Virus record (IMG/VR): IMGVR_UViG_3300046534_001186
Location: 1 to 56,356 of that record
Direction: 5' to 3' (one strand)
Length of the DNA stretch: 56,356 nucleotides
DNA from: a virus
Taxonomy: Duplodnaviria > Caudoviricetes
Below are positions 1 to 56,356 of the stretch, piece by piece; position 1 is the first letter of the stretch, and every line of letters starts with the position of its first letter. The notes beneath the pieces are model-generated. The model was not told where the DNA came from and ran no database searches. It saw nothing but the letters and a program-made list of their open reading frames with translations. The translations under genes and the position numbers were made by a program.

Positions 1-2805
1 GCATGATGCAGGAGACGCTGTCGTCTGCAATTACCGCTGACTCTACACGAGAAGCGCCCGACAGACCCCAGAAAGCTGCAGCCCCACTAACCGCGAGCCA
101 GCTAGCTATATACAATCAGATCGCTCACCACTTAGGCCAGCCCGAACTAAGGCACGTCAACAATGAGAGCGCGCTCAGGCTAGCGATCGACGCCCAGTAT
201 GAGCTGGCCACAGATCACCTACTAGAGAAGATCTCACCTAAGTTTGCTACTGAGACAGCCACGCTAGCGGATGCCGACGACAGTGCGGTTCATGGGTTTG
301 ATAACGTATTCACGATCCCGACTAACATGGTCACGCTCTCAGGCGTGTGGTCGGACGAGAACCTAGATTTTCCTGTTCTGAGGTACCTGCACGAAGACAC
401 CCAGATCTTTGTGGACGCGTTCGATCCAATTTACATACGCTACGTTAAGAAAGAAGTTGCCGAGACATCGTGGACGCCCACGTTCAAGCAGGCGCTAGCC
501 GCGCACATTGCTACGCGGCTATCGGGTGCGTTCGCTGCAGAAAGACTAGAGTACCTGTCCGGCATGATGCAGGAGACGCTGTCGTCTGCAATTACCGCTG
601 ACTCTACACGAGAAGCGCCCGACAGACCCCAGAAAGCTGCAGCCCCACTAACCGCGAGCCAGCTAGCTATATACAATCAGATCGCTCATCATTTAGGCCA
701 GCCTGAACTAAGGCACGTCAACAATGAGAGCGCGCTCAGGCTAGCGATCGACGCCCAGTATGGGCTGGCTACGGATCACCTACTAGAGAAGATCTCACCC
801 AAGTTTGCCACTGAGACCGCCACGCTAGCGGACGCGGCGGACAGTACCGTGCACGGGTTCGACAATGTATTCACGATCCCGACTAACATGGTCACGCTCT
901 TAGGCGTGTGGTCGGACGAGAACCTAGATTTTCCTGTTCTGAGATACCTACACGAAGACACCCAGATCTTCGTGGACGCGTTCGATCCCATCTATATACG
1001 CTACGTTAAGAAAGAAGTTGCCGAGACAGCGTGGACGCCTACGTTCAAGCAGGCGCTAGCCGCGCACATTGCTACACGGCTATCGGGTGCGTTCGCTGCA
1101 GAAAGACTAGAGTACCTGTCCGGCATGATGCAGGAGACGCTGTCGTCTGCGATCACCGCTGACTCCACACGAGAAGCGCCCGACAGGCCTCAGAAAGCCG
1201 CAGCTCCGTTAACCGCGAGCCAGCTAGCTATATACAATCAGATCGCTCATCACTTAGGCCAGCCCGAACTAAGGCACGTCAACAATGAAAGCGCGCTCAG
1301 GTTAGCGATCGACGCCCAGTATGAGCTGGCCACAGACCACCTATTGGAAAAGATCTCACCTAAGTTTGCCACTGAGACAGCCACGCTAGCGGACGCGGCG
1401 GACAGTGCGGTTCATGGGTTTGATAACGTATTTACGATCCCGACTAACATGGTCACACTTCTAGGCGTGTGGTCGGACGAAAATCTAGACTTTCCCGTTC
1501 TGAGGTACTTACACGAAGACACAGAGATCTTCGTGGACGCGTTCGACCCCATCTACATACGCTACGTCAAGAAAGAAGTAGCCGAGACAGCGTGGACGCC
1601 TACGTTCAAGCAGGCGCTAGCCGCGCACATTGCTACACGGCTATCGGGTGCGTTCGCTGCAGAAAGACTAGAGTACCTGTCCGGCATGATGCAGGAGACG
1701 CTGTCGTCTGCGATCACCGCTGACTCCACACGAGAAGCGCCCGACAGGCCTCAGAAAGCTGCAGCCCCACTAACCGCGAGCCAGCTAGTTATTTACAATC
1801 AGATCGCTCATCACTTAGGCCAGCCCGAACTAAGGCACGTCAACAATGAAAGCGCGCTCAGGTTAGCGATCGACGCCCAGTACGATCTGGCCACCGACTA
1901 TCTGCTGGAAAAGATCTCACCCAGGTTTGCTACCGAGACAACTACGCTAGCCGACGCCGGCGACAGTGCCGTGCACGCGTTCGATAACGTGTTCACGACC
2001 CCTGCCAACATGGTCACACTCTTAGGCGTGTGGTCGGACGAGAACCTAGACTTTCCCGTTCTGCGATATTTGCACGAAGACACAGAGATCTTTGTAGACG
2101 CGTTCGATCCCATCTATATACGCTACATCAAGAATGAAGTGGTCGAGACGGCGTGGACGCCTACGTTCAAGCAGGCGCTAGCCGCGTACATTGCTACACG
2201 GCTATCGGGTGCGTTCGCTGCAGAAAGACTAGAGTACCTGTCCGGCATGATGCAGGAGACGCTGTCGTCTGCGATCACCGCTGACTCTACCCGGGAAGCG
2301 CCGGTCAGGCCTCAGAAAGCCGCAGCGCCTTTGTCTGCGGAAAAGCTGGCTATATACAACCAGATCGCCCAGTCACTCGGCCAGAAAGAGCTGCGCCACG
2401 TTAACGACGAAAGTGAGCTGCGGCTAGCTATCGACAGTCACTACGCGATCATCAGAGATCAGCTACTCGAAACCATTAAGCCAAGATTTGCCACGACATT
2501 CGCTGTGCTCACAGACTCAGCCGACAGCTCCGTGCACGCTTTCGATAACGTGTTCACGCTGCCTACCGGCCTAGTCACGCTAGTCGGGGTGTTCTCTGAC
2601 ATCGAGCTAGACCAGCCGGTGACAAGATACCTGCACGAAGACACTGAGCTGTACGTTGCTAACTACCCGACTGTCTACTTAAGGTACATTCAGAACGAAA
2701 TCGCAGAAAGCGCATGGACGGCCACCTACAAACTGGCTTTGTCCGCTAAAATAGCTGCTCGCTTGGCGCCAAGGTTTGCGTTAAAGAATGAAGACCCGTC
2801 GAGCC
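1..2805 (+). repeat. 561-bp coding tandem repeat
   Basis: GCATGATGCAGGAGACG recurs at 1, 562, 1123, 1684 and 2245. Units are near-identical at first and diverge after ~2290. Confidence 0.97.
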
Positions 2806-3545
2806 CCAGCTACGCCTCTGCAGTCAAGTACTTAATGGCTTCTTTTGAGAACGAAGTCGTACGTGCCATGCAGGACGCCATGGTGGCAGACTCTATGATA
2901 GAGCCCCAGACGCGGCCAATAAAGGCCACTAGGGTTCTAGACGACGAGTACAGGGCTCTCTACAACAAAGCACTACAGATCCTCGGTCTCCCTCAACTGA
3001 CCAGCAACACCGACGAGTCGGCGCGCAAGGTGGCGCTCGACTACGCCATAGACAATAAAGCAGTCGAAACCGTGTTCGAGTTAATCTCGTGGGGGTTCCT
3101 GTACAAGCGTTTAAAACTCAGTGCCAGCGTATCGGAGATCCCGAGCTTCGGGTTTCAGTACGCGTTCGATGTGCCGGCGGATTTCATTCGGATAGATAGC
3201 GTCTCAGCCGACGAGTACTTCCGGCACCCTCAGGATTACACCAGAGAGGGCGACTTCTTCTACGCAGATGTGAAGGACCTGTACATTAGATACCTCTCAA
3301 ACGCTCAGGTAACCACCCCCGCCGTGTGGCCCGTCTATATTCACAATCTTGTTGCGGCGGAGCTGGCTCGCAACTGCTCAGGCGTGCTAGACGCCGACAG
3401 AGACAACGCTCGCATAATGTACCAAGAGTACAAAGATGAGGCCTACAACACTGACGCTCAGCGTAACCCACCTCAGGTCATAACCACCGGCAGTTGGGTC
3501 GGATCTAGAGCCAGTGGAACAACCCGACGCAACGGAAGGCCGTAG
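3..3545 (+). CDS. 3' part of tandem-repeat tail tubular protein A (T7 gp11/P22 gp4-like adaptor); 5'-truncated continuation of the ORF starting at 54301
   Basis: Six ~187-aa units. The last has the canonical adaptor motifs (LYNKALQILG, WGF..R, PSFGFQYAFDVPADFIR, YTREG..YADVKDLYIRY, C-terminal GSW..SR). It lies directly upstream of the nozzle gene. Confidence 0.85.
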   Translation: MMQETLSSAITADSTREAPDRPQKAAAPLTASQLAIYNQIAHHLGQPELRHVNNESALRLAIDAQYELATDHLLEKISPKFATETATLADADDSAVHGFDNVFTIPTNMVTLSGVWSDENLDFPVLRYLHEDTQIFVDAFDPIYIRYVKKEVAETSWTPTFKQALAAHIATRLSGAFAAERLEYLSGMMQETLSSAITADSTREAPDRPQKAAAPLTASQLAIYNQIAHHLGQPELRHVNNESALRLAIDAQYGLATDHLLEKISPKFATETATLADAADSTVHGFDNVFTIPTNMVTLLGVWSDENLDFPVLRYLHEDTQIFVDAFDPIYIRYVKKEVAETAWTPTFKQALAAHIATRLSGAFAAERLEYLSGMMQETLSSAITADSTREAPDRPQKAAAPLTASQLAIYNQIAHHLGQPELRHVNNESALRLAIDAQYELATDHLLEKISPKFATETATLADAADSAVHGFDNVFTIPTNMVTLLGVWSDENLDFPVLRYLHEDTEIFVDAFDPIYIRYVKKEVAETAWTPTFKQALAAHIATRLSGAFAAERLEYLSGMMQETLSSAITADSTREAPDRPQKAAAPLTASQLVIYNQIAHHLGQPELRHVNNESALRLAIDAQYDLATDYLLEKISPRFATETTTLADAGDSAVHAFDNVFTTPANMVTLLGVWSDENLDFPVLRYLHEDTEIFVDAFDPIYIRYIKNEVVETAWTPTFKQALAAYIATRLSGAFAAERLEYLSGMMQETLSSAITADSTREAPVRPQKAAAPLSAEKLAIYNQIAQSLGQKELRHVNDESELRLAIDSHYAIIRDQLLETIKPRFATTFAVLTDSADSSVHAFDNVFTLPTGLVTLVGVFSDIELDQPVTRYLHEDTELYVANYPTVYLRYIQNEIAESAWTATYKLALSAKIAARLAPRFALKNEDPSSPSYASAVKYLMASFENEVVRAMQDAMVADSMIEPQTRPIKATRVLDDEYRALYNKALQILGLPQLTSNTDESARKVALDYAIDNKAVETVFELISWGFLYKRLKLSASVSEIPSFGFQYAFDVPADFIRIDSVSADEYFRHPQDYTREGDFFYADVKDLYIRYLSNAQVTTPAVWPVYIHNLVAAELARNCSGVLDADRDNARIMYQEYKDEAYNTDAQRNPPQVITTGSWVGSRASGTTRRNGRP

Positions 3546-3547
3546 AT

Positions 3548-6500
3548 ATGTCCCGCACTCTTTACAACAAATTCAACCGAGGCGAGGTCGATGAGAAAGT
3601 CATGGCTCGCGACGACGTTGAAAGAATAGTCAACTCAGGCTCGCTAGTGGAAAACTTTACTCCGCTTAGAGCCGGTCCGATGCAGTACCGGCCCGGCTTC
3701 GAGTTCTCAGAGGCAGCCAAGCCCAACGAGTCGTACTACCTGATCCCATTTGTGGACGACGGGGAGAACCCCACTTTTCTTGAGCTGTCCCAGAGCGCGG
3801 CTAATCCCAGCGTAGAAACAGTCAGATTTATAGTCAACGATGCAGTGGCCACGGCCACTGCCACTGACGACACGCTTGCTAACGGCAGCTTCACCGATAA
3901 CATCGGCAGCTGGACGGCAGACCATGACGGGGCCGGAGCTGCGGCGTGGGACGCGGGGGGTAGAGCGAAACTAACTGGCGCCACCGCAAACGGTGCGTGG
4001 GGAAGACTCTACCAAACCGTGACCCAGTCTGCCGGCGAGAGAAGCATCAGGGTAGTGGTGGACAGCACCCCGATCCTAGTTCAAATAGGGACTGACGGCT
4101 CTCAAAGTTCTGACATATTTCAAGACGTACTGGGCTTAGGGATACACGTGCTCACCTTTACGCCGACCGACGATTACACAATTACGCTGTCTAATGACAA
4201 GCCGTACGCGGGCTACGTGTCCTTTTGCGACCATCTGGCCGCAGGGGCGATTGAGCTGTCCGGATCCATAGTCCTAGACACCACTACCACCGCTGGCACC
4301 CTGCAGTCGATACGGTACACGCAGGTCAATGACGTGTGCTTTATCACGGACGGGGCGTACATCACGGAGAGGCGGTCGTACCCGTTCTGGCTAATTAAGC
4401 GACGCGGGCTAAAGTCTTGGAGCTTTGAACTGCCCGAGCAACTAGACGGCCCGTTCGGTCCAATTAATATCACTGGCGTCACGCTGGCTGTGACTGCCAC
4501 TACTGGTGACACCACTCTGACTGCCAGCAGCGACTTCTTTAATGACACTGCCACTGACTACCGAGACCAGTATCAGATCGCTCACGGCGAGACGGCGGGG
4601 GTGTGCGAGATAACTTCGGTCACTAATAAAACTACTGCTCTCGTAAGAGTGCTGCGTGCGTTCGGTGCCACCACGGCTACAGCCGACTGGAATAAAGGGG
4701 AGCTGGGGATCACCACTCCTGGGCCTACGGCGTCTGAGATATTCGATGGCCGTCTTTGGTTAGCGGGGGGCGCTCGGCTTTGGGGGTCAGTGTCAGACAG
4801 ATACACCTCGTTCGACACCAGTCTGGACGGCAACTCCGCTGCAGTGTCAAAAACTCTTGGATTTGGACCAGTTCAAAACGTGTCTTGGCTTAGGGGGGGA
4901 GACATCCTGCTCATGGGGCTAAGCTCCGAGGAGGTGGAGGTTAACTCCAACGCGGACCAAGACGCTCTTAACGCGAATAACGCTCGGGTACGCAGGGCCA
5001 CTAATAAAGGCTCTGCCCGAGTAAGGCCTGAGGTCGTAGACAAGGTGGTCTACTTTGTTCAACGCGGGCTAAAGAAAATATTCGCACTTAGCGGGCTCCA
5101 GGGGGAGCAAGTGTCTGCCCAAGACACCACGATCCTGCACCCCAACATCACTAGCCCGGGCGTGCAGCGTATGGTGTACTCGAGCGAGCCCGAGCCCCGC
5201 ATGTATATTTTGCTAACGGATGGCAGCCTCAGGGTATTGCTATTTGACGAGGCGGAGGATGTCATCGCTTGGTCCCGAATCACAGTGGCAGGAGGAGGAG
5301 TAATTAAAGATATCGCTGCTTCCCCTACAACTGACGAAGACGCGGTAATGATAATAGTCGAGCGTGGCGGGGTAGCGTACATCGAGCGCCTCGCCAAGTA
5401 CTCAGAGTCGCTGGGTGGGCTCTCCTCTAGGCACTACGACAGCCATGTGGCGTTCGATGCGCCGGGTGGCACCCTAACGGGACTAGCGCACCTAGACGGA
5501 GTGCTGTGCCACGTCTGGGCGGACGGAGTGGAGAGACAGACAGTGACCCCCTCGTCCGGATCGGCCACTCTCGCGCAGTCAGGGTACGCCAAAGTTGTGA
5601 TAGGCATTCGACACACCGCTAAGTGGAAAAGCAACAAGCTGTCTCGTTATGTCGATAAGTCGGTCTTAAACTACCGCAAGCGAGTCGTGCAGATGGGGCT
5701 GGTCATGAGGTCCGTTGCGCTCCGTACCTTAAAGTACGGCGCGGACGAGCAGCACCTTAGCAGTATGCCGGAAACGGACCAAGGCAGGGCTAGGGCTCCA
5801 ACTGACGAGCCCATACCTTCTATAGTTGGGACAATCGTGGGTGCGACGGATGGAGCTATCAGCGTCCAAGAGATGCGGCTATTCGCTGGCACTGACAAGA
5901 CGTACCTAGTGGCTGCGTGTGACACCCTTGTGTCCGCCCCTAGCGCGCAGAGAATGCAGTTCTTGGCGTACTTAGACGGGTACATGTATAACGTGGGCGG
6001 CACTGACGTCAGTAATGGGAACCTCAAGGAGTTGTGGCGGTACGAGGTAGCCTCGGGTGCATACGACCAAATGGCCCCCGCCCCGAACATAGCAGTCGAG
6101 CACTCCGTGTGCGCCGGCGAAGGTAAGTTCATGGTGATGTCAGCGAGCGGCGGGTTTCAAGTGTACAACGTCTCGACCGACGCGTGGCTCGCATCCCCCG
6201 CCCAGCCGACTGCCGCTAGGAAAGAGGCAGCACTTGCCTACTACGATGGCAAGGTCTACTACTACGGAGGTAACAACGGGGGAGCGTCGAGCAACACTTG
6301 GGGGATATACGATGTGGGCGCCGACAGCTGGGACGAGACCGCGTATAGCGGCAGCCCCGAAACTAAAAGATCCCATTGCGCGGCAGCTCCTCAGTCGGGT
6401 GTCGGCGCAGGCAAAATCTATTTTTTTGGGGGACTCACTGGGGCCACCACTGACACTCGCAAGATGGAGATATACGACATTGGATCCAACACCTTCGGGA

Positions 6501-7918
6501 CTGCAATCGACGCCACTATTCCGACTAAGGCGTACGGCAAACTAGAAGCCACTGACGACGGAGAGTTGTACCAATGGGGCGGAGGTCCTCGCGTTGGCGC
6601 AGGGGATGCTTTGGTGTGGAAATTTAATATCACTGCGGGCACTTGGAGCGTAGTTAACGACGGCACAGGGGTCCGCCCTTTGATTAGTAGCTACCAGTTC
6701 GGGCTGGCGTTCGACCCAATCAACGGGGACCTCTACAAAAACGGGGGGTTGTCTATCGAATACATGAGCTCCATTAACCCCGACGGCAATCCTAACGGGT
6801 GGACCAACGACCTGTGGAAGTACAGCATCTCTACAAATTTGTGGACCGAACTTAAAAAAGAGGGGGAGCTAGCCCCTATATCTGGGGCCATCCGGATTGC
6901 GGACGTAACAGACCCTGCGGCGATGGTGTCGCTCTCTGCTTTAAACATTAGCTCAGGCACGGACGACTGCTTGGGGTACGGGGTCGTGACTGACCAAGGG
7001 TACGCCTACCTGAGAACTCGCGAGCACGACGACAGCACGCTCAACCGAGGGCTGGCCGTAGTCAACATACTGGATCCCTCCAATCCCACACAAGAGGCGT
7101 ACCTTGCCGGCTCCGTGCTCTCTGACGCGGGGAAGTGTATTGCTAAGCAAGGGGGCTTCCTATTCTTGGTGTCGTTAGTGACTGACGGGGTATTGGAAGT
7201 GGTAAAGGTAGACCCTCCCAGTGCTCCGGTACTAGAGGCGGTGACGCTGGACCTGGTTACCGTGTCCTCGAATGCTAACCCCGACTCAATTGCGATTAAC
7301 CAGTACTACCTGTATGTGCCTTGGGAAGGGAATCTGCATATCGTAGACATATCAGACCCTCGCAACATTTCGCTGAGCTCTAGGTTCAGCCTTCCAGTGG
7401 CAGCGGCTTCGCAGTGCCAGGTGGAGCGGAGCACGCTGTATGTGCTTGACGTTGTGGCGGGGACCGTGCTGGCGTACGATGTGGCCGACCCAGTCGCCCC
7501 AGTGCTGATAGGATTTATAACTGACACGGCGCTGGTGGGGGCTACAGACTTCATAGCGACCTCGCCTTGGCTCTACGTTTCGACGGCCACCACGGTGGTG
7601 GTGTTAGATTTCAGGGACCCCAGCGTTCCCCTAAAGTTTGCCGCGTATGCAGGTTTTACGGATTTGAACACTTTGACCATGGCGACCCCTAATGTATTAT
7701 TCGGGGGCAGCTCTACAGGAAAGGGGACCGTGTACGCAGCAGACCAAAGGTCGTGGGCGTATGTGGACTACGACGAGATGAGCTTTGCGTTCGACGGAAC
7801 GTACGACACGGACTCCAGAGTGCTTCTACAGGCCACGGGACCCGCCACTATAACCGCATTAACTTTAGAGATTGAAGATGTTGATCATGCGACCAATGGT
7901 AGCGAAAGATCTAACTGA
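3548..7918 (+). CDS. Tail tubular protein B / nozzle (T7 gp12-like) with inserted carbohydrate-binding-like, Kelch and LVIVD domains
   Basis: N-terminal FNRGEV..MARDD..ENF..GPMQYRPG; IRYTQVNDV; DGRLWLAG..LWGS; WSR; C-terminal FDGTYDTDSRV..PATITAL. Position follows the adaptor gene. Confidence 0.85.
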   Translation: MSRTLYNKFNRGEVDEKVMARDDVERIVNSGSLVENFTPLRAGPMQYRPGFEFSEAAKPNESYYLIPFVDDGENPTFLELSQSAANPSVETVRFIVNDAVATATATDDTLANGSFTDNIGSWTADHDGAGAAAWDAGGRAKLTGATANGAWGRLYQTVTQSAGERSIRVVVDSTPILVQIGTDGSQSSDIFQDVLGLGIHVLTFTPTDDYTITLSNDKPYAGYVSFCDHLAAGAIELSGSIVLDTTTTAGTLQSIRYTQVNDVCFITDGAYITERRSYPFWLIKRRGLKSWSFELPEQLDGPFGPINITGVTLAVTATTGDTTLTASSDFFNDTATDYRDQYQIAHGETAGVCEITSVTNKTTALVRVLRAFGATTATADWNKGELGITTPGPTASEIFDGRLWLAGGARLWGSVSDRYTSFDTSLDGNSAAVSKTLGFGPVQNVSWLRGGDILLMGLSSEEVEVNSNADQDALNANNARVRRATNKGSARVRPEVVDKVVYFVQRGLKKIFALSGLQGEQVSAQDTTILHPNITSPGVQRMVYSSEPEPRMYILLTDGSLRVLLFDEAEDVIAWSRITVAGGGVIKDIAASPTTDEDAVMIIVERGGVAYIERLAKYSESLGGLSSRHYDSHVAFDAPGGTLTGLAHLDGVLCHVWADGVERQTVTPSSGSATLAQSGYAKVVIGIRHTAKWKSNKLSRYVDKSVLNYRKRVVQMGLVMRSVALRTLKYGADEQHLSSMPETDQGRARAPTDEPIPSIVGTIVGATDGAISVQEMRLFAGTDKTYLVAACDTLVSAPSAQRMQFLAYLDGYMYNVGGTDVSNGNLKELWRYEVASGAYDQMAPAPNIAVEHSVCAGEGKFMVMSASGGFQVYNVSTDAWLASPAQPTAARKEAALAYYDGKVYYYGGNNGGASSNTWGIYDVGADSWDETAYSGSPETKRSHCAAAPQSGVGAGKIYFFGGLTGATTDTRKMEIYDIGSNTFGTAIDATIPTKAYGKLEATDDGELYQWGGGPRVGAGDALVWKFNITAGTWSVVNDGTGVRPLISSYQFGLAFDPINGDLYKNGGLSIEYMSSINPDGNPNGWTNDLWKYSISTNLWTELKKEGELAPISGAIRIADVTDPAAMVSLSALNISSGTDDCLGYGVVTDQGYAYLRTREHDDSTLNRGLAVVNILDPSNPTQEAYLAGSVLSDAGKCIAKQGGFLFLVSLVTDGVLEVVKVDPPSAPVLEAVTLDLVTVSSNANPDSIAINQYYLYVPWEGNLHIVDISDPRNISLSSRFSLPVAAASQCQVERSTLYVLDVVAGTVLAYDVADPVAPVLIGFITDTALVGATDFIATSPWLYVSTATTVVVLDFRDPSVPLKFAAYAGFTDLNTLTMATPNVLFGGSSTGKGTVYAADQRSWAYVDYDEMSFAFDGTYDTDSRVLLQATGPATITALTLEIEDVDHATNGSERSN

Positions 7919-8246
7919 TCTTGAGCTACCCACCTTTGGTAGAACAATACGAGGCCAAGTAGCCGAGGTAGATGGTAAAACTGTGGCGGCCACAGGAGTG
8001 CTGCACACCTCTCCTTTCTACGCGTTTGCGCACATAACCCCTGCAATGAGGGACCACCCGCGCGCGATAGTTAGAGTAATCCAAGGGTTTGAAGAATTTT
8101 TAACAATGTACTACGGCACGGTGTACGCGATCGCCGATGTGAACGAGAATAATGCCCCCGCCGTGCTGGAAAGAGCAGGCTTCAAGCATTACCAAACTAG
8201 CTTAGAAGGGGAGGTGTACCGATGGCAGCAGCCGCAATACCACTAG
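7878..8246 (+). CDS. T7 gp13-like / GNAT-fold virion assembly protein
   Basis: Lies between the nozzle and ejection genes; C-terminal YAIAD..N.APAVLERAGF is typical of a GNAT fold. Confidence 0.55.
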   Translation: MLIMRPMVAKDLTDLELPTFGRTIRGQVAEVDGKTVAATGVLHTSPFYAFAHITPAMRDHPRAIVRVIQGFEEFLTMYYGTVYAIADVNENNAPAVLERAGFKHYQTSLEGEVYRWQQPQYH

Positions 8247-8803
8247 CCACGACCGCATTCAGCGTGGCCAGTAGTGTGTCCAAGGGACGCGCTGCTAGAA
8301 AAGCGGCGGACTCCGAGGCAGCTCAGATATCGGACAACGCTCGACGGGCCAGAGAAGAGGGCCAGTCCCGAGCGGATGAGATTCGCAGGCAAACTAACCG
8401 GCAGATGTCTGACGCGCAGGCGATCCAAGGCGGGTCCGGTTTCTCTGCCAGTGACGCCCAAGCGCTAAAGCAGATTGGGGACATCTCCGGTGCTGGAAAA
8501 TACAACGAGTTAGCTCAGCTATACCAAGCCGACAGTCAAGCGACGGGGATGGAGCGTCAGGCTCGCGAAACTAAGAAAGCAGGGAGACGGGCTCAGCGTT
8601 CGGCGTACCTTGGCGCGGTGTCCACTGCATTCTCGGGAGGCTCTAAAATTAAAGATGGCTTCAACGCGTTCAAAGAGTCGAGAGTCAACCGGGGCATGGG
8701 CGTGCCAGTTGTCCAGTCCGTGCCTTCGTTTAGATCCAGTTCCGGCACCACTTCGTTCGGGGCAGGCCCTAGGGGCGGCAGTATCGGCAGGAGGGCGTAT
8801 TAA
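8222..8803 (+). CDS. Internal virion (ejection) protein, gp14-like
   Basis: Ala/Gly/Gln-rich helical protein with hydrophobic N-terminus and Q.A..GGSG motif; synteny. Confidence 0.7.
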   Translation: MAAAAIPLATTAFSVASSVSKGRAARKAADSEAAQISDNARRAREEGQSRADEIRRQTNRQMSDAQAIQGGSGFSASDAQALKQIGDISGAGKYNELAQLYQADSQATGMERQARETKKAGRRAQRSAYLGAVSTAFSGGSKIKDGFNAFKESRVNRGMGVPVVQSVPSFRSSSGTTSFGAGPRGGSIGRRAY

Positions 8804-10455
8804 TGCCCCAGATCCCTCGCGGCGCAGATATAAACAGACAGATCGGGTCTGGCCAGCAATCGGTCACTAGGCAAGACACGAGAGACGCGGGCGTGGGCAC
8901 GGCGCTGATCGCCGGCCAGCTAGAGCAAGTGGCTGACAATCGCAGCAGATACCAGCTGGCCCAAGCCAAAACCTCGTTTCTCACAGCTAAAGTTAAGCAG
9001 GACAACGCGTACAACAACGACGAGGATTATGCTTCTATCCCCACTCGGTACGAGAACACTATGCGTAGCGCGATAAGCGACGCGTCGCAGCTGATAGATG
9101 ACTCTCGAGTCCGAGCGATGTTCCAAGACGACTCGGAGCTGCAGTCCCTTAAAGGGTTTGAGCGGATTAGCTCTTTCGCTCGGGGTGTCGAGACTGACTA
9201 CCAGCGGGCCTACGTGAGCGACGGCCTTAAGAAGATTAGGGAGTCCGCACTCACCGGCGACGTGAGCGACTCTATGGCGGCGGCCAGCGAGCTAGTGGAT
9301 AGCGCAGTCGCCATGAACTATCTGTCCGCCGAGGAAGGCGAGTCGGCAATATCCGCGTGGACGGACGACACCTTGGTCTCTAAAATCAAGATGATGGAGC
9401 CGGAGGAACGGGTAAACTCGCTCAACCAAGAGTGGGCGAGCAGCATACCCTCAGATCTTAGGGTAGGGCTGCAGCGCGAGTCGGACGCCATGCTGCTAGA
9501 TTCGCGCGCGATGGGATTTGTGGACGAGCTGATGATCCAAGGCAAGGGCGACGAATACAGCATGGGCCAGATAAACTTAATCCCCGACCCAGATTTGAGG
9601 GCCGCAGCGGAAAGCAGGTACAAGACTGAGATAGGCACGCGCCGGACCCTATCCGCAGAAAACGACACTGACGACATGAACCAGTATTACGCGATGCTCC
9701 GAGACCCAGCTAACGCTAGCGCGGGACCCGGCGAGAGATTCACGTACGACAGTATCCCAGAGGACGTTCGCAACCAGTTCTCGGCAAACACTGTGGCATC
9801 TCTTCGAGCAGCAGAGGCTCAAGGCGTATCTGCCACAGCGCCTCGGACAGACTACCTGGTGCAGCAAGCACTGCACGACGCGGCACGGCTCGCTGACCGA
9901 AGTAAGGACTATACTCAGTTTCGCGAGCTGCTTAACTTAAGTCGTGGCTCACTGAGCGCGGGAGATAACAACCGGTGGTCCGAAGTGGCGTCTGCTGGGG
10001 TCGAGGGGCTAGACCCCGTGGTGGAGTCTTACCTAAACGATCAGCAGTACGTGATCGCTAGGCTCACGGATCAGCTAGGATCGGTCAAGCCTTCTGACAG
10101 AGGCAGAAAAGAAGAGGTTAACGACTTGGTCCTGAGATGGGACACACACCGCAATAACTACCAGAACTCAAACAAAGGCGAGGTCCCTAGCCCCGCGATG
10201 AGACAAGATTTTATGGACATTTTTCTCGAAGAAAGAGCTTTCAAAAAGCCGGCGCTGTTCGGGTGGATGGAGACCAATGTAAGGTCTGACTTTGTAAGCA
10301 TGAGTCCGGGCGACAAGAGCGCGTTCCTCGACACCCTACAGGCGTCAGACGAGGGTCGATTCAGCGCGGTGCTTAACCTCATGGGGGTGGAGAAGCTACA
10401 AGACATCGACGAGGCAGACTACGGCGACATCCTCACCCTGTGGGAGACTAAATAG
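8803..10455 (+). CDS. Internal virion (ejection) protein, gp15-like
   Basis: MPQIP start, helical composition, synteny. Confidence 0.65.
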   Translation: MPQIPRGADINRQIGSGQQSVTRQDTRDAGVGTALIAGQLEQVADNRSRYQLAQAKTSFLTAKVKQDNAYNNDEDYASIPTRYENTMRSAISDASQLIDDSRVRAMFQDDSELQSLKGFERISSFARGVETDYQRAYVSDGLKKIRESALTGDVSDSMAAASELVDSAVAMNYLSAEEGESAISAWTDDTLVSKIKMMEPEERVNSLNQEWASSIPSDLRVGLQRESDAMLLDSRAMGFVDELMIQGKGDEYSMGQINLIPDPDLRAAAESRYKTEIGTRRTLSAENDTDDMNQYYAMLRDPANASAGPGERFTYDSIPEDVRNQFSANTVASLRAAEAQGVSATAPRTDYLVQQALHDAARLADRSKDYTQFRELLNLSRGSLSAGDNNRWSEVASAGVEGLDPVVESYLNDQQYVIARLTDQLGSVKPSDRGRKEEVNDLVLRWDTHRNNYQNSNKGEVPSPAMRQDFMDIFLEERAFKKPALFGWMETNVRSDFVSMSPGDKSAFLDTLQASDEGRFSAVLNLMGVEKLQDIDEADYGDILTLWETK

Positions 10456-13400
10456 TGCCAATAACACCGGACCAGATTAGGCAGATGAAGCAGTTTGACA
10501 CCGACCGAGAGGCGGAGAACCTGCAGTCCAAGCTCAATGCGAGCATAGGCCGAGACCCCAGCAAAGACGCCGAGGTGTTGACCCTCAGTAACGAGACCCA
10601 GCTGCCGTTCGATGTGGTCGAAAGGAGGCTTCCCGAGATCCGCAAGCGCGGGCAGTCAGACCCGTACGACGCCAAGGGGCTGATAGCTAGCCACCCGCGC
10701 ACCGCGCAGTATTTGTCCTCGGGCCGCAATGCGTTGGCAGCTGCTCAAGACATCCCAGCGATGCGAGACCTCGAGGACGAACTGTGGGGCAAACGGAAAG
10801 GCACCCCGTTCTTGAAGAACACAGTGCTCGCCATGGGCGAGAGAACTAATGACCTCACTGGTAACCTTGTCGAGCTAGTGGGTAACCTCTATTCGGAGGT
10901 GTCGGCGTTCGACCCCACGATTGAGTTCGGCGAGGATGGAATGTCGTTTAACTTTATCGACGACTCTCCCCGAGACCCGAACGCGTTCCAGCGGGTAGGC
11001 AAAGCTGTCTCAGAAGGCAGCTTAGGGTACGTGCCCACCTTCACTTGGGAGAATTTGAAAGGCGACTTATCCGTGGCCAACTTGGCGGGGTACGTTGTGG
11101 AGACCGGCGCGCAGTCCATGGTGGACATGGCCGCGATGCTCACCACCATGCCGGCGTACCTAGCCAGCCGCACCGAGGAGATAGCTGAGAGCCGCGTAGA
11201 GAACATCGAGGGCCGAGATAACGTGACTCTGGCGGATCTAGCCGCGTCTGTGCCAACGGCGGTGCTAGTCAGCCTTATAGACCGGTTCTCTGCAAAAGGG
11301 ATACTGGGCCTAGCCGACGACGTACCTGTCGGCACGGGGTTTGGCTTCGCAGCTAAAGAAGTCGGGAAGAAAGGGGTTCTCGAGGGCGGCACCGAGTTTA
11401 TCCAAGAACAAATTGAATACGCGGGCGAAGTACTGGGCACGGACGTAGACTTCGACGCAATGGTCTCGCTCGATCGAGGCCTCGCGGGGGCGGTAGCGGG
11501 AGGCCCAATGGGCGCGACTATACGCACTCTGTCTCTGCCAGCTAACGCGCTTGCGGCTAGGGCTGAGAAAGAAGTATCGGTTCGAGTGGAAAGTGCGGTC
11601 GAGCAGGTGTCAATTGCTAACATAATTACGAAAATTAAAGGCATGAAGCTGTCGCAGTCAGCGCCCGCCGAGCAGCGCAAGTTCCTAGAAGGGCTGGACG
11701 GGGACCACCAACTCTACGTGACGCCCGAGGAGGTCTTGGCGGCTGCGGAGGAGGGGCTGCCTGTGCCTAAGGCGATGCTCGACCAGGCTACGAACAACCC
11801 GAGCACGGATGTGACTATCAAGGTCTCAGAGTTCGGCGCCGACGTGGTGTCTAACGAGCAGCTACTGGCTCGGCTAGAGACTCACATGAAGATGTCGCCT
11901 AACAGTATGACCCGCGCCGAGATGGACGCTAAGGACTCTTCTAAGATCGGGGACATGATGGCCCGCGCCAAGCAGGACTCAGAGCTAAGATCCGAAGCAG
12001 ACGCTATCCATGCGAGTGTGACGGACCAGCTCGTGGCGACTAAGCGCATGACTCGCGCCCAAGCGGCCAAGCAGGCCCAGCTGATACCAGCCTACGTGAC
12101 CACATCGGTCGAGAGGCTCAGAGAACGCGGCATAGACATCTCGGTGACTGAGATGTACGAGAAGATGAATTTTACCGTCGAGGCTGCTACGGCGCCCACG
12201 ACGAGGAAGTCCGGCCCCGAAGTATTGGCGCAATCGCAAGCCGAGGGCTATGAGGGCACCGACCCCGGGGAAGCCCAAGAGTGGGTGGACGGCGTTGCTA
12301 AGTTCGGGGCCGAGGGTATGACTACTGAGGCCCGCATGTCCCGTGCAGCAGAGATGGGGTTTGATGCTGATACTGTTTACTACCACAAGTCAAAGAATGA
12401 CTTTTCAGAATTTTCTAGGGATGTTGAATCTGGGTGGACGAATGATAGCAAAACAAATGGGATTTACTTTGCCAGCGACCCTTATTATGCAGGCATGTAT
12501 CCTGGAACTACTGTTTACCCTACATATTTAAAGAAGGGAGCAAGGATTAAAGACGTTAGCTCTAACTTGGAGCTATCAGACCAGCACAAAGAAACCAGAA
12601 AGGCTGAACAAGACGGATTTACGGCTGTAAGAATTACAGACAATTCTTTGGGTGAGTTTATTGTTTTTGACCCTTCCCAGATACGCTCAGTAAACGCAGC
12701 GTTTGACCCGGACGCATCTAGCTCGCCCAACATTCTGGCGCAAGGCCCCAACTCCGGGGACGGACAGACGTTAAAACAATCCGTAGACTTGAACGAGATC
12801 ACCGACAGCATGCAGGAGCTGGACCTGACGGTGCCGTTAGATAAACAGGGCGTGGATCCGAAGATAATCGCGCGTATTGAGAAACATGTAGGCGAGGATA
12901 TGCTGGCTGTGCTGGTCGAAAATGCCAACGCTGACATCGCGGACCTTACCGGTAGCGAGCTACACCAATTCATGGCGCGGATCTTGTCCGAGGGGTCGTT
13001 ACCCTACTACACGGATTCTGTGGGGGACCCCGACATCGATGCTGTCCGATACCTGCGCCGCATGGGCCTGTTCGTTGCAGCACGGGACGTATCCGACGAC
13101 GCAGCACTGTACCAAGAGGGGGAGAGCGGACCTACGGTGAAGGGCGAGCTGGAGTTCTTCTCGGACGACTCTCGCATAATTAAGCTGTTTGAGACATCCG
13201 ACGAGTCCACATTCCTACACGAGGCGGCTCACCTGTTCCTTGAGACAGAGAAACAGCTTGCCGCAGAGTTTGGGTTAGGCGAGAACCAGCAGTCGATCCT
13301 AGACTTCTTGGAGCTAGACTCGTTTGACAGCATTCCCGTAGAAAAGCACGAGCTGTTTGCTCGCACATTCGAGCAGTACCTGCGGACCGGTGACGCCCCA

Positions 13401-16400
13401 TCCCCGACCCTGCGCGACGCCTTTGTGGAGTTCGCGCGCTGGTTGTCTCGCGTGTACCAGTCGGCCCTAGCGCTGAACGCCCCACTCACTGACGAGGCCA
13501 AGGGGATGTTTGATCGGCTGCTAGCTACCCAGAAAGAGATCGAAGACTCCAAGACTGAGCCAGTGTGGGCGCAGTTCTTTAAGGACATAAAGTCGGCAGG
13601 CATGACCGAGGCCCAGTGGGCGAAGTACCAGGCCCAGGTTAAGAGAAAGTCCGAGAGAGCAGAAGGCTCGCTGTACGACAAATTGACCAAGCAGTACATG
13701 AGCCGGCGCACGACCGAGTGGAACCAAGAGAGGAAGCCATTGGTCGAGATGGCCATGGAGCGGCTCGAGGACTCACCAATCTACGGCGCCATCAAAGCGA
13801 TGAGGGAAGTGCCGCTGGACAGCGAGGCGCTTAAACCGTTTCTAGCGGGTAACCCTAAAGCTGCGGGTAGATTCATAGCGCTGCGCAAGGCTGACGGCTC
13901 GGGGATGGACCCCCGGCTGTACGTGGAGCAGTTCGGGTTTGAGTCTGTGGAGGCCATGGTCAACGCGATTACGAACGCGCCGGCTCTCAAGGTCGCGGCG
14001 ACCGCCGAGGCACAGCGTTTGATGATCAAGAAGTACGGCGACATCTTAAATGACGGCACGCTGGAGAAAGAAGTCAGGGACTCCCTACACAACGCCGAGC
14101 AAGCTAAGCTGCTGCAGATGGAGCTAGCTGCTATGGCTAGAAGGCGCCGGACCAAGGAGCCCCTAGACCTCAAGGCCCTGCGCTCTGACGCTAAAAAGAT
14201 CATAAGCCAGATGAGAGCTGCCGACATCCGCCCCGACAAGTTCTACAGATCCGAGGTTAGGGCAGCTGTCGCAGCTGGCAAAGCCAAGACCGCCGAAGAA
14301 GCGTACCAAGCCAAACTCCAGCAGCTGGCTAACCACTACCTGTACAAGGAGGCGCTGGCCGCTAGGCGAAACGCGGCCAAGTACCGCAAGCACATGTTTG
14401 GGGTGCTCAACCGTACCTATCGCACCAGCGAGGTGGCTAAAGAATACGTGCAGGAGATGAAGCAGCTCGTGCGCATGTACAACATGAAGACCCCCGACGA
14501 GAGGGATGCTGTAGCAGCTAAGTTCTTCACGTTCATGTCAGGCCAGCTCGAGGCGGGCGTGCCCATCGATCTCAAAGACCACAACTTGATATTGCTCGAT
14601 CACCGTAATCGCCTAGGGGGGTCTATCGATTTTAGCATGCCACTGGTGTCTGACTTGACGATGGACCAGCTGCGCTCGGCGTATGAGCAGCTAGTGCACC
14701 TCCGGCACATGGGGGGCGTAGAGGCTCAGAAAGAGAAAGCCGAACTAGTCGAGAAACGGCAGACATTAGTTGACGCGCTGCAAACGAAGATCTCTAAGGC
14801 CGCGAATAAGCGTCAGTACAAAACCGAGAAACAGCTAGAACGCGCGTCGGCCCCAAAGTCCTTGTTCTACAAACTGCCTTCTCTGCGCAACCTGATACGC
14901 GACCTAGACAACGGGGACGCAGGCGCGTTCGCCAAGCTACTGTGGACGCCCATCTACACCGCCGAGAACAAGAAGCTGTCGATCCATAAGGAGTGGTACG
15001 ACGAGCTTAACAACTTAATGACAGGTCCAGACGGTAAAGAGTTTGACCTCTCTTCGATTAACGACAATAAGGAGAGCCGCGTGACCATCCCAGGCACCGG
15101 TCTCTCCATGACAGCGCGAGAGCGCGTGATGCTGGCGTTGTACTGGGGCGAAGAGTACAGCCGCGACGCTGTGATCGATGGCTACCGAAAAGCCCCCACC
15201 GGCGAGATGGAACTAGACGAGGAGGGCAACTCCACTAAGATCAAAAAGAAGGGTGAGAAGACCGTCTCCGTCGAGAATGTAGAGGAGATGTTAGAAAATC
15301 TAACCGACCAGCAGATCGAAATTGTTAACAGGATCTGGCAATTCCACGACTATATCTCCGCCCCTCTGTTTGAGTCTGAGTACAAGCGGGGCGGCGTGGC
15401 GCCTGAGAAGATCCCAGCTGTCCCGTTCGAGATCAGGGGCAAGCCGATGAGAGGAGGGCACATGCGCCTGTACTACCACGGCCAGCCGACGATGGAACTC
15501 GCCGCAGAAGCTACGCTAATCTCAACTAATAACGTGACCCCGTCTAAGCACGGCTCTGTTTACGAGCGACTCGGATCTGGCGGAAAGAAAGTCAGCATGA
15601 ACATGGACAACATCTTCCGCAATATCACTGAGGCGATCCACAAGGTGGCCTACACTGACGCGGCTAGAGAGCTTAATCAGATTTACGCCCACCGCTCGAC
15701 CCGCGAGGCTATCACTGACGCTATGGGCCAAGGGTTCGAGCAGGCGCTGTTCGAAAACATCAGGGGGCTGGTGACGGACATGAAGGAGCCCCAAGGTGAC
15801 AAGTACATCGCCGCTGCGTCTCGCTGGCTGAGAACGTCAGCGTCGAGCATGTACCTGTCCTTTGGCGTTCGTAACATTGTGCAGCAGTTCGGCACGATCA
15901 TAACTGCAGTAGACGAGCTACCGGGCGCGAGCTACGCGGTCGCGGTGGCTGAGTTCGCTTCCGACTGGGATGGCAACACCGCGAAGGTTAATGAGCTGTC
16001 CCCCCAGATGGCGTCAAGGGATGTGAACCTCAACCGAGAGCACTCCGAGATGCTAGCCCGTGTGGACACAGGCACTAGGTTCGAGAAGTATGTGCAGGTG
16101 GCGAACCGGTACGGATTCAAGCCCCACGTGTTCATCGATGGCATGATCGCCTACCCCCTGTGGCTCAAGGTGTACAACAACGCTATCGAGCAGCACGGCG
16201 ACTTGGTCAGAGCGGCGTCTGAGGCGGACGTGTCCGTGGCGGAGACAGTGGGATCGGGGCTCGACATCAACATCGGCAAGTTCTTTAGATCCAACGAGAG
16301 CGAGTTCATTAAGCTCATGGGCCTGTTCGGGTCATGGTTTAACGGGGTAATATTTCAGAGGGCGTACAAGTCCACTGAGGGCGGGTCCAAGGTGGTCAGC

Positions 16401-16877
16401 ACCAAGGCGGCTAGGCAGCTAATCGCAGTTCCGTTTGCGCTAGCGGCGGCCACGCAGTGGCTAGTAGCTGACTTCCCAGACGAAGACGACGAGGAGGGGC
16501 TGCTGTCTTGGTCCGCGAGAACGTACCTGGGGTTTATGTCAGGCACGATCCCGATGTCGGGGATGTTCGTGTCGGAGATGAGAGGGTTTGGCGCCCAGTC
16601 CATGACCACATCAGTCGCGGGCAAACTGGCGCAGGGACTCACTCTGCCGGGGCGAGCGTTCGGAGAAGACTCAGAAATGACCGCCTCCGAGGGGCTCTAC
16701 GAGTTGCTCACTATCACTGGAACGGTCATGCCGGTGCCGGGGCTAGGCAACGTGACGAGGATGCTGCAGTACTATAATTCTCGTCAAGATGGGAACGAAG
16801 ACGAGATTGAGGATATACTAGGCTGGACGCAGGAGACCTACCAGGCTCTAGTGGAAGGCTCGGATAAAAATCGGTAA
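10455..16877 (+). CDS. Large internal virion (ejection) protein, gp16-like polyvalent protein with ART-like and zincin-like domains
   Basis: 2140 aa. Contains YYHKS..GIYFASD..GEFIVFDPSQIRSVNAAFDP (ART-PolyVal-like) and IIKLFE.SDESTFLHEAAH (HExxH). Synteny fits. Confidence 0.75.
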   Translation: MPITPDQIRQMKQFDTDREAENLQSKLNASIGRDPSKDAEVLTLSNETQLPFDVVERRLPEIRKRGQSDPYDAKGLIASHPRTAQYLSSGRNALAAAQDIPAMRDLEDELWGKRKGTPFLKNTVLAMGERTNDLTGNLVELVGNLYSEVSAFDPTIEFGEDGMSFNFIDDSPRDPNAFQRVGKAVSEGSLGYVPTFTWENLKGDLSVANLAGYVVETGAQSMVDMAAMLTTMPAYLASRTEEIAESRVENIEGRDNVTLADLAASVPTAVLVSLIDRFSAKGILGLADDVPVGTGFGFAAKEVGKKGVLEGGTEFIQEQIEYAGEVLGTDVDFDAMVSLDRGLAGAVAGGPMGATIRTLSLPANALAARAEKEVSVRVESAVEQVSIANIITKIKGMKLSQSAPAEQRKFLEGLDGDHQLYVTPEEVLAAAEEGLPVPKAMLDQATNNPSTDVTIKVSEFGADVVSNEQLLARLETHMKMSPNSMTRAEMDAKDSSKIGDMMARAKQDSELRSEADAIHASVTDQLVATKRMTRAQAAKQAQLIPAYVTTSVERLRERGIDISVTEMYEKMNFTVEAATAPTTRKSGPEVLAQSQAEGYEGTDPGEAQEWVDGVAKFGAEGMTTEARMSRAAEMGFDADTVYYHKSKNDFSEFSRDVESGWTNDSKTNGIYFASDPYYAGMYPGTTVYPTYLKKGARIKDVSSNLELSDQHKETRKAEQDGFTAVRITDNSLGEFIVFDPSQIRSVNAAFDPDASSSPNILAQGPNSGDGQTLKQSVDLNEITDSMQELDLTVPLDKQGVDPKIIARIEKHVGEDMLAVLVENANADIADLTGSELHQFMARILSEGSLPYYTDSVGDPDIDAVRYLRRMGLFVAARDVSDDAALYQEGESGPTVKGELEFFSDDSRIIKLFETSDESTFLHEAAHLFLETEKQLAAEFGLGENQQSILDFLELDSFDSIPVEKHELFARTFEQYLRTGDAPSPTLRDAFVEFARWLSRVYQSALALNAPLTDEAKGMFDRLLATQKEIEDSKTEPVWAQFFKDIKSAGMTEAQWAKYQAQVKRKSERAEGSLYDKLTKQYMSRRTTEWNQERKPLVEMAMERLEDSPIYGAIKAMREVPLDSEALKPFLAGNPKAAGRFIALRKADGSGMDPRLYVEQFGFESVEAMVNAITNAPALKVAATAEAQRLMIKKYGDILNDGTLEKEVRDSLHNAEQAKLLQMELAAMARRRRTKEPLDLKALRSDAKKIISQMRAADIRPDKFYRSEVRAAVAAGKAKTAEEAYQAKLQQLANHYLYKEALAARRNAAKYRKHMFGVLNRTYRTSEVAKEYVQEMKQLVRMYNMKTPDERDAVAAKFFTFMSGQLEAGVPIDLKDHNLILLDHRNRLGGSIDFSMPLVSDLTMDQLRSAYEQLVHLRHMGGVEAQKEKAELVEKRQTLVDALQTKISKAANKRQYKTEKQLERASAPKSLFYKLPSLRNLIRDLDNGDAGAFAKLLWTPIYTAENKKLSIHKEWYDELNNLMTGPDGKEFDLSSINDNKESRVTIPGTGLSMTARERVMLALYWGEEYSRDAVIDGYRKAPTGEMELDEEGNSTKIKKKGEKTVSVENVEEMLENLTDQQIEIVNRIWQFHDYISAPLFESEYKRGGVAPEKIPAVPFEIRGKPMRGGHMRLYYHGQPTMELAAEATLISTNNVTPSKHGSVYERLGSGGKKVSMNMDNIFRNITEAIHKVAYTDAARELNQIYAHRSTREAITDAMGQGFEQALFENIRGLVTDMKEPQGDKYIAAASRWLRTSASSMYLSFGVRNIVQQFGTIITAVDELPGASYAVAVAEFASDWDGNTAKVNELSPQMASRDVNLNREHSEMLARVDTGTRFEKYVQVANRYGFKPHVFIDGMIAYPLWLKVYNNAIEQHGDLVRAASEADVSVAETVGSGLDINIGKFFRSNESEFIKLMGLFGSWFNGVIFQRAYKSTEGGSKVVSTKAARQLIAVPFALAAATQWLVADFPDEDDEEGLLSWSARTYLGFMSGTIPMSGMFVSEMRGFGAQSMTTSVAGKLAQGLTLPGRAFGEDSEMTASEGLYELLTITGTVMPVPGLGNVTRMLQYYNSRQDGNEDEIEDILGWTQETYQALVEGSDKNR

Positions 16878-16891
16878 CTAGGAGAACGATC

Positions 16892-17188
16892 ATGGCAATA
16901 GAAATTAGCGTGACAGGAACAACCATCACGTCGCTGGGAATTGTGGACGCGAGCAAGAAAGGCATGGCCATTCTCGTACGGGCGGCCAGCGATTTGGACG
17001 GCGGGACAATTACTATAAGCACCCGCCCGTCGGGGAACACTGGCGTACGGGAGGTATTGTCCACAGCTTTGGACGGGGCCGACCCCACAACAGCGTCCGC
17101 GACGTTCACGGTAGGGTCTATGATGGAGGTGTTCGCTACTCAGTCCGGCGCCAGCTCTACCGTAGTATACATCGTCTCTCAGTACTAG
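16892..17188 (+). CDS. Small beta-rich virion protein, hypothetical
   Basis: AGGAG RBS; located in the tail module. Confidence 0.6.
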   Translation: MAIEISVTGTTITSLGIVDASKKGMAILVRAASDLDGGTITISTRPSGNTGVREVLSTALDGADPTTASATFTVGSMMEVFATQSGASSTVVYIVSQY

Positions 17189-17197
17189 GAGCCTCTC

Positions 17198-18769
17198 ATG
17201 GTGAACATCCGAAGGACATTAGGGGCGGTACAGTCCAGCGTAGTTGGGGTGATCTCCGACTGGCAGCAACCTAACTTCCAGGCGTCACTGCTTGCAGCAC
17301 GCTACTTCCTTCCCTTCGATCCTGTGCTTAACAGCTACGGAAAACTTGCCGCAGCTTGGACGCCAGCGGGTGATTTTAAAGTCGAGATAAACTTTTCATG
17401 TACTAGTGGCTCTGGTGGTTACGTATTTTTTGACTATAGTCCCAATGGTCTTCTCTTTTGGGTTAGGGACGGAATACTTCAAGCGTATGTGGGAAATGGG
17501 TCCAGTTGGGTAATTTCGGAATTTAACGGTGTCTCCACCGTGACAGACGGAAAGTGGCGCAAAGCTGGACTTAGTAAAGTCGGTAGCTTATATACTATTT
17601 TTCTTGACGATGTAATAGAAAGCACAGTAACGAACGCCGCCGCAGTCACCCCCTACGTCAGCGAAGTAGGCAGAAGAAGCACCGGCTTTAATTACTTCCC
17701 CGGCGTACTAGCAAACCCCAAACTAACCGACCTAGACACGCCCGCGAACAGCCTAGAATTTAAGCTAAACAAAGCGACTGGCGAATACGAGCTGCCCGTT
17801 GGCAATGTGACCGGTAGTGAGTTAGTGACTAATAGCGTTGATCTTGTTAACACAACGGGGTGGACTTCGGCGCGAGGATATTCGACTCTATCGGTAGCGG
17901 CGGGAAACCTAAGAGTAACCGCAGACTCGACAACTACAATGGGCGGTTCTCATGGGATTCCGACTGAGGTTGGTGCGACTTATGAGTACAAATATACTTT
18001 TATTGAAGGGACAGCAACAGGCGCGGACGTCAGGATTCGATACGGTACGACTTCCAACCTAAATGCGGATCAAGATACATTACTGACGGAAAGTGGCTCG
18101 GGAACCGTAATTTTTGTTGCTACAAGCACGACCATGTATGTAGGCACTATTAGTACAGGGCATACGGCAGGCCAATACCACGAACTGGCTTTAACCTCGG
18201 TCAAAAAAGTAACCAGCGTCCTACTGTACAACAACATTCCCGAAGCCAGCAGATTCCAAGCGGGGCTTGTCGGGCGGGACTGGGTGGCTACAAATGAACA
18301 GTTTGAAAACGGTGATTTTGCCAGCAGTAGCGGGTGGACGTTGGGAAGCGGGGCAACAATCACAAATGGACAATTAGTTCTAGTTTCATCATCAGCTGAT
18401 AATTACAGACCTACCGCTGATGGGGTGGTGTTCCCCGAAGGGATACCTTTCTTGGTTTCTGTATCAGTATCCAGTTATGTTTCTGGCGATTTTGATTATC
18501 AGTTGGGTCTACCGAGCGATACGGCCTCGCACTTACTCGATGTAAATGCAAATGGAATTTCAAAAGGTGTCCGCATAGTGACTTCAGACTCAACCAATAG
18601 GCCAAATATATCTACTAGTGGGGATGCCTTTACCGGAAATATTGACTACATATCAGGTAAACGCATCCTAGAAGCGCCACCACTGCCAATAGCCTTGTTT
18701 ACTTTAAGTGGTATAATGACGTGCGATGGCACAATATCTTGTTCAGAAATAATACCTTGTGGAGATTGA
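17198..18769 (+). CDS. Tail fibre / receptor-binding protein with LamG (ConA-like) and carbohydrate-binding-like modules
   Basis: LamG-like DGKW..YTIFLDD..VGRR..YFPG; CBM-like ELVTN..GW and FENGDF..GW. Confidence 0.65.
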   Translation: MVNIRRTLGAVQSSVVGVISDWQQPNFQASLLAARYFLPFDPVLNSYGKLAAAWTPAGDFKVEINFSCTSGSGGYVFFDYSPNGLLFWVRDGILQAYVGNGSSWVISEFNGVSTVTDGKWRKAGLSKVGSLYTIFLDDVIESTVTNAAAVTPYVSEVGRRSTGFNYFPGVLANPKLTDLDTPANSLEFKLNKATGEYELPVGNVTGSELVTNSVDLVNTTGWTSARGYSTLSVAAGNLRVTADSTTTMGGSHGIPTEVGATYEYKYTFIEGTATGADVRIRYGTTSNLNADQDTLLTESGSGTVIFVATSTTMYVGTISTGHTAGQYHELALTSVKKVTSVLLYNNIPEASRFQAGLVGRDWVATNEQFENGDFASSSGWTLGSGATITNGQLVLVSSSADNYRPTADGVVFPEGIPFLVSVSVSSYVSGDFDYQLGLPSDTASHLLDVNANGISKGVRIVTSDSTNRPNISTSGDAFTGNIDYISGKRILEAPPLPIALFTLSGIMTCDGTISCSEIIPCGD

Positions 18770-18772
18770 ATA

Positions 18773-19339
18773 ATGGCAATTGCAAATGCAACATGTGGCG
18801 TAACTATAGGTTCAGAACTTGTGGCCATAGTTAACGCAATAAAAACGGTAGCAGAGAGGGCCACCACTACTTATTGGTTCGATGCAAACGATGCCGCAAC
18901 AGCGTCTTCGCCCATAGCTCATAGCGCCAACTCAACTACTACTTTTTTAACCAATGACGGAGCTGGTTCCAGCACTACGTCCTATAACCCTGATTCAAAA
19001 GCGGCGTTGTGGAACACAGCTACAAACAAGTTTGATTTTAGTAGCTTAAAAACTGGTGATACTGTCGAATTTAGAATTGACGTAAACATAGCAAACGCGG
19101 CGGCGCAGGAGATTAATCTAGTCATGGACCTTGCTGAAGGCAGCGGTAATGAGTATAGCTTAAACGTCAACCATACTTATTTTAAAACGGCCTCGTCAGG
19201 CGATCAGATTACCGCGATGTTTCGCGTGTACATGGGCGATGAAGATACTAGAACAGGGACGGCAAGGTTTAGGCTTACGTCAATTGCAGCAACTACTGTA
19301 GTTGTTAATGGCTGGTTTTACCAGATTACGTCGGTTTAA
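18773..19339 (+). CDS. Putative tail-associated beta-sandwich protein
   Basis: Beta-rich; LWN.ATNKFDFSSLKTGD motif; follows the fibre gene. Confidence 0.5.
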   Translation: MAIANATCGVTIGSELVAIVNAIKTVAERATTTYWFDANDAATASSPIAHSANSTTTFLTNDGAGSSTTSYNPDSKAALWNTATNKFDFSSLKTGDTVEFRIDVNIANAAAQEINLVMDLAEGSGNEYSLNVNHTYFKTASSGDQITAMFRVYMGDEDTRTGTARFRLTSIAATTVVVNGWFYQITSV

Positions 19340-19356
19340 TAAAAAGGCTAAATCTA

Positions 19357-19698
19357 ATGTATTACGCTTATCACCTTGGTTTTATACCCTTGCAGCTAAC
19401 GGCCCTATACCCCCGTCACGCAGTGTATGGGGGGCTGGCCGTATTCGGTGAGTCTATTGAAGCACTGACGGGCGTCACGCTCGCCCCCGAAGAGATCGAC
19501 AGCTATACCTACTTAGCCCAGTTAGCCGACGAGGCGGACCACGAGCACGCGCGCACTGCCGCTAACAAATCGCTGCGGGAGGCACTGCAGATAGCTCTGG
19601 CGGCACCCGACAGCAGAGAGATCCGTGTCAATAGCCAGCAAGCCCACTTGCTGCGCGACGACTGGCTCTCCGCACAACCAGACGAACAGCGAGTGTAA
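19357..19698 (+). CDS. Hypothetical protein
   Basis: ORF packed tightly between tail genes and the holin. Confidence 0.6.
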   Translation: MYYAYHLGFIPLQLTALYPRHAVYGGLAVFGESIEALTGVTLAPEEIDSYTYLAQLADEADHEHARTAANKSLREALQIALAAPDSREIRVNSQQAHLLRDDWLSAQPDEQRV

Positions 19699-19700
19699 CT

Positions 19701-20135
19701 ATGACAATTGGAATAGATGCGGTTCTCAACATAGGCGGTAAGGTCATCGATAGATTGTGGCCGGACCCTGCCGAGCGCGACAAAGCTAAGCTCCGGCTGG
19801 TGGAGCTGCAGCAGAAAGGCGAGCTGGCGGATCTGAACGCGGATCTCGAACGCAGCCTCGCGCAGATTCGGGTTAACGAGAAGCAGGCCGAGAGTGGCTC
19901 GATATTCGTGTCGGGCGCCCGCCCTTTTATAATGTGGGTGTGCGGATTCGCGCTCGCCTACGCCACAATCATTCAACCCGTACTGGCGTTTGTTATTGTG
20001 CTAACGATGGACGCACCGCCCGAGCTGCCCGCAGTGGACACGAGCTTGCTATACCCCGTGCTCATGGGACTTCTCGGTCTCGGAACTATGCGCACCGTCG
20101 AGAAAAAACAAGGTGTGGCTAGGTCCGCACTCTAG
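19701..20135 (+). CDS. Holin (GTA 3TM-holin-like)
   Basis: IDRLWPDP..AQI.VN..A.SGSIFVSGARPFIMWVCG..LMGLLGLGTMRTVEK. Confidence 0.85.
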   Translation: MTIGIDAVLNIGGKVIDRLWPDPAERDKAKLRLVELQQKGELADLNADLERSLAQIRVNEKQAESGSIFVSGARPFIMWVCGFALAYATIIQPVLAFVIVLTMDAPPELPAVDTSLLYPVLMGLLGLGTMRTVEKKQGVARSAL

Positions 20136-20481
20136 GCCAGTCCGCGTGGGCTACCTCTCGATCCCACGTGCTGCGCCCTGACTGTATGCCTCGGGCGTGA
20201 CACTTCTCGTGGGTCACAGTATCCATACGACTCTGCTCGTCCATGCCTTGGAATATAAAGACATCGAAGTCCTGAGTGAGGTATCCGTGCGACTTGGTCC
20301 TAGTGACCTCTTGGATCTCTTGCCACGGCACGTAATTTATGGACCGGATATACGGCTCCGGCTCGTCCGACCACGGGCAGATCAGCCACTGCTCGACTTT
20401 AACGCCGGGCATCGTCACGACCCCGGTGGCCAGCAGCACGGCCAGTATGATTGCGATCAATAAAGCTATTAGTTTTCCCAT
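20119..20481 (-). CDS. Membrane-anchored hypothetical protein with an HExxH motif
   Basis: N-terminal TM segment; THEKCH. Confidence 0.55.
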   Translation of the reverse strand: MGKLIALLIAIILAVLLATGVVTMPGVKVEQWLICPWSDEPEPYIRSINYVPWQEIQEVTRTKSHGYLTQDFDVFIFQGMDEQSRMDTVTHEKCHARGIQSGRSTWDREVAHADWPRVRT

Positions 20482-20882
20482 TACTCGTACTCACTCTCGT
20501 CAAGTTGTATGTGTGGTAGATCTCGAAAGTTTGGCCACAGGCCGCCCCACCATAGTTTAATGCCCATCTCTCCCGCAGCGACCAGGTACGCCCCCGCTAC
20601 AATAGCATAGCTCACGGGGTCGTTGTTCGGCCCGTCGATCCACGGAGCTGGGTCGATCGCCGCCCCCAGCTGGTGCTTGCTGACGTGGATCACCCCGTCC
20701 TTTTGGCTGTCCCCGTTTTCGAATAGTACGCGCTGGAACGCTGTCGTGCGGAGCCCGCCGCCGCGCCCTATCCCGAAGTCGATCGGGCTTATCTCTAAGG
20801 CCCGGTAGCTAACGCGGATCAATTTCTCCCGCACGCCGACCATGCGATTCACGGAGTTGTCGCTAAATTCAAAGTTGTGCAT
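20481..20882 (-). CDS. Endolysin, M15 family (L-Ala-D-Glu peptidase-like)
   Basis: GLRT..Q..L..G.S....SKH..G.AID..WGG.W..F.D.PH.QL. Confidence 0.88.
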   Translation of the reverse strand: MHNFEFSDNSVNRMVGVREKLIRVSYRALEISPIDFGIGRGGGLRTTAFQRVLFENGDSQKDGVIHVSKHQLGAAIDPAPWIDGPNNDPVSYAIVAGAYLVAAGEMGIKLWWGGLWPNFRDLPHIQLDESEYE

Positions 20883-20900
20883 GTCAGTGCCTCCTATTGG

Positions 20901-21023
20901 CTAAATCCAAGCAATATCTATGTGTGAAACAACCCAGAGAAGCCCCTCAATAATAAGCCACCCACCAATCGCACATATAATGCCAAAAAATAGTAGAAAT
21001 CCCTCAAAATTGAAATTGAACAT
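20901..21023 (-). CDS. 40-aa single-TM peptide (not in ORF track)
   Basis: MFNFNFEGFLLFFGIICAIGGWLIIEGLLWVVSHIDIAWI; AT-rich; directly upstream of the endolysin. Confidence 0.55.
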   Translation of the reverse strand: MFNFNFEGFLLFFGIICAIGGWLIIEGLLWVVSHIDIAWI

Positions 21024-21076
21024 TCTTTCTTTCTTGCCTCGTTAATAGTGCGAGGCCTTTCGACCCCGCGGTTAGA

Positions 21077-21115
21077 TTACTTACCGTACCCTGTGCCTTT
21101 GCCTTTGCGTGGCAT
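21077..21115 (-). CDS. 12-aa basic micro-peptide MPRKGKGTGYGK
   Basis: TAAGGAG Shine-Dalgarno 8 nt before the ATG. Confidence 0.4.
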   Translation of the reverse strand: MPRKGKGTGYGK

Positions 21116-21159
21116 AGTTGTAGCTCCTTAGCGGGGCGACTCGGGGGCGCGCCTGTACC

Positions 21160-21390
21160 CTACTTCTCGTCTTCTCGGCCCATCTGGAGGAACCGGTTGC
21201 AGCTGTCGATGGCTTCGCATACGTCCTGGTTGCGGTCTTTGACGCCACGGCCTCCCGCCGCTAGTAGCTTCTTAACTGCGTGGGCGAGACACGGGTCCGT
21301 CACTTCGTACAACGACAGCACTCGGTATACGTCAAGTATCTCTAGGTGCCCAACGTCTTTGTAATAATGAGCATGCGGATCAGCAGGCAT
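21160..21390 (-). CDS. Conserved small phage protein (DUF3310-like)
   Basis: HYYKD..DVYRVL..HAVKKLL.AG.RG.KD..D..EA; start reassigned to MPADPH. Confidence 0.65.
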   Translation of the reverse strand: MPADPHAHYYKDVGHLEILDVYRVLSLYEVTDPCLAHAVKKLLAAGGRGVKDRNQDVCEAIDSCNRFLQMGREDEK

Positions 21391-21400
21391 GGTACATCTC

Positions 21401-23842
21401 CTATCTAGGGGGTTGAGCGGATTGGTCCATAAACACCTCGCCGCCGGGGGTGTAGCCTTGGGCTTTCTCATACGAAACTTTGACTAGTGTGGGGTCCTTC
21501 ATGTTCAGCGCGAGGTGGTCGGCGGACACGTACAGTCGGGTCTTGCCCCCCTCTGCTTTCACGGAGCTGGACGTGCGGCCTCCGACTAGGGCTGGGTGAG
21601 GGATGTACCCCAGCGACTCCAGCATAGGTTTGACGCTAATGGTACTGATCGGCATGCGCCTCATGTCGAGCAGGTCTCTTAGCTTCATTGAGGAGACCCA
21701 CCCTCCCATGAAACCCGGTAGCTCTGACTCGATAGCCTCGACGATCTCTTTCTCTTGGTTGGTCTTGCTGATCTCTATGGCCTCGGCGGTGCTCGACGTA
21801 GCCGGCGCTTGAGATAAAGTGGCGGGGTTAAACTCCGAGGGGATCTCGAACCGGTGCAGCCAGTGGTTCATGATCTCGAACCCCTGCTCCTCGTTGAGCC
21901 ACCGGTGCAGCTGAGCCCAGTACGCGTTGTCCATGCCCCACTTGACCAAGTCGTTCTTAGTCTGCTGAGCGGTGTAGAAAATACAGTAGCGGCGACTGTC
22001 GGCTGTCTGAGGCACGTCTGACTTGTCGTTGCACATCATTAGCCAATTAGCCGGATTGTCCACCATCTGCTGGTCTTGGCCCTTAGCTTGGACTTCGACG
22101 CGCTTGTTAGTAATCAGGGGCTTGATCGTGTTGAGCAGTCCGCCTCCGCCGACCTTGCGCTCCATGTGCATCTCTTCCGCTCGGATAAACAAATTGCCTA
22201 CCAGCCAACTGTTAAACTTCCCGCCACTAGCGGCGAGCTGACCGGCGTCCGGCCTATGTGTGTACTTCTCACCCACTCCAAATTCGATCACATCGGCGAC
22301 CGTGCTCTTGCCGTTGCCCTCGCCTCCCTGCAGAACTACGCAGTACTGAAACTTGTGACCGGGGTACTGGACGAACGCCGCCATGTACGACATGACTATC
22401 GCGCGGTCTCTTGGCTCGGGCAGCATCTTTTCCAGCAAGTGGATTAGCGGGGAGGGGTCACCTGGGACCTGCGCGTTTGAGATGGGGGAGTACGTGTTGA
22501 TGTAGCTGCGGCCCTCCCGTTGGAAGATCTCTCTGCCAGCGAGCTGGGGGCGAAACGCCCTGTCGTCTACTTTAGGAAAGTCCCATGCATTGGAATTTGT
22601 GAACACCACCCACGCATCTTTAGAAGTCTTTCGCGCCTGTGCGTCTAACTCGAACATGCGGTTTCCGTACTTGGCGTTGAACCTCGGACGGTCTAAGAAG
22701 TCGCCGTTGGGTGTCAGTATCTTATTAATCGAGACTATGTACACGCACCCCTTAAAGAACTCGACCTGCTCCTCGATGCTGAGGTAGGGGCTACCGGTCA
22801 TTGCCACAGGCACCATGCTCATGGAGAAGCTGGGGGCTTCTACCGGTCCTGAGGGCAGCGGTGGTGCGGTGCCAGGGTCGGGGGTGTCAGGGTTAGTCGT
22901 GGGAGGGGTGGGCTTGCCATTAGAGTTGTAGAATTGAGTCTGTCTGGACGCCGCGACTTGGATAGTCCTCGGGATGTAGTAGCCTTCTCGGTTGTCCCAC
23001 TTCTCTCTGCGTAGCGCGGAGGTATACATGATCCGCCGCATGCGCTCCATGTCATTGCCGGTCCAGAACGCAAGGTGCTGGGCCATCGAGGCGTCGGCTG
23101 AGCTGCGGTCGTAGGTGTCTCCCGACACACTAGGGAACGCGTGGGTTAGCTTGGACTCGTTGCCCTCGAATAGGTCACGAAAAGTGGCTTTAGTTCCGAA
23201 CACACTTCCCGCGCTGTTGGTGCCCATGGCTTTGCCGACTAAGATGTCGTCGTCTTGGGGGCCGTGCCAGTCTTCGTGAGGTCCCTCGGACCACTCTCCG
23301 ATGTCGTCGTGATTGCTAGGGGGAAAGTACTGGCCGACAATGAAGGGCAGCGTGGCCGTGCAGTCGTGCCGCACATCGCCTTGAGCCTGAGACCCAGTCA
23401 GCATCACGAACCTGCCCTCGGTATAAAGCTCGAGGTGCTCTGAGATGTTCTTGCACCCGTGATCTATCTGCTGTTTGTTCGTACCGATTATGTGCAAGCC
23501 TTGGCCCGACTGCGACACCTCTACCGCCGCGCCTTCCATAGACCTCATCAAGTGAAGGGCTACCTCAGTGGGCTGGCCTGTCTCAGTGAAGCACCCATCG
23601 AGATCCAAAAAGAAGAAGGGGTCGTCTGGGGTGAAAACAAAACCCAGTTTTATCGTGTCAGTCAGCAGGGGCTGCAGCTCGTCAAAGGTCGCCCGAGTGC
23701 TGGGGTCTTGCACGTTGCCCATTGTCATTGTTCGGTAATCGAGCGGGAGCTTGACCGTCTTGCCGTCACGGGAGGCAAGCTGGCAGACAATAAATTGCCT
23801 GTAGCTCCCCAGACCGACTAGTGCTCTGGGTAGGTGTTGCAT
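21401..23842 (-). CDS. Primase-polymerase fused to SF3 helicase (NrS-1-like; DUF5906)
   Basis: AEP motifs FFFLDLD, EVSQSGQGLH, ELY..GRF; DRSSAD helical-bundle domain; Walker A GGEGNGKS; DSRRY. Confidence 0.85.
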   Translation of the reverse strand: MQHLPRALVGLGSYRQFIVCQLASRDGKTVKLPLDYRTMTMGNVQDPSTRATFDELQPLLTDTIKLGFVFTPDDPFFFLDLDGCFTETGQPTEVALHLMRSMEGAAVEVSQSGQGLHIIGTNKQQIDHGCKNISEHLELYTEGRFVMLTGSQAQGDVRHDCTATLPFIVGQYFPPSNHDDIGEWSEGPHEDWHGPQDDDILVGKAMGTNSAGSVFGTKATFRDLFEGNESKLTHAFPSVSGDTYDRSSADASMAQHLAFWTGNDMERMRRIMYTSALRREKWDNREGYYIPRTIQVAASRQTQFYNSNGKPTPPTTNPDTPDPGTAPPLPSGPVEAPSFSMSMVPVAMTGSPYLSIEEQVEFFKGCVYIVSINKILTPNGDFLDRPRFNAKYGNRMFELDAQARKTSKDAWVVFTNSNAWDFPKVDDRAFRPQLAGREIFQREGRSYINTYSPISNAQVPGDPSPLIHLLEKMLPEPRDRAIVMSYMAAFVQYPGHKFQYCVVLQGGEGNGKSTVADVIEFGVGEKYTHRPDAGQLAASGGKFNSWLVGNLFIRAEEMHMERKVGGGGLLNTIKPLITNKRVEVQAKGQDQQMVDNPANWLMMCNDKSDVPQTADSRRYCIFYTAQQTKNDLVKWGMDNAYWAQLHRWLNEEQGFEIMNHWLHRFEIPSEFNPATLSQAPATSSTAEAIEISKTNQEKEIVEAIESELPGFMGGWVSSMKLRDLLDMRRMPISTISVKPMLESLGYIPHPALVGGRTSSSVKAEGGKTRLYVSADHLALNMKDPTLVKVSYEKAQGYTPGGEVFMDQSAQPPR

Positions 23843-23845
23843 TGA

Positions 23846-24160
23846 TTATCCTGTTATGCCAGCTATGTGCTCAGCGGCCAGAAGTATGTCTCCTGGGGCC
23901 ATCATCTTCTTGTATTCTTTGAATGACACCATCAGCGCTAGGGCCTCAGCGTCTTGCCGGCGCATGGCACGCATGACGAGAGCGGTGCGAAGGCCCTCCA
24001 TGGTGCCGTAGTGCACGTTAATAGATCCAGTGGCGCAGTCAGCTTTAAGAGCGATCAGACTTCGAGTCGTCTGCTCGAGCCCTTTGTCCTTCATGACAGC
24101 TGTCGCGGCTTCTAGTATCCGGAGCTTTAACTGCTCGGGGAGTAGGGGTCTGTGTGGCAT
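23846..24160 (-). CDS. TetR-like HTH regulator
   Basis: RILEAA..VM..KGLE.TT...IA..A.CATGSI..HYGT.EGL; start reassigned to MPHRP. Confidence 0.75.
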   Translation of the reverse strand: MPHRPLLPEQLKLRILEAATAVMKDKGLEQTTRSLIALKADCATGSINVHYGTMEGLRTALVMRAMRRQDAEALALMVSFKEYKKMMAPGDILLAAEHIAGITG

Positions 24161-24249
24161 TGCGGTTTCCTCGTTGATTGAATAATCACCAGCCCCTCCC
24201 CACTTGCGAAAGCGGGAGTTGGGTTGCACCCAAGCCGATGTAGCGGAAG

Positions 24250-24279
24250 AGTGTAGTGCATGTCTGACAGGATCGTCAA
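24250..24279 (-). promoter_or_regulatory. Sigma70-like promoter with overlapping TGAC-N6-GTCA palindrome
   Basis: TTGACG-N18-TACACT; TGACgatcctGTCA. Confidence 0.6.
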
Positions 24280-24753
24280 CTAAAGAGTGCCGACGGAGTT
24301 TGCAAAACCCCCGTCTCCGCCCAGTGACAGCACCAGCTCAAGGAACTTAGCCTGCGCAGCTTCGCGATCGGTGCCCGCGTAGGACCACCCGCCGCGCTTG
24401 ACCTCTCGGGCTACGAACTGCCCTATGGTGCTGCCGACCATCGCCTGTGTGATCTTCACTGGGCGCAGGCCGATGAGGTCGGAGGACTTGATCCTTCTGT
24501 TCATCTTCTGGCTGTCGTTAGCTAGTCCGAACCGAATCGGATTCCCCTTATCGTCAAAGGCTAGCCCCACATTGTTACGCCACAGCACCATGCCTTTGTC
24601 CGCAGCCTCAACTCTGATCTGCGCTTGTACCGCAGCCTCAGGACCCTTGGCGGTGCTGGTATCGGTGAGGGTGCCTCTTATCAGCATCTGCCTAAGCTCA
24701 AGCATGCCCACCTCTGGCACGCCCCAGCGGTGCATCCACTCCTCGATAGTCAA
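24280..24753 (-). CDS. VRR-NUC domain nuclease
   Basis: EAAVQ..I..LWRNNVG..SSDLIG..FVAREVK..Q..F...V...GG. Confidence 0.85.
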   Translation of the reverse strand: MTIEEWMHRWGVPEVGMLELRQMLIRGTLTDTSTAKGPEAAVQAQIRVEAADKGMVLWRNNVGLAFDDKGNPIRFGLANDSQKMNRRIKSSDLIGLRPVKITQAMVGSTIGQFVAREVKRGGWSYAGTDREAAQAKFLELVLSLGGDGGFANSVGTL

Positions 24754-24977
24754 GGGAGCACCATGAACACGACGAGCACATTGATCACTAGCGATAACAT
24801 CAACATGAGCGCGAACTCGTCTCTTGTTTTTCTTAGCTTAAGCACGGCGTCCCTTCGATCTAAAAGCTCTCTCTCGCATTGCTGGACCATGCCTTCCATC
24901 TCCATGTCTCTATCTTCGAAGGGCATTAGCTCTCTTCGGGATAGCACACGTCTCACTCGTTGCTCTACATTATTCAA
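24750..24977 (-). CDS. Hypothetical protein with C-terminal TM segment
   Basis: Overlapping start/stop coupling; hydrophobic tail. Confidence 0.6.
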   Translation of the reverse strand: MNNVEQRVRRVLSRRELMPFEDRDMEMEGMVQQCERELLDRRDAVLKLRKTRDEFALMLMLSLVINVLVVFMVLP

Positions 24978-25339
24978 GATCCTTGCTCCTTTGCTGGTTG
25001 TTGGGCTTCAAGGGCTTTTCGGGCTAGTGCGCGAGCCACCCCAATGTCTAAAGTTTCGGATATATCCACTAGAATCTCTCTGATTACGATCACGCTATCA
25101 GCAGACTCAAGCTCGACTAGGCGCTGCTCTAATGCCTCTACCTTGTGTTCTGTTTTTATAATGTCTTCTTGAAGCGGGTTATTTACTGCTGCCCAGTAAT
25201 TAGCAAACCAGCCAGTCATTAATGCTGGGTCTATATCTTCTATCTTCCAGTTGTTTTCTTTCATTGCTTCATCAAAGGCAAGCGCCCAGTCTCTAGCGTT
25301 TGCGCTTCTTGTTTTTGTTAACTTCTCTAATATGCTCAA
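24974..25339 (-). CDS. Hypothetical cassette protein
   Basis: Ends in PAKEQGS; AT-rich. Confidence 0.65.
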   Translation of the reverse strand: MSILEKLTKTRSANARDWALAFDEAMKENNWKIEDIDPALMTGWFANYWAAVNNPLQEDIIKTEHKVEALEQRLVELESADSVIVIREILVDISETLDIGVARALARKALEAQQPAKEQGS

Positions 25340-25662
25340 GATCCTTGCTCCTTTGTTGGCAGCTCTAAAGTCTGCTCATCATCGTTTGGCCTAATTCCCA
25401 TAGGCTCTAAATTGATTGCCATGCGTTTTAATATGTTAGCAATCACGCAGTCGGGCGCAACATCGTCACCCCAGTCATCCCCATCGATGCTGAGAGCGTT
25501 CATTAGATAGCCAAGGCCATCGCTGATAGTCTCGCAAGCATCATCATAGGTGGGCTGATCTCTAAGCAGTTTTAGCTTTCCTTGAAGCTCGGCTATCTGC
25601 TTATCAAGCCCGCGTATGTGGTCCTCTAGCTTTTTCTCACGTACTTCATCAAAACAACTCAC
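25336..25662 (-). CDS. Hypothetical cassette protein
   Basis: Ends in PTKEQGS. Confidence 0.65.
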   Translation of the reverse strand: MSCFDEVREKKLEDHIRGLDKQIAELQGKLKLLRDQPTYDDACETISDGLGYLMNALSIDGDDWGDDVAPDCVIANILKRMAINLEPMGIRPNDDEQTLELPTKEQGS

Positions 25663-25994
25663 GATCTTTGCCCCTTTGCTGGCTGGGGGAAAGCGTACGT
25701 GGCCGCATGAAGCGCGGCGTCCACGGCTATGTATCGCGAAGGTATCCCCTTCTCCTCACAAAAGCGGGCCTCAAGGCGCTCCACGAAGGACACGAGCAGA
25801 GACTGCGATTGGAACGTGATCCTGTGGTGCTCGACGTAGTTGCCTATGTGCTTAAGCTCTAATTCGAGCGTGTCACAATTCGGGCGGCGTACTACGTGCG
25901 CGCGGGCGGTGTACATGGGTACTCCGTTAAGTTTTACCGTGCAGCTCGCGAACGATAGCGCGGCAGCAGTTATGAACGTGCGTCTATTTATCAT
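25659..25994 (-). CDS. Hypothetical cassette protein
   Basis: Ends in PAKGQRS; N-terminus resembles a Tat/lipoprotein signal (NRRTFI..ASC). Confidence 0.55.
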   Translation of the reverse strand: MINRRTFITAAALSFASCTVKLNGVPMYTARAHVVRRPNCDTLELELKHIGNYVEHHRITFQSQSLLVSFVERLEARFCEEKGIPSRYIAVDAALHAATYAFPQPAKGQRS

Positions 25995-26170
25995 GTGTCC
26001 TCCGGGTTAACCATGCCTAGTGACTTTCTCTTATCGGCAATCATCATGTTTAAGAATTTAATCTGCAGATCCCACGTACCGCGATCATGCCGGTCCGCTG
26101 ATCGCTCTTTTTGTAGGATAGCGTTGGCCCGCCTGGACTCAAGCTCCGGCAGCGTGTCGTTAAGTGCCAT
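25991..26170 (-). CDS. Hypothetical protein
   Basis: Start MALNDT follows an AAAGGAGCAAG junction motif. Confidence 0.6.
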   Translation of the reverse strand: MALNDTLPELESRRANAILQKERSADRHDRGTWDLQIKFLNMMIADKRKSLGMVNPEDT

Positions 26171-26573
26171 CGTCTTGCTCCTTTGGTTGTTGTTGCTGGC
26201 AAAGAAGGTCGGCAAGTTTTATTGCCATACCTTCACTAGGGACCTTAATTACCAAGTCGCCTTCCTTCAATTGATCTAAAGGCCCTGCAATAGCGGGTGA
26301 AACTTTTTCGCCTATAACTCCAGCCTTTGGAGCCTTGCTAATGAATACCGCAGGCTGGCCTTCGTAAAGTCCCGTGTCTACGATTAGCTCCCCTTTACCT
26401 ATCTCGATTACATGGTTCATCTGTCCTTGCTCCTTTGGTGGTTGATGACGCTTCTTCCAATTCTCTTTTTCTTGTTCGGTTTTCGCTTCATGGAAGATAG
26501 AGTCATACCCGTTTAGGAAAACCCATGTGTCGCAAACCACTAGCGCAGATAGTAGTATGCAAAATCCGATCAC
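26160..26573 (-). CDS. Hypothetical protein, probably two cassettes fused in frame
   Basis: Internal junction motif PPKEQGQ with RBS and ATG at 26420. Confidence 0.55.
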   Translation of the reverse strand: MIGFCILLSALVVCDTWVFLNGYDSIFHEAKTEQEKENWKKRHQPPKEQGQMNHVIEIGKGELIVDTGLYEGQPAVFISKAPKAGVIGEKVSPAIAGPLDQLKEGDLVIKVPSEGMAIKLADLLCQQQQPKEQDDGT

Positions 26574-27154
26574 GAGCCTTGCCCCTTTGCTGGCAGCTTT
26601 GAGAGGGCTTGCTTGAGTTCGCCAAATAACTTTGTCGCGCCGTCAGGGTCTGCGTAAACAGACTCGCCTTTGTCCAATACCGCCAGCAGGGATTCAGCGC
26701 ACTCTCGGCTAATGGACACGCTATCTTTAGCGCAAAAACCGCAATTGTTGGCGTCCTCAAAATCATGCCCTTTTACTTGGCAGAACACTTTGCTATCGCT
26801 GGATGAGGCCATGCGGTCAAGCCTCTCTCTTTCGCTACTAAGCATCTTCCCTGCTACTCCGTTACATACTATGTGATCGTTGCGATCGGCGCCCGTGGTG
26901 CTCTTAGCGATAGCATCCTGAATTCTTATTGCAGCTAGTCGGTAGCGGCCTGTTAGAAATTCCCCTTCTAGCTCAGTAACTTTCTCTGCTATTAGACCGA
27001 GGAACAGGGTTGCGTCTGTTTCCGTTATAACCACCCCTTCCAGCGGCACAGCGGTAAGTGGCCTCATCGCCTCGTCGCACGCGCAATCTGGCTTCGGTAT
27101 CTGGTACTTAGTGCACCAAAGGTTCGTGTCGTCTTTGCAGCTGTGGTTACTCAT
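26570..27154 (-). CDS. Hypothetical Cys-rich mosaic protein
   Basis: Cys clusters; ends in PAKGQGS. Confidence 0.6.
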   Translation of the reverse strand: MSNHSCKDDTNLWCTKYQIPKPDCACDEAMRPLTAVPLEGVVITETDATLFLGLIAEKVTELEGEFLTGRYRLAAIRIQDAIAKSTTGADRNDHIVCNGVAGKMLSSERERLDRMASSSDSKVFCQVKGHDFEDANNCGFCAKDSVSISRECAESLLAVLDKGESVYADPDGATKLFGELKQALSKLPAKGQGS

Positions 27155-27160
27155 AGCTTC

Positions 27161-27337
27161 TTACCTCAGTTTCCGTGAATGTTTGCACGACGCGCACATG
27201 CGCTCGTGTCGCTCTTTAAGTGTGCCGGTCTCGCACAGGGGGCAGTTCCGCGAGGGGATCTGGTCGAACAGCTCCGCGAACTGAGCGCGGGATAGTTGGT
27301 CGAGCGTGCCTGTGGGCTTGTCGTCGGGTCCAGTCAC
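27161..27337 (-). CDS. 58-aa Zn-ribbon protein (not in ORF track)
   Basis: CPLC..CASC; GTG start overlaps the helicase stop. Confidence 0.5.
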   Translation of the reverse strand: MTGPDDKPTGTLDQLSRAQFAELFDQIPSRNCPLCETGTLKERHERMCASCKHSRKLR

Positions 27338-28989
27338 TAGAATCCTCCTATGTCTCGGTTAATACGGTCAGCCAGAATAGCCGCGTCCGCTTTGCTTAAG
27401 GTCTGGGCAGAGATCACATCGATCCCAAACTTGTGATAGAAGCGTCGCTGCGCCTCTCGATCGTCGTAGCCGGACAGGTTCGCCGTGGCGCCCCACCAGC
27501 TCATCGAAGTCCTGAGCACTCGCTGCATGTTGCCTCGAGCTGTGAACATCTTGCGCACGTTGCCAGCCACTGCTGGGGGTGAGCCCGAGGCGAGCATCCG
27601 CTTCTCCATAACGTCTGGAGGCGTGTCGATCTTGGCGATCTCCCCTCTGAGCTGAGCAAGTATCTCGGGAGATATCTCGAACACGTCGCCGTCCACGAAC
27701 TCAGGCTGGCCTCTCTCGTCAGGCTTAGGGTAGTTGCCGCAGTACGGGCACTTGACTAGCACCCGATGGTATGGCTGGGTGCACTCCTCACAGTAGCGGA
27801 GGGGGATCGAATCCTCGTCCTCTGACATGCGGGGGTTCTTCTCTTTAGCATCAAGACTCCAGATCCGAGGGGCGTCCGGCAGCTTGTGCCGCACCACGTT
27901 ACCCACGTGATCGATAATGACTGCGAACAATTTGCCCTCAAGTATCCGCAGGGCTCTGCCGAATTGTTGGCAGTACAGGCCGTAGCTCTCGGTCGGCCTA
28001 GCGAAGATCACGCACTCTATGCCCGGGCAGTCGAACCCCTCGCCCAGCAGGTCCACGTTGATAACTATCTTTATGTCGCCGCGCTCAAACTTATCGAGCA
28101 CATCGGCTCGGGCCTCGTTGCTGCTCTCTGAACTTACGACCGCTGCATCGAACCCTGCCGCCGTGTACTTCATCCGCATGTTGGCGGCGGTCTCTAGATC
28201 CGTGGCGAAGACCACCGTGCGCTTGCCGTTACAAAACTTGCGGTAGCTCTCGACCACATCTCCCACGATCATCGAGTTCTTAGAAGCAGCCTTGAGCTTG
28301 GCGGGAGAGTAATCTCCCCCTGCCGACACATCATCCTCGGTGAGAGGCATGTACGTGAGGGGGGCATAGATCTTGTACTCGCAGAGATACCCGCGCCGTA
28401 TCAGCTCGCGCATTGTAGGGCCTTCGACTAACGCGTCGTACACCCCGTGCGTGTCCCGCCCTAGCCCTTTGCCATCTGCTCGGCATGGCGTGGCTGTGAC
28501 CCCGAGCCCCTTGGAGTTAGGGAACAGCGCGGCAACTTTGCCCCACTTATTATCCTCAAGCAGGTGGTGGCCCTCGTCTATTATCCACAGCCCGATCTGG
28601 TGTCTGAACCTCTCTACCTCAGTGCTGCGCCCTGGGGCTCGCAGCGTGTCTACACTGGCCACGATGGTGCGAGCGTTGGAGCTAACCATGTGGGTGCCGA
28701 GCTTTAACCTCTGCCTGCTGATGCAGTACTTGATCATAGCAGGAGGGCCGAAGACTTGGTGCGGGACGCCGTCCGCCGCTAGGGCCATAGCTATCTGCCC
28801 CACTAATTCTTTACGGTGCGCGATACATATAGTGTTCCCTTGGTCCCACGCTTTAGTGATGCCGGACATGACCACAGTCTTACCGCCGCCTGTTGGCGCC
28901 ACTGCACATACGTTCTGAGCACCCCGATCCCACTCCGTGTGGATGCCGTTGTGGAGGTTCTGTTGGTAGTCTCTGTACTTCATTTTCAT
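27337..28989 (-). CDS. SF2 DExH helicase (RadD/YejH-like) with Zn finger
   Basis: APTGGGKT, IIDEGHH, TATP, EGFD.P, Q..GRALR, CEEC..CPYC. Confidence 0.92.
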   Translation of the reverse strand: MKMKYRDYQQNLHNGIHTEWDRGAQNVCAVAPTGGGKTVVMSGITKAWDQGNTICIAHRKELVGQIAMALAADGVPHQVFGPPAMIKYCISRQRLKLGTHMVSSNARTIVASVDTLRAPGRSTEVERFRHQIGLWIIDEGHHLLEDNKWGKVAALFPNSKGLGVTATPCRADGKGLGRDTHGVYDALVEGPTMRELIRRGYLCEYKIYAPLTYMPLTEDDVSAGGDYSPAKLKAASKNSMIVGDVVESYRKFCNGKRTVVFATDLETAANMRMKYTAAGFDAAVVSSESSNEARADVLDKFERGDIKIVINVDLLGEGFDCPGIECVIFARPTESYGLYCQQFGRALRILEGKLFAVIIDHVGNVVRHKLPDAPRIWSLDAKEKNPRMSEDEDSIPLRYCEECTQPYHRVLVKCPYCGNYPKPDERGQPEFVDGDVFEISPEILAQLRGEIAKIDTPPDVMEKRMLASGSPPAVAGNVRKMFTARGNMQRVLRTSMSWWGATANLSGYDDREAQRRFYHKFGIDVISAQTLSKADAAILADRINRDIGGF

Positions 28990-28996
28990 CTCATGT

Positions 28997-29039
28997 TTGA
29001 CCGGACCGCCATTCTGGATTACTATGGCGCTCCGGTCAA
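28997..29039. promoter_or_regulatory. Overlapping face-to-face sigma70 promoters forming an inverted repeat
   Basis: Plus strand TTGACC-N17-TACTAT; minus strand TTGACC-N17-CAGAAT; lies between divergent operons. Confidence 0.7.
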
Positions 29040-29064
29040 TAATTAATTAATTAGGAGCTACACA

Positions 29065-29868
29065 ATGCAAGCGAACATAACTATTAATCTTAGCGACGAG
29101 GACACCAATAACGGCATGACTGTCAATGACGCCGTTAGCAAACTGTTCCCCTCAACGCCTTCACCGACCAAGGTAGCCGTAACGGGATTGCCCGCAGCAG
29201 CTGCTGACCCCTACCCTGCTGTCGCGGACGCGGTGCGCAATCAGCTTCCTGCCTCCGATGATCTCGGAGCAGAGGACACCTCCCCCGAGGAGGGAGCGGA
29301 GACCACTTTAGCGCAGGACGTGGCCACCGCCGAGCAAGCGATGGGCACGACTCTAGAGCTAGACTCCGAGCGTGTGCCATGGAGTGCTAAAATCCACAGT
29401 AGCAACCGAAAGATGTACGCTAGCGGTCCTAACAAGGGCAGATGGATATGGAAGAAAGGCTCGGACGAAGCTGAGCGCGAAGCAATCGCTACGGAGCTGG
29501 CGGCACAGGTGGCCAGCGCTGCGCCCACTACACCCTTGGCTGAGGGTAACGCCAGCACCGCTCAAACTGCTCCCGCCGGAACCGTTCCCCCTGCGTTGGG
29601 GTACACCCCTCCAGGTGGACAAGCCGCAGCTGGCACCACTCCCCCCGGACTGGGTGCGACTACTGTCACGCCGCCTGTGGACGGGGCTTTGCCGGGGAAT
29701 TGGCCTGACTTCTTAAAGTCACTGGCCCCTGCGGGTAAGACATACGCAGACGTCGATGGGTTCTTGCCTCAGTTCGGCATGACATCGGTGTCCGAACTGT
29801 CTGAGGACACCCAGAAGCTAGCGCGAGATCAAATCGCAACCGCTCTTGGCCTAAGGTCGCAAGCCTGA
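29065..29868 (+). CDS. Hypothetical replication-module protein
   Basis: AGGAG RBS; LD...PW...IHSS..K..G.W..KKG motif; Pro/Ala-rich linkers. Confidence 0.7.
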   Translation: MQANITINLSDEDTNNGMTVNDAVSKLFPSTPSPTKVAVTGLPAAAADPYPAVADAVRNQLPASDDLGAEDTSPEEGAETTLAQDVATAEQAMGTTLELDSERVPWSAKIHSSNRKMYASGPNKGRWIWKKGSDEAEREAIATELAAQVASAAPTTPLAEGNASTAQTAPAGTVPPALGYTPPGGQAAAGTTPPGLGATTVTPPVDGALPGNWPDFLKSLAPAGKTYADVDGFLPQFGMTSVSELSEDTQKLARDQIATALGLRSQA

Positions 29869-31028
29869 TGCCCTCCGCATTCTGCAGACCATCGGCATCG
29901 GCCCAGTGGCTCTACTGTCACGGTGCGCCGATGATGCAAGCTATGATCCCGACCGTCGATACGCCCGAAGCCATCGAGGGCAGGGCGGCTCACTGGGTGG
30001 CGGAGAATCTATTAGGCGACTGCGTCTTGGGGTTCTCGGCCATCATAGACGCACAGCAGTACGTGGGTCAGACCGACCCCGACGGCACTGTGATCACTAG
30101 TGACATGGCCGAGGGCGCGTTGATGTACGCGGAAGAAGTTTCCTGCGTACTGTCTCCCGCGCTAGGCTGGTCGTCGCTACAGGTCGAGGGTCACGTGTAC
30201 ACCCCGATCCACTCTGAGGTCAACGGCACGCCTGACGCTTTCTGGTATAACCCGAAAATCAAGACCCTCTACATCTGGGACTTTAAGTACGGGCACGGGG
30301 ATGTGGCGGCGTTCGAGAACACTCAACTGCTTTGTTACTTCTCGGGGATCATGCAGGTCTACGACCTCTCAGACCTAGAGGTCACGGTGGTATTCATGGT
30401 GGTTCAGCCTCGATGCTACACCCCCAATGGACCCGTTAAGGAGTGGACTGTCCCTGCGGTCGAGGTTAGAGGTCACATCAATCGGCTGACTTCCGCAGCC
30501 GCCGAGTCTGTGAAGCCCGGTGCGAAGACTAGCTCGGGCAACCACTGCCGGAACTGCGAAGCGAGGTACGTGTGTGAGTCCTCTCGCCAAGCTGCCGTTG
30601 ATGGGGTGTCATACCAAAACATGGCGGCACCTGTCCCCCTCACTGACGAGGCACTCTCAATCGAGCTGCTGATCATTCGGGACTGCATGAAAAACTTGAA
30701 GTACCGCGAGTCAGCCCTAGCCGCTGACGCGGACTACAGGATCATGGGTGGCGCCAAGCTACACGGACTTAAGCGAGAGTCAGTCACTGGCCACCGCAAG
30801 TTCAATGCGGACCCTGAGATCCTCAGGCTGCTCGCCCCTGCCGGTGTTGACCTGGTAGACACGCCGAAGGCGGTGACCCCGTCCGAAGCTGAGCGCCGGC
30901 TAAAGAAAGCAGGCCTAAGTGTATCCCAGACAGCGCAGCTGCTGTCCGGAACGATCGATCGACCCTCTTCCGGAACTAGGGTTGTGCAAGACAAGGGCGT
31001 GGACGCCCGAAGAATCTTTTCTAAATAA
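29868..31028 (+). CDS. Cas4-like PD-(D/E)XK exonuclease (DUF2800)
   Basis: PS....W..C.G; EG.AAH; GTPD..IWDFKYG; QL..Y; G.HC..C....C. Confidence 0.85.
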   Translation: MPSAFCRPSASAQWLYCHGAPMMQAMIPTVDTPEAIEGRAAHWVAENLLGDCVLGFSAIIDAQQYVGQTDPDGTVITSDMAEGALMYAEEVSCVLSPALGWSSLQVEGHVYTPIHSEVNGTPDAFWYNPKIKTLYIWDFKYGHGDVAAFENTQLLCYFSGIMQVYDLSDLEVTVVFMVVQPRCYTPNGPVKEWTVPAVEVRGHINRLTSAAAESVKPGAKTSSGNHCRNCEARYVCESSRQAAVDGVSYQNMAAPVPLTDEALSIELLIIRDCMKNLKYRESALAADADYRIMGGAKLHGLKRESVTGHRKFNADPEILRLLAPAGVDLVDTPKAVTPSEAERRLKKAGLSVSQTAQLLSGTIDRPSSGTRVVQDKGVDARRIFSK

Positions 31029-31045
31029 CTGGAGCAAAAAGCATC

Positions 31046-32011
31046 ATGGCTACAAATATATTAACACCAGTAGGCCGCTTGGTCGGGGGCTCGTTATCTA
31101 ACCCCCAGACTGAGGACTACTACGGGGCGCCCCTCACCTACAAGAAGGGCGCCAATGTGGGCCAGCCGAGAGTCGAGTACTTCATCGCGCTGGCAGTCTC
31201 TAAGAATGAGCCTGGCGCCAACGAGCTGTTCGCCGTTATGAATCAAGAGGCGCAGACCGGCTTTCACAACAACGAGAGCCAGCGTGCGGACTTCGCGTGG
31301 AAGTTCCTAGACGGCGATGTTGCTGTCGATAAGAACCAGAAGCCGTACAGCTTGCGTGAAGGTTACGCAGGTCACTACGTGTTCCGGTTCACAACGGGAT
31401 TCGCACCTAGCTGCTTCGCGAACAACGGCACCGGCCAGATCAATGAGATCCCTGCCGAGGAAGTCAAGACTGGGTACTTCGTCAGAGTGTCTGGCTCCAT
31501 AGCCGCCAACGGGGACTCGGGCAAGCCCGGTCTGTACATGAATCTCAACATGGTAGAGCGCGTGGGCTACGGTGAAGAGATCCGCACTGGCCCTAACCCC
31601 AACGACGTGTTCGGACAGCAAGCCCAGTTGCCACAAGGGGCCTCGAGTACACCGTCGGCACCTCAAGGCCAGTTCGAGCACATGGCTCAGAACCAGCAGC
31701 CGCAGGGCAACCAGTACCCGCAGGGCAACCAGCAGCCGCAGGGCAACCAGTACCCGCAGGGCAACCAGCAGCCGCAGGGCAACCAGCAGCCGCAGGGCAA
31801 CCAGCAGCCTCAAGGTAACCAGCAGCCGCAGGGCAACCAGCAGCCTCAAGGTAACCAGCAGCCGCAGGGCAACCAGCAGCCGCAGGCTATGCAGCAGCCG
31901 CAGGGCAACCAGCAGCCGCAGGCTATGCAGGGTATGCAGGGTATGCAGGGCAACCAGAACGGCGTGCCGACTCAGCCTAATCAAAACTTTAATCAGCCTC
32001 CTAGCTACTAA
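31046..32011 (+). CDS. ssDNA-binding protein (DUF2815-like) with Gln-rich tail
   Basis: TPVGRLV..DGD..Y.GH..G...Y.NL..V...GE.I; lies between the Cas4-like gene and polA. Confidence 0.8.
   Translation: MATNILTPVGRLVGGSLSNPQTEDYYGAPLTYKKGANVGQPRVEYFIALAVSKNEPGANELFAVMNQEAQTGFHNNESQRADFAWKFLDGDVAVDKNQKPYSLREGYAGHYVFRFTTGFAPSCFANNGTGQINEIPAEEVKTGYFVRVSGSIAANGDSGKPGLYMNLNMVERVGYGEEIRTGPNPNDVFGQQAQLPQGASSTPSAPQGQFEHMAQNQQPQGNQYPQGNQQPQGNQYPQGNQQPQGNQQPQGNQQPQGNQQPQGNQQPQGNQQPQGNQQPQAMQQPQGNQQPQAMQGMQGMQGNQNGVPTQPNQNFNQPPSY
31691..31958 (+). repeat. 18-bp coding tandem repeat (NQQPQG)n
   Basis: AACCAGCAGCCGCAGGGC and variants, about a dozen copies. Confidence 0.95.
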
Positions 32012-34269
32012 TGGAAGCGGGAACCAAAATACCGGTGGGGCTGTCGTTCGCGACGGTCCTCCCGGATCTCGATTTCGAGACCTATTCCGAGGCCGGTTGT
32101 GTGTGGCGTGAAGGCACCCGCAAGTGGATCTCAATATCAGGGGCGGGCAAAAAGAAGGGCATAAGTGAGGTCGGCGCACCCGCGTACGCTGAGCACGACA
32201 GCACGGAGATCCTGTCTCTCTCGTACAACTTGAAGAGAAGCGCCGGACCTAAACTGTGGACACCCGGCATGCCTCCCCCAGAAGACCTGTTCAACCACCT
32301 AGCAGACGGCGGGTTGCTTGAAGCTCACAACTCTGGGTTCGAGTACTACGTCTGGTTCTATGTCGCCTACCTTAAGATGGGATGGCCCATGATCCCTCTC
32401 AGGCAGTTGCGGTGCAGCATGGCCAAGGCTAGGTCGTTTAGCTACCCCGCCAAGCTAGCCATAATTTCAGAAGTCATAGGTGACCAGGTCAAAGATGTGG
32501 CCAAGGGCAAGAGCGTGATCACCCGCTACTGTATCCCCCGAAACCCCACCAAAGCTGACGACCGCTTGCGGATAAGACCCTCCGAAGAGAGCCGAGGCGT
32601 CGAGCTGTTTGAGTACAACCTGCAGGACATCGAGGCAGAGAGCAGCGTTTCGGCAGCATGCCCCGACCTGTCCGAAGAGGAGCTGGCGAACTGGCTGCTC
32701 GATCAAGAGATAAACACTCGCGGCGTGCAGATCGACACGACCTCAGTCGCCGCGCTCAGTGCGATCGTTGACGAGGGCCGCGAGCACTACGACCAAGAGA
32801 TGTGCTTGGCCACAGGAGGCAAGGTGGCCACTACATCGAAGGCCAAAGACCTGCTCGAGTGGCTCCAAGCCAAGGGAATCCCGATTCTCAATTTGGAAGA
32901 GGACTCTCTGGCTAAAATTTTGGAAGGAAACTGGGCGGATCCCGTCGATCAGGTGGTCAAGCTACGGATGTCCGCGTCGAGCGCGGGGGTGAAGAAGCTC
33001 CAAGCTATGATCAAGCGAGTAAACTCCGATGGCCGCATGCGGGATCAGTTCGTGTTCTACCGCGCGATCACAGGTCGGTTCAGCTCTGAGGGGTTGCAGC
33101 TGCAGAATCTCAAGTCGAGTGGGCCGTCGATGGGGGTCAGTCGTTGCTGTGGGTTCTACTTCCCTCTCGCCCAGCACATGTTCTGCCCAGTGTGCGCAGT
33201 CATGGACCCTCTCGGTGACGCCGTTGAGTGGAGCGGCGAGGTCATGGACAAGTGCATCGAGCTGCTCGTTACCTGCGACTTTGAGCTAGGCCGCCACTAC
33301 CTTGGCGCAGAACTATTTGAAACCATAGCGGCATCGATGCGAGGAATGATAGTCGCAGGGCCGGAGAAAGAACTGATCTGCTCTGACTACTCAGCGATCG
33401 AAGCGGTCACACTGTCTATGCTTTCGGGGGAGCAGTGGCGGATCGACGTGTTCCGCACGCACGGCAAGATATACGAGATGTGCGCGAGCAAGCTAACCGG
33501 CATCGACTTCGACGAGATCGTTAACTACAAGGGGTCTCACCCAGTGCGCAAGCCGTTCGGCAAAGTGCCCGAGCTGGCCTCAGGGTATCAGGGGTGGATA
33601 GGCGCGTGGCTAGCTTTTGGCGCCGATAAGTATATGAGCGAGGACAAAATTAAAGAGAGCATCCTGCAATGGCGCGCTGACTCTCCGATGATAGTAGAGC
33701 TTTGGGGCGGCCAGTACCGTGAGCGCACGCCAGGCTCGTGGACATTCGATTGGGAGTTGCATGGCCTTGAGGGCACCGCTATCAAAGCCGTGCTAGATCC
33801 GGGCAACTGGCACACTTATCGATTGCTTAGCTATGGGGTGCTGAACGACGTGCTCTACTGCCGGCTACCGAGCGGGCGGTGCTTGGCCTATCACAAGCCG
33901 AGGCTAAGGCAGGGCGCTGACCGGCGCTCAGGCAACCCTCAGTACGTGCTCAGCCACATGGTCAACAACTCGAACCCTAAGAAGGGCAGGACTGGGTGGA
34001 TCGAGGTGGACACCTACGGGGGCATGCTGACCGAGAACGCGAACCAAGCTGTGGCTAGGGACCTGCAGTGTAATGGGATGCGCAAGGTCACCGCCGCTGG
34101 CTACCCGATCGTGGCGCACGTGCACGATGAGATCATAGCGGAAGTACCGAGAGGCACCGGCTCTGTGCCTCACTTTGAACAGAAGATGATGGAGATGCCC
34201 CCGTGGGCACACGACTGGCCTATTCGGGCAGCAGGTGGGTGGCGCGGTCAACGATATAGGAAGGAGTAA
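32011..34269 (+). CDS. polA: DNA polymerase, family A, with 3'-5' exonuclease
   Basis: DFET, AHNSGFE, YN.QD; TGRFSS..QLQN; DYSAIE; KVPELASGY; HVHDE. Confidence 0.93.
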   Translation: MEAGTKIPVGLSFATVLPDLDFETYSEAGCVWREGTRKWISISGAGKKKGISEVGAPAYAEHDSTEILSLSYNLKRSAGPKLWTPGMPPPEDLFNHLADGGLLEAHNSGFEYYVWFYVAYLKMGWPMIPLRQLRCSMAKARSFSYPAKLAIISEVIGDQVKDVAKGKSVITRYCIPRNPTKADDRLRIRPSEESRGVELFEYNLQDIEAESSVSAACPDLSEEELANWLLDQEINTRGVQIDTTSVAALSAIVDEGREHYDQEMCLATGGKVATTSKAKDLLEWLQAKGIPILNLEEDSLAKILEGNWADPVDQVVKLRMSASSAGVKKLQAMIKRVNSDGRMRDQFVFYRAITGRFSSEGLQLQNLKSSGPSMGVSRCCGFYFPLAQHMFCPVCAVMDPLGDAVEWSGEVMDKCIELLVTCDFELGRHYLGAELFETIAASMRGMIVAGPEKELICSDYSAIEAVTLSMLSGEQWRIDVFRTHGKIYEMCASKLTGIDFDEIVNYKGSHPVRKPFGKVPELASGYQGWIGAWLAFGADKYMSEDKIKESILQWRADSPMIVELWGGQYRERTPGSWTFDWELHGLEGTAIKAVLDPGNWHTYRLLSYGVLNDVLYCRLPSGRCLAYHKPRLRQGADRRSGNPQYVLSHMVNNSNPKKGRTGWIEVDTYGGMLTENANQAVARDLQCNGMRKVTAAGYPIVAHVHDEIIAEVPRGTGSVPHFEQKMMEMPPWAHDWPIRAAGGWRGQRYRKE

Positions 34270-34272
34270 ATT

Positions 34273-34875
34273 GTGGGAAAACTGACATTTGACCAGCTGC
34301 GCGCGGCCAACCGCGAGCGTATACCCCAATTTAAGAACTGTCACGGGGCGCAAGCTCACTCCTCAGAAGACGGCTCCGATTGGTCAGCCGCGCAGTGGTT
34401 GCAGGCGCTCGTCGGAGAGGTGGGGGAGCTGTGCGAGGCGCGGGTGTCGTTTGAGGAAAAGTGGACGGATACCGCGACCCAATATGAGGCGCGGGTGAAA
34501 GACATGGGAGACGAAGCTGCCGACGTGCAGTCCTACCTAGACATAGCTGCCACGCGGATGCTGGACGTCACCTGGTATCAAGAGGGGCACCCCCAGCCCG
34601 CGCTCTTGCTGGTTAAGATTATGGCGGACCTAGGGGCGTACGCCAACGCCCGTAAAAAGTGTGATCGAGGGGACTACACTCAGGAGGAGTTTCTCAGTGT
34701 TGCAAGAGCCAAGCTGCAGTTCGTGAGTGACAGCGTTTCAGAGCTGTATACGGCGTGCGAGTTCGAGGACAAGGTGCAAGTCTTGCCCCACCCGCACGGG
34801 ATCGATCTCGGAGAGGCTACCGTCTCTAAGTTTAACGAGGTGTCGCGTCGGATCGACTGCGATATAAAGCTATAA
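34273..34875 (+). CDS. MazG-like NTP pyrophosphohydrolase
   Basis: GEVGE..DEAADV..YLD; GIDLGEA...KFNEVS. Confidence 0.8.
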   Translation: MGKLTFDQLRAANRERIPQFKNCHGAQAHSSEDGSDWSAAQWLQALVGEVGELCEARVSFEEKWTDTATQYEARVKDMGDEAADVQSYLDIAATRMLDVTWYQEGHPQPALLLVKIMADLGAYANARKKCDRGDYTQEEFLSVARAKLQFVSDSVSELYTACEFEDKVQVLPHPHGIDLGEATVSKFNEVSRRIDCDIKL

Positions 34876-34929
34876 CCAACCACGCGCCACATCGGGTGGC
34901 GCGGTCAACGATATAGGAAGGAGTAATTT

Positions 34930-35541
34930 ATGCTACCAAGAGTAATAGTAATATCCGGGTCCCAAGGGTCCGGTAAGTCCGTTACCGCCCTCGCGCTGGC
35001 CTCGGAGGCGGGGTCATACAACTGCGTTACGATGGCGGATTTGCGGGCGGGGCCGTTCGCTGTAGCCGGCGCGCTAGTGGGGTCTCCCGAGACGCTAATC
35101 GTGGATGAATGTGGCCTCCATTACAATGACAAGGCGTTTATGAAGCAACTACGCGCGCAAGAGGTGATGTGTGTGCAGTCGCGGGGCGAGAACCCTGTTA
35201 CCGTGCCGCGACCCCGCCTTATATTCATCGTGGCCGCCTCTGCTACCCCTGCAATGTCGGATCTGCTCACCGCCGATACTCTCGTGGTGCACATGACGGA
35301 GTCGGTGCCGACGCTCGACAAAGAGCCGATGCAAGTCGGGGACGAGGTCATCGTCCACGACAGATACCGATTCGCTAAACCTTTGCTCGGGGTCATTACA
35401 GGGACGGACGGGATCTCGCACGAAGGGGTGCGCGTAGAGCTAAAGCAAAGCAACAACCCGAATTGGCCCGTAGGTGCGGAAGTGTTAGTGAGCACTCACC
35501 AGCTGACCCCCGCCCCCGCAAAGACGGAGTGTGCCGAGTGA
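34930..35541 (+). CDS. Small P-loop NTPase-like protein with C-terminal beta domain
   Basis: GSQGSGKS; LIVDE. Confidence 0.6.
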   Translation: MLPRVIVISGSQGSGKSVTALALASEAGSYNCVTMADLRAGPFAVAGALVGSPETLIVDECGLHYNDKAFMKQLRAQEVMCVQSRGENPVTVPRPRLIFIVAASATPAMSDLLTADTLVVHMTESVPTLDKEPMQVGDEVIVHDRYRFAKPLLGVITGTDGISHEGVRVELKQSNNPNWPVGAEVLVSTHQLTPAPAKTECAE

Positions 35542-36158
35542 TGGCCTCCAAAGGTTTTGCCAAAACTGTGGTGGAGTACTTGGCGCAAGAGACAGTTAAG
35601 GTGCCTGCGTCGATTGGCCTCCACGGGGACACCCCGCGCGAGGACTACGTTAGCAAAGTTGACGGGTCGTACGTCGGGCTCGTTGGTTTTAGCGAAAAGG
35701 AGAAGGACAGCATTATCCAGTTCTGGATAGACCACGAGGTTACTCTGCTCCAAGGCGCAGGGTGCAAAGTGGCAAGAATAGGCTTTAGCGAGCGGGAACA
35801 GAAGTGGTACGGGTGGTCCCACCGCGCGATCTTCGGGTTTGGCGTGGGCAGCGAAGTCACCAAGGAATCCTCAGGTCACATGCCTCGCAACAAAGAGGAG
35901 TTCATGGAAGCGCAGCTCAGGTTCTGGGAGGACGATCTTCACGTGGGCACGAGAGCCGTGGAGGGCGTGGAGGGTTCGGAGAAGGGGGTTCGCGTGGCGT
36001 GGGAGTACTCGGAGGAGACCCCCAACCTTAAACTCCGTGGCACAACGGGTGGCCACTTCTCGCCCTACCCTGAGGAGTGGGGCAGGGGCGAGTGGACCGC
36101 CACCACACTTATGGAGGCCCGTGAGATGGCCATCGACTTTGCCGAGAGTGTGGGTTAG
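35541..36158 (+). CDS. Conserved hypothetical phage protein
   Basis: IGFSE.EQKWYGWSHRAI.GFG.G..A..MA..FAESV. Confidence 0.7.
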   Translation: MASKGFAKTVVEYLAQETVKVPASIGLHGDTPREDYVSKVDGSYVGLVGFSEKEKDSIIQFWIDHEVTLLQGAGCKVARIGFSEREQKWYGWSHRAIFGFGVGSEVTKESSGHMPRNKEEFMEAQLRFWEDDLHVGTRAVEGVEGSEKGVRVAWEYSEETPNLKLRGTTGGHFSPYPEEWGRGEWTATTLMEAREMAIDFAESVG

Positions 36159-36217
36159 TAACCAACCACGCGCCACATCGGGTGGCGCGGTCAACGATAT
36201 AGGAAGGAGTGTGCCGA

Positions 36218-36493
36218 GTGATAACCCCCAAAGATTTTGCTAAGGTATTCCATCTGCCGGAACTGGGACAGGTGGTTGTGTTTAAGCCGGAGGATGGCGA
36301 GGGCGACCACGAGGGTAGTGTGGTTCTCGCCATTTACGCGAGCCCCCCGCACCTGGGCCTCTGCTCCGTGAAGCTGTGCTACGAGGAATGGGATCTAGCC
36401 GAAGAGAAATTCGCCGCCATGGACGAGGACCTTGTAAAGGTGGCGTGTGAAGGCGTCCTCTCGTTTAGCAAGCGTATCGACGCGGACCTGTGA
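36218..36493 (+). CDS. Hypothetical protein
   Basis: Follows a repeat-borne AGGAG RBS. Confidence 0.6.
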   Translation: MITPKDFAKVFHLPELGQVVVFKPEDGEGDHEGSVVLAIYASPPHLGLCSVKLCYEEWDLAEEKFAAMDEDLVKVACEGVLSFSKRIDADL

Positions 36494-36514
36494 GTGTTGG
36501 TTAGTAACTAGCGC

Positions 36515-36543
36515 TTGACGCAGCTGTCATAGTCCCCTACACT
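36515..36543 (+). promoter_or_regulatory. Sigma70-like promoter with TGAC-N6-GTCA palindrome
   Basis: TTGACG-N17-TACACT; TGACgcagctGTCA. Confidence 0.7.
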
Positions 36544-36580
36544 TCGTGTGTAGTTAAATTCAATCCAACTTGAGAAACCT

Positions 36581-37198
36581 ATGAAGATATTAGACCTATT
36601 TAGACGAGCCCCCGTTGCTGTCAGCTCCCCAGACGTGCTGGCAGATTACGACGACGTGCTAGAGAGCTACCGGCGCACGCAAGATAAAAACGAGGCTCGG
36701 ATCATCGCTATGCGCGAGAAGATTGTTGATCTAGAGGGTGTCGAGGAGCGCGTGTCGGCATCGATTGTGGAGATGAAGCGCGAGTGCGACCAGCGGCTCT
36801 ACGATTCCCAGTTACAGAGCACTAGATCCGAGAAGCTCGCAAAGCTCAACGCGGAGGATGCAGTCACCGAAGCCAAGCGAGCTGTGACCGAGGAGCTGCG
36901 CGAGGCTAAAGAGAGCCTAGCCGAAGTCAAGTCCTCTCACACGATCGCTCAGCGGGAGATAGAGCAGATGGTCACAATGGATGCCGAGCGCAGCAAGCTA
37001 GAGCTGGACAAAAAGATTGTCGAGCTAGAGAAGGTGCAGCACGCGGCCATTCAAAGTGTCCGCGACGAGTACCACGAGAAGCTCGAAGCCATTCAGACCA
37101 AGCAGATAGACGATGGCGACAAAAGGTTCGAGGCTATTCTCGCGCGCTTGCCTAACACTAAAGTCAAGCTGGAAGGCAGGCTCACTAATGGCGAATAG
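36581..37198 (+). CDS. Coiled-coil hypothetical protein
   Basis: Glu/Lys heptad composition. Confidence 0.7.
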   Translation: MKILDLFRRAPVAVSSPDVLADYDDVLESYRRTQDKNEARIIAMREKIVDLEGVEERVSASIVEMKRECDQRLYDSQLQSTRSEKLAKLNAEDAVTEAKRAVTEELREAKESLAEVKSSHTIAQREIEQMVTMDAERSKLELDKKIVELEKVQHAAIQSVRDEYHEKLEAIQTKQIDDGDKRFEAILARLPNTKVKLEGRLTNGE

Positions 37199-38054
37199 TA
37201 GGAGAGCGGCGGAGGTGGTCGGTGAGCTGATGCTCAAGATGGAGCGAGAGGGGTTCGAGTTTTCAAGGAACGACGACAGAGACCGAGTGGTGGTCTCTTA
37301 TCGTCACGGAAGTGTACCTCTGCGAAGGGAGACGAGCGGTCGCGATCTGGAAAGTACCAAGGGGCTCCGCGACCTCCAACAGATTCGGAGAGAGATGTTT
37401 GTCTACATTAACGCAGCAATCATGAACGCCAACACCGCACCCCCCACCACCGCACCCCCCACCCCCGCTGCCTCGCGTAAGCGAAAGGCCGAGCTTGAGA
37501 TGATGATGCGGGCGGACTCTTGGCACGACAAGCCCGAGCTGCACAAGGAGTACATGGCCGTGGTCACAAAGCTCGAAACGCTAGACCGGAACAATCAGGC
37601 CGAGGGGCGCGCAGCGCGTGAGGTTGTGGGCGGCTGGACTAAGTGCAGCTACGACCATAAGAAAATTTTGATATCACCAAGGCGCCACGGGAAGACCACT
37701 GCGCTGGAGCAGATCCAAAAAGATCTCATGGCACAGCTTGCAGCCGAGGGGAAGACCGCTGCGCTGGGGCTCACATCCGAGCAGGTGTCGGGGTTCGAGT
37801 GCTTGACGGGCCATCGCTCACGTAGGCCCGAGTCGCACCTAGGGCCTGGAAGAGTGCCCCCAGCTCCTGGGGATTGGATTGGTCCGCTTCTTCGCTCTTA
37901 CCAAGAGGAGGCGCCCGCCGAGAAGCGCAAGTTCCTAGAAGGCCGGTGGCGGGAGCCGTCTGTGCTCCTAGATCTAGAGCAACGCACCGAGGAGTGGCTG
38001 CGACCGGCGCGTGAGAAAATTAAAGCAATTATCCCAAATTGGAGGACCGCATGA
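37188..38054 (+). CDS. Mosaic hypothetical protein
   Basis: Start MANSRR; contains an isolated PRRHGKTT motif. Confidence 0.6.
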   Translation: MANSRRAAEVVGELMLKMEREGFEFSRNDDRDRVVVSYRHGSVPLRRETSGRDLESTKGLRDLQQIRREMFVYINAAIMNANTAPPTTAPPTPAASRKRKAELEMMMRADSWHDKPELHKEYMAVVTKLETLDRNNQAEGRAAREVVGGWTKCSYDHKKILISPRRHGKTTALEQIQKDLMAQLAAEGKTAALGLTSEQVSGFECLTGHRSRRPESHLGPGRVPPAPGDWIGPLLRSYQEEAPAEKRKFLEGRWREPSVLLDLEQRTEEWLRPAREKIKAIIPNWRTA

Positions 38055-38368
38055 AGGCTGCACAATTCACAAAGTTTTCACCGTTTACTGTTGCTGTGAA
38101 AGGTAAGATCCGAGAGCTGCGACTGCAAGCCGGTTACAGCATGAACAAGGGTGCGCGCATGATCTTAGTCACGCGTAAGATGTTAGAGGACATCGAAACC
38201 GTCCGCAATTATGGATGTCACATCGATCTTGAGATACTAGGGAAGATCTGTGTGGCCTACAACACGAGCCCCAGCTTCCTGTTCGAAGGTATGCCCGAGA
38301 CCTCGGCGTCCGTAGTCTTTGAGCGCCCGCGCAGGCGAGTCGGGTCCAAGCCCGCAAATTCTAAGTAA
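38051..38368 (+). CDS. XRE-family HTH regulator
   Basis: KIRELRLQAGYS....A........L.DIE..L..L.KIC..Y..SPS.LF. Confidence 0.75.
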   Translation: MKAAQFTKFSPFTVAVKGKIRELRLQAGYSMNKGARMILVTRKMLEDIETVRNYGCHIDLEILGKICVAYNTSPSFLFEGMPETSASVVFERPRRRVGSKPANSK

Positions 38369-38398
38369 CCGTGGGCGCTAGCCCACCACGAGGCAACA

Positions 38399-38731
38399 AT
38401 GACCGACGAAGAAGAGAAGGCACCCCCGACCGCGATTGAGCGGGTCGAGGAGTGGCTGTACAGCGAAGAAGTAGATCCTCCCATAGGGAGCATAGAGTCA
38501 GTGATAGCGAAGGCCCGTAAGGCTGACGCGCACGCGGCCCTAGTTTACCAAGTGATGGGCTGGATGTGCGCTGAGATTGCCACGAGGCACAACATACCGA
38601 TGGATATGGATCGGCTGCTACGAGAAGCGCAGAAGCAGTTCGACATGCCCGTGGTGTTTGTGGCATCTAAGGAAGCGACCGAGCTGGAGGAGCGATCGAA
38701 CATTATTCTTCCGCCTGGACTAGTACACTAA
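38399..38731 (+). CDS. Hypothetical protein
   Basis: GAGG RBS; ends just before a terminator. Confidence 0.65.
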   Translation: MTDEEEKAPPTAIERVEEWLYSEEVDPPIGSIESVIAKARKADAHAALVYQVMGWMCAEIATRHNIPMDMDRLLREAQKQFDMPVVFVASKEATELEERSNIILPPGLVH

Positions 38732-38758
38732 AAAAGGGGCCGCAAGGCCCCCCATTTC
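38730..38758. terminator. Intrinsic terminator hairpin
   Basis: A-tract-GGGGCC-GCAA-GGCCCC; the better U-tract is on the minus strand. Confidence 0.65.
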
Positions 38759-38956
38759 CATCTTAAGCGCCACCGGCAGACGGACCGGAGAAGAAGGCGA
38801 ACCTAGGCCTCGGCTTGCACATCTAGGGTGACCCCACGTCGCCCCCGCATGTGCCAGACCATTACTTATATACGCGTCCTCCCTACCTGATTGCAAGTCC
38901 CCCGTTTCCAGTGCCATAATGCGGCCACTACCTACCCATTCACGGAGCAGTACCGC

Positions 38957-39271
38957 ATGGCCGCACCCGAGTTGAACAGCCTTTGGTTAAAATCAGACGA
39001 GCACGGCAAAGAGATAAGTAAGTTGCACACTCTGTCCTCCGTGAACAAAGCACTACTGGAGCAGCTGGCGCAAGAGTTTCGCACCGCAACAGCAGACCAG
39101 AATCGGGCTACGGCCACTTTACAGAAGTCATTGGATAGTTACGGGGGGAGGGTTGACGCAGTCTTAGAAAGTCACTACGAGCAGAAAGGGGCAGCCCGCA
39201 TGATCAAAATAGGCCTCGGCATATTCATCAGTGCGGGCTGCCTGTGGGTCGCTGTCTCTAATATGAGTTAA
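38957..39271 (+). CDS. Coiled-coil protein with C-terminal TM segment
   Basis: GGAG RBS; upstream TTGCAA-N18-CATAAT at 38891-38920. Confidence 0.6.
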   Translation: MAAPELNSLWLKSDEHGKEISKLHTLSSVNKALLEQLAQEFRTATADQNRATATLQKSLDSYGGRVDAVLESHYEQKGAARMIKIGLGIFISAGCLWVAVSNMS

Positions 39272-39656
39272 CGCTGCCCGGCAGGACGTAGGGTCCGTAC
39301 GCGCCTGTTTCCTTAGCATCAAAATACGGAGCGTTGTCGGCTTGATTGGCCCTAGCGATGTATCCCTCTAGATATCCGATCCGCTTAAGCACGGCCCTGA
39401 CCTCCGCCTCCGCGTGCTCTGTCTTAGTCACTTGCCTGATCAGCTTACTGGTTTCCTCGTTGGCCCTCGACTTTTCAACTCGTAGAAGCAGTTTCAACTC
39501 TTCGACCTTTTCGCCTGCGTCGGTTGCCACGTCCCCCATCAAAATCGATTTGTTTTCAAACTGCTGCGCTTTCTCCAGGCTGGCCTCCGTTAGCGCGTTT
39601 TGGGCCTTTAGCTCTGCGACCAGGTCGGACATAGTCTTGGCTTTTCTAGTAGTCAT
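39258..39656 (-). CDS. Hypothetical coiled-coil protein
   Basis: GGAG RBS; last gene of the leftward operon. Confidence 0.65.
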   Translation of the reverse strand: MTTRKAKTMSDLVAELKAQNALTEASLEKAQQFENKSILMGDVATDAGEKVEELKLLLRVEKSRANEETSKLIRQVTKTEHAEAEVRAVLKRIGYLEGYIARANQADNAPYFDAKETGAYGPYVLPGSVNSY

Positions 39657-39659
39657 GGT

Positions 39660-39875
39660 TCATTCTCCAAAGTTTTCAGATTTAATAGTTAAGCCTTTAT
39701 CGGCTAGCTTTTTTTCGTACTTGTCGGCTTGCGCTTCGCTGCTAAACTTGCGGAAGTCGAGACTACAGTGCGGGAACTGGCAACCGAACTTCGTGCACAC
39801 GTAGGGTGAGCACTCCGTCTCAGTTGAGGCGATCAAGGTGTGGTGCCTAAGGTAGTCCGCCCGTTTAATTGCCAC
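39660..39875 (-). CDS. Small Cys/His protein
   Basis: C...C...C...HC; overlaps the csrA stop. Confidence 0.5.
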   Translation of the reverse strand: MAIKRADYLRHHTLIASTETECSPYVCTKFGCQFPHCSLDFRKFSSEAQADKYEKKLADKGLTIKSENFGE

Positions 39876-40044
39876 CGACCAGCTCCCCGCGCACCACGTT
39901 GATGTGTTTAGGCGCCTCGATGCCGACCCTAACCTGACCCCCGTCCACTTTGCGTATTACCACGGTCACCACGGTGCCTGTGTCTTGGTCAGTCAGTATC
40001 AAGGTGTCTTGAGTTTCTTTAGCCCTACGCGTCAGGAAAAGCAT
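39865..40044 (-). CDS. csrA: CsrA/RsmA family translational regulator, 59 aa (not in ORF track)
   Basis: MLFLTRRAKETQDTLILTDQDTGTVVTVVIRKVDGGQVRVGIEAPKHINVVRGELVGGN matches the ML.LTRR..E..VTV..QVR.G..AP....V.R.E pattern; AGGAG RBS. Confidence 0.9.
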   Translation of the reverse strand: MLFLTRRAKETQDTLILTDQDTGTVVTVVIRKVDGGQVRVGIEAPKHINVVRGELVGGN

Positions 40045-40354
40045 TGGGCGCTCCTGTAGACACTTTCTCTAGTTGTAGGCGCGAGATCACAGCGACTAGC
40101 CTGCCCTGCGGATCTAGCACGTCCACCCAGCTGTCAGCGGGGCCTTCCATCAAGCCCTCGATCTCCGACACCTGCTCGAGTGTGAGCCCCAACGCAGTGT
40201 GGGATACGACTTGGCCCTGCCCGCACGACATGTTGGTGTGCCGGTACGTAGCGGCCAAGTACGCGCTCGCCAGCGACCTGATGGCCTCAAGCAGTGACTT
40301 GTAGTAAGTCGCCTCGTCCGTAACCAGCATCGTGATTTTGTAAAAACTACCCAT
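40025..40354 (-). CDS. Hypothetical early protein
   Basis: TACAGGAG RBS. Confidence 0.6.
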   Translation of the reverse strand: MGSFYKITMLVTDEATYYKSLLEAIRSLASAYLAATYRHTNMSCGQGQVVSHTALGLTLEQVSEIEGLMEGPADSWVDVLDPQGRLVAVISRLQLEKVSTGAPNAFPDA

Positions 40355-40427
40355 AACGTACTCCTGTATTCGCGGCTAAATTACCACGGCAATACCTCCC
40401 TCCCGAGGGGTATCACCCTATTAACTT

Positions 40428-40613
40428 TTAGCCAATCATTTCGACCAGAATTTGTGTCGCAGCTTTAAGGCACACCGCATCGAGGTCCGTGCCCGTCATG
40501 TAAAACCCGTCCGCGTCACTTAGCGGGTCGGCTACCGAGTGGCTCCCGTCCGCGTTCGATACGACCGCGTAGCCGTGGTTAACTAATATTTTGTAAGAGG
40601 TGGTAGTTGTCAT
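40428..40613 (-). CDS. Hypothetical early protein
   Basis: GAGGAG RBS before MTTTT. Confidence 0.6.
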   Translation of the reverse strand: MTTTTSYKILVNHGYAVVSNADGSHSVADPLSDADGFYMTGTDLDAVCLKAATQILVEMIG

Positions 40614-40815
40614 TGGTCTGTCTCCTCGGTTCGCGCCCACTATATGCACAGTTCCAGCAGTGGCCCCGAACCCTCTTTATTTGTTATCGCAAGCTCTACA
40701 GCTCCCCATACTTCCCCGTCGTCGTTGACTATGTTTATCGGGGCTTCCTCTAAATCGACTCCATCCATTTTGAGCATGGTTAGTGCGTCGATTAGCTCTT
40801 GAAGTGATGTAACTC

Positions 40816-41022
40816 TCATTGGTCTGTTTCCTCCAGCGTGTAGCCCGCTGCTGCTATGTAGTCACGCGCGCTTTGCTCCGCATCGTCCGCCGCGTCCGGG
40901 CCGTAGCTCGGGTCACTGGCGTCCGGGAAAGTGTCTTGCCAGCCCAGCGCCTCAGCTTCGCTTAAAATGTCACCGAAACCGTCAACTTTGATCGGCTCCT
41001 TTTGGGGGGTAGTCGTTGTCAT
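40816..41022 (-). CDS. Acidic hypothetical early protein
   Basis: Preceded by a leader repeat; strongly Asp/Glu-rich. Confidence 0.7.
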   Translation of the reverse strand: MTTTTPQKEPIKVDGFGDILSEAEALGWQDTFPDASDPSYGPDAADDAEQSARDYIAAAGYTLEETDQ

Positions 41023-41103
41023 AACGTGGTCCTTGTAGTTAACGATAGAAAGCCTATCAGCAGTACCGCTCGTGGTGAGCGATACTGAGTTAGGCTCTCG
41101 GCT

Positions 41104-41670
41104 TTATGAGTAGGTCACACTGTGCGCTAGCCCGCGTGAAATTTTGTTATCTCGCTCGAGACCGTCAACAAAATCAACGTATGCCGAGCGCGTGGTTGCG
41201 TTCTGCTTGTTCTGATTACCGTCAATAACTGTCAGGCCCGTTTCGCTAGCGTACTGTCGAAAGGCGCTGTTAACTTGGTCCGCGTCCTCTATTGGCCACG
41301 ATGGGGTATCGGCCTCGCAGAATATCGCCCCACTCTCTCCTGAGGCCACCGCCAATCTTGTAAAAACCGTTGCATACGTGTTGGCGTATAGCTCCGGTCG
41401 GTCCCAGTATCCTACCCCGTGCCCGTTTCGGGTCAGCCAATAGTCGTGCCCGGCTTGCGCTGGGCTCGCTTTGCAGCGCGACAGCCTCCCCGCGATAAGA
41501 TCATAAAAAGCGGTGCACTCGATCGCGCACTTTCGCGCGTAGTCTTCATCTAGCTCCGCGCCGTGCTCGGGCTGGTCCGTGTCCCCACATTCTGTGAAGT
41601 TGATAGCCTCTATATAGCCGTTAATGAACTCCACTTCTTGCGCGTTTAACTCGATAGATTCAATGGTCAT
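41104..41670 (-). CDS. Conserved early phage protein
   Basis: AGHDYWLTRNGHG.GYWDR motif; start reassigned to just after the repeat. Confidence 0.7.
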   Translation of the reverse strand: MTIESIELNAQEVEFINGYIEAINFTECGDTDQPEHGAELDEDYARKCAIECTAFYDLIAGRLSRCKASPAQAGHDYWLTRNGHGVGYWDRPELYANTYATVFTRLAVASGESGAIFCEADTPSWPIEDADQVNSAFRQYASETGLTVIDGNQNKQNATTRSAYVDFVDGLERDNKISRGLAHSVTYS

Positions 41671-41755
41671 AGCGTTGTGCTCCCTGTAGTTTAGCGATAG
41701 AAAATCTATCAGCAGTACCACTCACCACGAGCGGTACTGAGTTAGACTCTCGGCT

Positions 41756-42421
41756 TTAGATAAGGCCCTTTGCCGCGAACGACATCGAATTGCCTCCACC
41801 CACTATTATGTGGTCCAGCACTTGGACCTCGATAGCTTTCAGGGAGTTAATTAGCTTATTAGTAATGGCGAGATCCGCGCGAGACTCGACCACAATGCCG
41901 CTGGGGTGATTGTGGTATATGACCACGGCGGCGGCGTTGCACTTTAGCGCCGCTTTGACCACCTCGCGCGGGTATACCATTGCGCTGCTTATGGTGCCCG
42001 AGCTGATTACCTGCCGCTCGATAAGTCGGTGTTGGCTGTCCAGCATGAGCATGCCGAACTCCTCATGGTCAAGCTCGCCAACTGATAGCGCCAGCCAGTT
42101 CTTAACCTGTGAGTCGCTGGTGCCGATAAACTCGTGCTCGCACCGTTTCCGTAGTATGTCTATCGCGTGCGCGATGATGCTGTCCTCGTCTTGTGGGCTA
42201 GCGGGGGAGTCGATCACATAGTCGGGGGCCGGTCCGCTGCTCAGTTGGCCCTCGGTCATGATGGCCGCGATCTGCTCCACTTGATGCCTTGAGCAATTCA
42301 GAAAATTAGTCGGCAACTCGCGATCGGACGCCGACAGTCTAATAGTGAATCCGGTTCGCTCGGTGGTGCCTTCTAGCAGCCTTTGAAATTGATTGTTTAC
42401 ATAGCTGGTTTTAGTAGTCAT
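41756..42421 (-). CDS. radC: RadC-like JAB-domain protein
   Basis: EEF..L.LD..H.LI..GTI....VYPREV.K.AL...AAAV..YHNHPSG..SRAD..T..L...VLDHIIVG. Confidence 0.92.
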   Translation of the reverse strand: MTTKTSYVNNQFQRLLEGTTERTGFTIRLSASDRELPTNFLNCSRHQVEQIAAIMTEGQLSSGPAPDYVIDSPASPQDEDSIIAHAIDILRKRCEHEFIGTSDSQVKNWLALSVGELDHEEFGMLMLDSQHRLIERQVISSGTISSAMVYPREVVKAALKCNAAAVVIYHNHPSGIVVESRADLAITNKLINSLKAIEVQVLDHIIVGGGNSMSFAAKGLI

Positions 42422-42446
42422 AACAGTTTCCTTGTATTGAATTAGT

Positions 42447-42474
42447 AGTATATCAGGTTTGCCGGTCCGGTCAA
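42447..42474 (-). promoter_or_regulatory. Sigma70-like promoter upstream of radC
   Basis: TTGACC-N16-TATACT; shares TTGACCGGACCG with the promoter at 28997. Confidence 0.6.
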
Positions 42475-42578
42475 TTTGTCTCGTGACGCCCTCCAGGTGC
42501 CCGTTTCCTTGTAGTTAACGATAGAAAATCTATCAGCAGTACCACTCGCGGTGAGCGATACTGGGTTAGACTCTCGGA

Positions 42579-43151
42579 CTAGTGCCCGTTATTAATTCCC
42601 GTTTGATACATCGGATCACCGGCCCACGGGCGCGCGTTGGAATAGCTGGTTAACGAGAACCCGTGTTCGTTAATTATCTTGTGGAAACTTTCGCCCGTCT
42701 CGAGGTTAGGGTCTGCGACCACGTGATCATTACCGCAGCTGTCCGTGCGTTCGACAGTGCCCGCCACTTCAATCAACGTGAAGCGCATCCCACTGCGCGC
42801 GAGCACCTTATAGAAGTCTATGTTGGTCTGTTCATACCCCCACGAGGAGTAGAACAGATCCCCGACTTTAGTATTTTCGGCCATCGCTTGCCGCGCCTGT
42901 TTAACTTCGTCTATTTTATTCTGGTCGTATCGGCTGTCCCCTTTCAGGCCATCAAAAAACCGGTCGATAGAGATCTGCCGCTGCTCCTCATTGCCATAAT
43001 AATAGCGCATCGATGGCTTCTGAGCTTTGCCCCTAAAGGCGAGTAGGGAGGGTTTCCCGTTGGCGTTGGTGCTGGTGTAAACTTCTGCGGTTAGGCCCTC
43101 TCGCGTGATGAGTCGGGCACCCGTGGGGATGTAGTCTTGTCTTTTTAGCAT
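42579..43151 (-). CDS. Conserved hypothetical early protein
   Basis: VGDLFYSSWGYEQTNIDFYKV motif; start reassigned to MLKRQ. Confidence 0.7.
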   Translation of the reverse strand: MLKRQDYIPTGARLITREGLTAEVYTSTNANGKPSLLAFRGKAQKPSMRYYYGNEEQRQISIDRFFDGLKGDSRYDQNKIDEVKQARQAMAENTKVGDLFYSSWGYEQTNIDFYKVLARSGMRFTLIEVAGTVERTDSCGNDHVVADPNLETGESFHKIINEHGFSLTSYSNARPWAGDPMYQTGINNGH

Positions 43152-43232
43152 AACGTGGTCCTTGTAGTTGGTGATAGAAAGCCTATCAGCAGTACCACTC
43201 ACCACGAGCGATACTGAGTTAGACTCTCGGGG

Positions 43233-43757
43233 CTATAGCTGCTGATCCTTAATTGAGAGCGCGACCGCTTCACACAACGGGAGTGAATTAAGCACGACAC
43301 CAACCGCCCCCCAGCTCGGCGGATATTCTCCCCCCGCGATAGCCTTTAGCAGGTGGTCCCGTGCCTTGGCAGATAGCGCCCGCGTCTGCCAGATCCCGCC
43401 CGTGTCGGTTTTGGTCCACAGCACGCGCTTAGCTAACAGCCTCTTTACGTCTCTCTCTTGTAGCCACGCCACGAGTAATCCGTCTATTACATTATCAATC
43501 GATTCCCTGTATCTGAACGGCTCGTTGTGGGTGCCTGACATCTCCGCGACAATATCCGGCAGCGTGTCGATATACTCTTGAATCTTTTGGCGCATCGTGC
43601 GCAAGTTAAACTCGACATCGGTGCAGCCCCCGTGCCCGCTATTTGCTGCGGACCCCACGCGCACGCCATCAAAATACACTGTGCACTCGAAACAATTGGT
43701 TTCCTGCGAGGCGAACTGTGCGTGCTTAACATTCTTAATGCTTAGTCTGCTGGTCAT
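43233..43757 (-). CDS. Conserved hypothetical early protein
   Basis: SQET.CFE..VY.DG.......N.GHGG motif. Confidence 0.7.
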   Translation of the reverse strand: MTSRLSIKNVKHAQFASQETNCFECTVYFDGVRVGSAANSGHGGCTDVEFNLRTMRQKIQEYIDTLPDIVAEMSGTHNEPFRYRESIDNVIDGLLVAWLQERDVKRLLAKRVLWTKTDTGGIWQTRALSAKARDHLLKAIAGGEYPPSWGAVGVVLNSLPLCEAVALSIKDQQL

Positions 43758-43834
43758 AACGTGATCCTTGTAGTTAATGATAGAAAGCCTATCAGCAGTA
43801 CCACTCGCGGTGAGCGATACTGAGTTAGACTCTC

Positions 43835-44446
43835 TTAAACGCGAGTCGGCATTATTACGAACTCGCCTAGCGGGCCTTTCCCGCGTGCGCTGTCGTTCGG
43901 TGTCGCCCCCACTAGCATAGTGACCGGCCCCCCATTAGCGACTTTATCGAGTAGGATCTTTTGGAAGTGGGCGGGACCGATTTTAACTAATGGGGAGCTT
44001 TTACCGTGCAGATCCCTATCGATAACTTGGACTGTGAGCGGGTCCACTACCACGCTGTCTCGGTTTCGCGTGGGGATCACACGGTTAATATCAGGATAGA
44101 CGAACGAGCACTCCACGGGATCACCTGTTTTGGGGTGATAGTATCCGGCGGGCTTATCTGTCGGCGCCCAGCCTAGAATATGACCATCTGTCGCGCGCAT
44201 GTGGGTGCCATCGCTGTGCAAGTATCGAAGAAAAGAACGCACGTCCTTGTCATTAGCAACAAATCGGGCGAGCCATTGTTCGGCCGTCTTTGCTTTTGCT
44301 GGGGCGGAGGGGGCAAAGTGGAGCAGTAGTGCTAGCTTTTCGCTTTCTAGGATGGTTCCACCTGCTGCGATACCGCGCGCGATAGCGTACGCGTCCTTTC
44401 TGTTTGCTGCCTTTGTACCTTCTGGGATGTTAATTAAAGGGGTCAT
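43835..44446 (-). CDS. Truncated beta-clamp (DnaN)-like protein
   Basis: DVR.FL..ATDGH.L..YPD..RVIP, resembling DnaN domain II and its linker. Confidence 0.65.
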   Translation of the reverse strand: MTPLINIPEGTKAANRKDAYAIARGIAAGGTILESEKLALLLHFAPSAPAKAKTAEQWLARFVANDKDVRSFLRYLHSDGTHMRATDGHILGWAPTDKPAGYYHPKTGDPVECSFVYPDINRVIPTRNRDSVVVDPLTVQVIDRDLHGKSSPLVKIGPAHFQKILLDKVANGGPVTMLVGATPNDSARGKGPLGEFVIMPTRV

Positions 44447-44523
44447 AACGTGGTCCTTGTAGTTGGTGATAGAAAGCCTATCAGCAGTACCACTCGTGGT
44501 GAGCGATACTGAGTTAGACTCTC

Positions 44524-44766
44524 TTAGCTGCTAGCTGGTGCGCTCTCGATCACAAAGTAATACCCGCAGAATACAGGGAATGTGTCTCCCACTTCGCCTA
44601 GACCTATTTTGCGGAGCATTTCCATAGCTTCTGCGGTCTGCTCCTCGGTGTAGCCCCCGCCGCAAGTTCGTAGGCATAGATCTGCCACTTGTGAGTCGGT
44701 CGCCGCGTGGGTGGCCATCCATCCCGTTTTAGTTAGCCTAATAGATGTAGGGGCTAGGCTGCTCAT
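44524..44766 (-). CDS. Hypothetical early protein
   Basis: Translationally coupled to the upstream gene. Confidence 0.55.
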   Translation of the reverse strand: MSSLAPTSIRLTKTGWMATHAATDSQVADLCLRTCGGGYTEEQTAEAMEMLRKIGLGEVGDTFPVFCGYYFVIESAPASS

Positions 44767-44996
44767 TACACCACCTTCTTAATTGACTGAATGATCAGTT
44801 TGCCATAGTGAGTGCCTAGCATTGCTTCGACTTCTTGCCCGTCAAAGTTTGTGACGCCGTACCCTTCTGAGCTATCGACCGCTGTTTTGGCCTCGTACCC
44901 GTCCAGCTCCACCAGATAGCGGGGGTTGCCATTCTCGGAGCTGGGCTCTCGCTGTATTACAGTCAAGATCCCTGTGTGGCGTGTGGCGTTTTTCAT
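44766..44996 (-). CDS. Hypothetical early protein
   Basis: SS.NGNPRY motif; start follows a repeat. Confidence 0.7.
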   Translation of the reverse strand: MKNATRHTGILTVIQREPSSENGNPRYLVELDGYEAKTAVDSSEGYGVTNFDGQEVEAMLGTHYGKLIIQSIKKVV

Positions 44997-45074
44997 AACG
45001 TGGTCCTTGTAGTTTAGCGATAGAAAATCTACCAGCAGTACCACTCGTGGTGAGCGATACTGAGTTAGTCTCTC

Positions 45075-45242
45075 TTAGCTGCTGGCCTTTAGATCTGCTG
45101 CTATTGTGGACCGCAGGAAGTTAACAGCGCGTTGACTGCCAGCGCTGCGCACCATCGACTCTAACTGTGCGCGGTACGCAGCAGTATTGCCTAGTGCTAG
45201 GTGTTGCCGTGCCATCGCGATCTGACGTGTGTACATCTTCAT
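45075..45242 (-). CDS. Hypothetical early protein (55 aa)
   Basis: Start reassigned to MKMYTRQ. Confidence 0.55.
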   Translation of the reverse strand: MKMYTRQIAMARQHLALGNTAAYRAQLESMVRSAGSQRAVNFLRSTIAADLKASS

Positions 45243-45244
45243 AG

Positions 45245-45418
45245 CTATAGCACCTGCGCGCGGACGGCGATTGTATAGCCTAGGGTCTTGATACTTTCTA
45301 GCGTGGCCCGTGTGAGAGTAGATGTACCCGCTATTTCGCAGAATACTCGTGATCTCTTGCACTCGGGGTAGATAAGCTCGCGCCCGTAGTTGCTCTTAAT
45401 GCTTACTAGTAATTCCAT
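45245..45418 (-). CDS. First early protein (57 aa)
   Basis: AAGGAG RBS; K..YG...IYP.C.....F..IAG..TLT..IK.LGY.I motif. Confidence 0.7.
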   Translation of the reverse strand: MELLVSIKSNYGRELIYPECKRSRVFCEIAGTSTLTRATLESIKTLGYTIAVRAQVL

Positions 45419-45467
45419 CTTAACCGCTCCTTGTAGGTGGCGCGCTGTGTTGCGAGCCAATACGCAG

Positions 45468-45496
45468 ACATTACGCCCTATTGACTCCTTGGTCAA
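45468..45496 (-). promoter_or_regulatory. Early sigma70-like promoter with TTGAC-N6-GTCAA palindrome
   Basis: TTGACC-N17-TAATGT. Confidence 0.65.
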
Positions 45497-45512
45497 GCAC
45501 TTAGAGCCACTA

Positions 45513-45857
45513 GGCCCGAATAAACTCTGCCTTTACTCGGGCCTAGCATTCGGGCCACCTATATCTTGTTGATATCTAAAGAGAATCCGTAAAAGTGGCC
45601 CGAAGGCCCGAATAAACGCACTCTCAATCCCACACAGCTGGCACAGCTAGTGCTGCTGCTGGTGCTGGTGCGCGCTGCTGCGCTGCGCTGCTGGTGGTGC
45701 TGCGCAGCAGCGCTTGGTTTTGTTGATGGGTGGTTTTGGCTCTAATGGTGGCCTTTATGCCTCTTTATACCCCTACTAGACTAATAAGGGTATATAAAAG
45801 AAGGGGTTAGGGGCCTCGGGTCTTGTGGCCCGAATAGGTGGCCCGAATGGGCCCGAA
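45513..45857. repeat. GGCCCGAA iteron-like cluster
   Basis: Direct copies at 45513, 45596, 45604, 45827, 45840 and 45850; inverted copy at 45549. Confidence 0.8.
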
Positions 45858-46202
45858 TGAGAATAGAGGGGTATCGGGCCGACCCCCTGTGGTTTACACG
45901 CGCTGCTGCGTGTTGCTGCGTCCTGCTGCTGGTGCTGGGGGAGCGCTAAGCACGCAGGGGGTCTTAAAACGTGGGGCTGCTGCGCGTGCGTGCTGCTGCG
46001 CTGCTATCAATAGCCTGTGGTTGCTGCGCGCTGCTGCTGGTGCTGGTGCTGCTGGTGCTGCTGGTGCTGCTGGTGCTGCGCTGCTGGTGCTGCGCGCTGC
46101 GCTGCCATCAATAACTTGTGGTTGCTGCGGGTGCGTGCTGCGCTGCGGGATCTGCTGCGGGTGCGTGCTGCTGCGCTGCGCTGCGGGATTTGCTGCGCGC
46201 TG
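45650..46202 (+). repeat. Non-coding (GCT)/(GCTGGT)/(GCTGC) low-complexity tract
   Basis: Ten GCTGGTG copies, all on the plus strand. Confidence 0.85.
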
Positions 46203-46578
46203 AGGCTCAATGCTCTACAGGCCACGGCGCGCCTGGGCTCAGCACCCGCCGTTTTGACGGGCACCCCCCGCTCAAAGGGGGGCCGGCCGATCGCTGTACG
46301 CCCCCTTATACCCGAAGGAACACTCCACGACTTAAAGTTGGCTGCAGCAGCGCGTAGCAGCGGACCGCCTTCCCTGCACACAAAACCGAGCGCATACTTA
46401 AATTTTTCAACAAGAGGCTCTCATTAGGGGGGCGAACGACATGTGTGCAACGGGGAAAGTAAGTGCTACACTCAGCGCTCGGGAGGGTTTAATTGTGTTA
46501 CACCTAACCGAGTTAAGTATTGTCTTTACGACCAGACTTCCTTAGGGGCTCGCCCCCTAGGGCTTTTTAGAGGTTAGT

Positions 46579-46962
46579 ATGACCATCAATAAGTCCAGAG
46601 CCTTTGGTAAGAAAATTTTCGAATGCAAGGAGGAGCTTGAGCTGCTCGCTAACGAATATTTCCTTGAAGCGATAAAAGACAAAAGGCCGTTCACTCTGCC
46701 GGGTCTCGCTCTAGCGCTTGGGTTTTCGTCTACAGGAACGCTGCTAGACTACCGCAAGGGTGAAGGGTACGAAGAGTTCCACGAGGTAGCGAATATCGCA
46801 GCCCTCAGGGTGGAGCAGTTCACGGCAGAACAGTGCTATAACAAAGGCGTTAACGTGGCGGGTCCAGTATTCATGCTGAAGAACATGGGTTACACGGACA
46901 AGCCAGGTGGGCCGGACAACAACGTCCACATCAAGATCGAAGGACTTGCAGCTAAACTATAA
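46579..46962 (+). CDS. terS: Terminase small subunit (P22 gp3-like)
   Basis: PFTLPGLALALGF..L.DY..G.VFMLKN; upstream of terL. Confidence 0.8.
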   Translation: MTINKSRAFGKKIFECKEELELLANEYFLEAIKDKRPFTLPGLALALGFSSTGTLLDYRKGEGYEEFHEVANIAALRVEQFTAEQCYNKGVNVAGPVFMLKNMGYTDKPGGPDNNVHIKIEGLAAKL

Positions 46963-46979
46963 CCAGCAGGAGACCCCAC

Positions 46980-47189
46980 ATGTTCAAATTACTCACTAAG
47001 ATCCGCAGCGCCGCAAAGACCAAGCTAGCCGCACGTAAAGCTCGCTCGGCCAAGGCGACGCACCGTCGAGAAAACTCTTTGAAGAACCAGAAGCACCGGC
47101 GGTCCGCCCCTCGTGCTCGCAATCCCCGTCACATGCTACACAAGAATCAGCGCACCGGCCCGTGCATAGTGAGTCGTCATGCAAATTGA
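46980..47189 (+). CDS. Small basic protein
   Basis: AGGAG RBS; Arg/Lys-rich. Confidence 0.5.
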   Translation: MFKLLTKIRSAAKTKLAARKARSAKATHRRENSLKNQKHRRSAPRARNPRHMLHKNQRTGPCIVSRHAN

Positions 47190-47379
47190 GAATCCTAAAG
47201 CAGATGTGCTCGAAGTCCGAGTTGATACTCGCGGTGAGAAAAGCACCACGGTGTACGTCTTGATCCAACCCGAAGGCGGCGTGGCGCACTGGCGCAGCAG
47301 GTCTGCGAAGGGCACGCTGGAGCAGGTAGACCTCGACGTAGAGGACGTCCTCGAGTGGGAAAAAAGAGGCCCCTCTTGA
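47179..47379 (+). CDS. Hypothetical protein
   Basis: Fills the gap before terL. Confidence 0.5.
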   Translation: MQIENPKADVLEVRVDTRGEKSTTVYVLIQPEGGVAHWRSRSAKGTLEQVDLDVEDVLEWEKRGPS

Positions 47380-48794
47380 ACGTAGGCGTCCTAGATTCTC
47401 CTCCTAAAAAATTTCGGCATACGCCGGCGCAGACTCAGCTCCAGCATGTGATGGTGAGCGACGCGTCGGATATAGGGGCCGGCGGTGGGTCACGTAGCGG
47501 CAAGACGTTCGAGTTCTGTTTTGCCGTAGCCACCAGAGCACTGAAAGCACCAAACTCACGGCACGCGATCTTGCGATTCCGGCAGAACGCTGTCACCAAA
47601 GCCATCGTTAACGACACGTGGCCTAAGATGATGGGGTTGTGCTATCCCGGGCTCTACAATGAAAACCATCTTAATAAGACCTTGGGGTACTACGAGTTCC
47701 CGAACGGCGCTCAGGTATGGTTCGGGGGGCTAGACGACAAAGAGCGCGTCGAGGCCATCTTGGGTAACGAGTACGCGACCATGTATTTCAATGAGTGTTC
47801 ACAGATCCCGTGGACCTCAGTAGACACCGCACTGTCTCGCCTCGCTCAGGTGTGCCCCGGACTGACCCTTAAAGCCTATTTTGACTTTAACCCGCCCTCA
47901 AAGCGGCACTGGACGTATCTGTATTTTGTTGAGCGGATGGATCCGACGACCCGAATTAAATTACTAAGGCCAGAAAATATCGCGTTCTTGTACATGAACC
48001 CCATGGACAACGAGGAGAACCTTGATCCTAAGTACCTCGAGCGACTGAACGCGATGTCGCCTAAGAATCGAAAACGATTTTTCCTTGGCCAGTTCTCAGA
48101 CGAGAACAGCGACGCCTTATTCTCCGAAGAAAATTTTGATGCCCATCGCACGCTTGGTGGCGACGAGAGTCCGCTGCCGGACATGGTGCGGATTACTGTA
48201 AACGTAGACCCTATGGGGATGGCGGATGATGATGAAGACACTCGCTCTGATGAGATTGGTATCACAGTCACCGGCCTCGGAACTGATGGCCGAGGGTACT
48301 TACTTGAAGATCTGTCGGGACATTACGGCCCCAGCATTTGGTCCAAGATTGTTGGCGATGCCTTCAAGAGGCATCTCGCAGATACGGTCGTCGCTGAATC
48401 AAACTACGGCGGCGGCATGGTTAAATTCACGATCGAGGCGGGCAACACCGACGGGGAGAACATCCCAGTCAAGCTCGTCACGGCCACGAGAGGCAAAGTC
48501 GTACGCGCAGAGCCGATAGCCACGCTGTACGAACGGGGCAAGATCTCGCACTACGGGTACTACCCCGAGATCGAAGAACAGTTCTGCGATTTCTACGCCG
48601 ACGGCTACCACGGACCCCATTCCCCTGACAGAGCAGACTCCGCTGTGTTTGGGTGGACTGAGCTGTTCCCGGGGCTAGTTAGGAGCGAGGCAGACACCAA
48701 GTGGCAAGTGCCGGCGGTAATCGCCAACACAAACAACGCCAGCCAGTACAGCAACAGAGGAACGCCGGGACTACCAGCAAAGCAGAGAAGGTGA
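47355..48794 (+). CDS. terL: Terminase large subunit
   Basis: GGSRSGKT; YFNE; DFNPP; nuclease motifs VNVDP..SDE.GI..G, E.NYGG, K..RAEP, SPDRADS. Confidence 0.92.
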   Translation: MGKKRPLLNVGVLDSPPKKFRHTPAQTQLQHVMVSDASDIGAGGGSRSGKTFEFCFAVATRALKAPNSRHAILRFRQNAVTKAIVNDTWPKMMGLCYPGLYNENHLNKTLGYYEFPNGAQVWFGGLDDKERVEAILGNEYATMYFNECSQIPWTSVDTALSRLAQVCPGLTLKAYFDFNPPSKRHWTYLYFVERMDPTTRIKLLRPENIAFLYMNPMDNEENLDPKYLERLNAMSPKNRKRFFLGQFSDENSDALFSEENFDAHRTLGGDESPLPDMVRITVNVDPMGMADDDEDTRSDEIGITVTGLGTDGRGYLLEDLSGHYGPSIWSKIVGDAFKRHLADTVVAESNYGGGMVKFTIEAGNTDGENIPVKLVTATRGKVVRAEPIATLYERGKISHYGYYPEIEEQFCDFYADGYHGPHSPDRADSAVFGWTELFPGLVRSEADTKWQVPAVIANTNNASQYSNRGTPGLPAKQRR

Positions 48795-48837
48795 TACTCT
48801 GCGACTTTAGGCCCCGCTCAAACTAGAGGACTTACCG

Positions 48838-49146
48838 ATGTCAACTATCTTTTCGGACACGACCTGTACCGTCAAACGCCAGCGCGGGCGAGCCCCCGGT
48901 GTCGCGTATGAGGTAACCTCCCCGAAGTACTCGAACCGGTTGTTCGTAGACTTTGCCCGCGTCTCCGAAGACGGGATGCTCGCTATCTTGTTAGACCGAG
49001 CTGAGAAAGAGGACGCTAAGGCGGAGACCAAAGCCACGTCCGCCAGAGTCACCCTGATTAAGAAATTAAAGTCAGGCAACGATCTTCGAGGTAGAGGCAA
49101 AGCGAAGCCTAAGGGTGAGGAGAGTACCGATGTCAAGTCTATTTAA
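48838..49146 (+). CDS. Hypothetical protein
   Basis: GAGGA RBS. Confidence 0.6.
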   Translation: MSTIFSDTTCTVKRQRGRAPGVAYEVTSPKYSNRLFVDFARVSEDGMLAILLDRAEKEDAKAETKATSARVTLIKKLKSGNDLRGRGKAKPKGEESTDVKSI

Positions 49147-49357
49147 ATCTAAAAAACCCAGAGCACCTACCGCCATGACGCAGGCCCCTGCCGAAGAACC
49201 AAAAGCTCCAACCGAGGCCGAGGTGGCAGAAGAATCTCGAAAAGTGCAGCGAGCGGGTAGAACATCGTCTCGTCGCGGCACAAGCTCATTAGAAACCATG
49301 CTGCGCTCTAGAGGGGGCTCCAGCTCCACTGCTAGCAGCAGCGGCAAACTGGGGTAG
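49130..49357 (+). CDS. Small virion protein preceding the portal
   Basis: MSSLF..P.AP..RR..ST..KLG pattern typical of genes upstream of T7-like portals. Confidence 0.65.
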   Translation: MSSLFKSKKPRAPTAMTQAPAEEPKAPTEAEVAEESRKVQRAGRTSSRRGTSSLETMLRSRGGSSSTASSSGKLG

Positions 49358-49360
49358 CCC

Positions 49361-50959
49361 ATGTACACCAACGGCACAATGGACTCCATAAAAGTCTGCG
49401 CGTTAGCGGACAACCTGTTCACCAAGCAAGACGGGGTCCTACCCTTGTGGCAGACTCTAGCGGAAAACTTCTATCCAGAGCGGGCCGACTTTCGTTTCGC
49501 CCGGTCTTTGGGTAACGAGATGGCGGAGGCCACAGTGGACTCGTACCCGATCTTGGCTAGGCGAGACCTAGGGAACTCTTTCCACTCCATGCTGCGAGAC
49601 GGCAATTGGTTTGAGGTTACAGCCGGCGCGGATACTCGGCTAGACCATGACGGTAAGCTGTGGCTAGAGTGGGCGACTAAACGACAGCGCAGGGCTATGG
49701 ACGATCGCAATGCTAATTTTGAAAGATCTGTTAAGAACGGGGATATGGATTTTGCTGCTTTCGGTAACACTGTACTCTCCATCGAACCTAACAAAGCACG
49801 CAACGGGATCGTTTACCGCAGTTGGCATCTACGCGACTGCGCTTGGGAAGACGACGAAAAGGGCCAAGTTGAGACGGTCGCCCGGAAGTGGAGCCCGTCG
49901 CTCCACGAGTACGTCACTACTTTCGGAATTGACAAACTCCCAGCTCGCCTACGCGAAAAGTATAAAAAAACTCCTTTTGCGACGACGCCGCTTTACCATG
50001 TGCTGATGCCCGTAGCCTTATCGGGAAACCAGCAGTACCTCGAGCAGGGATACAAGTACGCCTCTTACTTCGTGCACACTGGCGGGGAGAAGGAGTTGGT
50101 CGAAGACAAGGCTATAAACTATAAATACTACGTGGTGCCGAGATTTCAAACGATCTCAGGCAGCCCGTATGCGTACAGCCCAGCCACAATCTGTGCTCTG
50201 CCTGACGCAAGAACACTGCAGGCAATGACCTACACGCTGCTGGAAGCGGCGGAACGGTACGCCCGCCCGCCTATGGTCGCAACGCAAAAGGTAATAACCG
50301 GCGTTGTGGACTTACGCCCTAACGGCATAACTTGGGTGGACAACGCGTACGACGAACGTCTCGGCGCGGCATTGAAGTCTATAGACCAAAACAAAGGGGG
50401 ATACCCCATCGGTGCCAGCGAGCGTTCTCGCATATACGATACAATCTCCCACGCTTTCTACGGCGACACTCTGAATCTGCCTTTAGGCGACAAAGAAATG
50501 ACGGCCTTTGAAGTTCAGGAGCGCATGAAGCAATACCGACGAGCCAACTTACCTTTATTCTCTCCTATGGAGAAAGACTACAACGGCCAAGTCTGTGAGA
50601 CGACTTTTGATCTCATCATGATGATGGGCGGGTTCGGGTCGATTCAAGACATCCCCCAGTCACTGGGTGACGGCGTGGAGTTCAAGTACAAGTCCCCTCT
50701 GTCTCGAGACGAAGAGGAAGAGAAGGTGTCTCAGTTCTCCCAGACCGCCGCTCTGCTTAGAGAGGCAGCGGAGTTCGACCAGAACGCAGCGGATAACATT
50801 GATTTTGATGTGGCCGTACGCGACGCGATCGAGGGTAACAACACTCCGACCAAGTGGTTCAGGCCGCAAGAAGAGATCCAAGAGGTTCGCGAAGCTAGGA
50901 TGGCGCAGCAGGCAGCTATGCAAGCCACGGAAGCAGCGCAAGCGGGCGAGGCCGCGTGA
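49361..50959 (+). CDS. Portal (head-tail connector; T7 gp8/Bbp21-like)
   Basis: W..LAE..YPER; D..AFGN; PR.....PY..SP....LPD.R.LQ; MTAFEV.ER; YKSPL. Confidence 0.92.
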   Translation: MYTNGTMDSIKVCALADNLFTKQDGVLPLWQTLAENFYPERADFRFARSLGNEMAEATVDSYPILARRDLGNSFHSMLRDGNWFEVTAGADTRLDHDGKLWLEWATKRQRRAMDDRNANFERSVKNGDMDFAAFGNTVLSIEPNKARNGIVYRSWHLRDCAWEDDEKGQVETVARKWSPSLHEYVTTFGIDKLPARLREKYKKTPFATTPLYHVLMPVALSGNQQYLEQGYKYASYFVHTGGEKELVEDKAINYKYYVVPRFQTISGSPYAYSPATICALPDARTLQAMTYTLLEAAERYARPPMVATQKVITGVVDLRPNGITWVDNAYDERLGAALKSIDQNKGGYPIGASERSRIYDTISHAFYGDTLNLPLGDKEMTAFEVQERMKQYRRANLPLFSPMEKDYNGQVCETTFDLIMMMGGFGSIQDIPQSLGDGVEFKYKSPLSRDEEEEKVSQFSQTAALLREAAEFDQNAADNIDFDVAVRDAIEGNNTPTKWFRPQEEIQEVREARMAQQAAMQATEAAQAGEAA

Positions 50960-51246
50960 GCTTAGTGCCGGAAGCATTCAAGTCGGCGTTGCTCAACGCG
51001 CAGGAGGTGTACGCGCTCCAGTCTTTAGAGGAGGGCACTGCGGACGTGTACGCTCAGCGGCTAGCGCTTAGCGCAATTTTGAACAAACTGTGCCGCGTGT
51101 ACGATCAGCACTATGTGCCAGGCGACAGAGAATCGACCACGTTTCTACTTGGAAGGGCGTACCCTGGCCAAGAAATAATTAAGCATCTAAGGATTAACCC
51201 CACACAACTTAAAGCACTCGAAGAGGCAAACAAGAATGGAAATTGA
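50956..51246 (+). CDS. Bbp19-like protein
   Basis: YVPGD...TF..GR...G..I motif; between portal and scaffold. Confidence 0.65.
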   Translation: MSLVPEAFKSALLNAQEVYALQSLEEGTADVYAQRLALSAILNKLCRVYDQHYVPGDRESTTFLLGRAYPGQEIIKHLRINPTQLKALEEANKNGN

Positions 51247-52153
51247 AACCCCACCAGTTGAGGCACCCCCAGCAGTAGTCCCACCCGAGGGAACTCCACC
51301 GGCAGTAGTCCCACCCGAGGGAACTCCACCGGCAGTAGTCCCACCCGAGGGAACACCTTGGTATCACACCGATGCAGACGATTGGCGAGAGCAGATCGCA
51401 GGCAAAGACGAGACCAAGCTGAACTTATTGAAGCGAGTCACCGACCCATCCCAGCTGTTCGACAATTATTTTGAGGGTCAAAAAACTCTCAGTCAGCGGG
51501 TGGAGGCAGCAGCAGAGACGTTGCCGGAGAATCCTACGGACGAGCAGCTGCAGGCTTACCGTGAGAAAAACGGCGTGCCTAACGAGGCAACAGGATACGA
51601 GCTTAAGCTCTCGGACGGATTAGTGCTCAGTGACGAGGACCGCGCTGAGTTTCAGCCCGTCTTCGAAGTCATGCACGGGATGAACCTCCCCTCCGACCAG
51701 GTCAGCGCCGTCACCGACAGTTGGCTAAAAGCTCAGAACGGCATTGTGGCCAAAGAGGAAGCCCGCGACAGCGTGGATGCGGCGGACTGTACCAAAGCGC
51801 TGCAGGACGCATGGAAAGGCGACTTCGAAACAAACAAAGGCTTGATCAATGGGATGATCTCGTCTCACCTTCCCGAGGATTCAGTTGACGCGTTCATGAA
51901 TGCCCGACTGTCAGATGGCACTGCGCTGTTTAACAACCCTGGGATAGTAGCGGCCTTGAGTAACATGGCTAGGACCATCAACCCTGCGGCCACGTTAGTG
52001 CCGTCAGGCAAAGACGCGCTGACTAGTTTAGCTACGCGTCGTGCCGAGCTAGAGGGCCAGATGGGAGACGACGACTGGCATAAGAACGCCGCCGGCCAAA
52101 AAGAGTACCAAGAGATAGTAACGGCGCAGGAAGTATTCTCTTCTAGACAGTAG
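51236..52153 (+). CDS. Capsid scaffolding protein
   Basis: Acidic; Pro-rich N-terminus; GVP....Y; L...W..DF..N; synteny. Confidence 0.8.
   Translation: MEIETPPVEAPPAVVPPEGTPPAVVPPEGTPPAVVPPEGTPWYHTDADDWREQIAGKDETKLNLLKRVTDPSQLFDNYFEGQKTLSQRVEAAAETLPENPTDEQLQAYREKNGVPNEATGYELKLSDGLVLSDEDRAEFQPVFEVMHGMNLPSDQVSAVTDSWLKAQNGIVAKEEARDSVDAADCTKALQDAWKGDFETNKGLINGMISSHLPEDSVDAFMNARLSDGTALFNNPGIVAALSNMARTINPAATLVPSGKDALTSLATRRAELEGQMGDDDWHKNAAGQKEYQEIVTAQEVFSSRQ
51269..51357 (+). repeat. 30-bp coding tandem repeat x3 (PAVVPPEGTP)
   Basis: GCAGTAGTCCCACCCGAGGGAAC occurs three times. Confidence 0.95.
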
Positions 52154-52329
52154 CCGAGAGACGCGTCTATACTACTCACAGCAATGCGTAAGACCCCGGA
52201 AGCGTACGTGCAGCCCCAGAGCCTCCTAGCGGAGGTGCTGGTCAACCTGAACGCGTAAGTGGATGGTCAACTCGGACCCGTTGATAATTGTTACTAATTT
52301 ATTAATGTATTTTCTAAGGAGACTTTGAG

Positions 52330-53160
52330 ATGTCCGAAACGGCCTTTCAGATAATGTACCGGCAGGAGATGATCGCAGGGTTCGAAAAGCGTCAATCGCT
52401 TTCTCGTAGAACCACTACCACGGCAGCCGACATAAACGGCAACCAGGCAGTGTTCCTTGTGGCAGACTCAGGCGGTGCAAGCGCGGTAACACGCGGTGTT
52501 AACGGCGACCTTCCAACGCGCCCAGACAACATGAACCAGTACTCAGCCACGTTGCAAGAATGGCACGACGTTCCTGAACGCACTAGATTCAACATCTACG
52601 CGTCTCAAGGGGACGGTCGCAAGCTCATGCAACAGACCTGTATGTCTGTTATTAATCGCAAGATTGATCAAGACATCCACACGGCATTGGGTGCAGCTAC
52701 TCAGACTTGGGGCGCAGCTTCGGCGGCCACCCTTATTCTAGTAACCATCGCTAAGACTAAGCTCGCGAATGCTTTCGCGGATATGGATGCTCCTGTCTTT
52801 GCTTTGATCACGCCAGCGTTCCACGGCTACTTGATGGGCTTGAAAGAGTTCACCAGTGCGGACTATGTCTCGCAGCCTGGCTTCGACGGCATGCCTAAAG
52901 ACAAGGCATTTTCTTGGTTTGGCGTTAACTGGATCGTTGACCCCGGACTCCCAGGCGTGGGCACAGCTTCCGCCACCTGCTTCATGTACTCCAAGAACGC
53001 GATCGGTCACGCTTGTGACACTGAGAACTTGGCGACTGCCGTCGGATACGACAGCAAGAACGACAAGTCTTGGGCTCGCTGCTCTACGTTCATGGGCAGT
53101 AAACTCTTGCAGGATTCGGGTGTGATCAAGATGCCACACAACGACTCTGCATTGTCATAA
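52330..53160 (+). CDS. Major capsid protein
   Basis: Strong TAAGGAG RBS; Q.Y..E....F..R.S; INRKIDQ.I; EFTSADYV; A.GHA; follows the scaffold gene. Confidence 0.88.
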   Translation: MSETAFQIMYRQEMIAGFEKRQSLSRRTTTTAADINGNQAVFLVADSGGASAVTRGVNGDLPTRPDNMNQYSATLQEWHDVPERTRFNIYASQGDGRKLMQQTCMSVINRKIDQDIHTALGAATQTWGAASAATLILVTIAKTKLANAFADMDAPVFALITPAFHGYLMGLKEFTSADYVSQPGFDGMPKDKAFSWFGVNWIVDPGLPGVGTASATCFMYSKNAIGHACDTENLATAVGYDSKNDKSWARCSTFMGSKLLQDSGVIKMPHNDSALS

Positions 53161-53177
53161 GGGGATAGATACCAGTC

Positions 53178-53738
53178 ATGGCATATATCGTAAATGAAGG
53201 ACCGGGCTTAATTGCCCAGAAAAACGGACTTACCGGCGCTGCCCTTTGGGTATACAAGTCAGTAGATTCGTTGGCACTTGTTGCCGTCGCTGGCTACTTC
53301 ACCAATGGCTACGCCCTTGGCATGAAGGTAGGCGACCAAGTCGTCGTGGTTAACACTACGACCGGCGCGAGCAAGACCGTAGCGGTGGCAGCAGTTGTCA
53401 CAGACGGTGCTGCGTCAATAGCGGGTGGAACTCAAGAGCTGTTAGCGTCGGGCGTAGTTACGCCAGGCATCCAGATCGTCGAGCTTAACCACGCGTCAAC
53501 AATTATCGCAGCAACTATTGCGTCGCTGGACCTGCACCCTGGGATCTTGATTGTTAAGAACACCAGTGGCTCGGGTACTACCGCGCACACGTTGACTGTT
53601 AGTGGGGGCACTTTTGACGGTACTAATAACACCGCCACTCTCAACGCCCCTGACGAGCTACTAATCATTCACGTGGATGGTGACGGCGTAGGAACTGTAG
53701 TCCAGAACACCGGATCTGTAGGCCTATCGTCCGTATAA
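53178..53738 (+). CDS. Capsid decoration/cement-like protein with an extra C-terminal domain
   Basis: Y.S.D....V..AGYF.N....MKVGD.V.V motif; follows the capsid gene. Confidence 0.65.
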   Translation: MAYIVNEGPGLIAQKNGLTGAALWVYKSVDSLALVAVAGYFTNGYALGMKVGDQVVVVNTTTGASKTVAVAAVVTDGAASIAGGTQELLASGVVTPGIQIVELNHASTIIAATIASLDLHPGILIVKNTSGSGTTAHTLTVSGGTFDGTNNTATLNAPDELLIIHVDGDGVGTVVQNTGSVGLSSV

Positions 53739-53755
53739 AGAGCAGCTAGGACCGG

Positions 53756-53796
53756 ACTCACCTGAGTAGCTTAGGCCAAAGGGTGAGTTTTTTTTA
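53756..53796 (+). terminator. Intrinsic terminator after the capsid genes
   Basis: ACTCACC...GGTGAGT followed by a T-tract. Confidence 0.6.
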
Positions 53797-53811
53797 ACCA
53801 CAGGAGGCCTC

Positions 53812-54291
53812 ATGGCTGATCCAGAAGAGAACAAAACCCTAAAAACTAAGACCCCATCCGAGAGAAAAGTAGAAGCCTGTCTTAGGACAGAGTTCGGACT
53901 TCAATCTCATAAATTCAATGTGTTCAACGCGGTGCTGCCGCAGGGGACAAGCGTCAAGGACTTAGGGGACTATCGTCTCTGGAGTCACGTGGCGGGGGAC
54001 CTGACGATGTTTGACGAGATCCGCGCAGTCGATGCGGACGGCGGATGGGTAGCGGACTTGATCGTTATATACAAGTTCGGCACGCAGGTTCGATGCCAAG
54101 TTAAGCTCATTACGGAGCTGGAGGATATTGACTACGGGACTGCTATCAATATCAGCAAGTACCAAGTTAAGCAGCGCGGCATGAAGAAATGGTGTATTTT
54201 GGAAGGTGCCACGGTACTTGAAGAAAATATCCCGACACAAGAACTGGCACTAAAGCGAAGGCATGAGCTACTGGCCGCCCTAGCAAACTAG
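53812..54291 (+). CDS. Hypothetical virion-module protein
   Basis: AGGAGG RBS; between capsid and adaptor genes. Confidence 0.7.
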   Translation: MADPEENKTLKTKTPSERKVEACLRTEFGLQSHKFNVFNAVLPQGTSVKDLGDYRLWSHVAGDLTMFDEIRAVDADGGWVADLIVIYKFGTQVRCQVKLITELEDIDYGTAINISKYQVKQRGMKKWCILEGATVLEENIPTQELALKRRHELLAALAN

Positions 54292-54300
54292 GACTAAAGT

Positions 54301-56356
54301 ATGGCCGTCACCAGATTATCGCTCTATAACAATGCGCTCTATATTCTCGGTGAGCGGCGACTAGTAACTGAATTTGAGGACCGCGAGCCTCGCCGTGTTT
54401 TAGATGAGATAGCTAATCTAAACGCGTACGAGGTGGTCCTCGAACTCGTTAAGCCTAGGTTCGCAGTTACTAGCGCCAAACTTAGCAACCCCTCCGCGTC
54501 TAGCGTCCACGGGGTTGATAAGGTGTACGCTTTCGCGTGGGACTACATCTCCACCCTAGGAGAGGCAGGCCTACACGGCGCGAACGCTTCGTTCTTCTCT
54601 GACGAAAATTTTCAAAATCCAATAAATCGCTACATCATTGAGGGCCGCACGGTCGCTTGCGATGTAGAAACTAACATCTGGATGCGGTACATAAGCAAGA
54701 CCCCCGATCTGGACGTGTGGACGCCGATGTTCGGCAAGCTGGTAGCCACCTACCTAGCCAAGGAAGCTGCCAGCCGGATAAATCCTAACCGAATCGAGTA
54801 CGCGGAGCAGCAGTTCGCTCAGGCGTTAGCGATCAGCATTCAGTACGAGTCGGTTAAAGAAAACCCAATAATTCCGCAGAAAGCTGCAGCCGACTTAACC
54901 GCAGACCAGCTGGTGATATACAACCAAGTCGCCCACGCTTTAGGCAAAAACGAGTTCAGGCACGTGGCGGACGGGAGTTCGTTGCGCCTAGCCATAGACG
55001 CTCAATACGACCTAGCCCGCGACTTCCTGCTCGAGACTGTGAAGCCGAGATTCGCCACCACCTCTGTGACTCTGACAGACGCAGGGGACAGCACCTCGCA
55101 CACGTTCGATAATGTGTTCACGCTGCCCAGCGACTTCCTGACTTTAGTCTCGATACACTCTGACGAGAACTTAGACTTTCCAGTCGAGCGGTATTTGCAC
55201 GAGGACGATGAGATCTTCGTGGACGCGTCCACCCCGATCTACCTGCGCTACATCCAAAACGATGTGACGGAACCGACCTGGACTGCTACGTTCAAGCGTG
55301 CGTTGTCTGCGCACATCGCTACGAACCTGTGCCCCCTGTTCGCGAACGAGAGGGAACAGTCCGCGTTCGACCTGTTCGATAAAGCGCTTACCGCGACTAT
55401 GGAAGCGGACGCGTCCCGGGAGGTCCCTTACCGAGCCCAACAGGCTGCAGGGGTCCTCTCCACAGCCAAGCTGACAGTCTACAACCAGATCGCCCAGATG
55501 CTTGGCCAGCGCGAGTTGCGTCACGTCAACGACGAGAGCGAGCTACGGGTAGCCATTGACGCGGAGTACACGTTAGCAAGAAACTTCGTGCTAGAGGCGG
55601 TAAAACCTAGATTTGCCACCATCACTGCTGCACTCGCGGACGCCGATAACAGTGCGGTCCACGGGTTTGATAACGTATTTACGATCCCGACCGACCTGCT
55701 CTTGCTTTGCGGAATATGGTCGGACGAGAACCTAGACTTTCCCGTTCTGCGATATTTGCACGAAGACACAGAGATCTTCGTGGACGCGTTCGACCCCATA
55801 TACATACGCTACGTGCAGAGCGCTGTGGGGGAGGCGGAGTGGACAGCCACGTTCACTAAGGCCGTGGCCGCTCACATCGCGCATAACTTATCTTCTCGAT
55901 TTTCCCCAGAGCGAGAGCAAAACGCTCTTGCGGTACTAACCTCGGCCCTCGCTATCGCCGTGGAGGTAGACTCCACACGAGAAGCGCCCGACCGGCCTCA
56001 GAAAGCTGCAGCCCCGCTAACCGCGAGCCAGCTAGTTATTTACAATCAGATCGCTCATCATTTAGGCCAGCCCGAACTAAGGCACGTCAACAATGAGAGC
56101 GCGCTCAGGCTAGCGATCGACGCCCAGTATGAGCTGGCTACGGATCACCTACTGGAGAAGATCTCACCTAAGTTTGCTACTGAGACAGCCACGCTAGCGG
56201 ATGCCGACGACAGTGCGGTTCATGGGTTTGATAACGTATTTACGATCCCGACTAACATGGTCACGCTCTCAGGCGTGTGGTCGGACGAGAACCTAGATTT
56301 TCCTGTTCTGAGGTACCTGCACGAAGACACCCAGATCTTTGTGGACGCGTTCGATC
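54301..56356 (+). CDS. 5' part of tandem-repeat tail tubular protein A; open to the window end (absent from ORF track because it has no stop)
   Basis: Manual translation MAVTRLSLYNNALYILGERRL... has no stop codon. YN motifs at 54325, 54919, 55480 and 56041. Unit 4 is near-identical to the units at 1-2300. Confidence 0.9.
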   Translation, partial: MAVTRLSLYNNALYILGERRLVTEFEDREPRRVLDEIANLNAYEVVLELVKPRFAVTSAKLSNPSASSVHGVDKVYAFAWDYISTLGEAGLHGANASFFSDENFQNPINRYIIEGRTVACDVETNIWMRYISKTPDLDVWTPMFGKLVATYLAKEAASRINPNRIEYAEQQFAQALAISIQYESVKENPIIPQKAAADLTADQLVIYNQVAHALGKNEFRHVADGSSLRLAIDAQYDLARDFLLETVKPRFATTSVTLTDAGDSTSHTFDNVFTLPSDFLTLVSIHSDENLDFPVERYLHEDDEIFVDASTPIYLRYIQNDVTEPTWTATFKRALSAHIATNLCPLFANEREQSAFDLFDKALTATMEADASREVPYRAQQAAGVLSTAKLTVYNQIAQMLGQRELRHVNDESELRVAIDAEYTLARNFVLEAVKPRFATITAALADADNSAVHGFDNVFTIPTDLLLLCGIWSDENLDFPVLRYLHEDTEIFVDAFDPIYIRYVQSAVGEAEWTATFTKAVAAHIAHNLSSRFSPEREQNALAVLTSALAIAVEVDSTREAPDRPQKAAAPLTASQLVIYNQIAHHLGQPELRHVNNESALRLAIDAQYELATDHLLEKISPKFATETATLADADDSAVHGFDNVFTIPTNMVTLSGVWSDENLDFPVLRYLHEDTQIFVDAFD

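Follow-up and report, generated by a model that had tools for sequence, protein, structure and literature searches.

The adaptor of a podovirus has been taken to be one small protein that forms one ring. To our knowledge, the only long barrel of adaptor-type rings is that of crAss001, which is made from separate genes and has been described as a crassvirus hallmark. Among podovirus adaptors, T7 gp11, Carin-1 gp46 (8CK1), LME-1 orf17 (9EFK) and KP32 tail tubular protein A (5MU4) belong to a common sequence family, which also includes the gene described here. The window that we analysed, the whole of a 56,356-bp virus record from an uncultured short-tailed phage, has in common with them the fold (helix bundle, β dock, C-terminal arm) and the position before the nozzle gene, but in the listed PDB relatives a chain has one domain (181-243 aa) and twelve chains make up one ring, whereas the window encodes ten fused domains with the arm on the last. 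In sections of the T7 structural report, the C-terminal helix of gp11 is directed to, and embraces, the portal, and gp11 is described as a monomer without the portal, its contact with the portal exceeding that with its ring neighbour (PMC6702177). The initial annotation of the window had pointed to crAss-like phages as a precedent for stacked rings from separate genes, and sections of the crAss001 report confirm this, describing a barrel in which paralogous ring proteins form five dodecameric rings on top of one another, one of the proteins making two successive rings, in a long podovirus tail (PMC10172136). The crAss001 rings R1-R5 (gp43, gp40, gp35, gp34) share an adaptor-like fold with the last unit in the window, a relation by fold only, and the crAss-type trait of several paralogous adaptor-fold units per virion is matched by the window's ten units. 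In crAss001, however, the rings come from separate genes with 15-31% identity and are fixed at five, whereas the window has one frame with units up to 98% identical, and unit number ranges from two to at least ten within its clade.

Both ends of the record fall within a single gene, which is therefore listed below in two parts. The gene order is portal, scaffold-like, capsid, two small ORFs, adaptor, nozzle and internal virion proteins, and the position of the adaptor between the capsid and nozzle genes matches that in T7-like structural modules. The relevant features are as follows.

52330..53160, + strand: major capsid protein gene (PF19821, E 2.6e-20; phrog_3437), which defines the clade of relatives (53 related loci).
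54301..56356, + strand: 5' part of the adaptor gene, with the start codon, units 1-3 whole and unit 4 truncated where the contig stops; 3' open, with four phrog_394 stretches.
54301..54894, + strand: unit 1 (198 aa), divergent and N-terminal, sharing 30% identity with a central unit; in the tree it falls among the first units of relatives, and it is putatively the nozzle-proximal ring.
54895..55455, + strand: unit 2 (187 aa), internal, with 61% identity to a central unit; its sister is unit 2 of the 5-unit relative P0001.
55456..56016, + strand: unit 3 (187 aa), internal, with 63% identity to a central unit.
56017..56356, + strand: opening 113 aa of unit 4, the rest missing at the contig break; 8/339 nt differ from unit 5.
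1..86, + strand: C-terminal end of a central-type unit together with its linker; unit 4 is the simplest assignment.
87-647, 648-1208, 1209-1769 and 1770-2330, + strand: units 5-8 (4 x 187 aa), near-identical central units with 92-100% protein identity.
2331..2936, + strand: unit 9 (202 aa), internal, with a 15-aa insertion and 66% identity to a central unit; its sister is unit 4 of P0001, and its structure was modelled.
2937..3545, + strand: unit 10 (202 aa and stop), the only unit with a full C-terminal arm; modelled with AF2, in the last-unit clade (support 99), and putatively the portal-proximal ring.
3489..3542, + strand: C-terminal arm GSWVGSRASGTTRRNGRP, which aligns with the P.GSW..AR motif of single-domain relatives.
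3548..7918, + strand: nozzle gene, tail tubular protein B-like (phrog_376, E 4.6e-87), with Kelch and LVIVD Pfam matches in a C-terminal extension.

Our preferred reading, to which we would give an even chance, is that this gene encodes an adaptor of the T7 gp11 or tail tubular protein A type, of which twelve chains stack as many dodecameric rings as there are units into a long barrel. The gene is present as an ORF at 54301-56355 (685 aa, 3' open) and one at 3-3545 (1180 aa, 5' open), with no other long frames at the locus, and comprises ten units of ~187 aa. Their YN motifs were found again exactly where first annotated, at 54325, 54919, 55480, 56041, 111, 672, 1233, 1794, 2355 and 2961, while an eleventh YN at 3444 belongs to the C-terminal arm and is not a unit start. 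A 561-nt period is seen in five copies at the start of the window and three at its end. When the record was searched with one unit, all ten candidates scored, with identities of 100, 98, 97, 92, 91, 66, 63, 61, 32 and 30%, so that the original count of at least ten units is correct for this contig and the description of near-identical central and divergent terminal units holds. In units 1-9 the start of the arm (D..E.P) is kept and runs directly into the next unit, central units ending in STREAPDRPQKAAAP followed by LT. As had been proposed, the complete arm with its P.GSW..R motif ends unit 10 alone.

The assignment to the adaptor family was made by sequence for all ten units (10/10; T7 gp11 / tail tubular protein A, phrog_394), and by fold for units 9 and 10. 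The phrog_394 profile ('tail protein', 190 positions) matched six stretches in the 3-3545 piece in addition to the four in the 54301-56355 piece. A profile built from the units and single-domain relatives found Carin-1 gp46 at E 1.4e-36 and LME-1 orf17 at 1.3e-18. Pfam gave no usable family for the adaptor; the 3' piece reached 37.7 bits to DUF7842 (cut-off 27) with no single stretch passing, and all other matches of the adaptor pieces lay under their cut-offs. The AF2 model of unit 10 (pLDDT 92.1, pTM 0.81) shows a helix bundle, a β domain and a C-terminal arm, and both this model and that of units 9 and 10 together (pLDDT 91.1, pTM 0.70) have the up-down helix bundle with inserted β fibre-dock domain that is typical of the family. 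The top Foldseek matches for both models are podovirus adaptors, all at probability 1.00. For unit 10 these include Carin-1 (8ck1_E, E 3e-10, TM 0.68), as well as LME-1, PhiM1, P-SCSP1u and T7 gp11 (7ey7_N, 7box_N, 6r21_M), and crAss001 chains 7qoi_FS, 7qog_B and 7qoj_F are matched at TM 0.33-0.43; P22 gp4 is absent among the matches listed for the two models. The Carin-1 gp46 profile match and the Foldseek result for unit 10 bear out the view that the units are gp11-type adaptor domains. The gene departs from the family in having ten domains in one frame instead of one per chain. Complex prediction for two copies of units 9 and 10, made without controls, scored 0.00 in both runs and bears neither way on binding.

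A single frame across the contig break had been proposed, and the codon phase is indeed continuous at 56356/1: base 56356 opens a codon and is identical to base 426, and bases 1-2 finish a codon. The final 115 nt of the record are identical to 312-426 and the opening 127 nt to 562-688, and since both contig ends lie inside exact repeats, the break is a place where assembly stopped within the repeat. The gap amounts to at least 138 nt (46 codons). Exactly ten units would be the simplest closure of the gap, though there may be more.

The copy number derives from a short-read assembly with exact repeats of 179, 127 and 115 nt in the array, and this raises the improbable alternative that the count of ten is too high or otherwise incorrect, the assembler having threaded together unit variants of co-occurring strains or walked a cycle. 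In its favour, both contig ends halt in these repeats, the contigs of 7/41 related IMG/VR loci likewise end inside the adaptor gene, and six units is the maximum among complete IMG/VR relatives. Against it, units 5-8 differ from one another mainly synonymously (dS 0.29-0.58) and are therefore distinct sequences, and junctions between central units occur in the contig and are therefore real in the reads. Unit-specific Logan contigs (run X1) have depths of 18.5-27.2, close to the full 23.1 of the single-copy flank, which hints weakly at one genome carrying all the units. A variant at 224/56154 is present in two Logan contig forms of similar depth. The depth of shared pieces fits, roughly, about one missing unit end and not two extra units; the Logan contigs, which cannot give a copy number, have no cover in bins 1-134 and 1073-1206 and are uninformative there. 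Complete multi-unit genes are also found on many other contigs, and the array thus appears from sequence comparison to be no assembly oddity. In two further Logan runs, X2 and X3, small shares of the sequence are found as 2-3 short pieces at a depth of ~2, which say nothing on habitat.

As relatives of the window we considered 53 IMG/VR loci related by capsid protein, recovered like the other loci by alignment- or capsid-based queries, and found an adaptor gene in 41 of them. Among the 34 complete adaptor genes, 25 have two units, four have three, three have four, one has five and one has six, while a single-unit gene was found in none (0/34). Of 52 metagenome ORFs, 42 are complete and have one unit (19), two (6), three (13), four (3) or five (1); some of these contigs are identical to IMG/VR ones, such that the two counts overlap. 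The best 150 of 228 representatives include 61 single-unit genes, 37 with two units, 25 with three, 15 with four, five each with five and six, and one with 16 (P0041). Complete five-unit genes are L013, P0001, P0002, P0045, P0152 and P0153. Single-protein queries with the last unit and P0041 (viral contigs) and with units 1 and 2 (metagenome contigs) returned no loci. The scanned related loci (IMG/VR and metagenome) contained no further adaptor ORF. Variable unit number in related genomes was the initial annotation's own test of stacking, and with two to six units in complete genes the outcome is positive. The fused form was seen in none of the solved structures and phage records searched, and the main texts of the literature yielded nothing relevant on fused or tandem adaptors. 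A 2140-aa internal protein was considered as a virion protein that might scale with unit number and rejected, as it has 2081-2248 aa in 2- or 4-unit relatives too.

These counts also bear on whether the units could instead be lateral neighbours in a single ring of 12 domains made from 12/n chains. Two units is the commonest fused form (25/34 complete clade genes) and would suit a 12-to-6 symmetry step to a hexameric nozzle; 2, 3, 4 and 6 all divide 12, and the window itself could reach 12 units if the gap hides two. However, complete five-unit genes exist, the window has 10 and P0041 has 16, and none of these numbers fits. There is also no invariant number, as close relatives at 80-85% capsid identity have 3, 4, 5 or 6 units, and the rough depth estimate for the shared pieces favours about one missing unit end over two more units. 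The single-chain ring with an invariant 12 units, which had been the second proposal of the initial annotation, is unsupported on the same grounds, and we consider any lateral arrangement highly improbable. Because any number of units occurs, stacking is permitted where a single 12-domain ring is not.

We then consider how the units are related. In a quick tree of units, 25/27 last units fall in one clade with support 99, the first units cluster, and window units 4-8 all derive from one internal position of a 5-unit relative. The ends are therefore specialised and the middle expandable, in agreement with the earlier suggestion of specialised end units: first and last units are orthologous across relatives, and the internal units appear from the tree to have expanded independently. 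Units 5 and 6 differ at 38/561 nt, of which 32.5 are synonymous, and dN/dS is 0.02-0.09 across central pairs, which indicates that the central units are under strong purifying selection and functional. The nearly invariant core residues of the adaptor family are all kept in the internal units. The linker motif E-P-x-x-R is found in 40/44 two-unit rows, and together with the two-unit pTM of 0.70 argues for a fixed, not floppy, junction.

The linkers are short, Pro/Ala-rich and conserved, and could hold a cleavage site. It is conceivable, but in our estimation very improbable, that the chain is processed as a polyprotein, with cleavage at the linkers releasing single adaptor domains for an ordinary or mixed ring. 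The head module shows no protease gene, with portal, scaffold-like and capsid genes consecutive there; just 12 adaptor domains are needed per virion, leaving no obvious gain from multiplying them in one gene; and diverged end units in a conserved order make little sense if the pieces mix freely.

A more serious competitor, though still an unlikely one, places one unit per chain (likeliest the armed last unit) in an ordinary dodecameric ring and the others outside it, as twelve beaded arms, a collar or a sheath-like coat, with the outer units perhaps docking fibres or binding the host surface. This arrangement is compatible with any unit number and with the confinement of the portal arm to the last unit, and no other virion-module protein scales with unit number, a point that also tells against stacking. 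Accessory collars around adaptors, as described in parts of one report for A1002, DEV and GP4 (PMC13730344), may be counted on the same side. The β (fibre-dock) domain is the most conserved part of divergent internal units, at 61-79% compared to 46-56% for helices 3-4, and this could indicate an outside binding role, against stacking. In the four central units 12/18 variable positions lie inside the β domain; being variable in central units and conserved in divergent ones, this domain makes region-wise conservation contradictory as a test of ring versus arm, and it was not used as such. On the other side, the first units are as conserved and orthologous as the last, which points to a fixed partner at the opposite end too, such as the nozzle. 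The internal units retain their family core, and the short conserved linker and two-unit model are atypical of a loose string of beads.

Returning to the stacked-ring reading, one chain of ~1,900 aa would carry ten adaptor domains joined by the short conserved linkers, and twelve chains would assemble in parallel, side by side. Each domain position would then form its own dodecameric ring, and the chains together n stacked rings that connect portal and nozzle. The unit with the portal-embracing arm, the last, would be seated on the portal, the first would dock the hexameric nozzle, and the internal units would be spacers. The contact of the T7 arm with the portal fits the survival of the full arm on the last unit only. 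The count of domains in the gene would set the length of the barrel, and with the crAss001 value of ~4.6 nm per ring, ten would give ~45 nm; unequal recombination in the middle of the array could change this length. Ring formation by every unit, their vertical stacking, their orientation and the effect on tail length are what we infer from the sequences and models above. A point against stacking is that gp11 is monomeric without the portal, and rings distant from the portal would therefore need another template. We know of no solved precedent for a tube in which 12 covalent strands bring together 120 domains.

Should stacking hold, the array would resemble a tape measure in that the length of one gene product sets tail length and tandem repeats tune it (compare PMC13585406). 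A tape measure lies within the tube as an extended, mostly helical protein, whereas the putative ruler here would be the wall itself, made of globular ring domains. The models of units 9 and 10 are globular adaptor domains.

Extended to the relatives, the proposal becomes more tentative, and we would put the following, taken together, somewhat short of even. A widespread, so far unannotated environmental podovirus lineage may build a long barrel from twelve fused-adaptor chains, with tail length written as a domain count. The counts of 2, 3, 4, 5, 6 and at least 10, with 16 elsewhere, may have evolved by gain and loss of internal units. Finally, the combination of near-identical proteins and diverged codons (dN/dS 0.02-0.05) possibly reflects selection for alike rings together with a lowering of the DNA identity that would collapse the array.

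The relatives with 2-6 units suggest that tail-neck length is set by the number of repeats. If so, a covalent adaptor array of variable number would be a third mechanism of tail-length control, besides tape measures and extra ring genes, and a short-tailed phage could lengthen its tail stepwise via simple duplication. The natural series of 2-6 and at least 10 units allows length to be compared with domain number. The repeat array also explains why assemblies break at the adaptor gene in this phage group, and the adaptor assignment gives a name to hundreds of proteins currently labelled hypothetical. As a minor observation, the net charge of each unit is -5 to -15, which fits an electronegative channel and does not separate the models.

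The record, which is 56,356 bp long, is rated 100% by CheckV and looks complete, yet it is typed 'linear', and the adaptor gene is found in two pieces:

Adaptor 5′ piece: ATG at 54301 to the window 3′ end; 685 aa; frame open at the 3′ end
Adaptor 3′ piece: window 5′ end to the stop at 3545; 1180 aa; frame open at the 5′ end

The masses of the pieces present are 76.5 and 131.3 kDa, respectively. All ten YN motifs were recovered exactly where the initial annotation had placed them, and its 561-nt period was seen as direct repeats with 5 copies at the window start and 3 at the end. The profile phrog_394 ('tail protein', 190 positions) matched 4 stretches in the 5′ piece and 6 in the 3′ piece. A one-unit query matched the record in 10 places, at identities of 100, 98, 97, 92, 91, 66, 63, 61, 32 and 30%; the central units are therefore near-identical and the end units divergent, as had been proposed. 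The C-terminal arm is indeed limited to the last unit, as only unit 10 ends in GSWVGSRASGTTRRNGRP. In the central units the last residues are STREAPDRPQKAAAP, directly followed by the LT..YN of the next unit.

A Pfam search of the array gave no usable family for the units. A profile built from seven window units and 49 single-domain relatives was then compared with the PDB, where the best match was the Carin-1 'connector protein' (8ck1_E, E 1.4e-36), described in PMC13730344 as adaptor gp46. LME-1 orf17 (9efk_T, E 1.3e-18) also matched, with weak matches to the tail tubular proteins A of Kp9 and KP32. Each of the six PDB matches at E up to 1 covers a single stretch of a 185-329-aa chain. Modelled with AlphaFold2 (pLDDT 92.1, pTM 0.81), the last unit has a beta domain between two sets of helices and ends in a short C-terminal helix. 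Using this model, Foldseek retrieved the podovirus adaptors of Carin-1 (TM 0.68), LME-1, PhiM1, P-SCSP1u, E1004, T7 (gp11), HRP29, KP32, A4, Kp7, Kp9 and SU10, with crAss001 unique vertex and tail barrel chains matching at lower scores. The gene order is terminase, portal, scaffold-like, capsid genes, two small ORFs and then the adaptor, and its direct 3′ neighbour is the nozzle gene (phrog_376), with internal virion proteins encoded beyond. Taken together, sequence matches, fold matches and gene order show that the units are gp11-type adaptor domains at the normal adaptor gene position, which bears out the adaptor identity first assigned.

Relatives were collected in three ways. A phmmer search with one unit against 1.84 billion representatives gave 228 matches, the best 150 of which were re-scanned with the unit profile. 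The capsid protein, used as bait, gave 53 IMG/VR loci at 58-85% identity, with the adaptor gene just downstream of the capsid gene in 41 of them. In metagenome contigs, a scan based on aligned first units found 52 ORFs, and 42 of these are complete.

Number of proteins or genes by adaptor unit count
Best 150 of 228 representatives (ranked by summed score, so long forms are over-represented; a few rows are fragments): 1 unit, 61; 2 units, 37; 3 units, 25; 4 units, 15; 5 units, 5; 6 units, 5; 16 units, 1
34 complete IMG/VR genes: 1 unit, 0; 2 units, 25; 3 units, 4; 4 units, 3; 5 units, 1; 6 units, 1
42 complete metagenome ORFs (several contigs are shared with IMG/VR): 1 unit, 19; 2 units, 6; 3 units, 13; 4 units, 3; 5 units, 1

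The fused array is thus a family trait, more general than the initial annotation knew, and the unit number, which it had proposed to compare in related genomes, does vary (2-6 in the 34 complete IMG/VR genes; 3, 4, 5 and 6 in the nearest relatives, at 80-85% capsid identity). The 16-unit case is P0041, a 2416-aa metagenomic protein with shorter adaptor-like units (~150 aa) and no match in IMG/VR as a single-protein query. These proteins are named 'hypothetical protein' throughout, and one of them lies in a MAG labelled Flavobacteriales bacterium. A tblastn search of 50,697 phage records did not find the fused form: a two-unit window query matched nine records, in each case over a single unit (42-44% of the query), and P0041 and P0028 gave no match. 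No description of a fused multi-domain adaptor was found in the literature, the PDB or the phage records searched.

Base 56356 is a first codon base, the same as base 426, and bases 1-2 complete a codon, so the frame is unbroken across the contig ends. At its 3′ end the window exactly repeats 312-426 (115 nt) and at its 5′ end 562-688 (127 nt); the break is an assembler stop within a repeat. The simplest closure is an extra copy of 427-561 (135 nt), giving ten units and a 1,911-aa chain. It is improbable that the number ten is inflated. Unit 4, at the window end, differs from unit 5 at 8 of 339 nt, and at the variant 224/56154 two contig forms occur in sequencing run X1, at depths of 19.8 and 26.4. 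Depth in this run is 18.5-27.2 for Logan contigs specific to one unit, 23.1 for a 10-kb flank contig and 87.8 for a piece common to several units; contig depth is a poor measure that limits the copy-number reading, and these values are compatible with a single genome carrying every unit, from which the assembly lacks about one unit end. Even if the number were inflated, the kind of gene would stay the same. The contig also stops within the adaptor gene in seven of the 41 related loci (L009, L011, L012, L017, L021, L026, L051). It seems that the repeats regularly interrupt assembly in this phage group, and genes with more units may therefore be under-represented.

A quick maximum-likelihood tree was made from 101 units of the window, 16 loci and 10 proteins, after dropping units covering <100 profile positions. 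Last units form one clade (25/27, support 99), first units cluster (four changes vs 24 in shuffles) and internal units group with the first-unit type, in agreement with the proposed specialisation of the end units. Window units 1, 2, 9 and 10 pair with units 1, 2, 4 and 5 of P0001, a five-unit relative; units 4-8 all trace back to unit 3 of P0001, in which unit 3 of the window has no partner. Other lineages have their own internal-unit expansions (loci L060 and the L013 group; proteins P0004, P0045 and P0027). The central units of the window did not arise by recent copying. Between units 5 and 6 there are 38 differences in 561 nt, of which 32.5 are synonymous (dS 0.29, dN 0.013), and dN/dS is 0.02-0.09 across central pairs, thus each unit is maintained by selection. 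Over 87-2330, protein identity is 92-98% and DNA identity only ~88-93%, with nearly all differences synonymous. These could be old copies under strong constraint; alternatively, selection for codon divergence could shield the array from recombination.

As described in PMC6702177, T7 gp11 forms a 12-fold ring beneath the portal with a channel lined by a helix bundle; its C-terminal helix is directed at the portal and embraces it, and gp12 attaches below. The crAss001 barrel described in PMC10172136 is 23 nm long, with five stacked dodecameric rings made by four paralogous ring proteins, one of which makes two rings; other podoviruses are said there to have one ring. The window array would be a covalent version of this barrel, with the domains in one chain. 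Twelve chains would together build n rings, with the arm-bearing last unit seated on the portal and the nozzle contacted by the first unit, and at 4.6 nm per ring (23 nm / five, from crAss001) ten rings would extrapolate to ~46 nm. Among arrangements that place every unit in a 12-fold ring, only stacking suits all observed unit numbers. A single ring split among 12/n chains fails at n = 5, 10 and 16, and lateral pairs mixed with stacking fail at the common n = 3. The initial annotation's adaptor identity, variable unit number and specialised ends stand, but its alternative of a single-chain ring is not supported.

The linker motif E-P-x-x-R is kept in 40/44 two-unit rows and the two-unit model has pLDDT 91.1 and pTM 0.70, which suggests a fixed junction between units; a PDB search with this model gave no chain covering both. 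Stacking with a ruler role is the best-fitting reading, and we would give it an even chance. A rather unlikely alternative is that each chain puts one unit in the ring and the remaining units form arms or a collar. According to PMC6702177, gp11 requires the portal for ring formation; no other protein of the module scales with unit number, and conservation among divergent internal units is highest in the beta domain, and for these reasons the arrangement stays alive. No protease gene was seen in the head module, which makes cleavage of the chain into monomers unlikely.

Among neighbouring genes, the nozzle protein (3548-7918, 1456 aa) has a phrog_376 core followed by a Kelch beta-propeller and LVIVD repeats. 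In relatives it measures 875-949 aa with 2-3 adaptor units and 1475 aa with 4, which may reflect lineage or a link of a long neck to a receptor-binding tip. A 2140-aa internal virion-type protein (10455-16877; phrog_9880, E 1e-141) has counterparts of 2081-2248 aa where complete (relatives G001, G003 and G004), whatever the adaptor unit number. Other repeats are also present. ORF 31046-32011, which encodes a repetitive peptide and adjoins the DNA polymerase gene, contains an 18-nt tandem repeat (31691-31950, 12.9 copies, 86% match) and, after it, a 9-nt repeat. In the scaffold-like ORF 51236-52153, a perfect 30-nt repeat (51272-51354, 2.8 copies) puts three PPAVVPPEGT peptides at the N-terminus. 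Short ORFs on both strands overlap the repeats at 45651-46202, which are a 101-nt repeat (2 copies, 80% match) and simple repeats rich in TGC.

Follow-up and report, generated by a model that had tools for sequence, protein, structure and literature searches.

The window analysed here, the whole stretch of 56,356 nucleotides, is the complete 56-kb genome of an uncultured phage. A leftward operon carries seven copies of a repeat of about 86 nt (r1 to r7), each placed between two genes (7/7). The genes and the RNA sense of the repeats are on the minus strand, which is the coding strand of the operon. Copies are spaced 551–824 nt apart. The lower stem of each repeat begins 0 nt (r5, r6, r7), 3 nt (r3) or 4 nt (r1, r2, r4) after the stop codon of the upstream gene, and a ribosome site and an ATG follow in every copy except r3 (Table 1). 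Past r1 lie seven closely spaced genes without hairpins. A 30-nt core pattern, allowing up to three mismatches, gives seven matches in the window and none in 100 shuffles. These seven are the only matches in the whole virus record, and the pattern is absent from the 185,579 bacterial and archaeal genomes searched. The original prediction had described seven conserved hairpins between genes, each starting just past a stop codon and followed in six cases by a ribosome site and an ATG, and this description holds throughout.

The signals for a single early transcript are weak promoter candidates and one terminator-like site. Promoter-like sites are no more numerous in the region than in shuffles, and the sigma70-like internal site is therefore a candidate only. 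The weak candidate for the operon promoter matches the −10 hexamer at only 3/6 positions and is absent from the list of the promoter scan. No promoter-like site lies inside a repeat (0/5). We infer that the leftward mRNA is probably early, on promoter signals that are weak.

Table 1. Features of the leftward operon, in the direction of transcription (all coordinates refer to the window)
Feature	Position	Strand	R1 score (bits)	Predicted cut	Ribosome site	ATG (product)	Remarks
Operon promoter, weak candidate	45468..45496	-					TTGACC, 17 nt, TAATGT; found by eye
Ribosome site of first gene	45428..45434	-			ACAAGGA	45418	no hairpin
r7	44992..45077	-	92.6	45034/45033	ACAAGGA 45010-45004	44996	stop TAA 45077-45075; lower stem 45074-45066 with 45031-45023; upper stem 45062-45052 with 45046-45036; mini-hairpin onset 45033
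r6	44441..44526	-	97.9	44483/44482	ACAAGGA 44460-44454	44446 (203-aa cargo)	first three bases are the upstream gene's stop TAA
r5	43752..43837	-	98.3	43794/43793	ACAAGGA 43771-43765	43757 (174-aa cargo)	
r4	43146..43231	-	94.3	43188/43187	ACAAGGA 43165-43159	43151 (190-aa cargo, P0001)	loop inverted (GUGGU, 43205-43201)
r3	42493..42578	-	91.2		ACAAGGA 42512-42506		sole copy without ATG; followed by a 77-nt segment bearing the sigma70-like promoter candidate
Internal promoter, sigma70-like candidate	42447..42474	-					TTGACC, 16 nt, TATACT, with TG; 10/12 consensus
Ribosome site of RadC-like JAB gene (42421-41756)	42429..42435	-			ACAAGGA		no hairpin of its own
r2	41669..41754	-	85.2		ACAGGGA	41670 (188-aa cargo)	loop inverted (GUGGU, 41728-41724)
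r1	41017..41102	-	100.8	41059/41058	ACAAGGA 41036-41030	41022 (68-aa gene)	
CsrA-family gene, 59 aa	39865..40044	-					PF02599, 4.4e-12, above cut-off; distal in same operon
Cys-rich gene, 71 aa	39660..39875	-					overlaps csrA end
Terminator-like hairpin with T run	38734..38753	-					likely end of leftward operon

Fold and covariation of the repeats

All seven window copies share the fold originally predicted, which consists of a 9-bp lower stem, a 3×4 internal loop (ACU / CUGA), an 11-bp upper stem and a 5-nt loop. Minimum free energies of the 86-nt segments range from −21.2 to −32.5 kcal/mol, and r7 has a single A·A mismatch in a stem. The fold is strand-specific, in keeping with the earlier observation that mismatches are G-U wobbles only in the mRNA sense: for the 52-nt core, the mRNA sense is more stable than the antisense by 7.2–15.2 kcal/mol in each of the seven copies.

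The compensatory variants that had been claimed inside the window are not found there. Variation among the window copies is one-sided and affects four pairs (G-C/G-U, U-G/U-A/C-G), and the 99.3% of cells that pair are no better than in shuffled columns. Since none of the 20 pairs changes on both sides, the variants TAGGCTTTC/TAGATTTTC show that wobble is tolerated opposite a 5' arm that stays the same, and are no case of compensation.

True compensatory changes become visible only when copies from related phages are added. Five homologous copies occur in three other uncultured contigs, with three in the viral contig L008 and one each in the metagenome contigs L023 and L024. Across the resulting 12 copies, 99.1% of 228 cells pair, compared with 32–60% in slid controls, and two-sided changes affect 7/19 pairs, a number reached by 0/500 shuffles. 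The upper stem covaries freely (two-sided changes in 6/11 pairs), and the lower stem and internal loop are near-invariant across the four sources. Orientation and register, from stop codon through repeat to ribosome site, are identical in 12/12 copies. Covariation across phages, together with the stability of the sense strand, thus supports the predicted RNA-level function on the mRNA strand.

Likeness to the RNase III sites of T7 and T3

A covariance model (model R1), built from 10 copies of the window-repeat family only, was searched against 7.6 kb of T7 and the full 38.2-kb T3 genome. The four best matches in the 7.6 kb of T7 are R1.1 in the gene 1/1.1 gap (E 4.4e-9), R0.5 in the 0.4/0.5 gap (E 1.3e-8), R1.3 in the 1.2/1.3 gap (E 1.8e-4) and R0.3 in the gene 0.3 leader, the last at only E 1. 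Across the T3 genome, every match below E 1e-3 (4/4) is an annotated ‘RNase III recognition site’: R0.5 (8.8e-8), R1.1 (3.6e-7), R4.7 (8.9e-7) and R0.3 (1e-5). Thus 4 of the 10 annotated T3 sites are matched at E ≤ 1e-5. Matches to the T3 sites R1.3, R6.5, R3.8 and R18.5 are weak (E 0.84–5.4), the T3 site called R1 has no match to the model, and R13 is matched only on the opposite strand. Eleven unrelated loci (108,234 bases) gave a single match, at E 0.84. Letters shared by the window family and T7/T3 are GUC/GGC in the upper stem and, at the loop, AACU on its 5' side and UGAU on its 3' side.

Because the model matches R1.1, R0.5 and R1.3 of T7 and four T3 sites, the RNase III-like processing suggested earlier is well supported by likeness, with cleavage as a prediction from sequence. 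We consider it probable that the host RNA polymerase makes a polycistronic leftward mRNA, likely an early one, in which the repeats serve as RNase III processing signals of the T7/T3 type. Since the seven copies match the T7/T3 cut signals, they are a familiar control element in a new phage.

In both groups, an asymmetric internal loop separates two stems that stack on each other and are roughly 9 and 11 bp long; the literature gives a 4×5 loop for R1.1, against 3×4 here. Both sets of signals are intergenic, often overlapping the upstream stop codon. The window phage differs in lacking a gene for a T7-like RNA polymerase in the set of ORFs scanned, in carrying seven copies at the spacing given above, and in following each hairpin with a mini-hairpin and ACAAGGA, neither of which appears in the T7/T3 alignments and folds. 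Among 50,697 phage records, its capsid protein has one weak match and the repeat region none. By likeness, T7-type RNase III signals would not be confined to T7-like phages, as an unrelated, polymerase-less 56-kb environmental phage appears to use such a signal seven times. The likeness could reflect shared enzyme requirements, common descent or transfer. The R1-type covariance model is ready for use in annotating T7-type sites.

Proposed processing of the message

A Pfam scan of 58 window ORFs found no RNase III domain, which implies that the enzyme would come from the host. Stacked on each other, the 9-bp stem, 3×4 loop and 11-bp stem would amount to roughly two helical turns of double-stranded RNA. 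If host RNase III treats them like T7 R1.1 and R0.5, it would cut once, on the 3' side of the internal loop between the U and G of CUGA; this position is based on T7 site coordinates that reportedly go back to Dunn and Studier in 1983. On the upstream message the upper hairpin would then remain as a cap at the 3' end, with a putative protective role against exonucleases. The downstream message would open with a conserved 5-bp mini-hairpin (GAUAG-N5-CUAUC), whose first base would be the new 5' end; about 8 predicted unpaired bases, ACAAGGA and the ATG would follow. In r2 and r3 this end would lie at 41710 and 42534. With these two products, each repeat would serve as a standard module that closes one message and opens the next. 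A single cut is consistent with PMC1540722, according to which E. coli RNase III cuts only once at stems with internal loops and a protective hairpin stays at the 3' end, and with the single bond described as cut in R1.1 RNA (PMC4858673).

The mini-hairpin pairs in 60/60 cells of the 12 copies and lies at the 5' end in 7/8 folds of the predicted downstream product. Its support comes essentially from one covarying pair, which is AU in 7 copies, GC in 4 and GU in 1. It is also weak: when folded, the 54–59-nt products have energies of only −5.4 to −8 kcal/mol, and shuffles do as well. The conserved 5-bp mini-hairpin at the predicted new 5' end is a new feature. Together with ACAAGGA, it would make a compact and testable leader for producing unrelated genes from one message.

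The hairpins may instead stay uncut, acting as passive barriers against 3' exonucleases or keeping the translation of one gene independent of the next. Termination of translation at the stop codon beside the lower stem would then open this stem, the mini-hairpin could fold in its place, and the result would be a two-state switch. The geometry is suited to this, as the stop codon adjoins or overlaps the lower stem in 12/12 copies, and mini-hairpin and lower stem are mutually exclusive because they share bases; a motif that RNase III binds without cutting is also known (PMC1540722). However, neither predicted state pairs the ribosome site, so the switch would have no obvious output, and the elements score like T7/T3 sites that are cut. 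Uncut hairpins are in our judgement unlikely, and processing by RNase III is preferred.

A possible link to a phage-encoded CsrA

The pair formed by csrA and its Cys-rich neighbour is conserved in L008, and a similar Cys-rich ORF was seen by eye in L023. In three phages (window, L008, L023) csrA lies in the same operon as the hairpin. The window protein aligns to residues 1–47 of E. coli CsrA, a stretch that takes in the MLxLTRR start and the VxRxE arginine, residues with a role in RNA binding by CsrA. It has two insertions relative to E. coli CsrA (8 residues in total) and falls below the NCBIfam CsrA equivalog cut-offs.

ACAAGGA is present in 11/12 elements, with r2 carrying ACAGGGA, and at two further ribosome sites of the operon. 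Genome-wide, 9/13 occurrences lie on the minus strand of 41030-45434. The motif overlaps the ribosome site, places GGA in an ACA..GGA context and matches the CsrA binding consensus, which was obtained by SELEX as RUACARGGAUGU with ACA and GGA invariant (PMC4347634). The repeats thus resemble CsrA/RsmA leaders in holding the consensus ACA and GGA at the ribosome site. They are also found in a phage that encodes a CsrA-family protein, just as other phages and plasmids carry csrA; PMC7366521 counts 30 phages with csrA and assigns the genes no function. The repeats differ from these leaders in having one site per leader in 11/12 elements, two or more GGA sites occurring only in L008 h3 (1/12), and in lacking stable hairpin-loop display, GGA being unpaired or in weak, inconsistent pairings in the predicted downstream RNA folds. 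The phage CsrA is itself divergent, and its binding is putative. A link between ACAAGGA and CsrA is, on sequence grounds, a possible new feature of the family.

A more speculative reading, which we hold only tentatively, is that the repeat is a three-part portable unit (RNase III cut site, 5'-end hairpin and CsrA-type ribosome site) through which phage CsrA would control all cassettes. CsrA made from the far end of the operon would bind ACAAGGA and switch off (or stabilise) the cassette messages together. The outcome would be a self-timed early programme, by analogy with T4 RegA, with the Cys-rich neighbour as a partner or antagonist of CsrA. If true, this would be the first time that a phage-encoded CsrA is given a set of cis targets and a function, and the CsrA link, should it hold, would supply a reason for the presence of csrA in some phages.

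The lower stem and internal loop are conserved far beyond the known needs of RNase III, which may be a sign that something else reads the sequence. The hairpin might accordingly be an operator for a phage RNA-binding protein, either CsrA or another small operon protein, and no RNase III signal. The contrast between a near-invariant base and a covarying upper stem, and the shared operon of csrA and hairpin in three phages, would suit such a role. Against this, the same conserved letters occur in the T7/T3 sites, with no annotated csrA in the T7/T3 stretches examined; GGA is absent from every hairpin loop; and nine other CsrA-encoding viral contigs (L009-L018, of which L011 and L012 look alike) have no such hairpin. 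An operator function seems quite improbable beside the RNase III reading.

Cargo genes and proposed cassette exchange

The cargo genes of the window are not paralogues of one another. One encodes a RadC-like JAB protein, and relatives carry C5 DNA methylases. The anti-host or anti-defence role that had been proposed for the cargo stays putative; PADLOC matched 0/15 cargo proteins. Relatives differ in their cargo, csrA and its neighbour alone being common to the window and the related contigs.

A comparable arrangement is the PeSL cassettes of T4-type phages, in which a repeated stem-loop motif lies between small variable genes and modular shuffling has been proposed; PeSLs are described as pairing an early promoter with a terminator-like stem-loop (PMC2839356, PMC4122927). 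The window repeats, by contrast, have no internal promoter-like site and no T run after the hairpin.

That the repeats are a mobile or recombination element of DNA without RNA function, the fold being a by-product of palindromic arms, is very improbable: the inverted loops of r2 and r4 are a DNA-level event, copies are more alike within than between genomes and assembly contigs break at repeats, but all 12 copies keep one orientation and register between stop codon and ribosome site, G-U pairs make the fold strand-specific, compensatory changes maintain RNA pairing and the pattern is absent from the 185,579 bacterial and archaeal genomes searched.

The original prediction had also proposed that the repeat is a plug-in unit and at the same time a recombination site, which is supported only in part. 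Among the contigs compared, all of them distant (CsrA 50–53% identical), there was no swap between close relatives, and the contigs examined contain no alternative junction. What stands is that the variant sites among the window copies occur in all four combinations, and that two gene gains or losses in relatives adjoin a hairpin. In L023, a methylase gene lies between the 242-aa gene and the hairpin, and in L024 a 141-aa gene lies between the hairpin and the methylase; L008 has neither.

Structure of the repeats

An element of about 86 nt occurs seven times (r1 to r7) in a leftward gene block of this phage, whose record of 56,356 bp is rated 100% complete by CheckV. A 30-nt core pattern matches exactly these seven copies, and matches nothing in 100 shuffles. 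In the mRNA sense, each element opens 0, 3 or 4 nt after the stop codon of the upstream gene with a 9-bp lower stem, followed by an internal loop (ACU / CUGA) and an 11-bp upper stem closed by a 5-nt loop; CUAUC comes next and, after a short spacer, ACAAGGA, which is separated from the ATG by 7 nt. The exceptions are r2, which has ACAGGGA and a longer spacer, and r3, which lacks the ATG. In all seven copies, the 52-nt core folds 7.2-15.2 kcal/mol more stably in the mRNA sense than in the antisense, a strand-specific stability that is due to G-U pairs.

The stems have no T run behind them, so a role as transcription terminators was rejected, and a promoter within the repeat (the PeSL idea) was ruled out by a promoter scan. 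The only Rfam match was a sub-threshold snoRNA, which was disregarded.

Two local rearrangements are visible among the copies. The loops of r2 and r4 read GUGGU, the reverse complement of ACCAC in r1, r6 and r7. Such a change reflects a short inversion of the segment between the two arms, which takes place at the DNA level, and suggests that the loop sequence is unconstrained. After r3, two copies of the 10-mer ACAAGGAAAC lie at a distance of 77 nt and flank a segment with a candidate sigma70-like promoter. It looks as if a promoter-bearing piece had been placed behind the r3 ribosome site, ahead of the ATG of the RadC-like gene.

Positions of the features discussed (window unless another record is named)
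Feature	Record	Position	Strand
Leftward gene block with repeats	window	~45,420 to 39,258	-
First repeat, r1	window	41017-41102	-
Last repeat, r7	window	44992-45077	-
GUGGU loop of r2	window	41724-41728	-
GUGGU loop of r4	window	43201-43205	-
Paired 10-mers after r3	window	42426-42512	-
sigma70-like promoter	window	42474-42447	
csrA	window	39865-40044	-
csrA and Cys-rich small gene	window	39660-40044	
csrA and Cys-rich small gene	L008	3381-3735	
csrA and similar ORF	L023	2414-2772	
ACAAGGA at hairpin-less operon genes	window	45434; 42435	
Internal ACAAGGA before an in-frame ATG	window	37543	
csrA ribosome site	L017	7930	
csrA ribosome site	L018	1299	
Unannotated match of model R1	L028 (T3)	16849-16935 (T3 25849-25935)	
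Contig joint	window	39000/40150	opposite strands
Parts matched by run X2	window	40731-42219; 45070-45221	
Tad6-like ORF	window	35463-36158	+
Region before the small-terminase gene	window	45500-46400	
GCTGC-rich unit, twice repeated	window	45995-46202	
24-nt motif	window	24980-26599	-

Relatives and covariation

Megablast against 50,697 phage records found no close relatives of the repeat region, and none were found by blastn with one repeat. Two strict exact-pattern scans of viral contigs and a pattern scan of bacterial and archaeal genomes returned nothing, while searches for related viral loci gave none confirmed with the terminase and one weak match with the capsid protein. A looser pattern scan of viral contigs recovered a single contig, L008. 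The same contig was the closest of 11 loci found among viral contigs with the CsrA protein of the window, and it carries three homologous hairpin elements 5' of its own csrA, on the same strand. A metagenome scan, with a pattern generalised from the window and L008 copies, returned three loci: one hairpin copy each was found in L023 (from a 55.7-kb contig) and L024, and the third, L022, was a chance match without a hairpin. In addition, a second public DNA run (X2) yielded, at low depth, five short pieces with 90-100% likeness to parts of the operon, and a close relative is therefore present in another sample.

Within the window, the compensatory variants that the original prediction had described did not hold up: not one of 20 pairs has changed in both partners, four differ in a single partner only, and an A.A mismatch is present in r7. 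Across the 12 copies from all four sources, 99.1% of 228 cells are paired, and both-sided changes occur in 7 of 19 pairs, six of them in the upper stem, a number reached in none of 500 shuffles. Slid controls on the same alignment gave 32-60% pairing. Together, pairing and both-sided changes indicate that the RNA structure is under selection.

Likeness to T7 and T3 RNase III sites

The covariance model of this family (model R1) was built from the ten copies then known and contains no T7 or T3 sequence. Searched against the first 7.6 kb of T7, it matches hairpins at the gene 1/1.1 (E 4.4e-9), 0.4/0.5 (E 1.3e-8) and 1.2/1.3 (E 1.8e-4) junctions, and weakly the 0.3 leader (E 1). The T7 records do not annotate these sites, which we take to be R1.1, R0.5, R1.3 and R0.3, respectively. 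The T3 RefSeq record annotates ten 'RNase III recognition sites', and model R1 finds R0.5 (E 8.8e-8), R1.1 (E 3.6e-7), R4.7 (E 8.9e-7) and R0.3 (E 1e-5). It matches R1.3, R6.5, R3.8 and R18.5 weakly (E 0.84-5.4) and R13 on the opposite strand only, and it misses the annotated site R1, which shares just its label with the model. All four T3 matches at E <1e-3 are annotated sites, and eleven unrelated loci (108,234 bases) gave a sole match, at E 0.84.

Letters common to the T7 and T3 alignments are AACU on the 5' loop side, GUC and GGC in the upper stem, and UGAU on the 3' side. When folded, the T7 sites show two stems arranged as in the window elements. Given the model matches, common letters and two-stem folds, the elements group by likeness with the RNase III signals of T7 and T3. 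The resemblance to RNase III hairpins that had first been proposed is thus borne out, since a model of this family only finds the T7 sites and 4 of 10 T3 sites at E <=1e-5. The element type is ordinary and its setting is new: the interest lies in a demonstrable family tie to T7/T3 sites in an unrelated phage, and further in a mini-hairpin at the predicted new 5' end and a possible link to CsrA.

Model R1 gives one more T3 match, at the junction of genes 13 and 14 (E 0.015), where no site is annotated.

Proposed processing

We take T7 to be cleaved at 5887 (R1.1) and 1468 (R0.5), positions attributed to Dunn and Studier (1983); each of them coincides with UAU↓GAU in the T7 sequence. In the alignment of model R1, the counterpart in the window elements is CU↓GA. 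A cut there would leave a downstream RNA that starts at the G opening a 5-bp hairpin, GAUAG-N5-CUAUC, and this mini-hairpin might cap the 5' end of the processed message. It has bases in common with the lower stem and so cannot form until the latter has opened or been removed by a cut. All 60 of its cells are paired; one of the pairs is AU in seven copies, GC in four and GU in one, and the mini-hairpin stands at the very 5' end in seven of eight folds of the predicted product. The mini-hairpin is weak, and the predicted short product RNAs fold no better than shuffles. Internal loops confine E. coli RNase III to a single cleavage, and the 3' hairpin that remains protects upstream RNA (PMC1540722); R1.1 RNA is described as cleaved at one bond only (PMC4858673).

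Ribosome site and a possible CsrA link

Of the 12 elements, 11 carry ACAAGGA, though the flanking spacers vary between phages, and the heptamer also serves two operon genes of the window that have no hairpin. Genome-wide it occurs 13 times, nine of them on the minus strand of 41,030-45,434. Outside the operon none precedes a start codon, save for one internal site that merely precedes an in-frame ATG, and the remaining genes mostly have GGAG-type ribosome sites. The CsrA SELEX consensus, RUACARGGAUGU, has invariant ACA and GGA (PMC4347634), both of which are contained in the phage ACAAGGA.

The operon itself encodes a CsrA-family protein (Pfam PF02599, 4.4e-12), which aligns to residues 1-47 of E. 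coli CsrA, the MLxLTRR start included. In the window, in L008 and in L023 alike, csrA occupies a distal position within this operon. However, 11 of 12 copies have one ACAAGGA-type site per leader, the folds do not display ACAAGGA in a hairpin loop, and other CsrA-encoding viral loci lack these hairpins. Control of the cassettes by CsrA seems to us possible but rather unlikely.

In the window and L008, csrA forms a conserved pair with the overlapping Cys-rich small gene behind it (42% identity over 38 residues); visual inspection shows a similar ORF after csrA in L023. As a function for the small protein, either cooperation with the phage CsrA or antagonism to it is conceivable. Tblastn with the window CsrA matched no phage record, and the L008 protein matched 45; the one Vibrio phage inspected among these was of a different phage type. 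PMC7366521 records csrA in 30 phages, with no function assigned. In two other csrA-carrying viral contigs, L017 and L018, the csrA ribosome site is ACAAGGAG.

Cargo genes and possible exchange between copies

The cassettes are not paralogues, as no match was found among window cargo proteins at E 1e-2. Nor are they related to L008 and L023 proteins, except for csrA and its neighbour. Identified cargo comprises a RadC-like JAB protein in the window and C5 DNA methylases in L008 and L023. A PDB sequence search with four cargo proteins gave nothing below E 0.4, the ESM Atlas gave unnamed viral clusters only (0.83), and homologues in other phages are all 'hypothetical' save one 'putative peptidase'. 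The suggestion that the cargo is directed against host defences found no backing when PADLOC was run (0 of 15).

Gene content differs beside the hairpins. A conserved 242-aa gene (56% identical between L023 and L008) is separated from the hairpin by a methylase gene in L023, whereas in L008 no gene intervenes. In L024, a 141-aa gene lies between the hairpin and a methylase gene, the latter 83% identical to the L008 methylase gene that directly follows its hairpin. Upper-stem letters are genome-specific and common to the copies of one genome, and all four combinations of variants are seen among the window copies (GC/AU in columns 50-51 against 5' flank or loop type is one case), which suggests exchange between copies. 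The gene gains and losses and the variant combinations are compatible with recombination at the repeats without proving it. The predicted role as a recombination site is thus partly upheld: two gene gains or losses adjoin a hairpin among the distant relatives compared, but the only contig joint reported lies, in the covered parts, outside the repeat region. The source assembly breaks at the repeats when contigs of two DNA runs are compared.

Genome context

The structural module of the phage is podovirus-like, and the genome further encodes a primase, a helicase and a family A DNA polymerase. Among the window ORFs scanned, none showed a domain of an RNA polymerase or of RNase III, no tRNAs were found in the window, and no RNA run with this phage is listed among the sequencing runs.

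Outside the repeat region, one ORF is a candidate for an anti-defence function, as it matches the Pfam family Tad6 (3.2e-32), which inhibits type I Thoeris. The stretch of about 900 bp from the operon start to the small-terminase gene has no convincing gene; it contains six or more copies of GGCCCGAA/TTCGGGCC, oriented either way, together with a GCTGC-rich unit of 101 nt that is repeated twice, and may serve as an operator, an origin or a region for packaging. A 24-nt motif, CCAGCAAAGGRGCAAGG, occurs six times, in four cases directly preceding TTG or GTG starts of overlapping small genes of the replication module. These motifs may encode C-termini that tandem paralogues have conserved, or they may form a second type of repeated start signal, one that bears two GGA.
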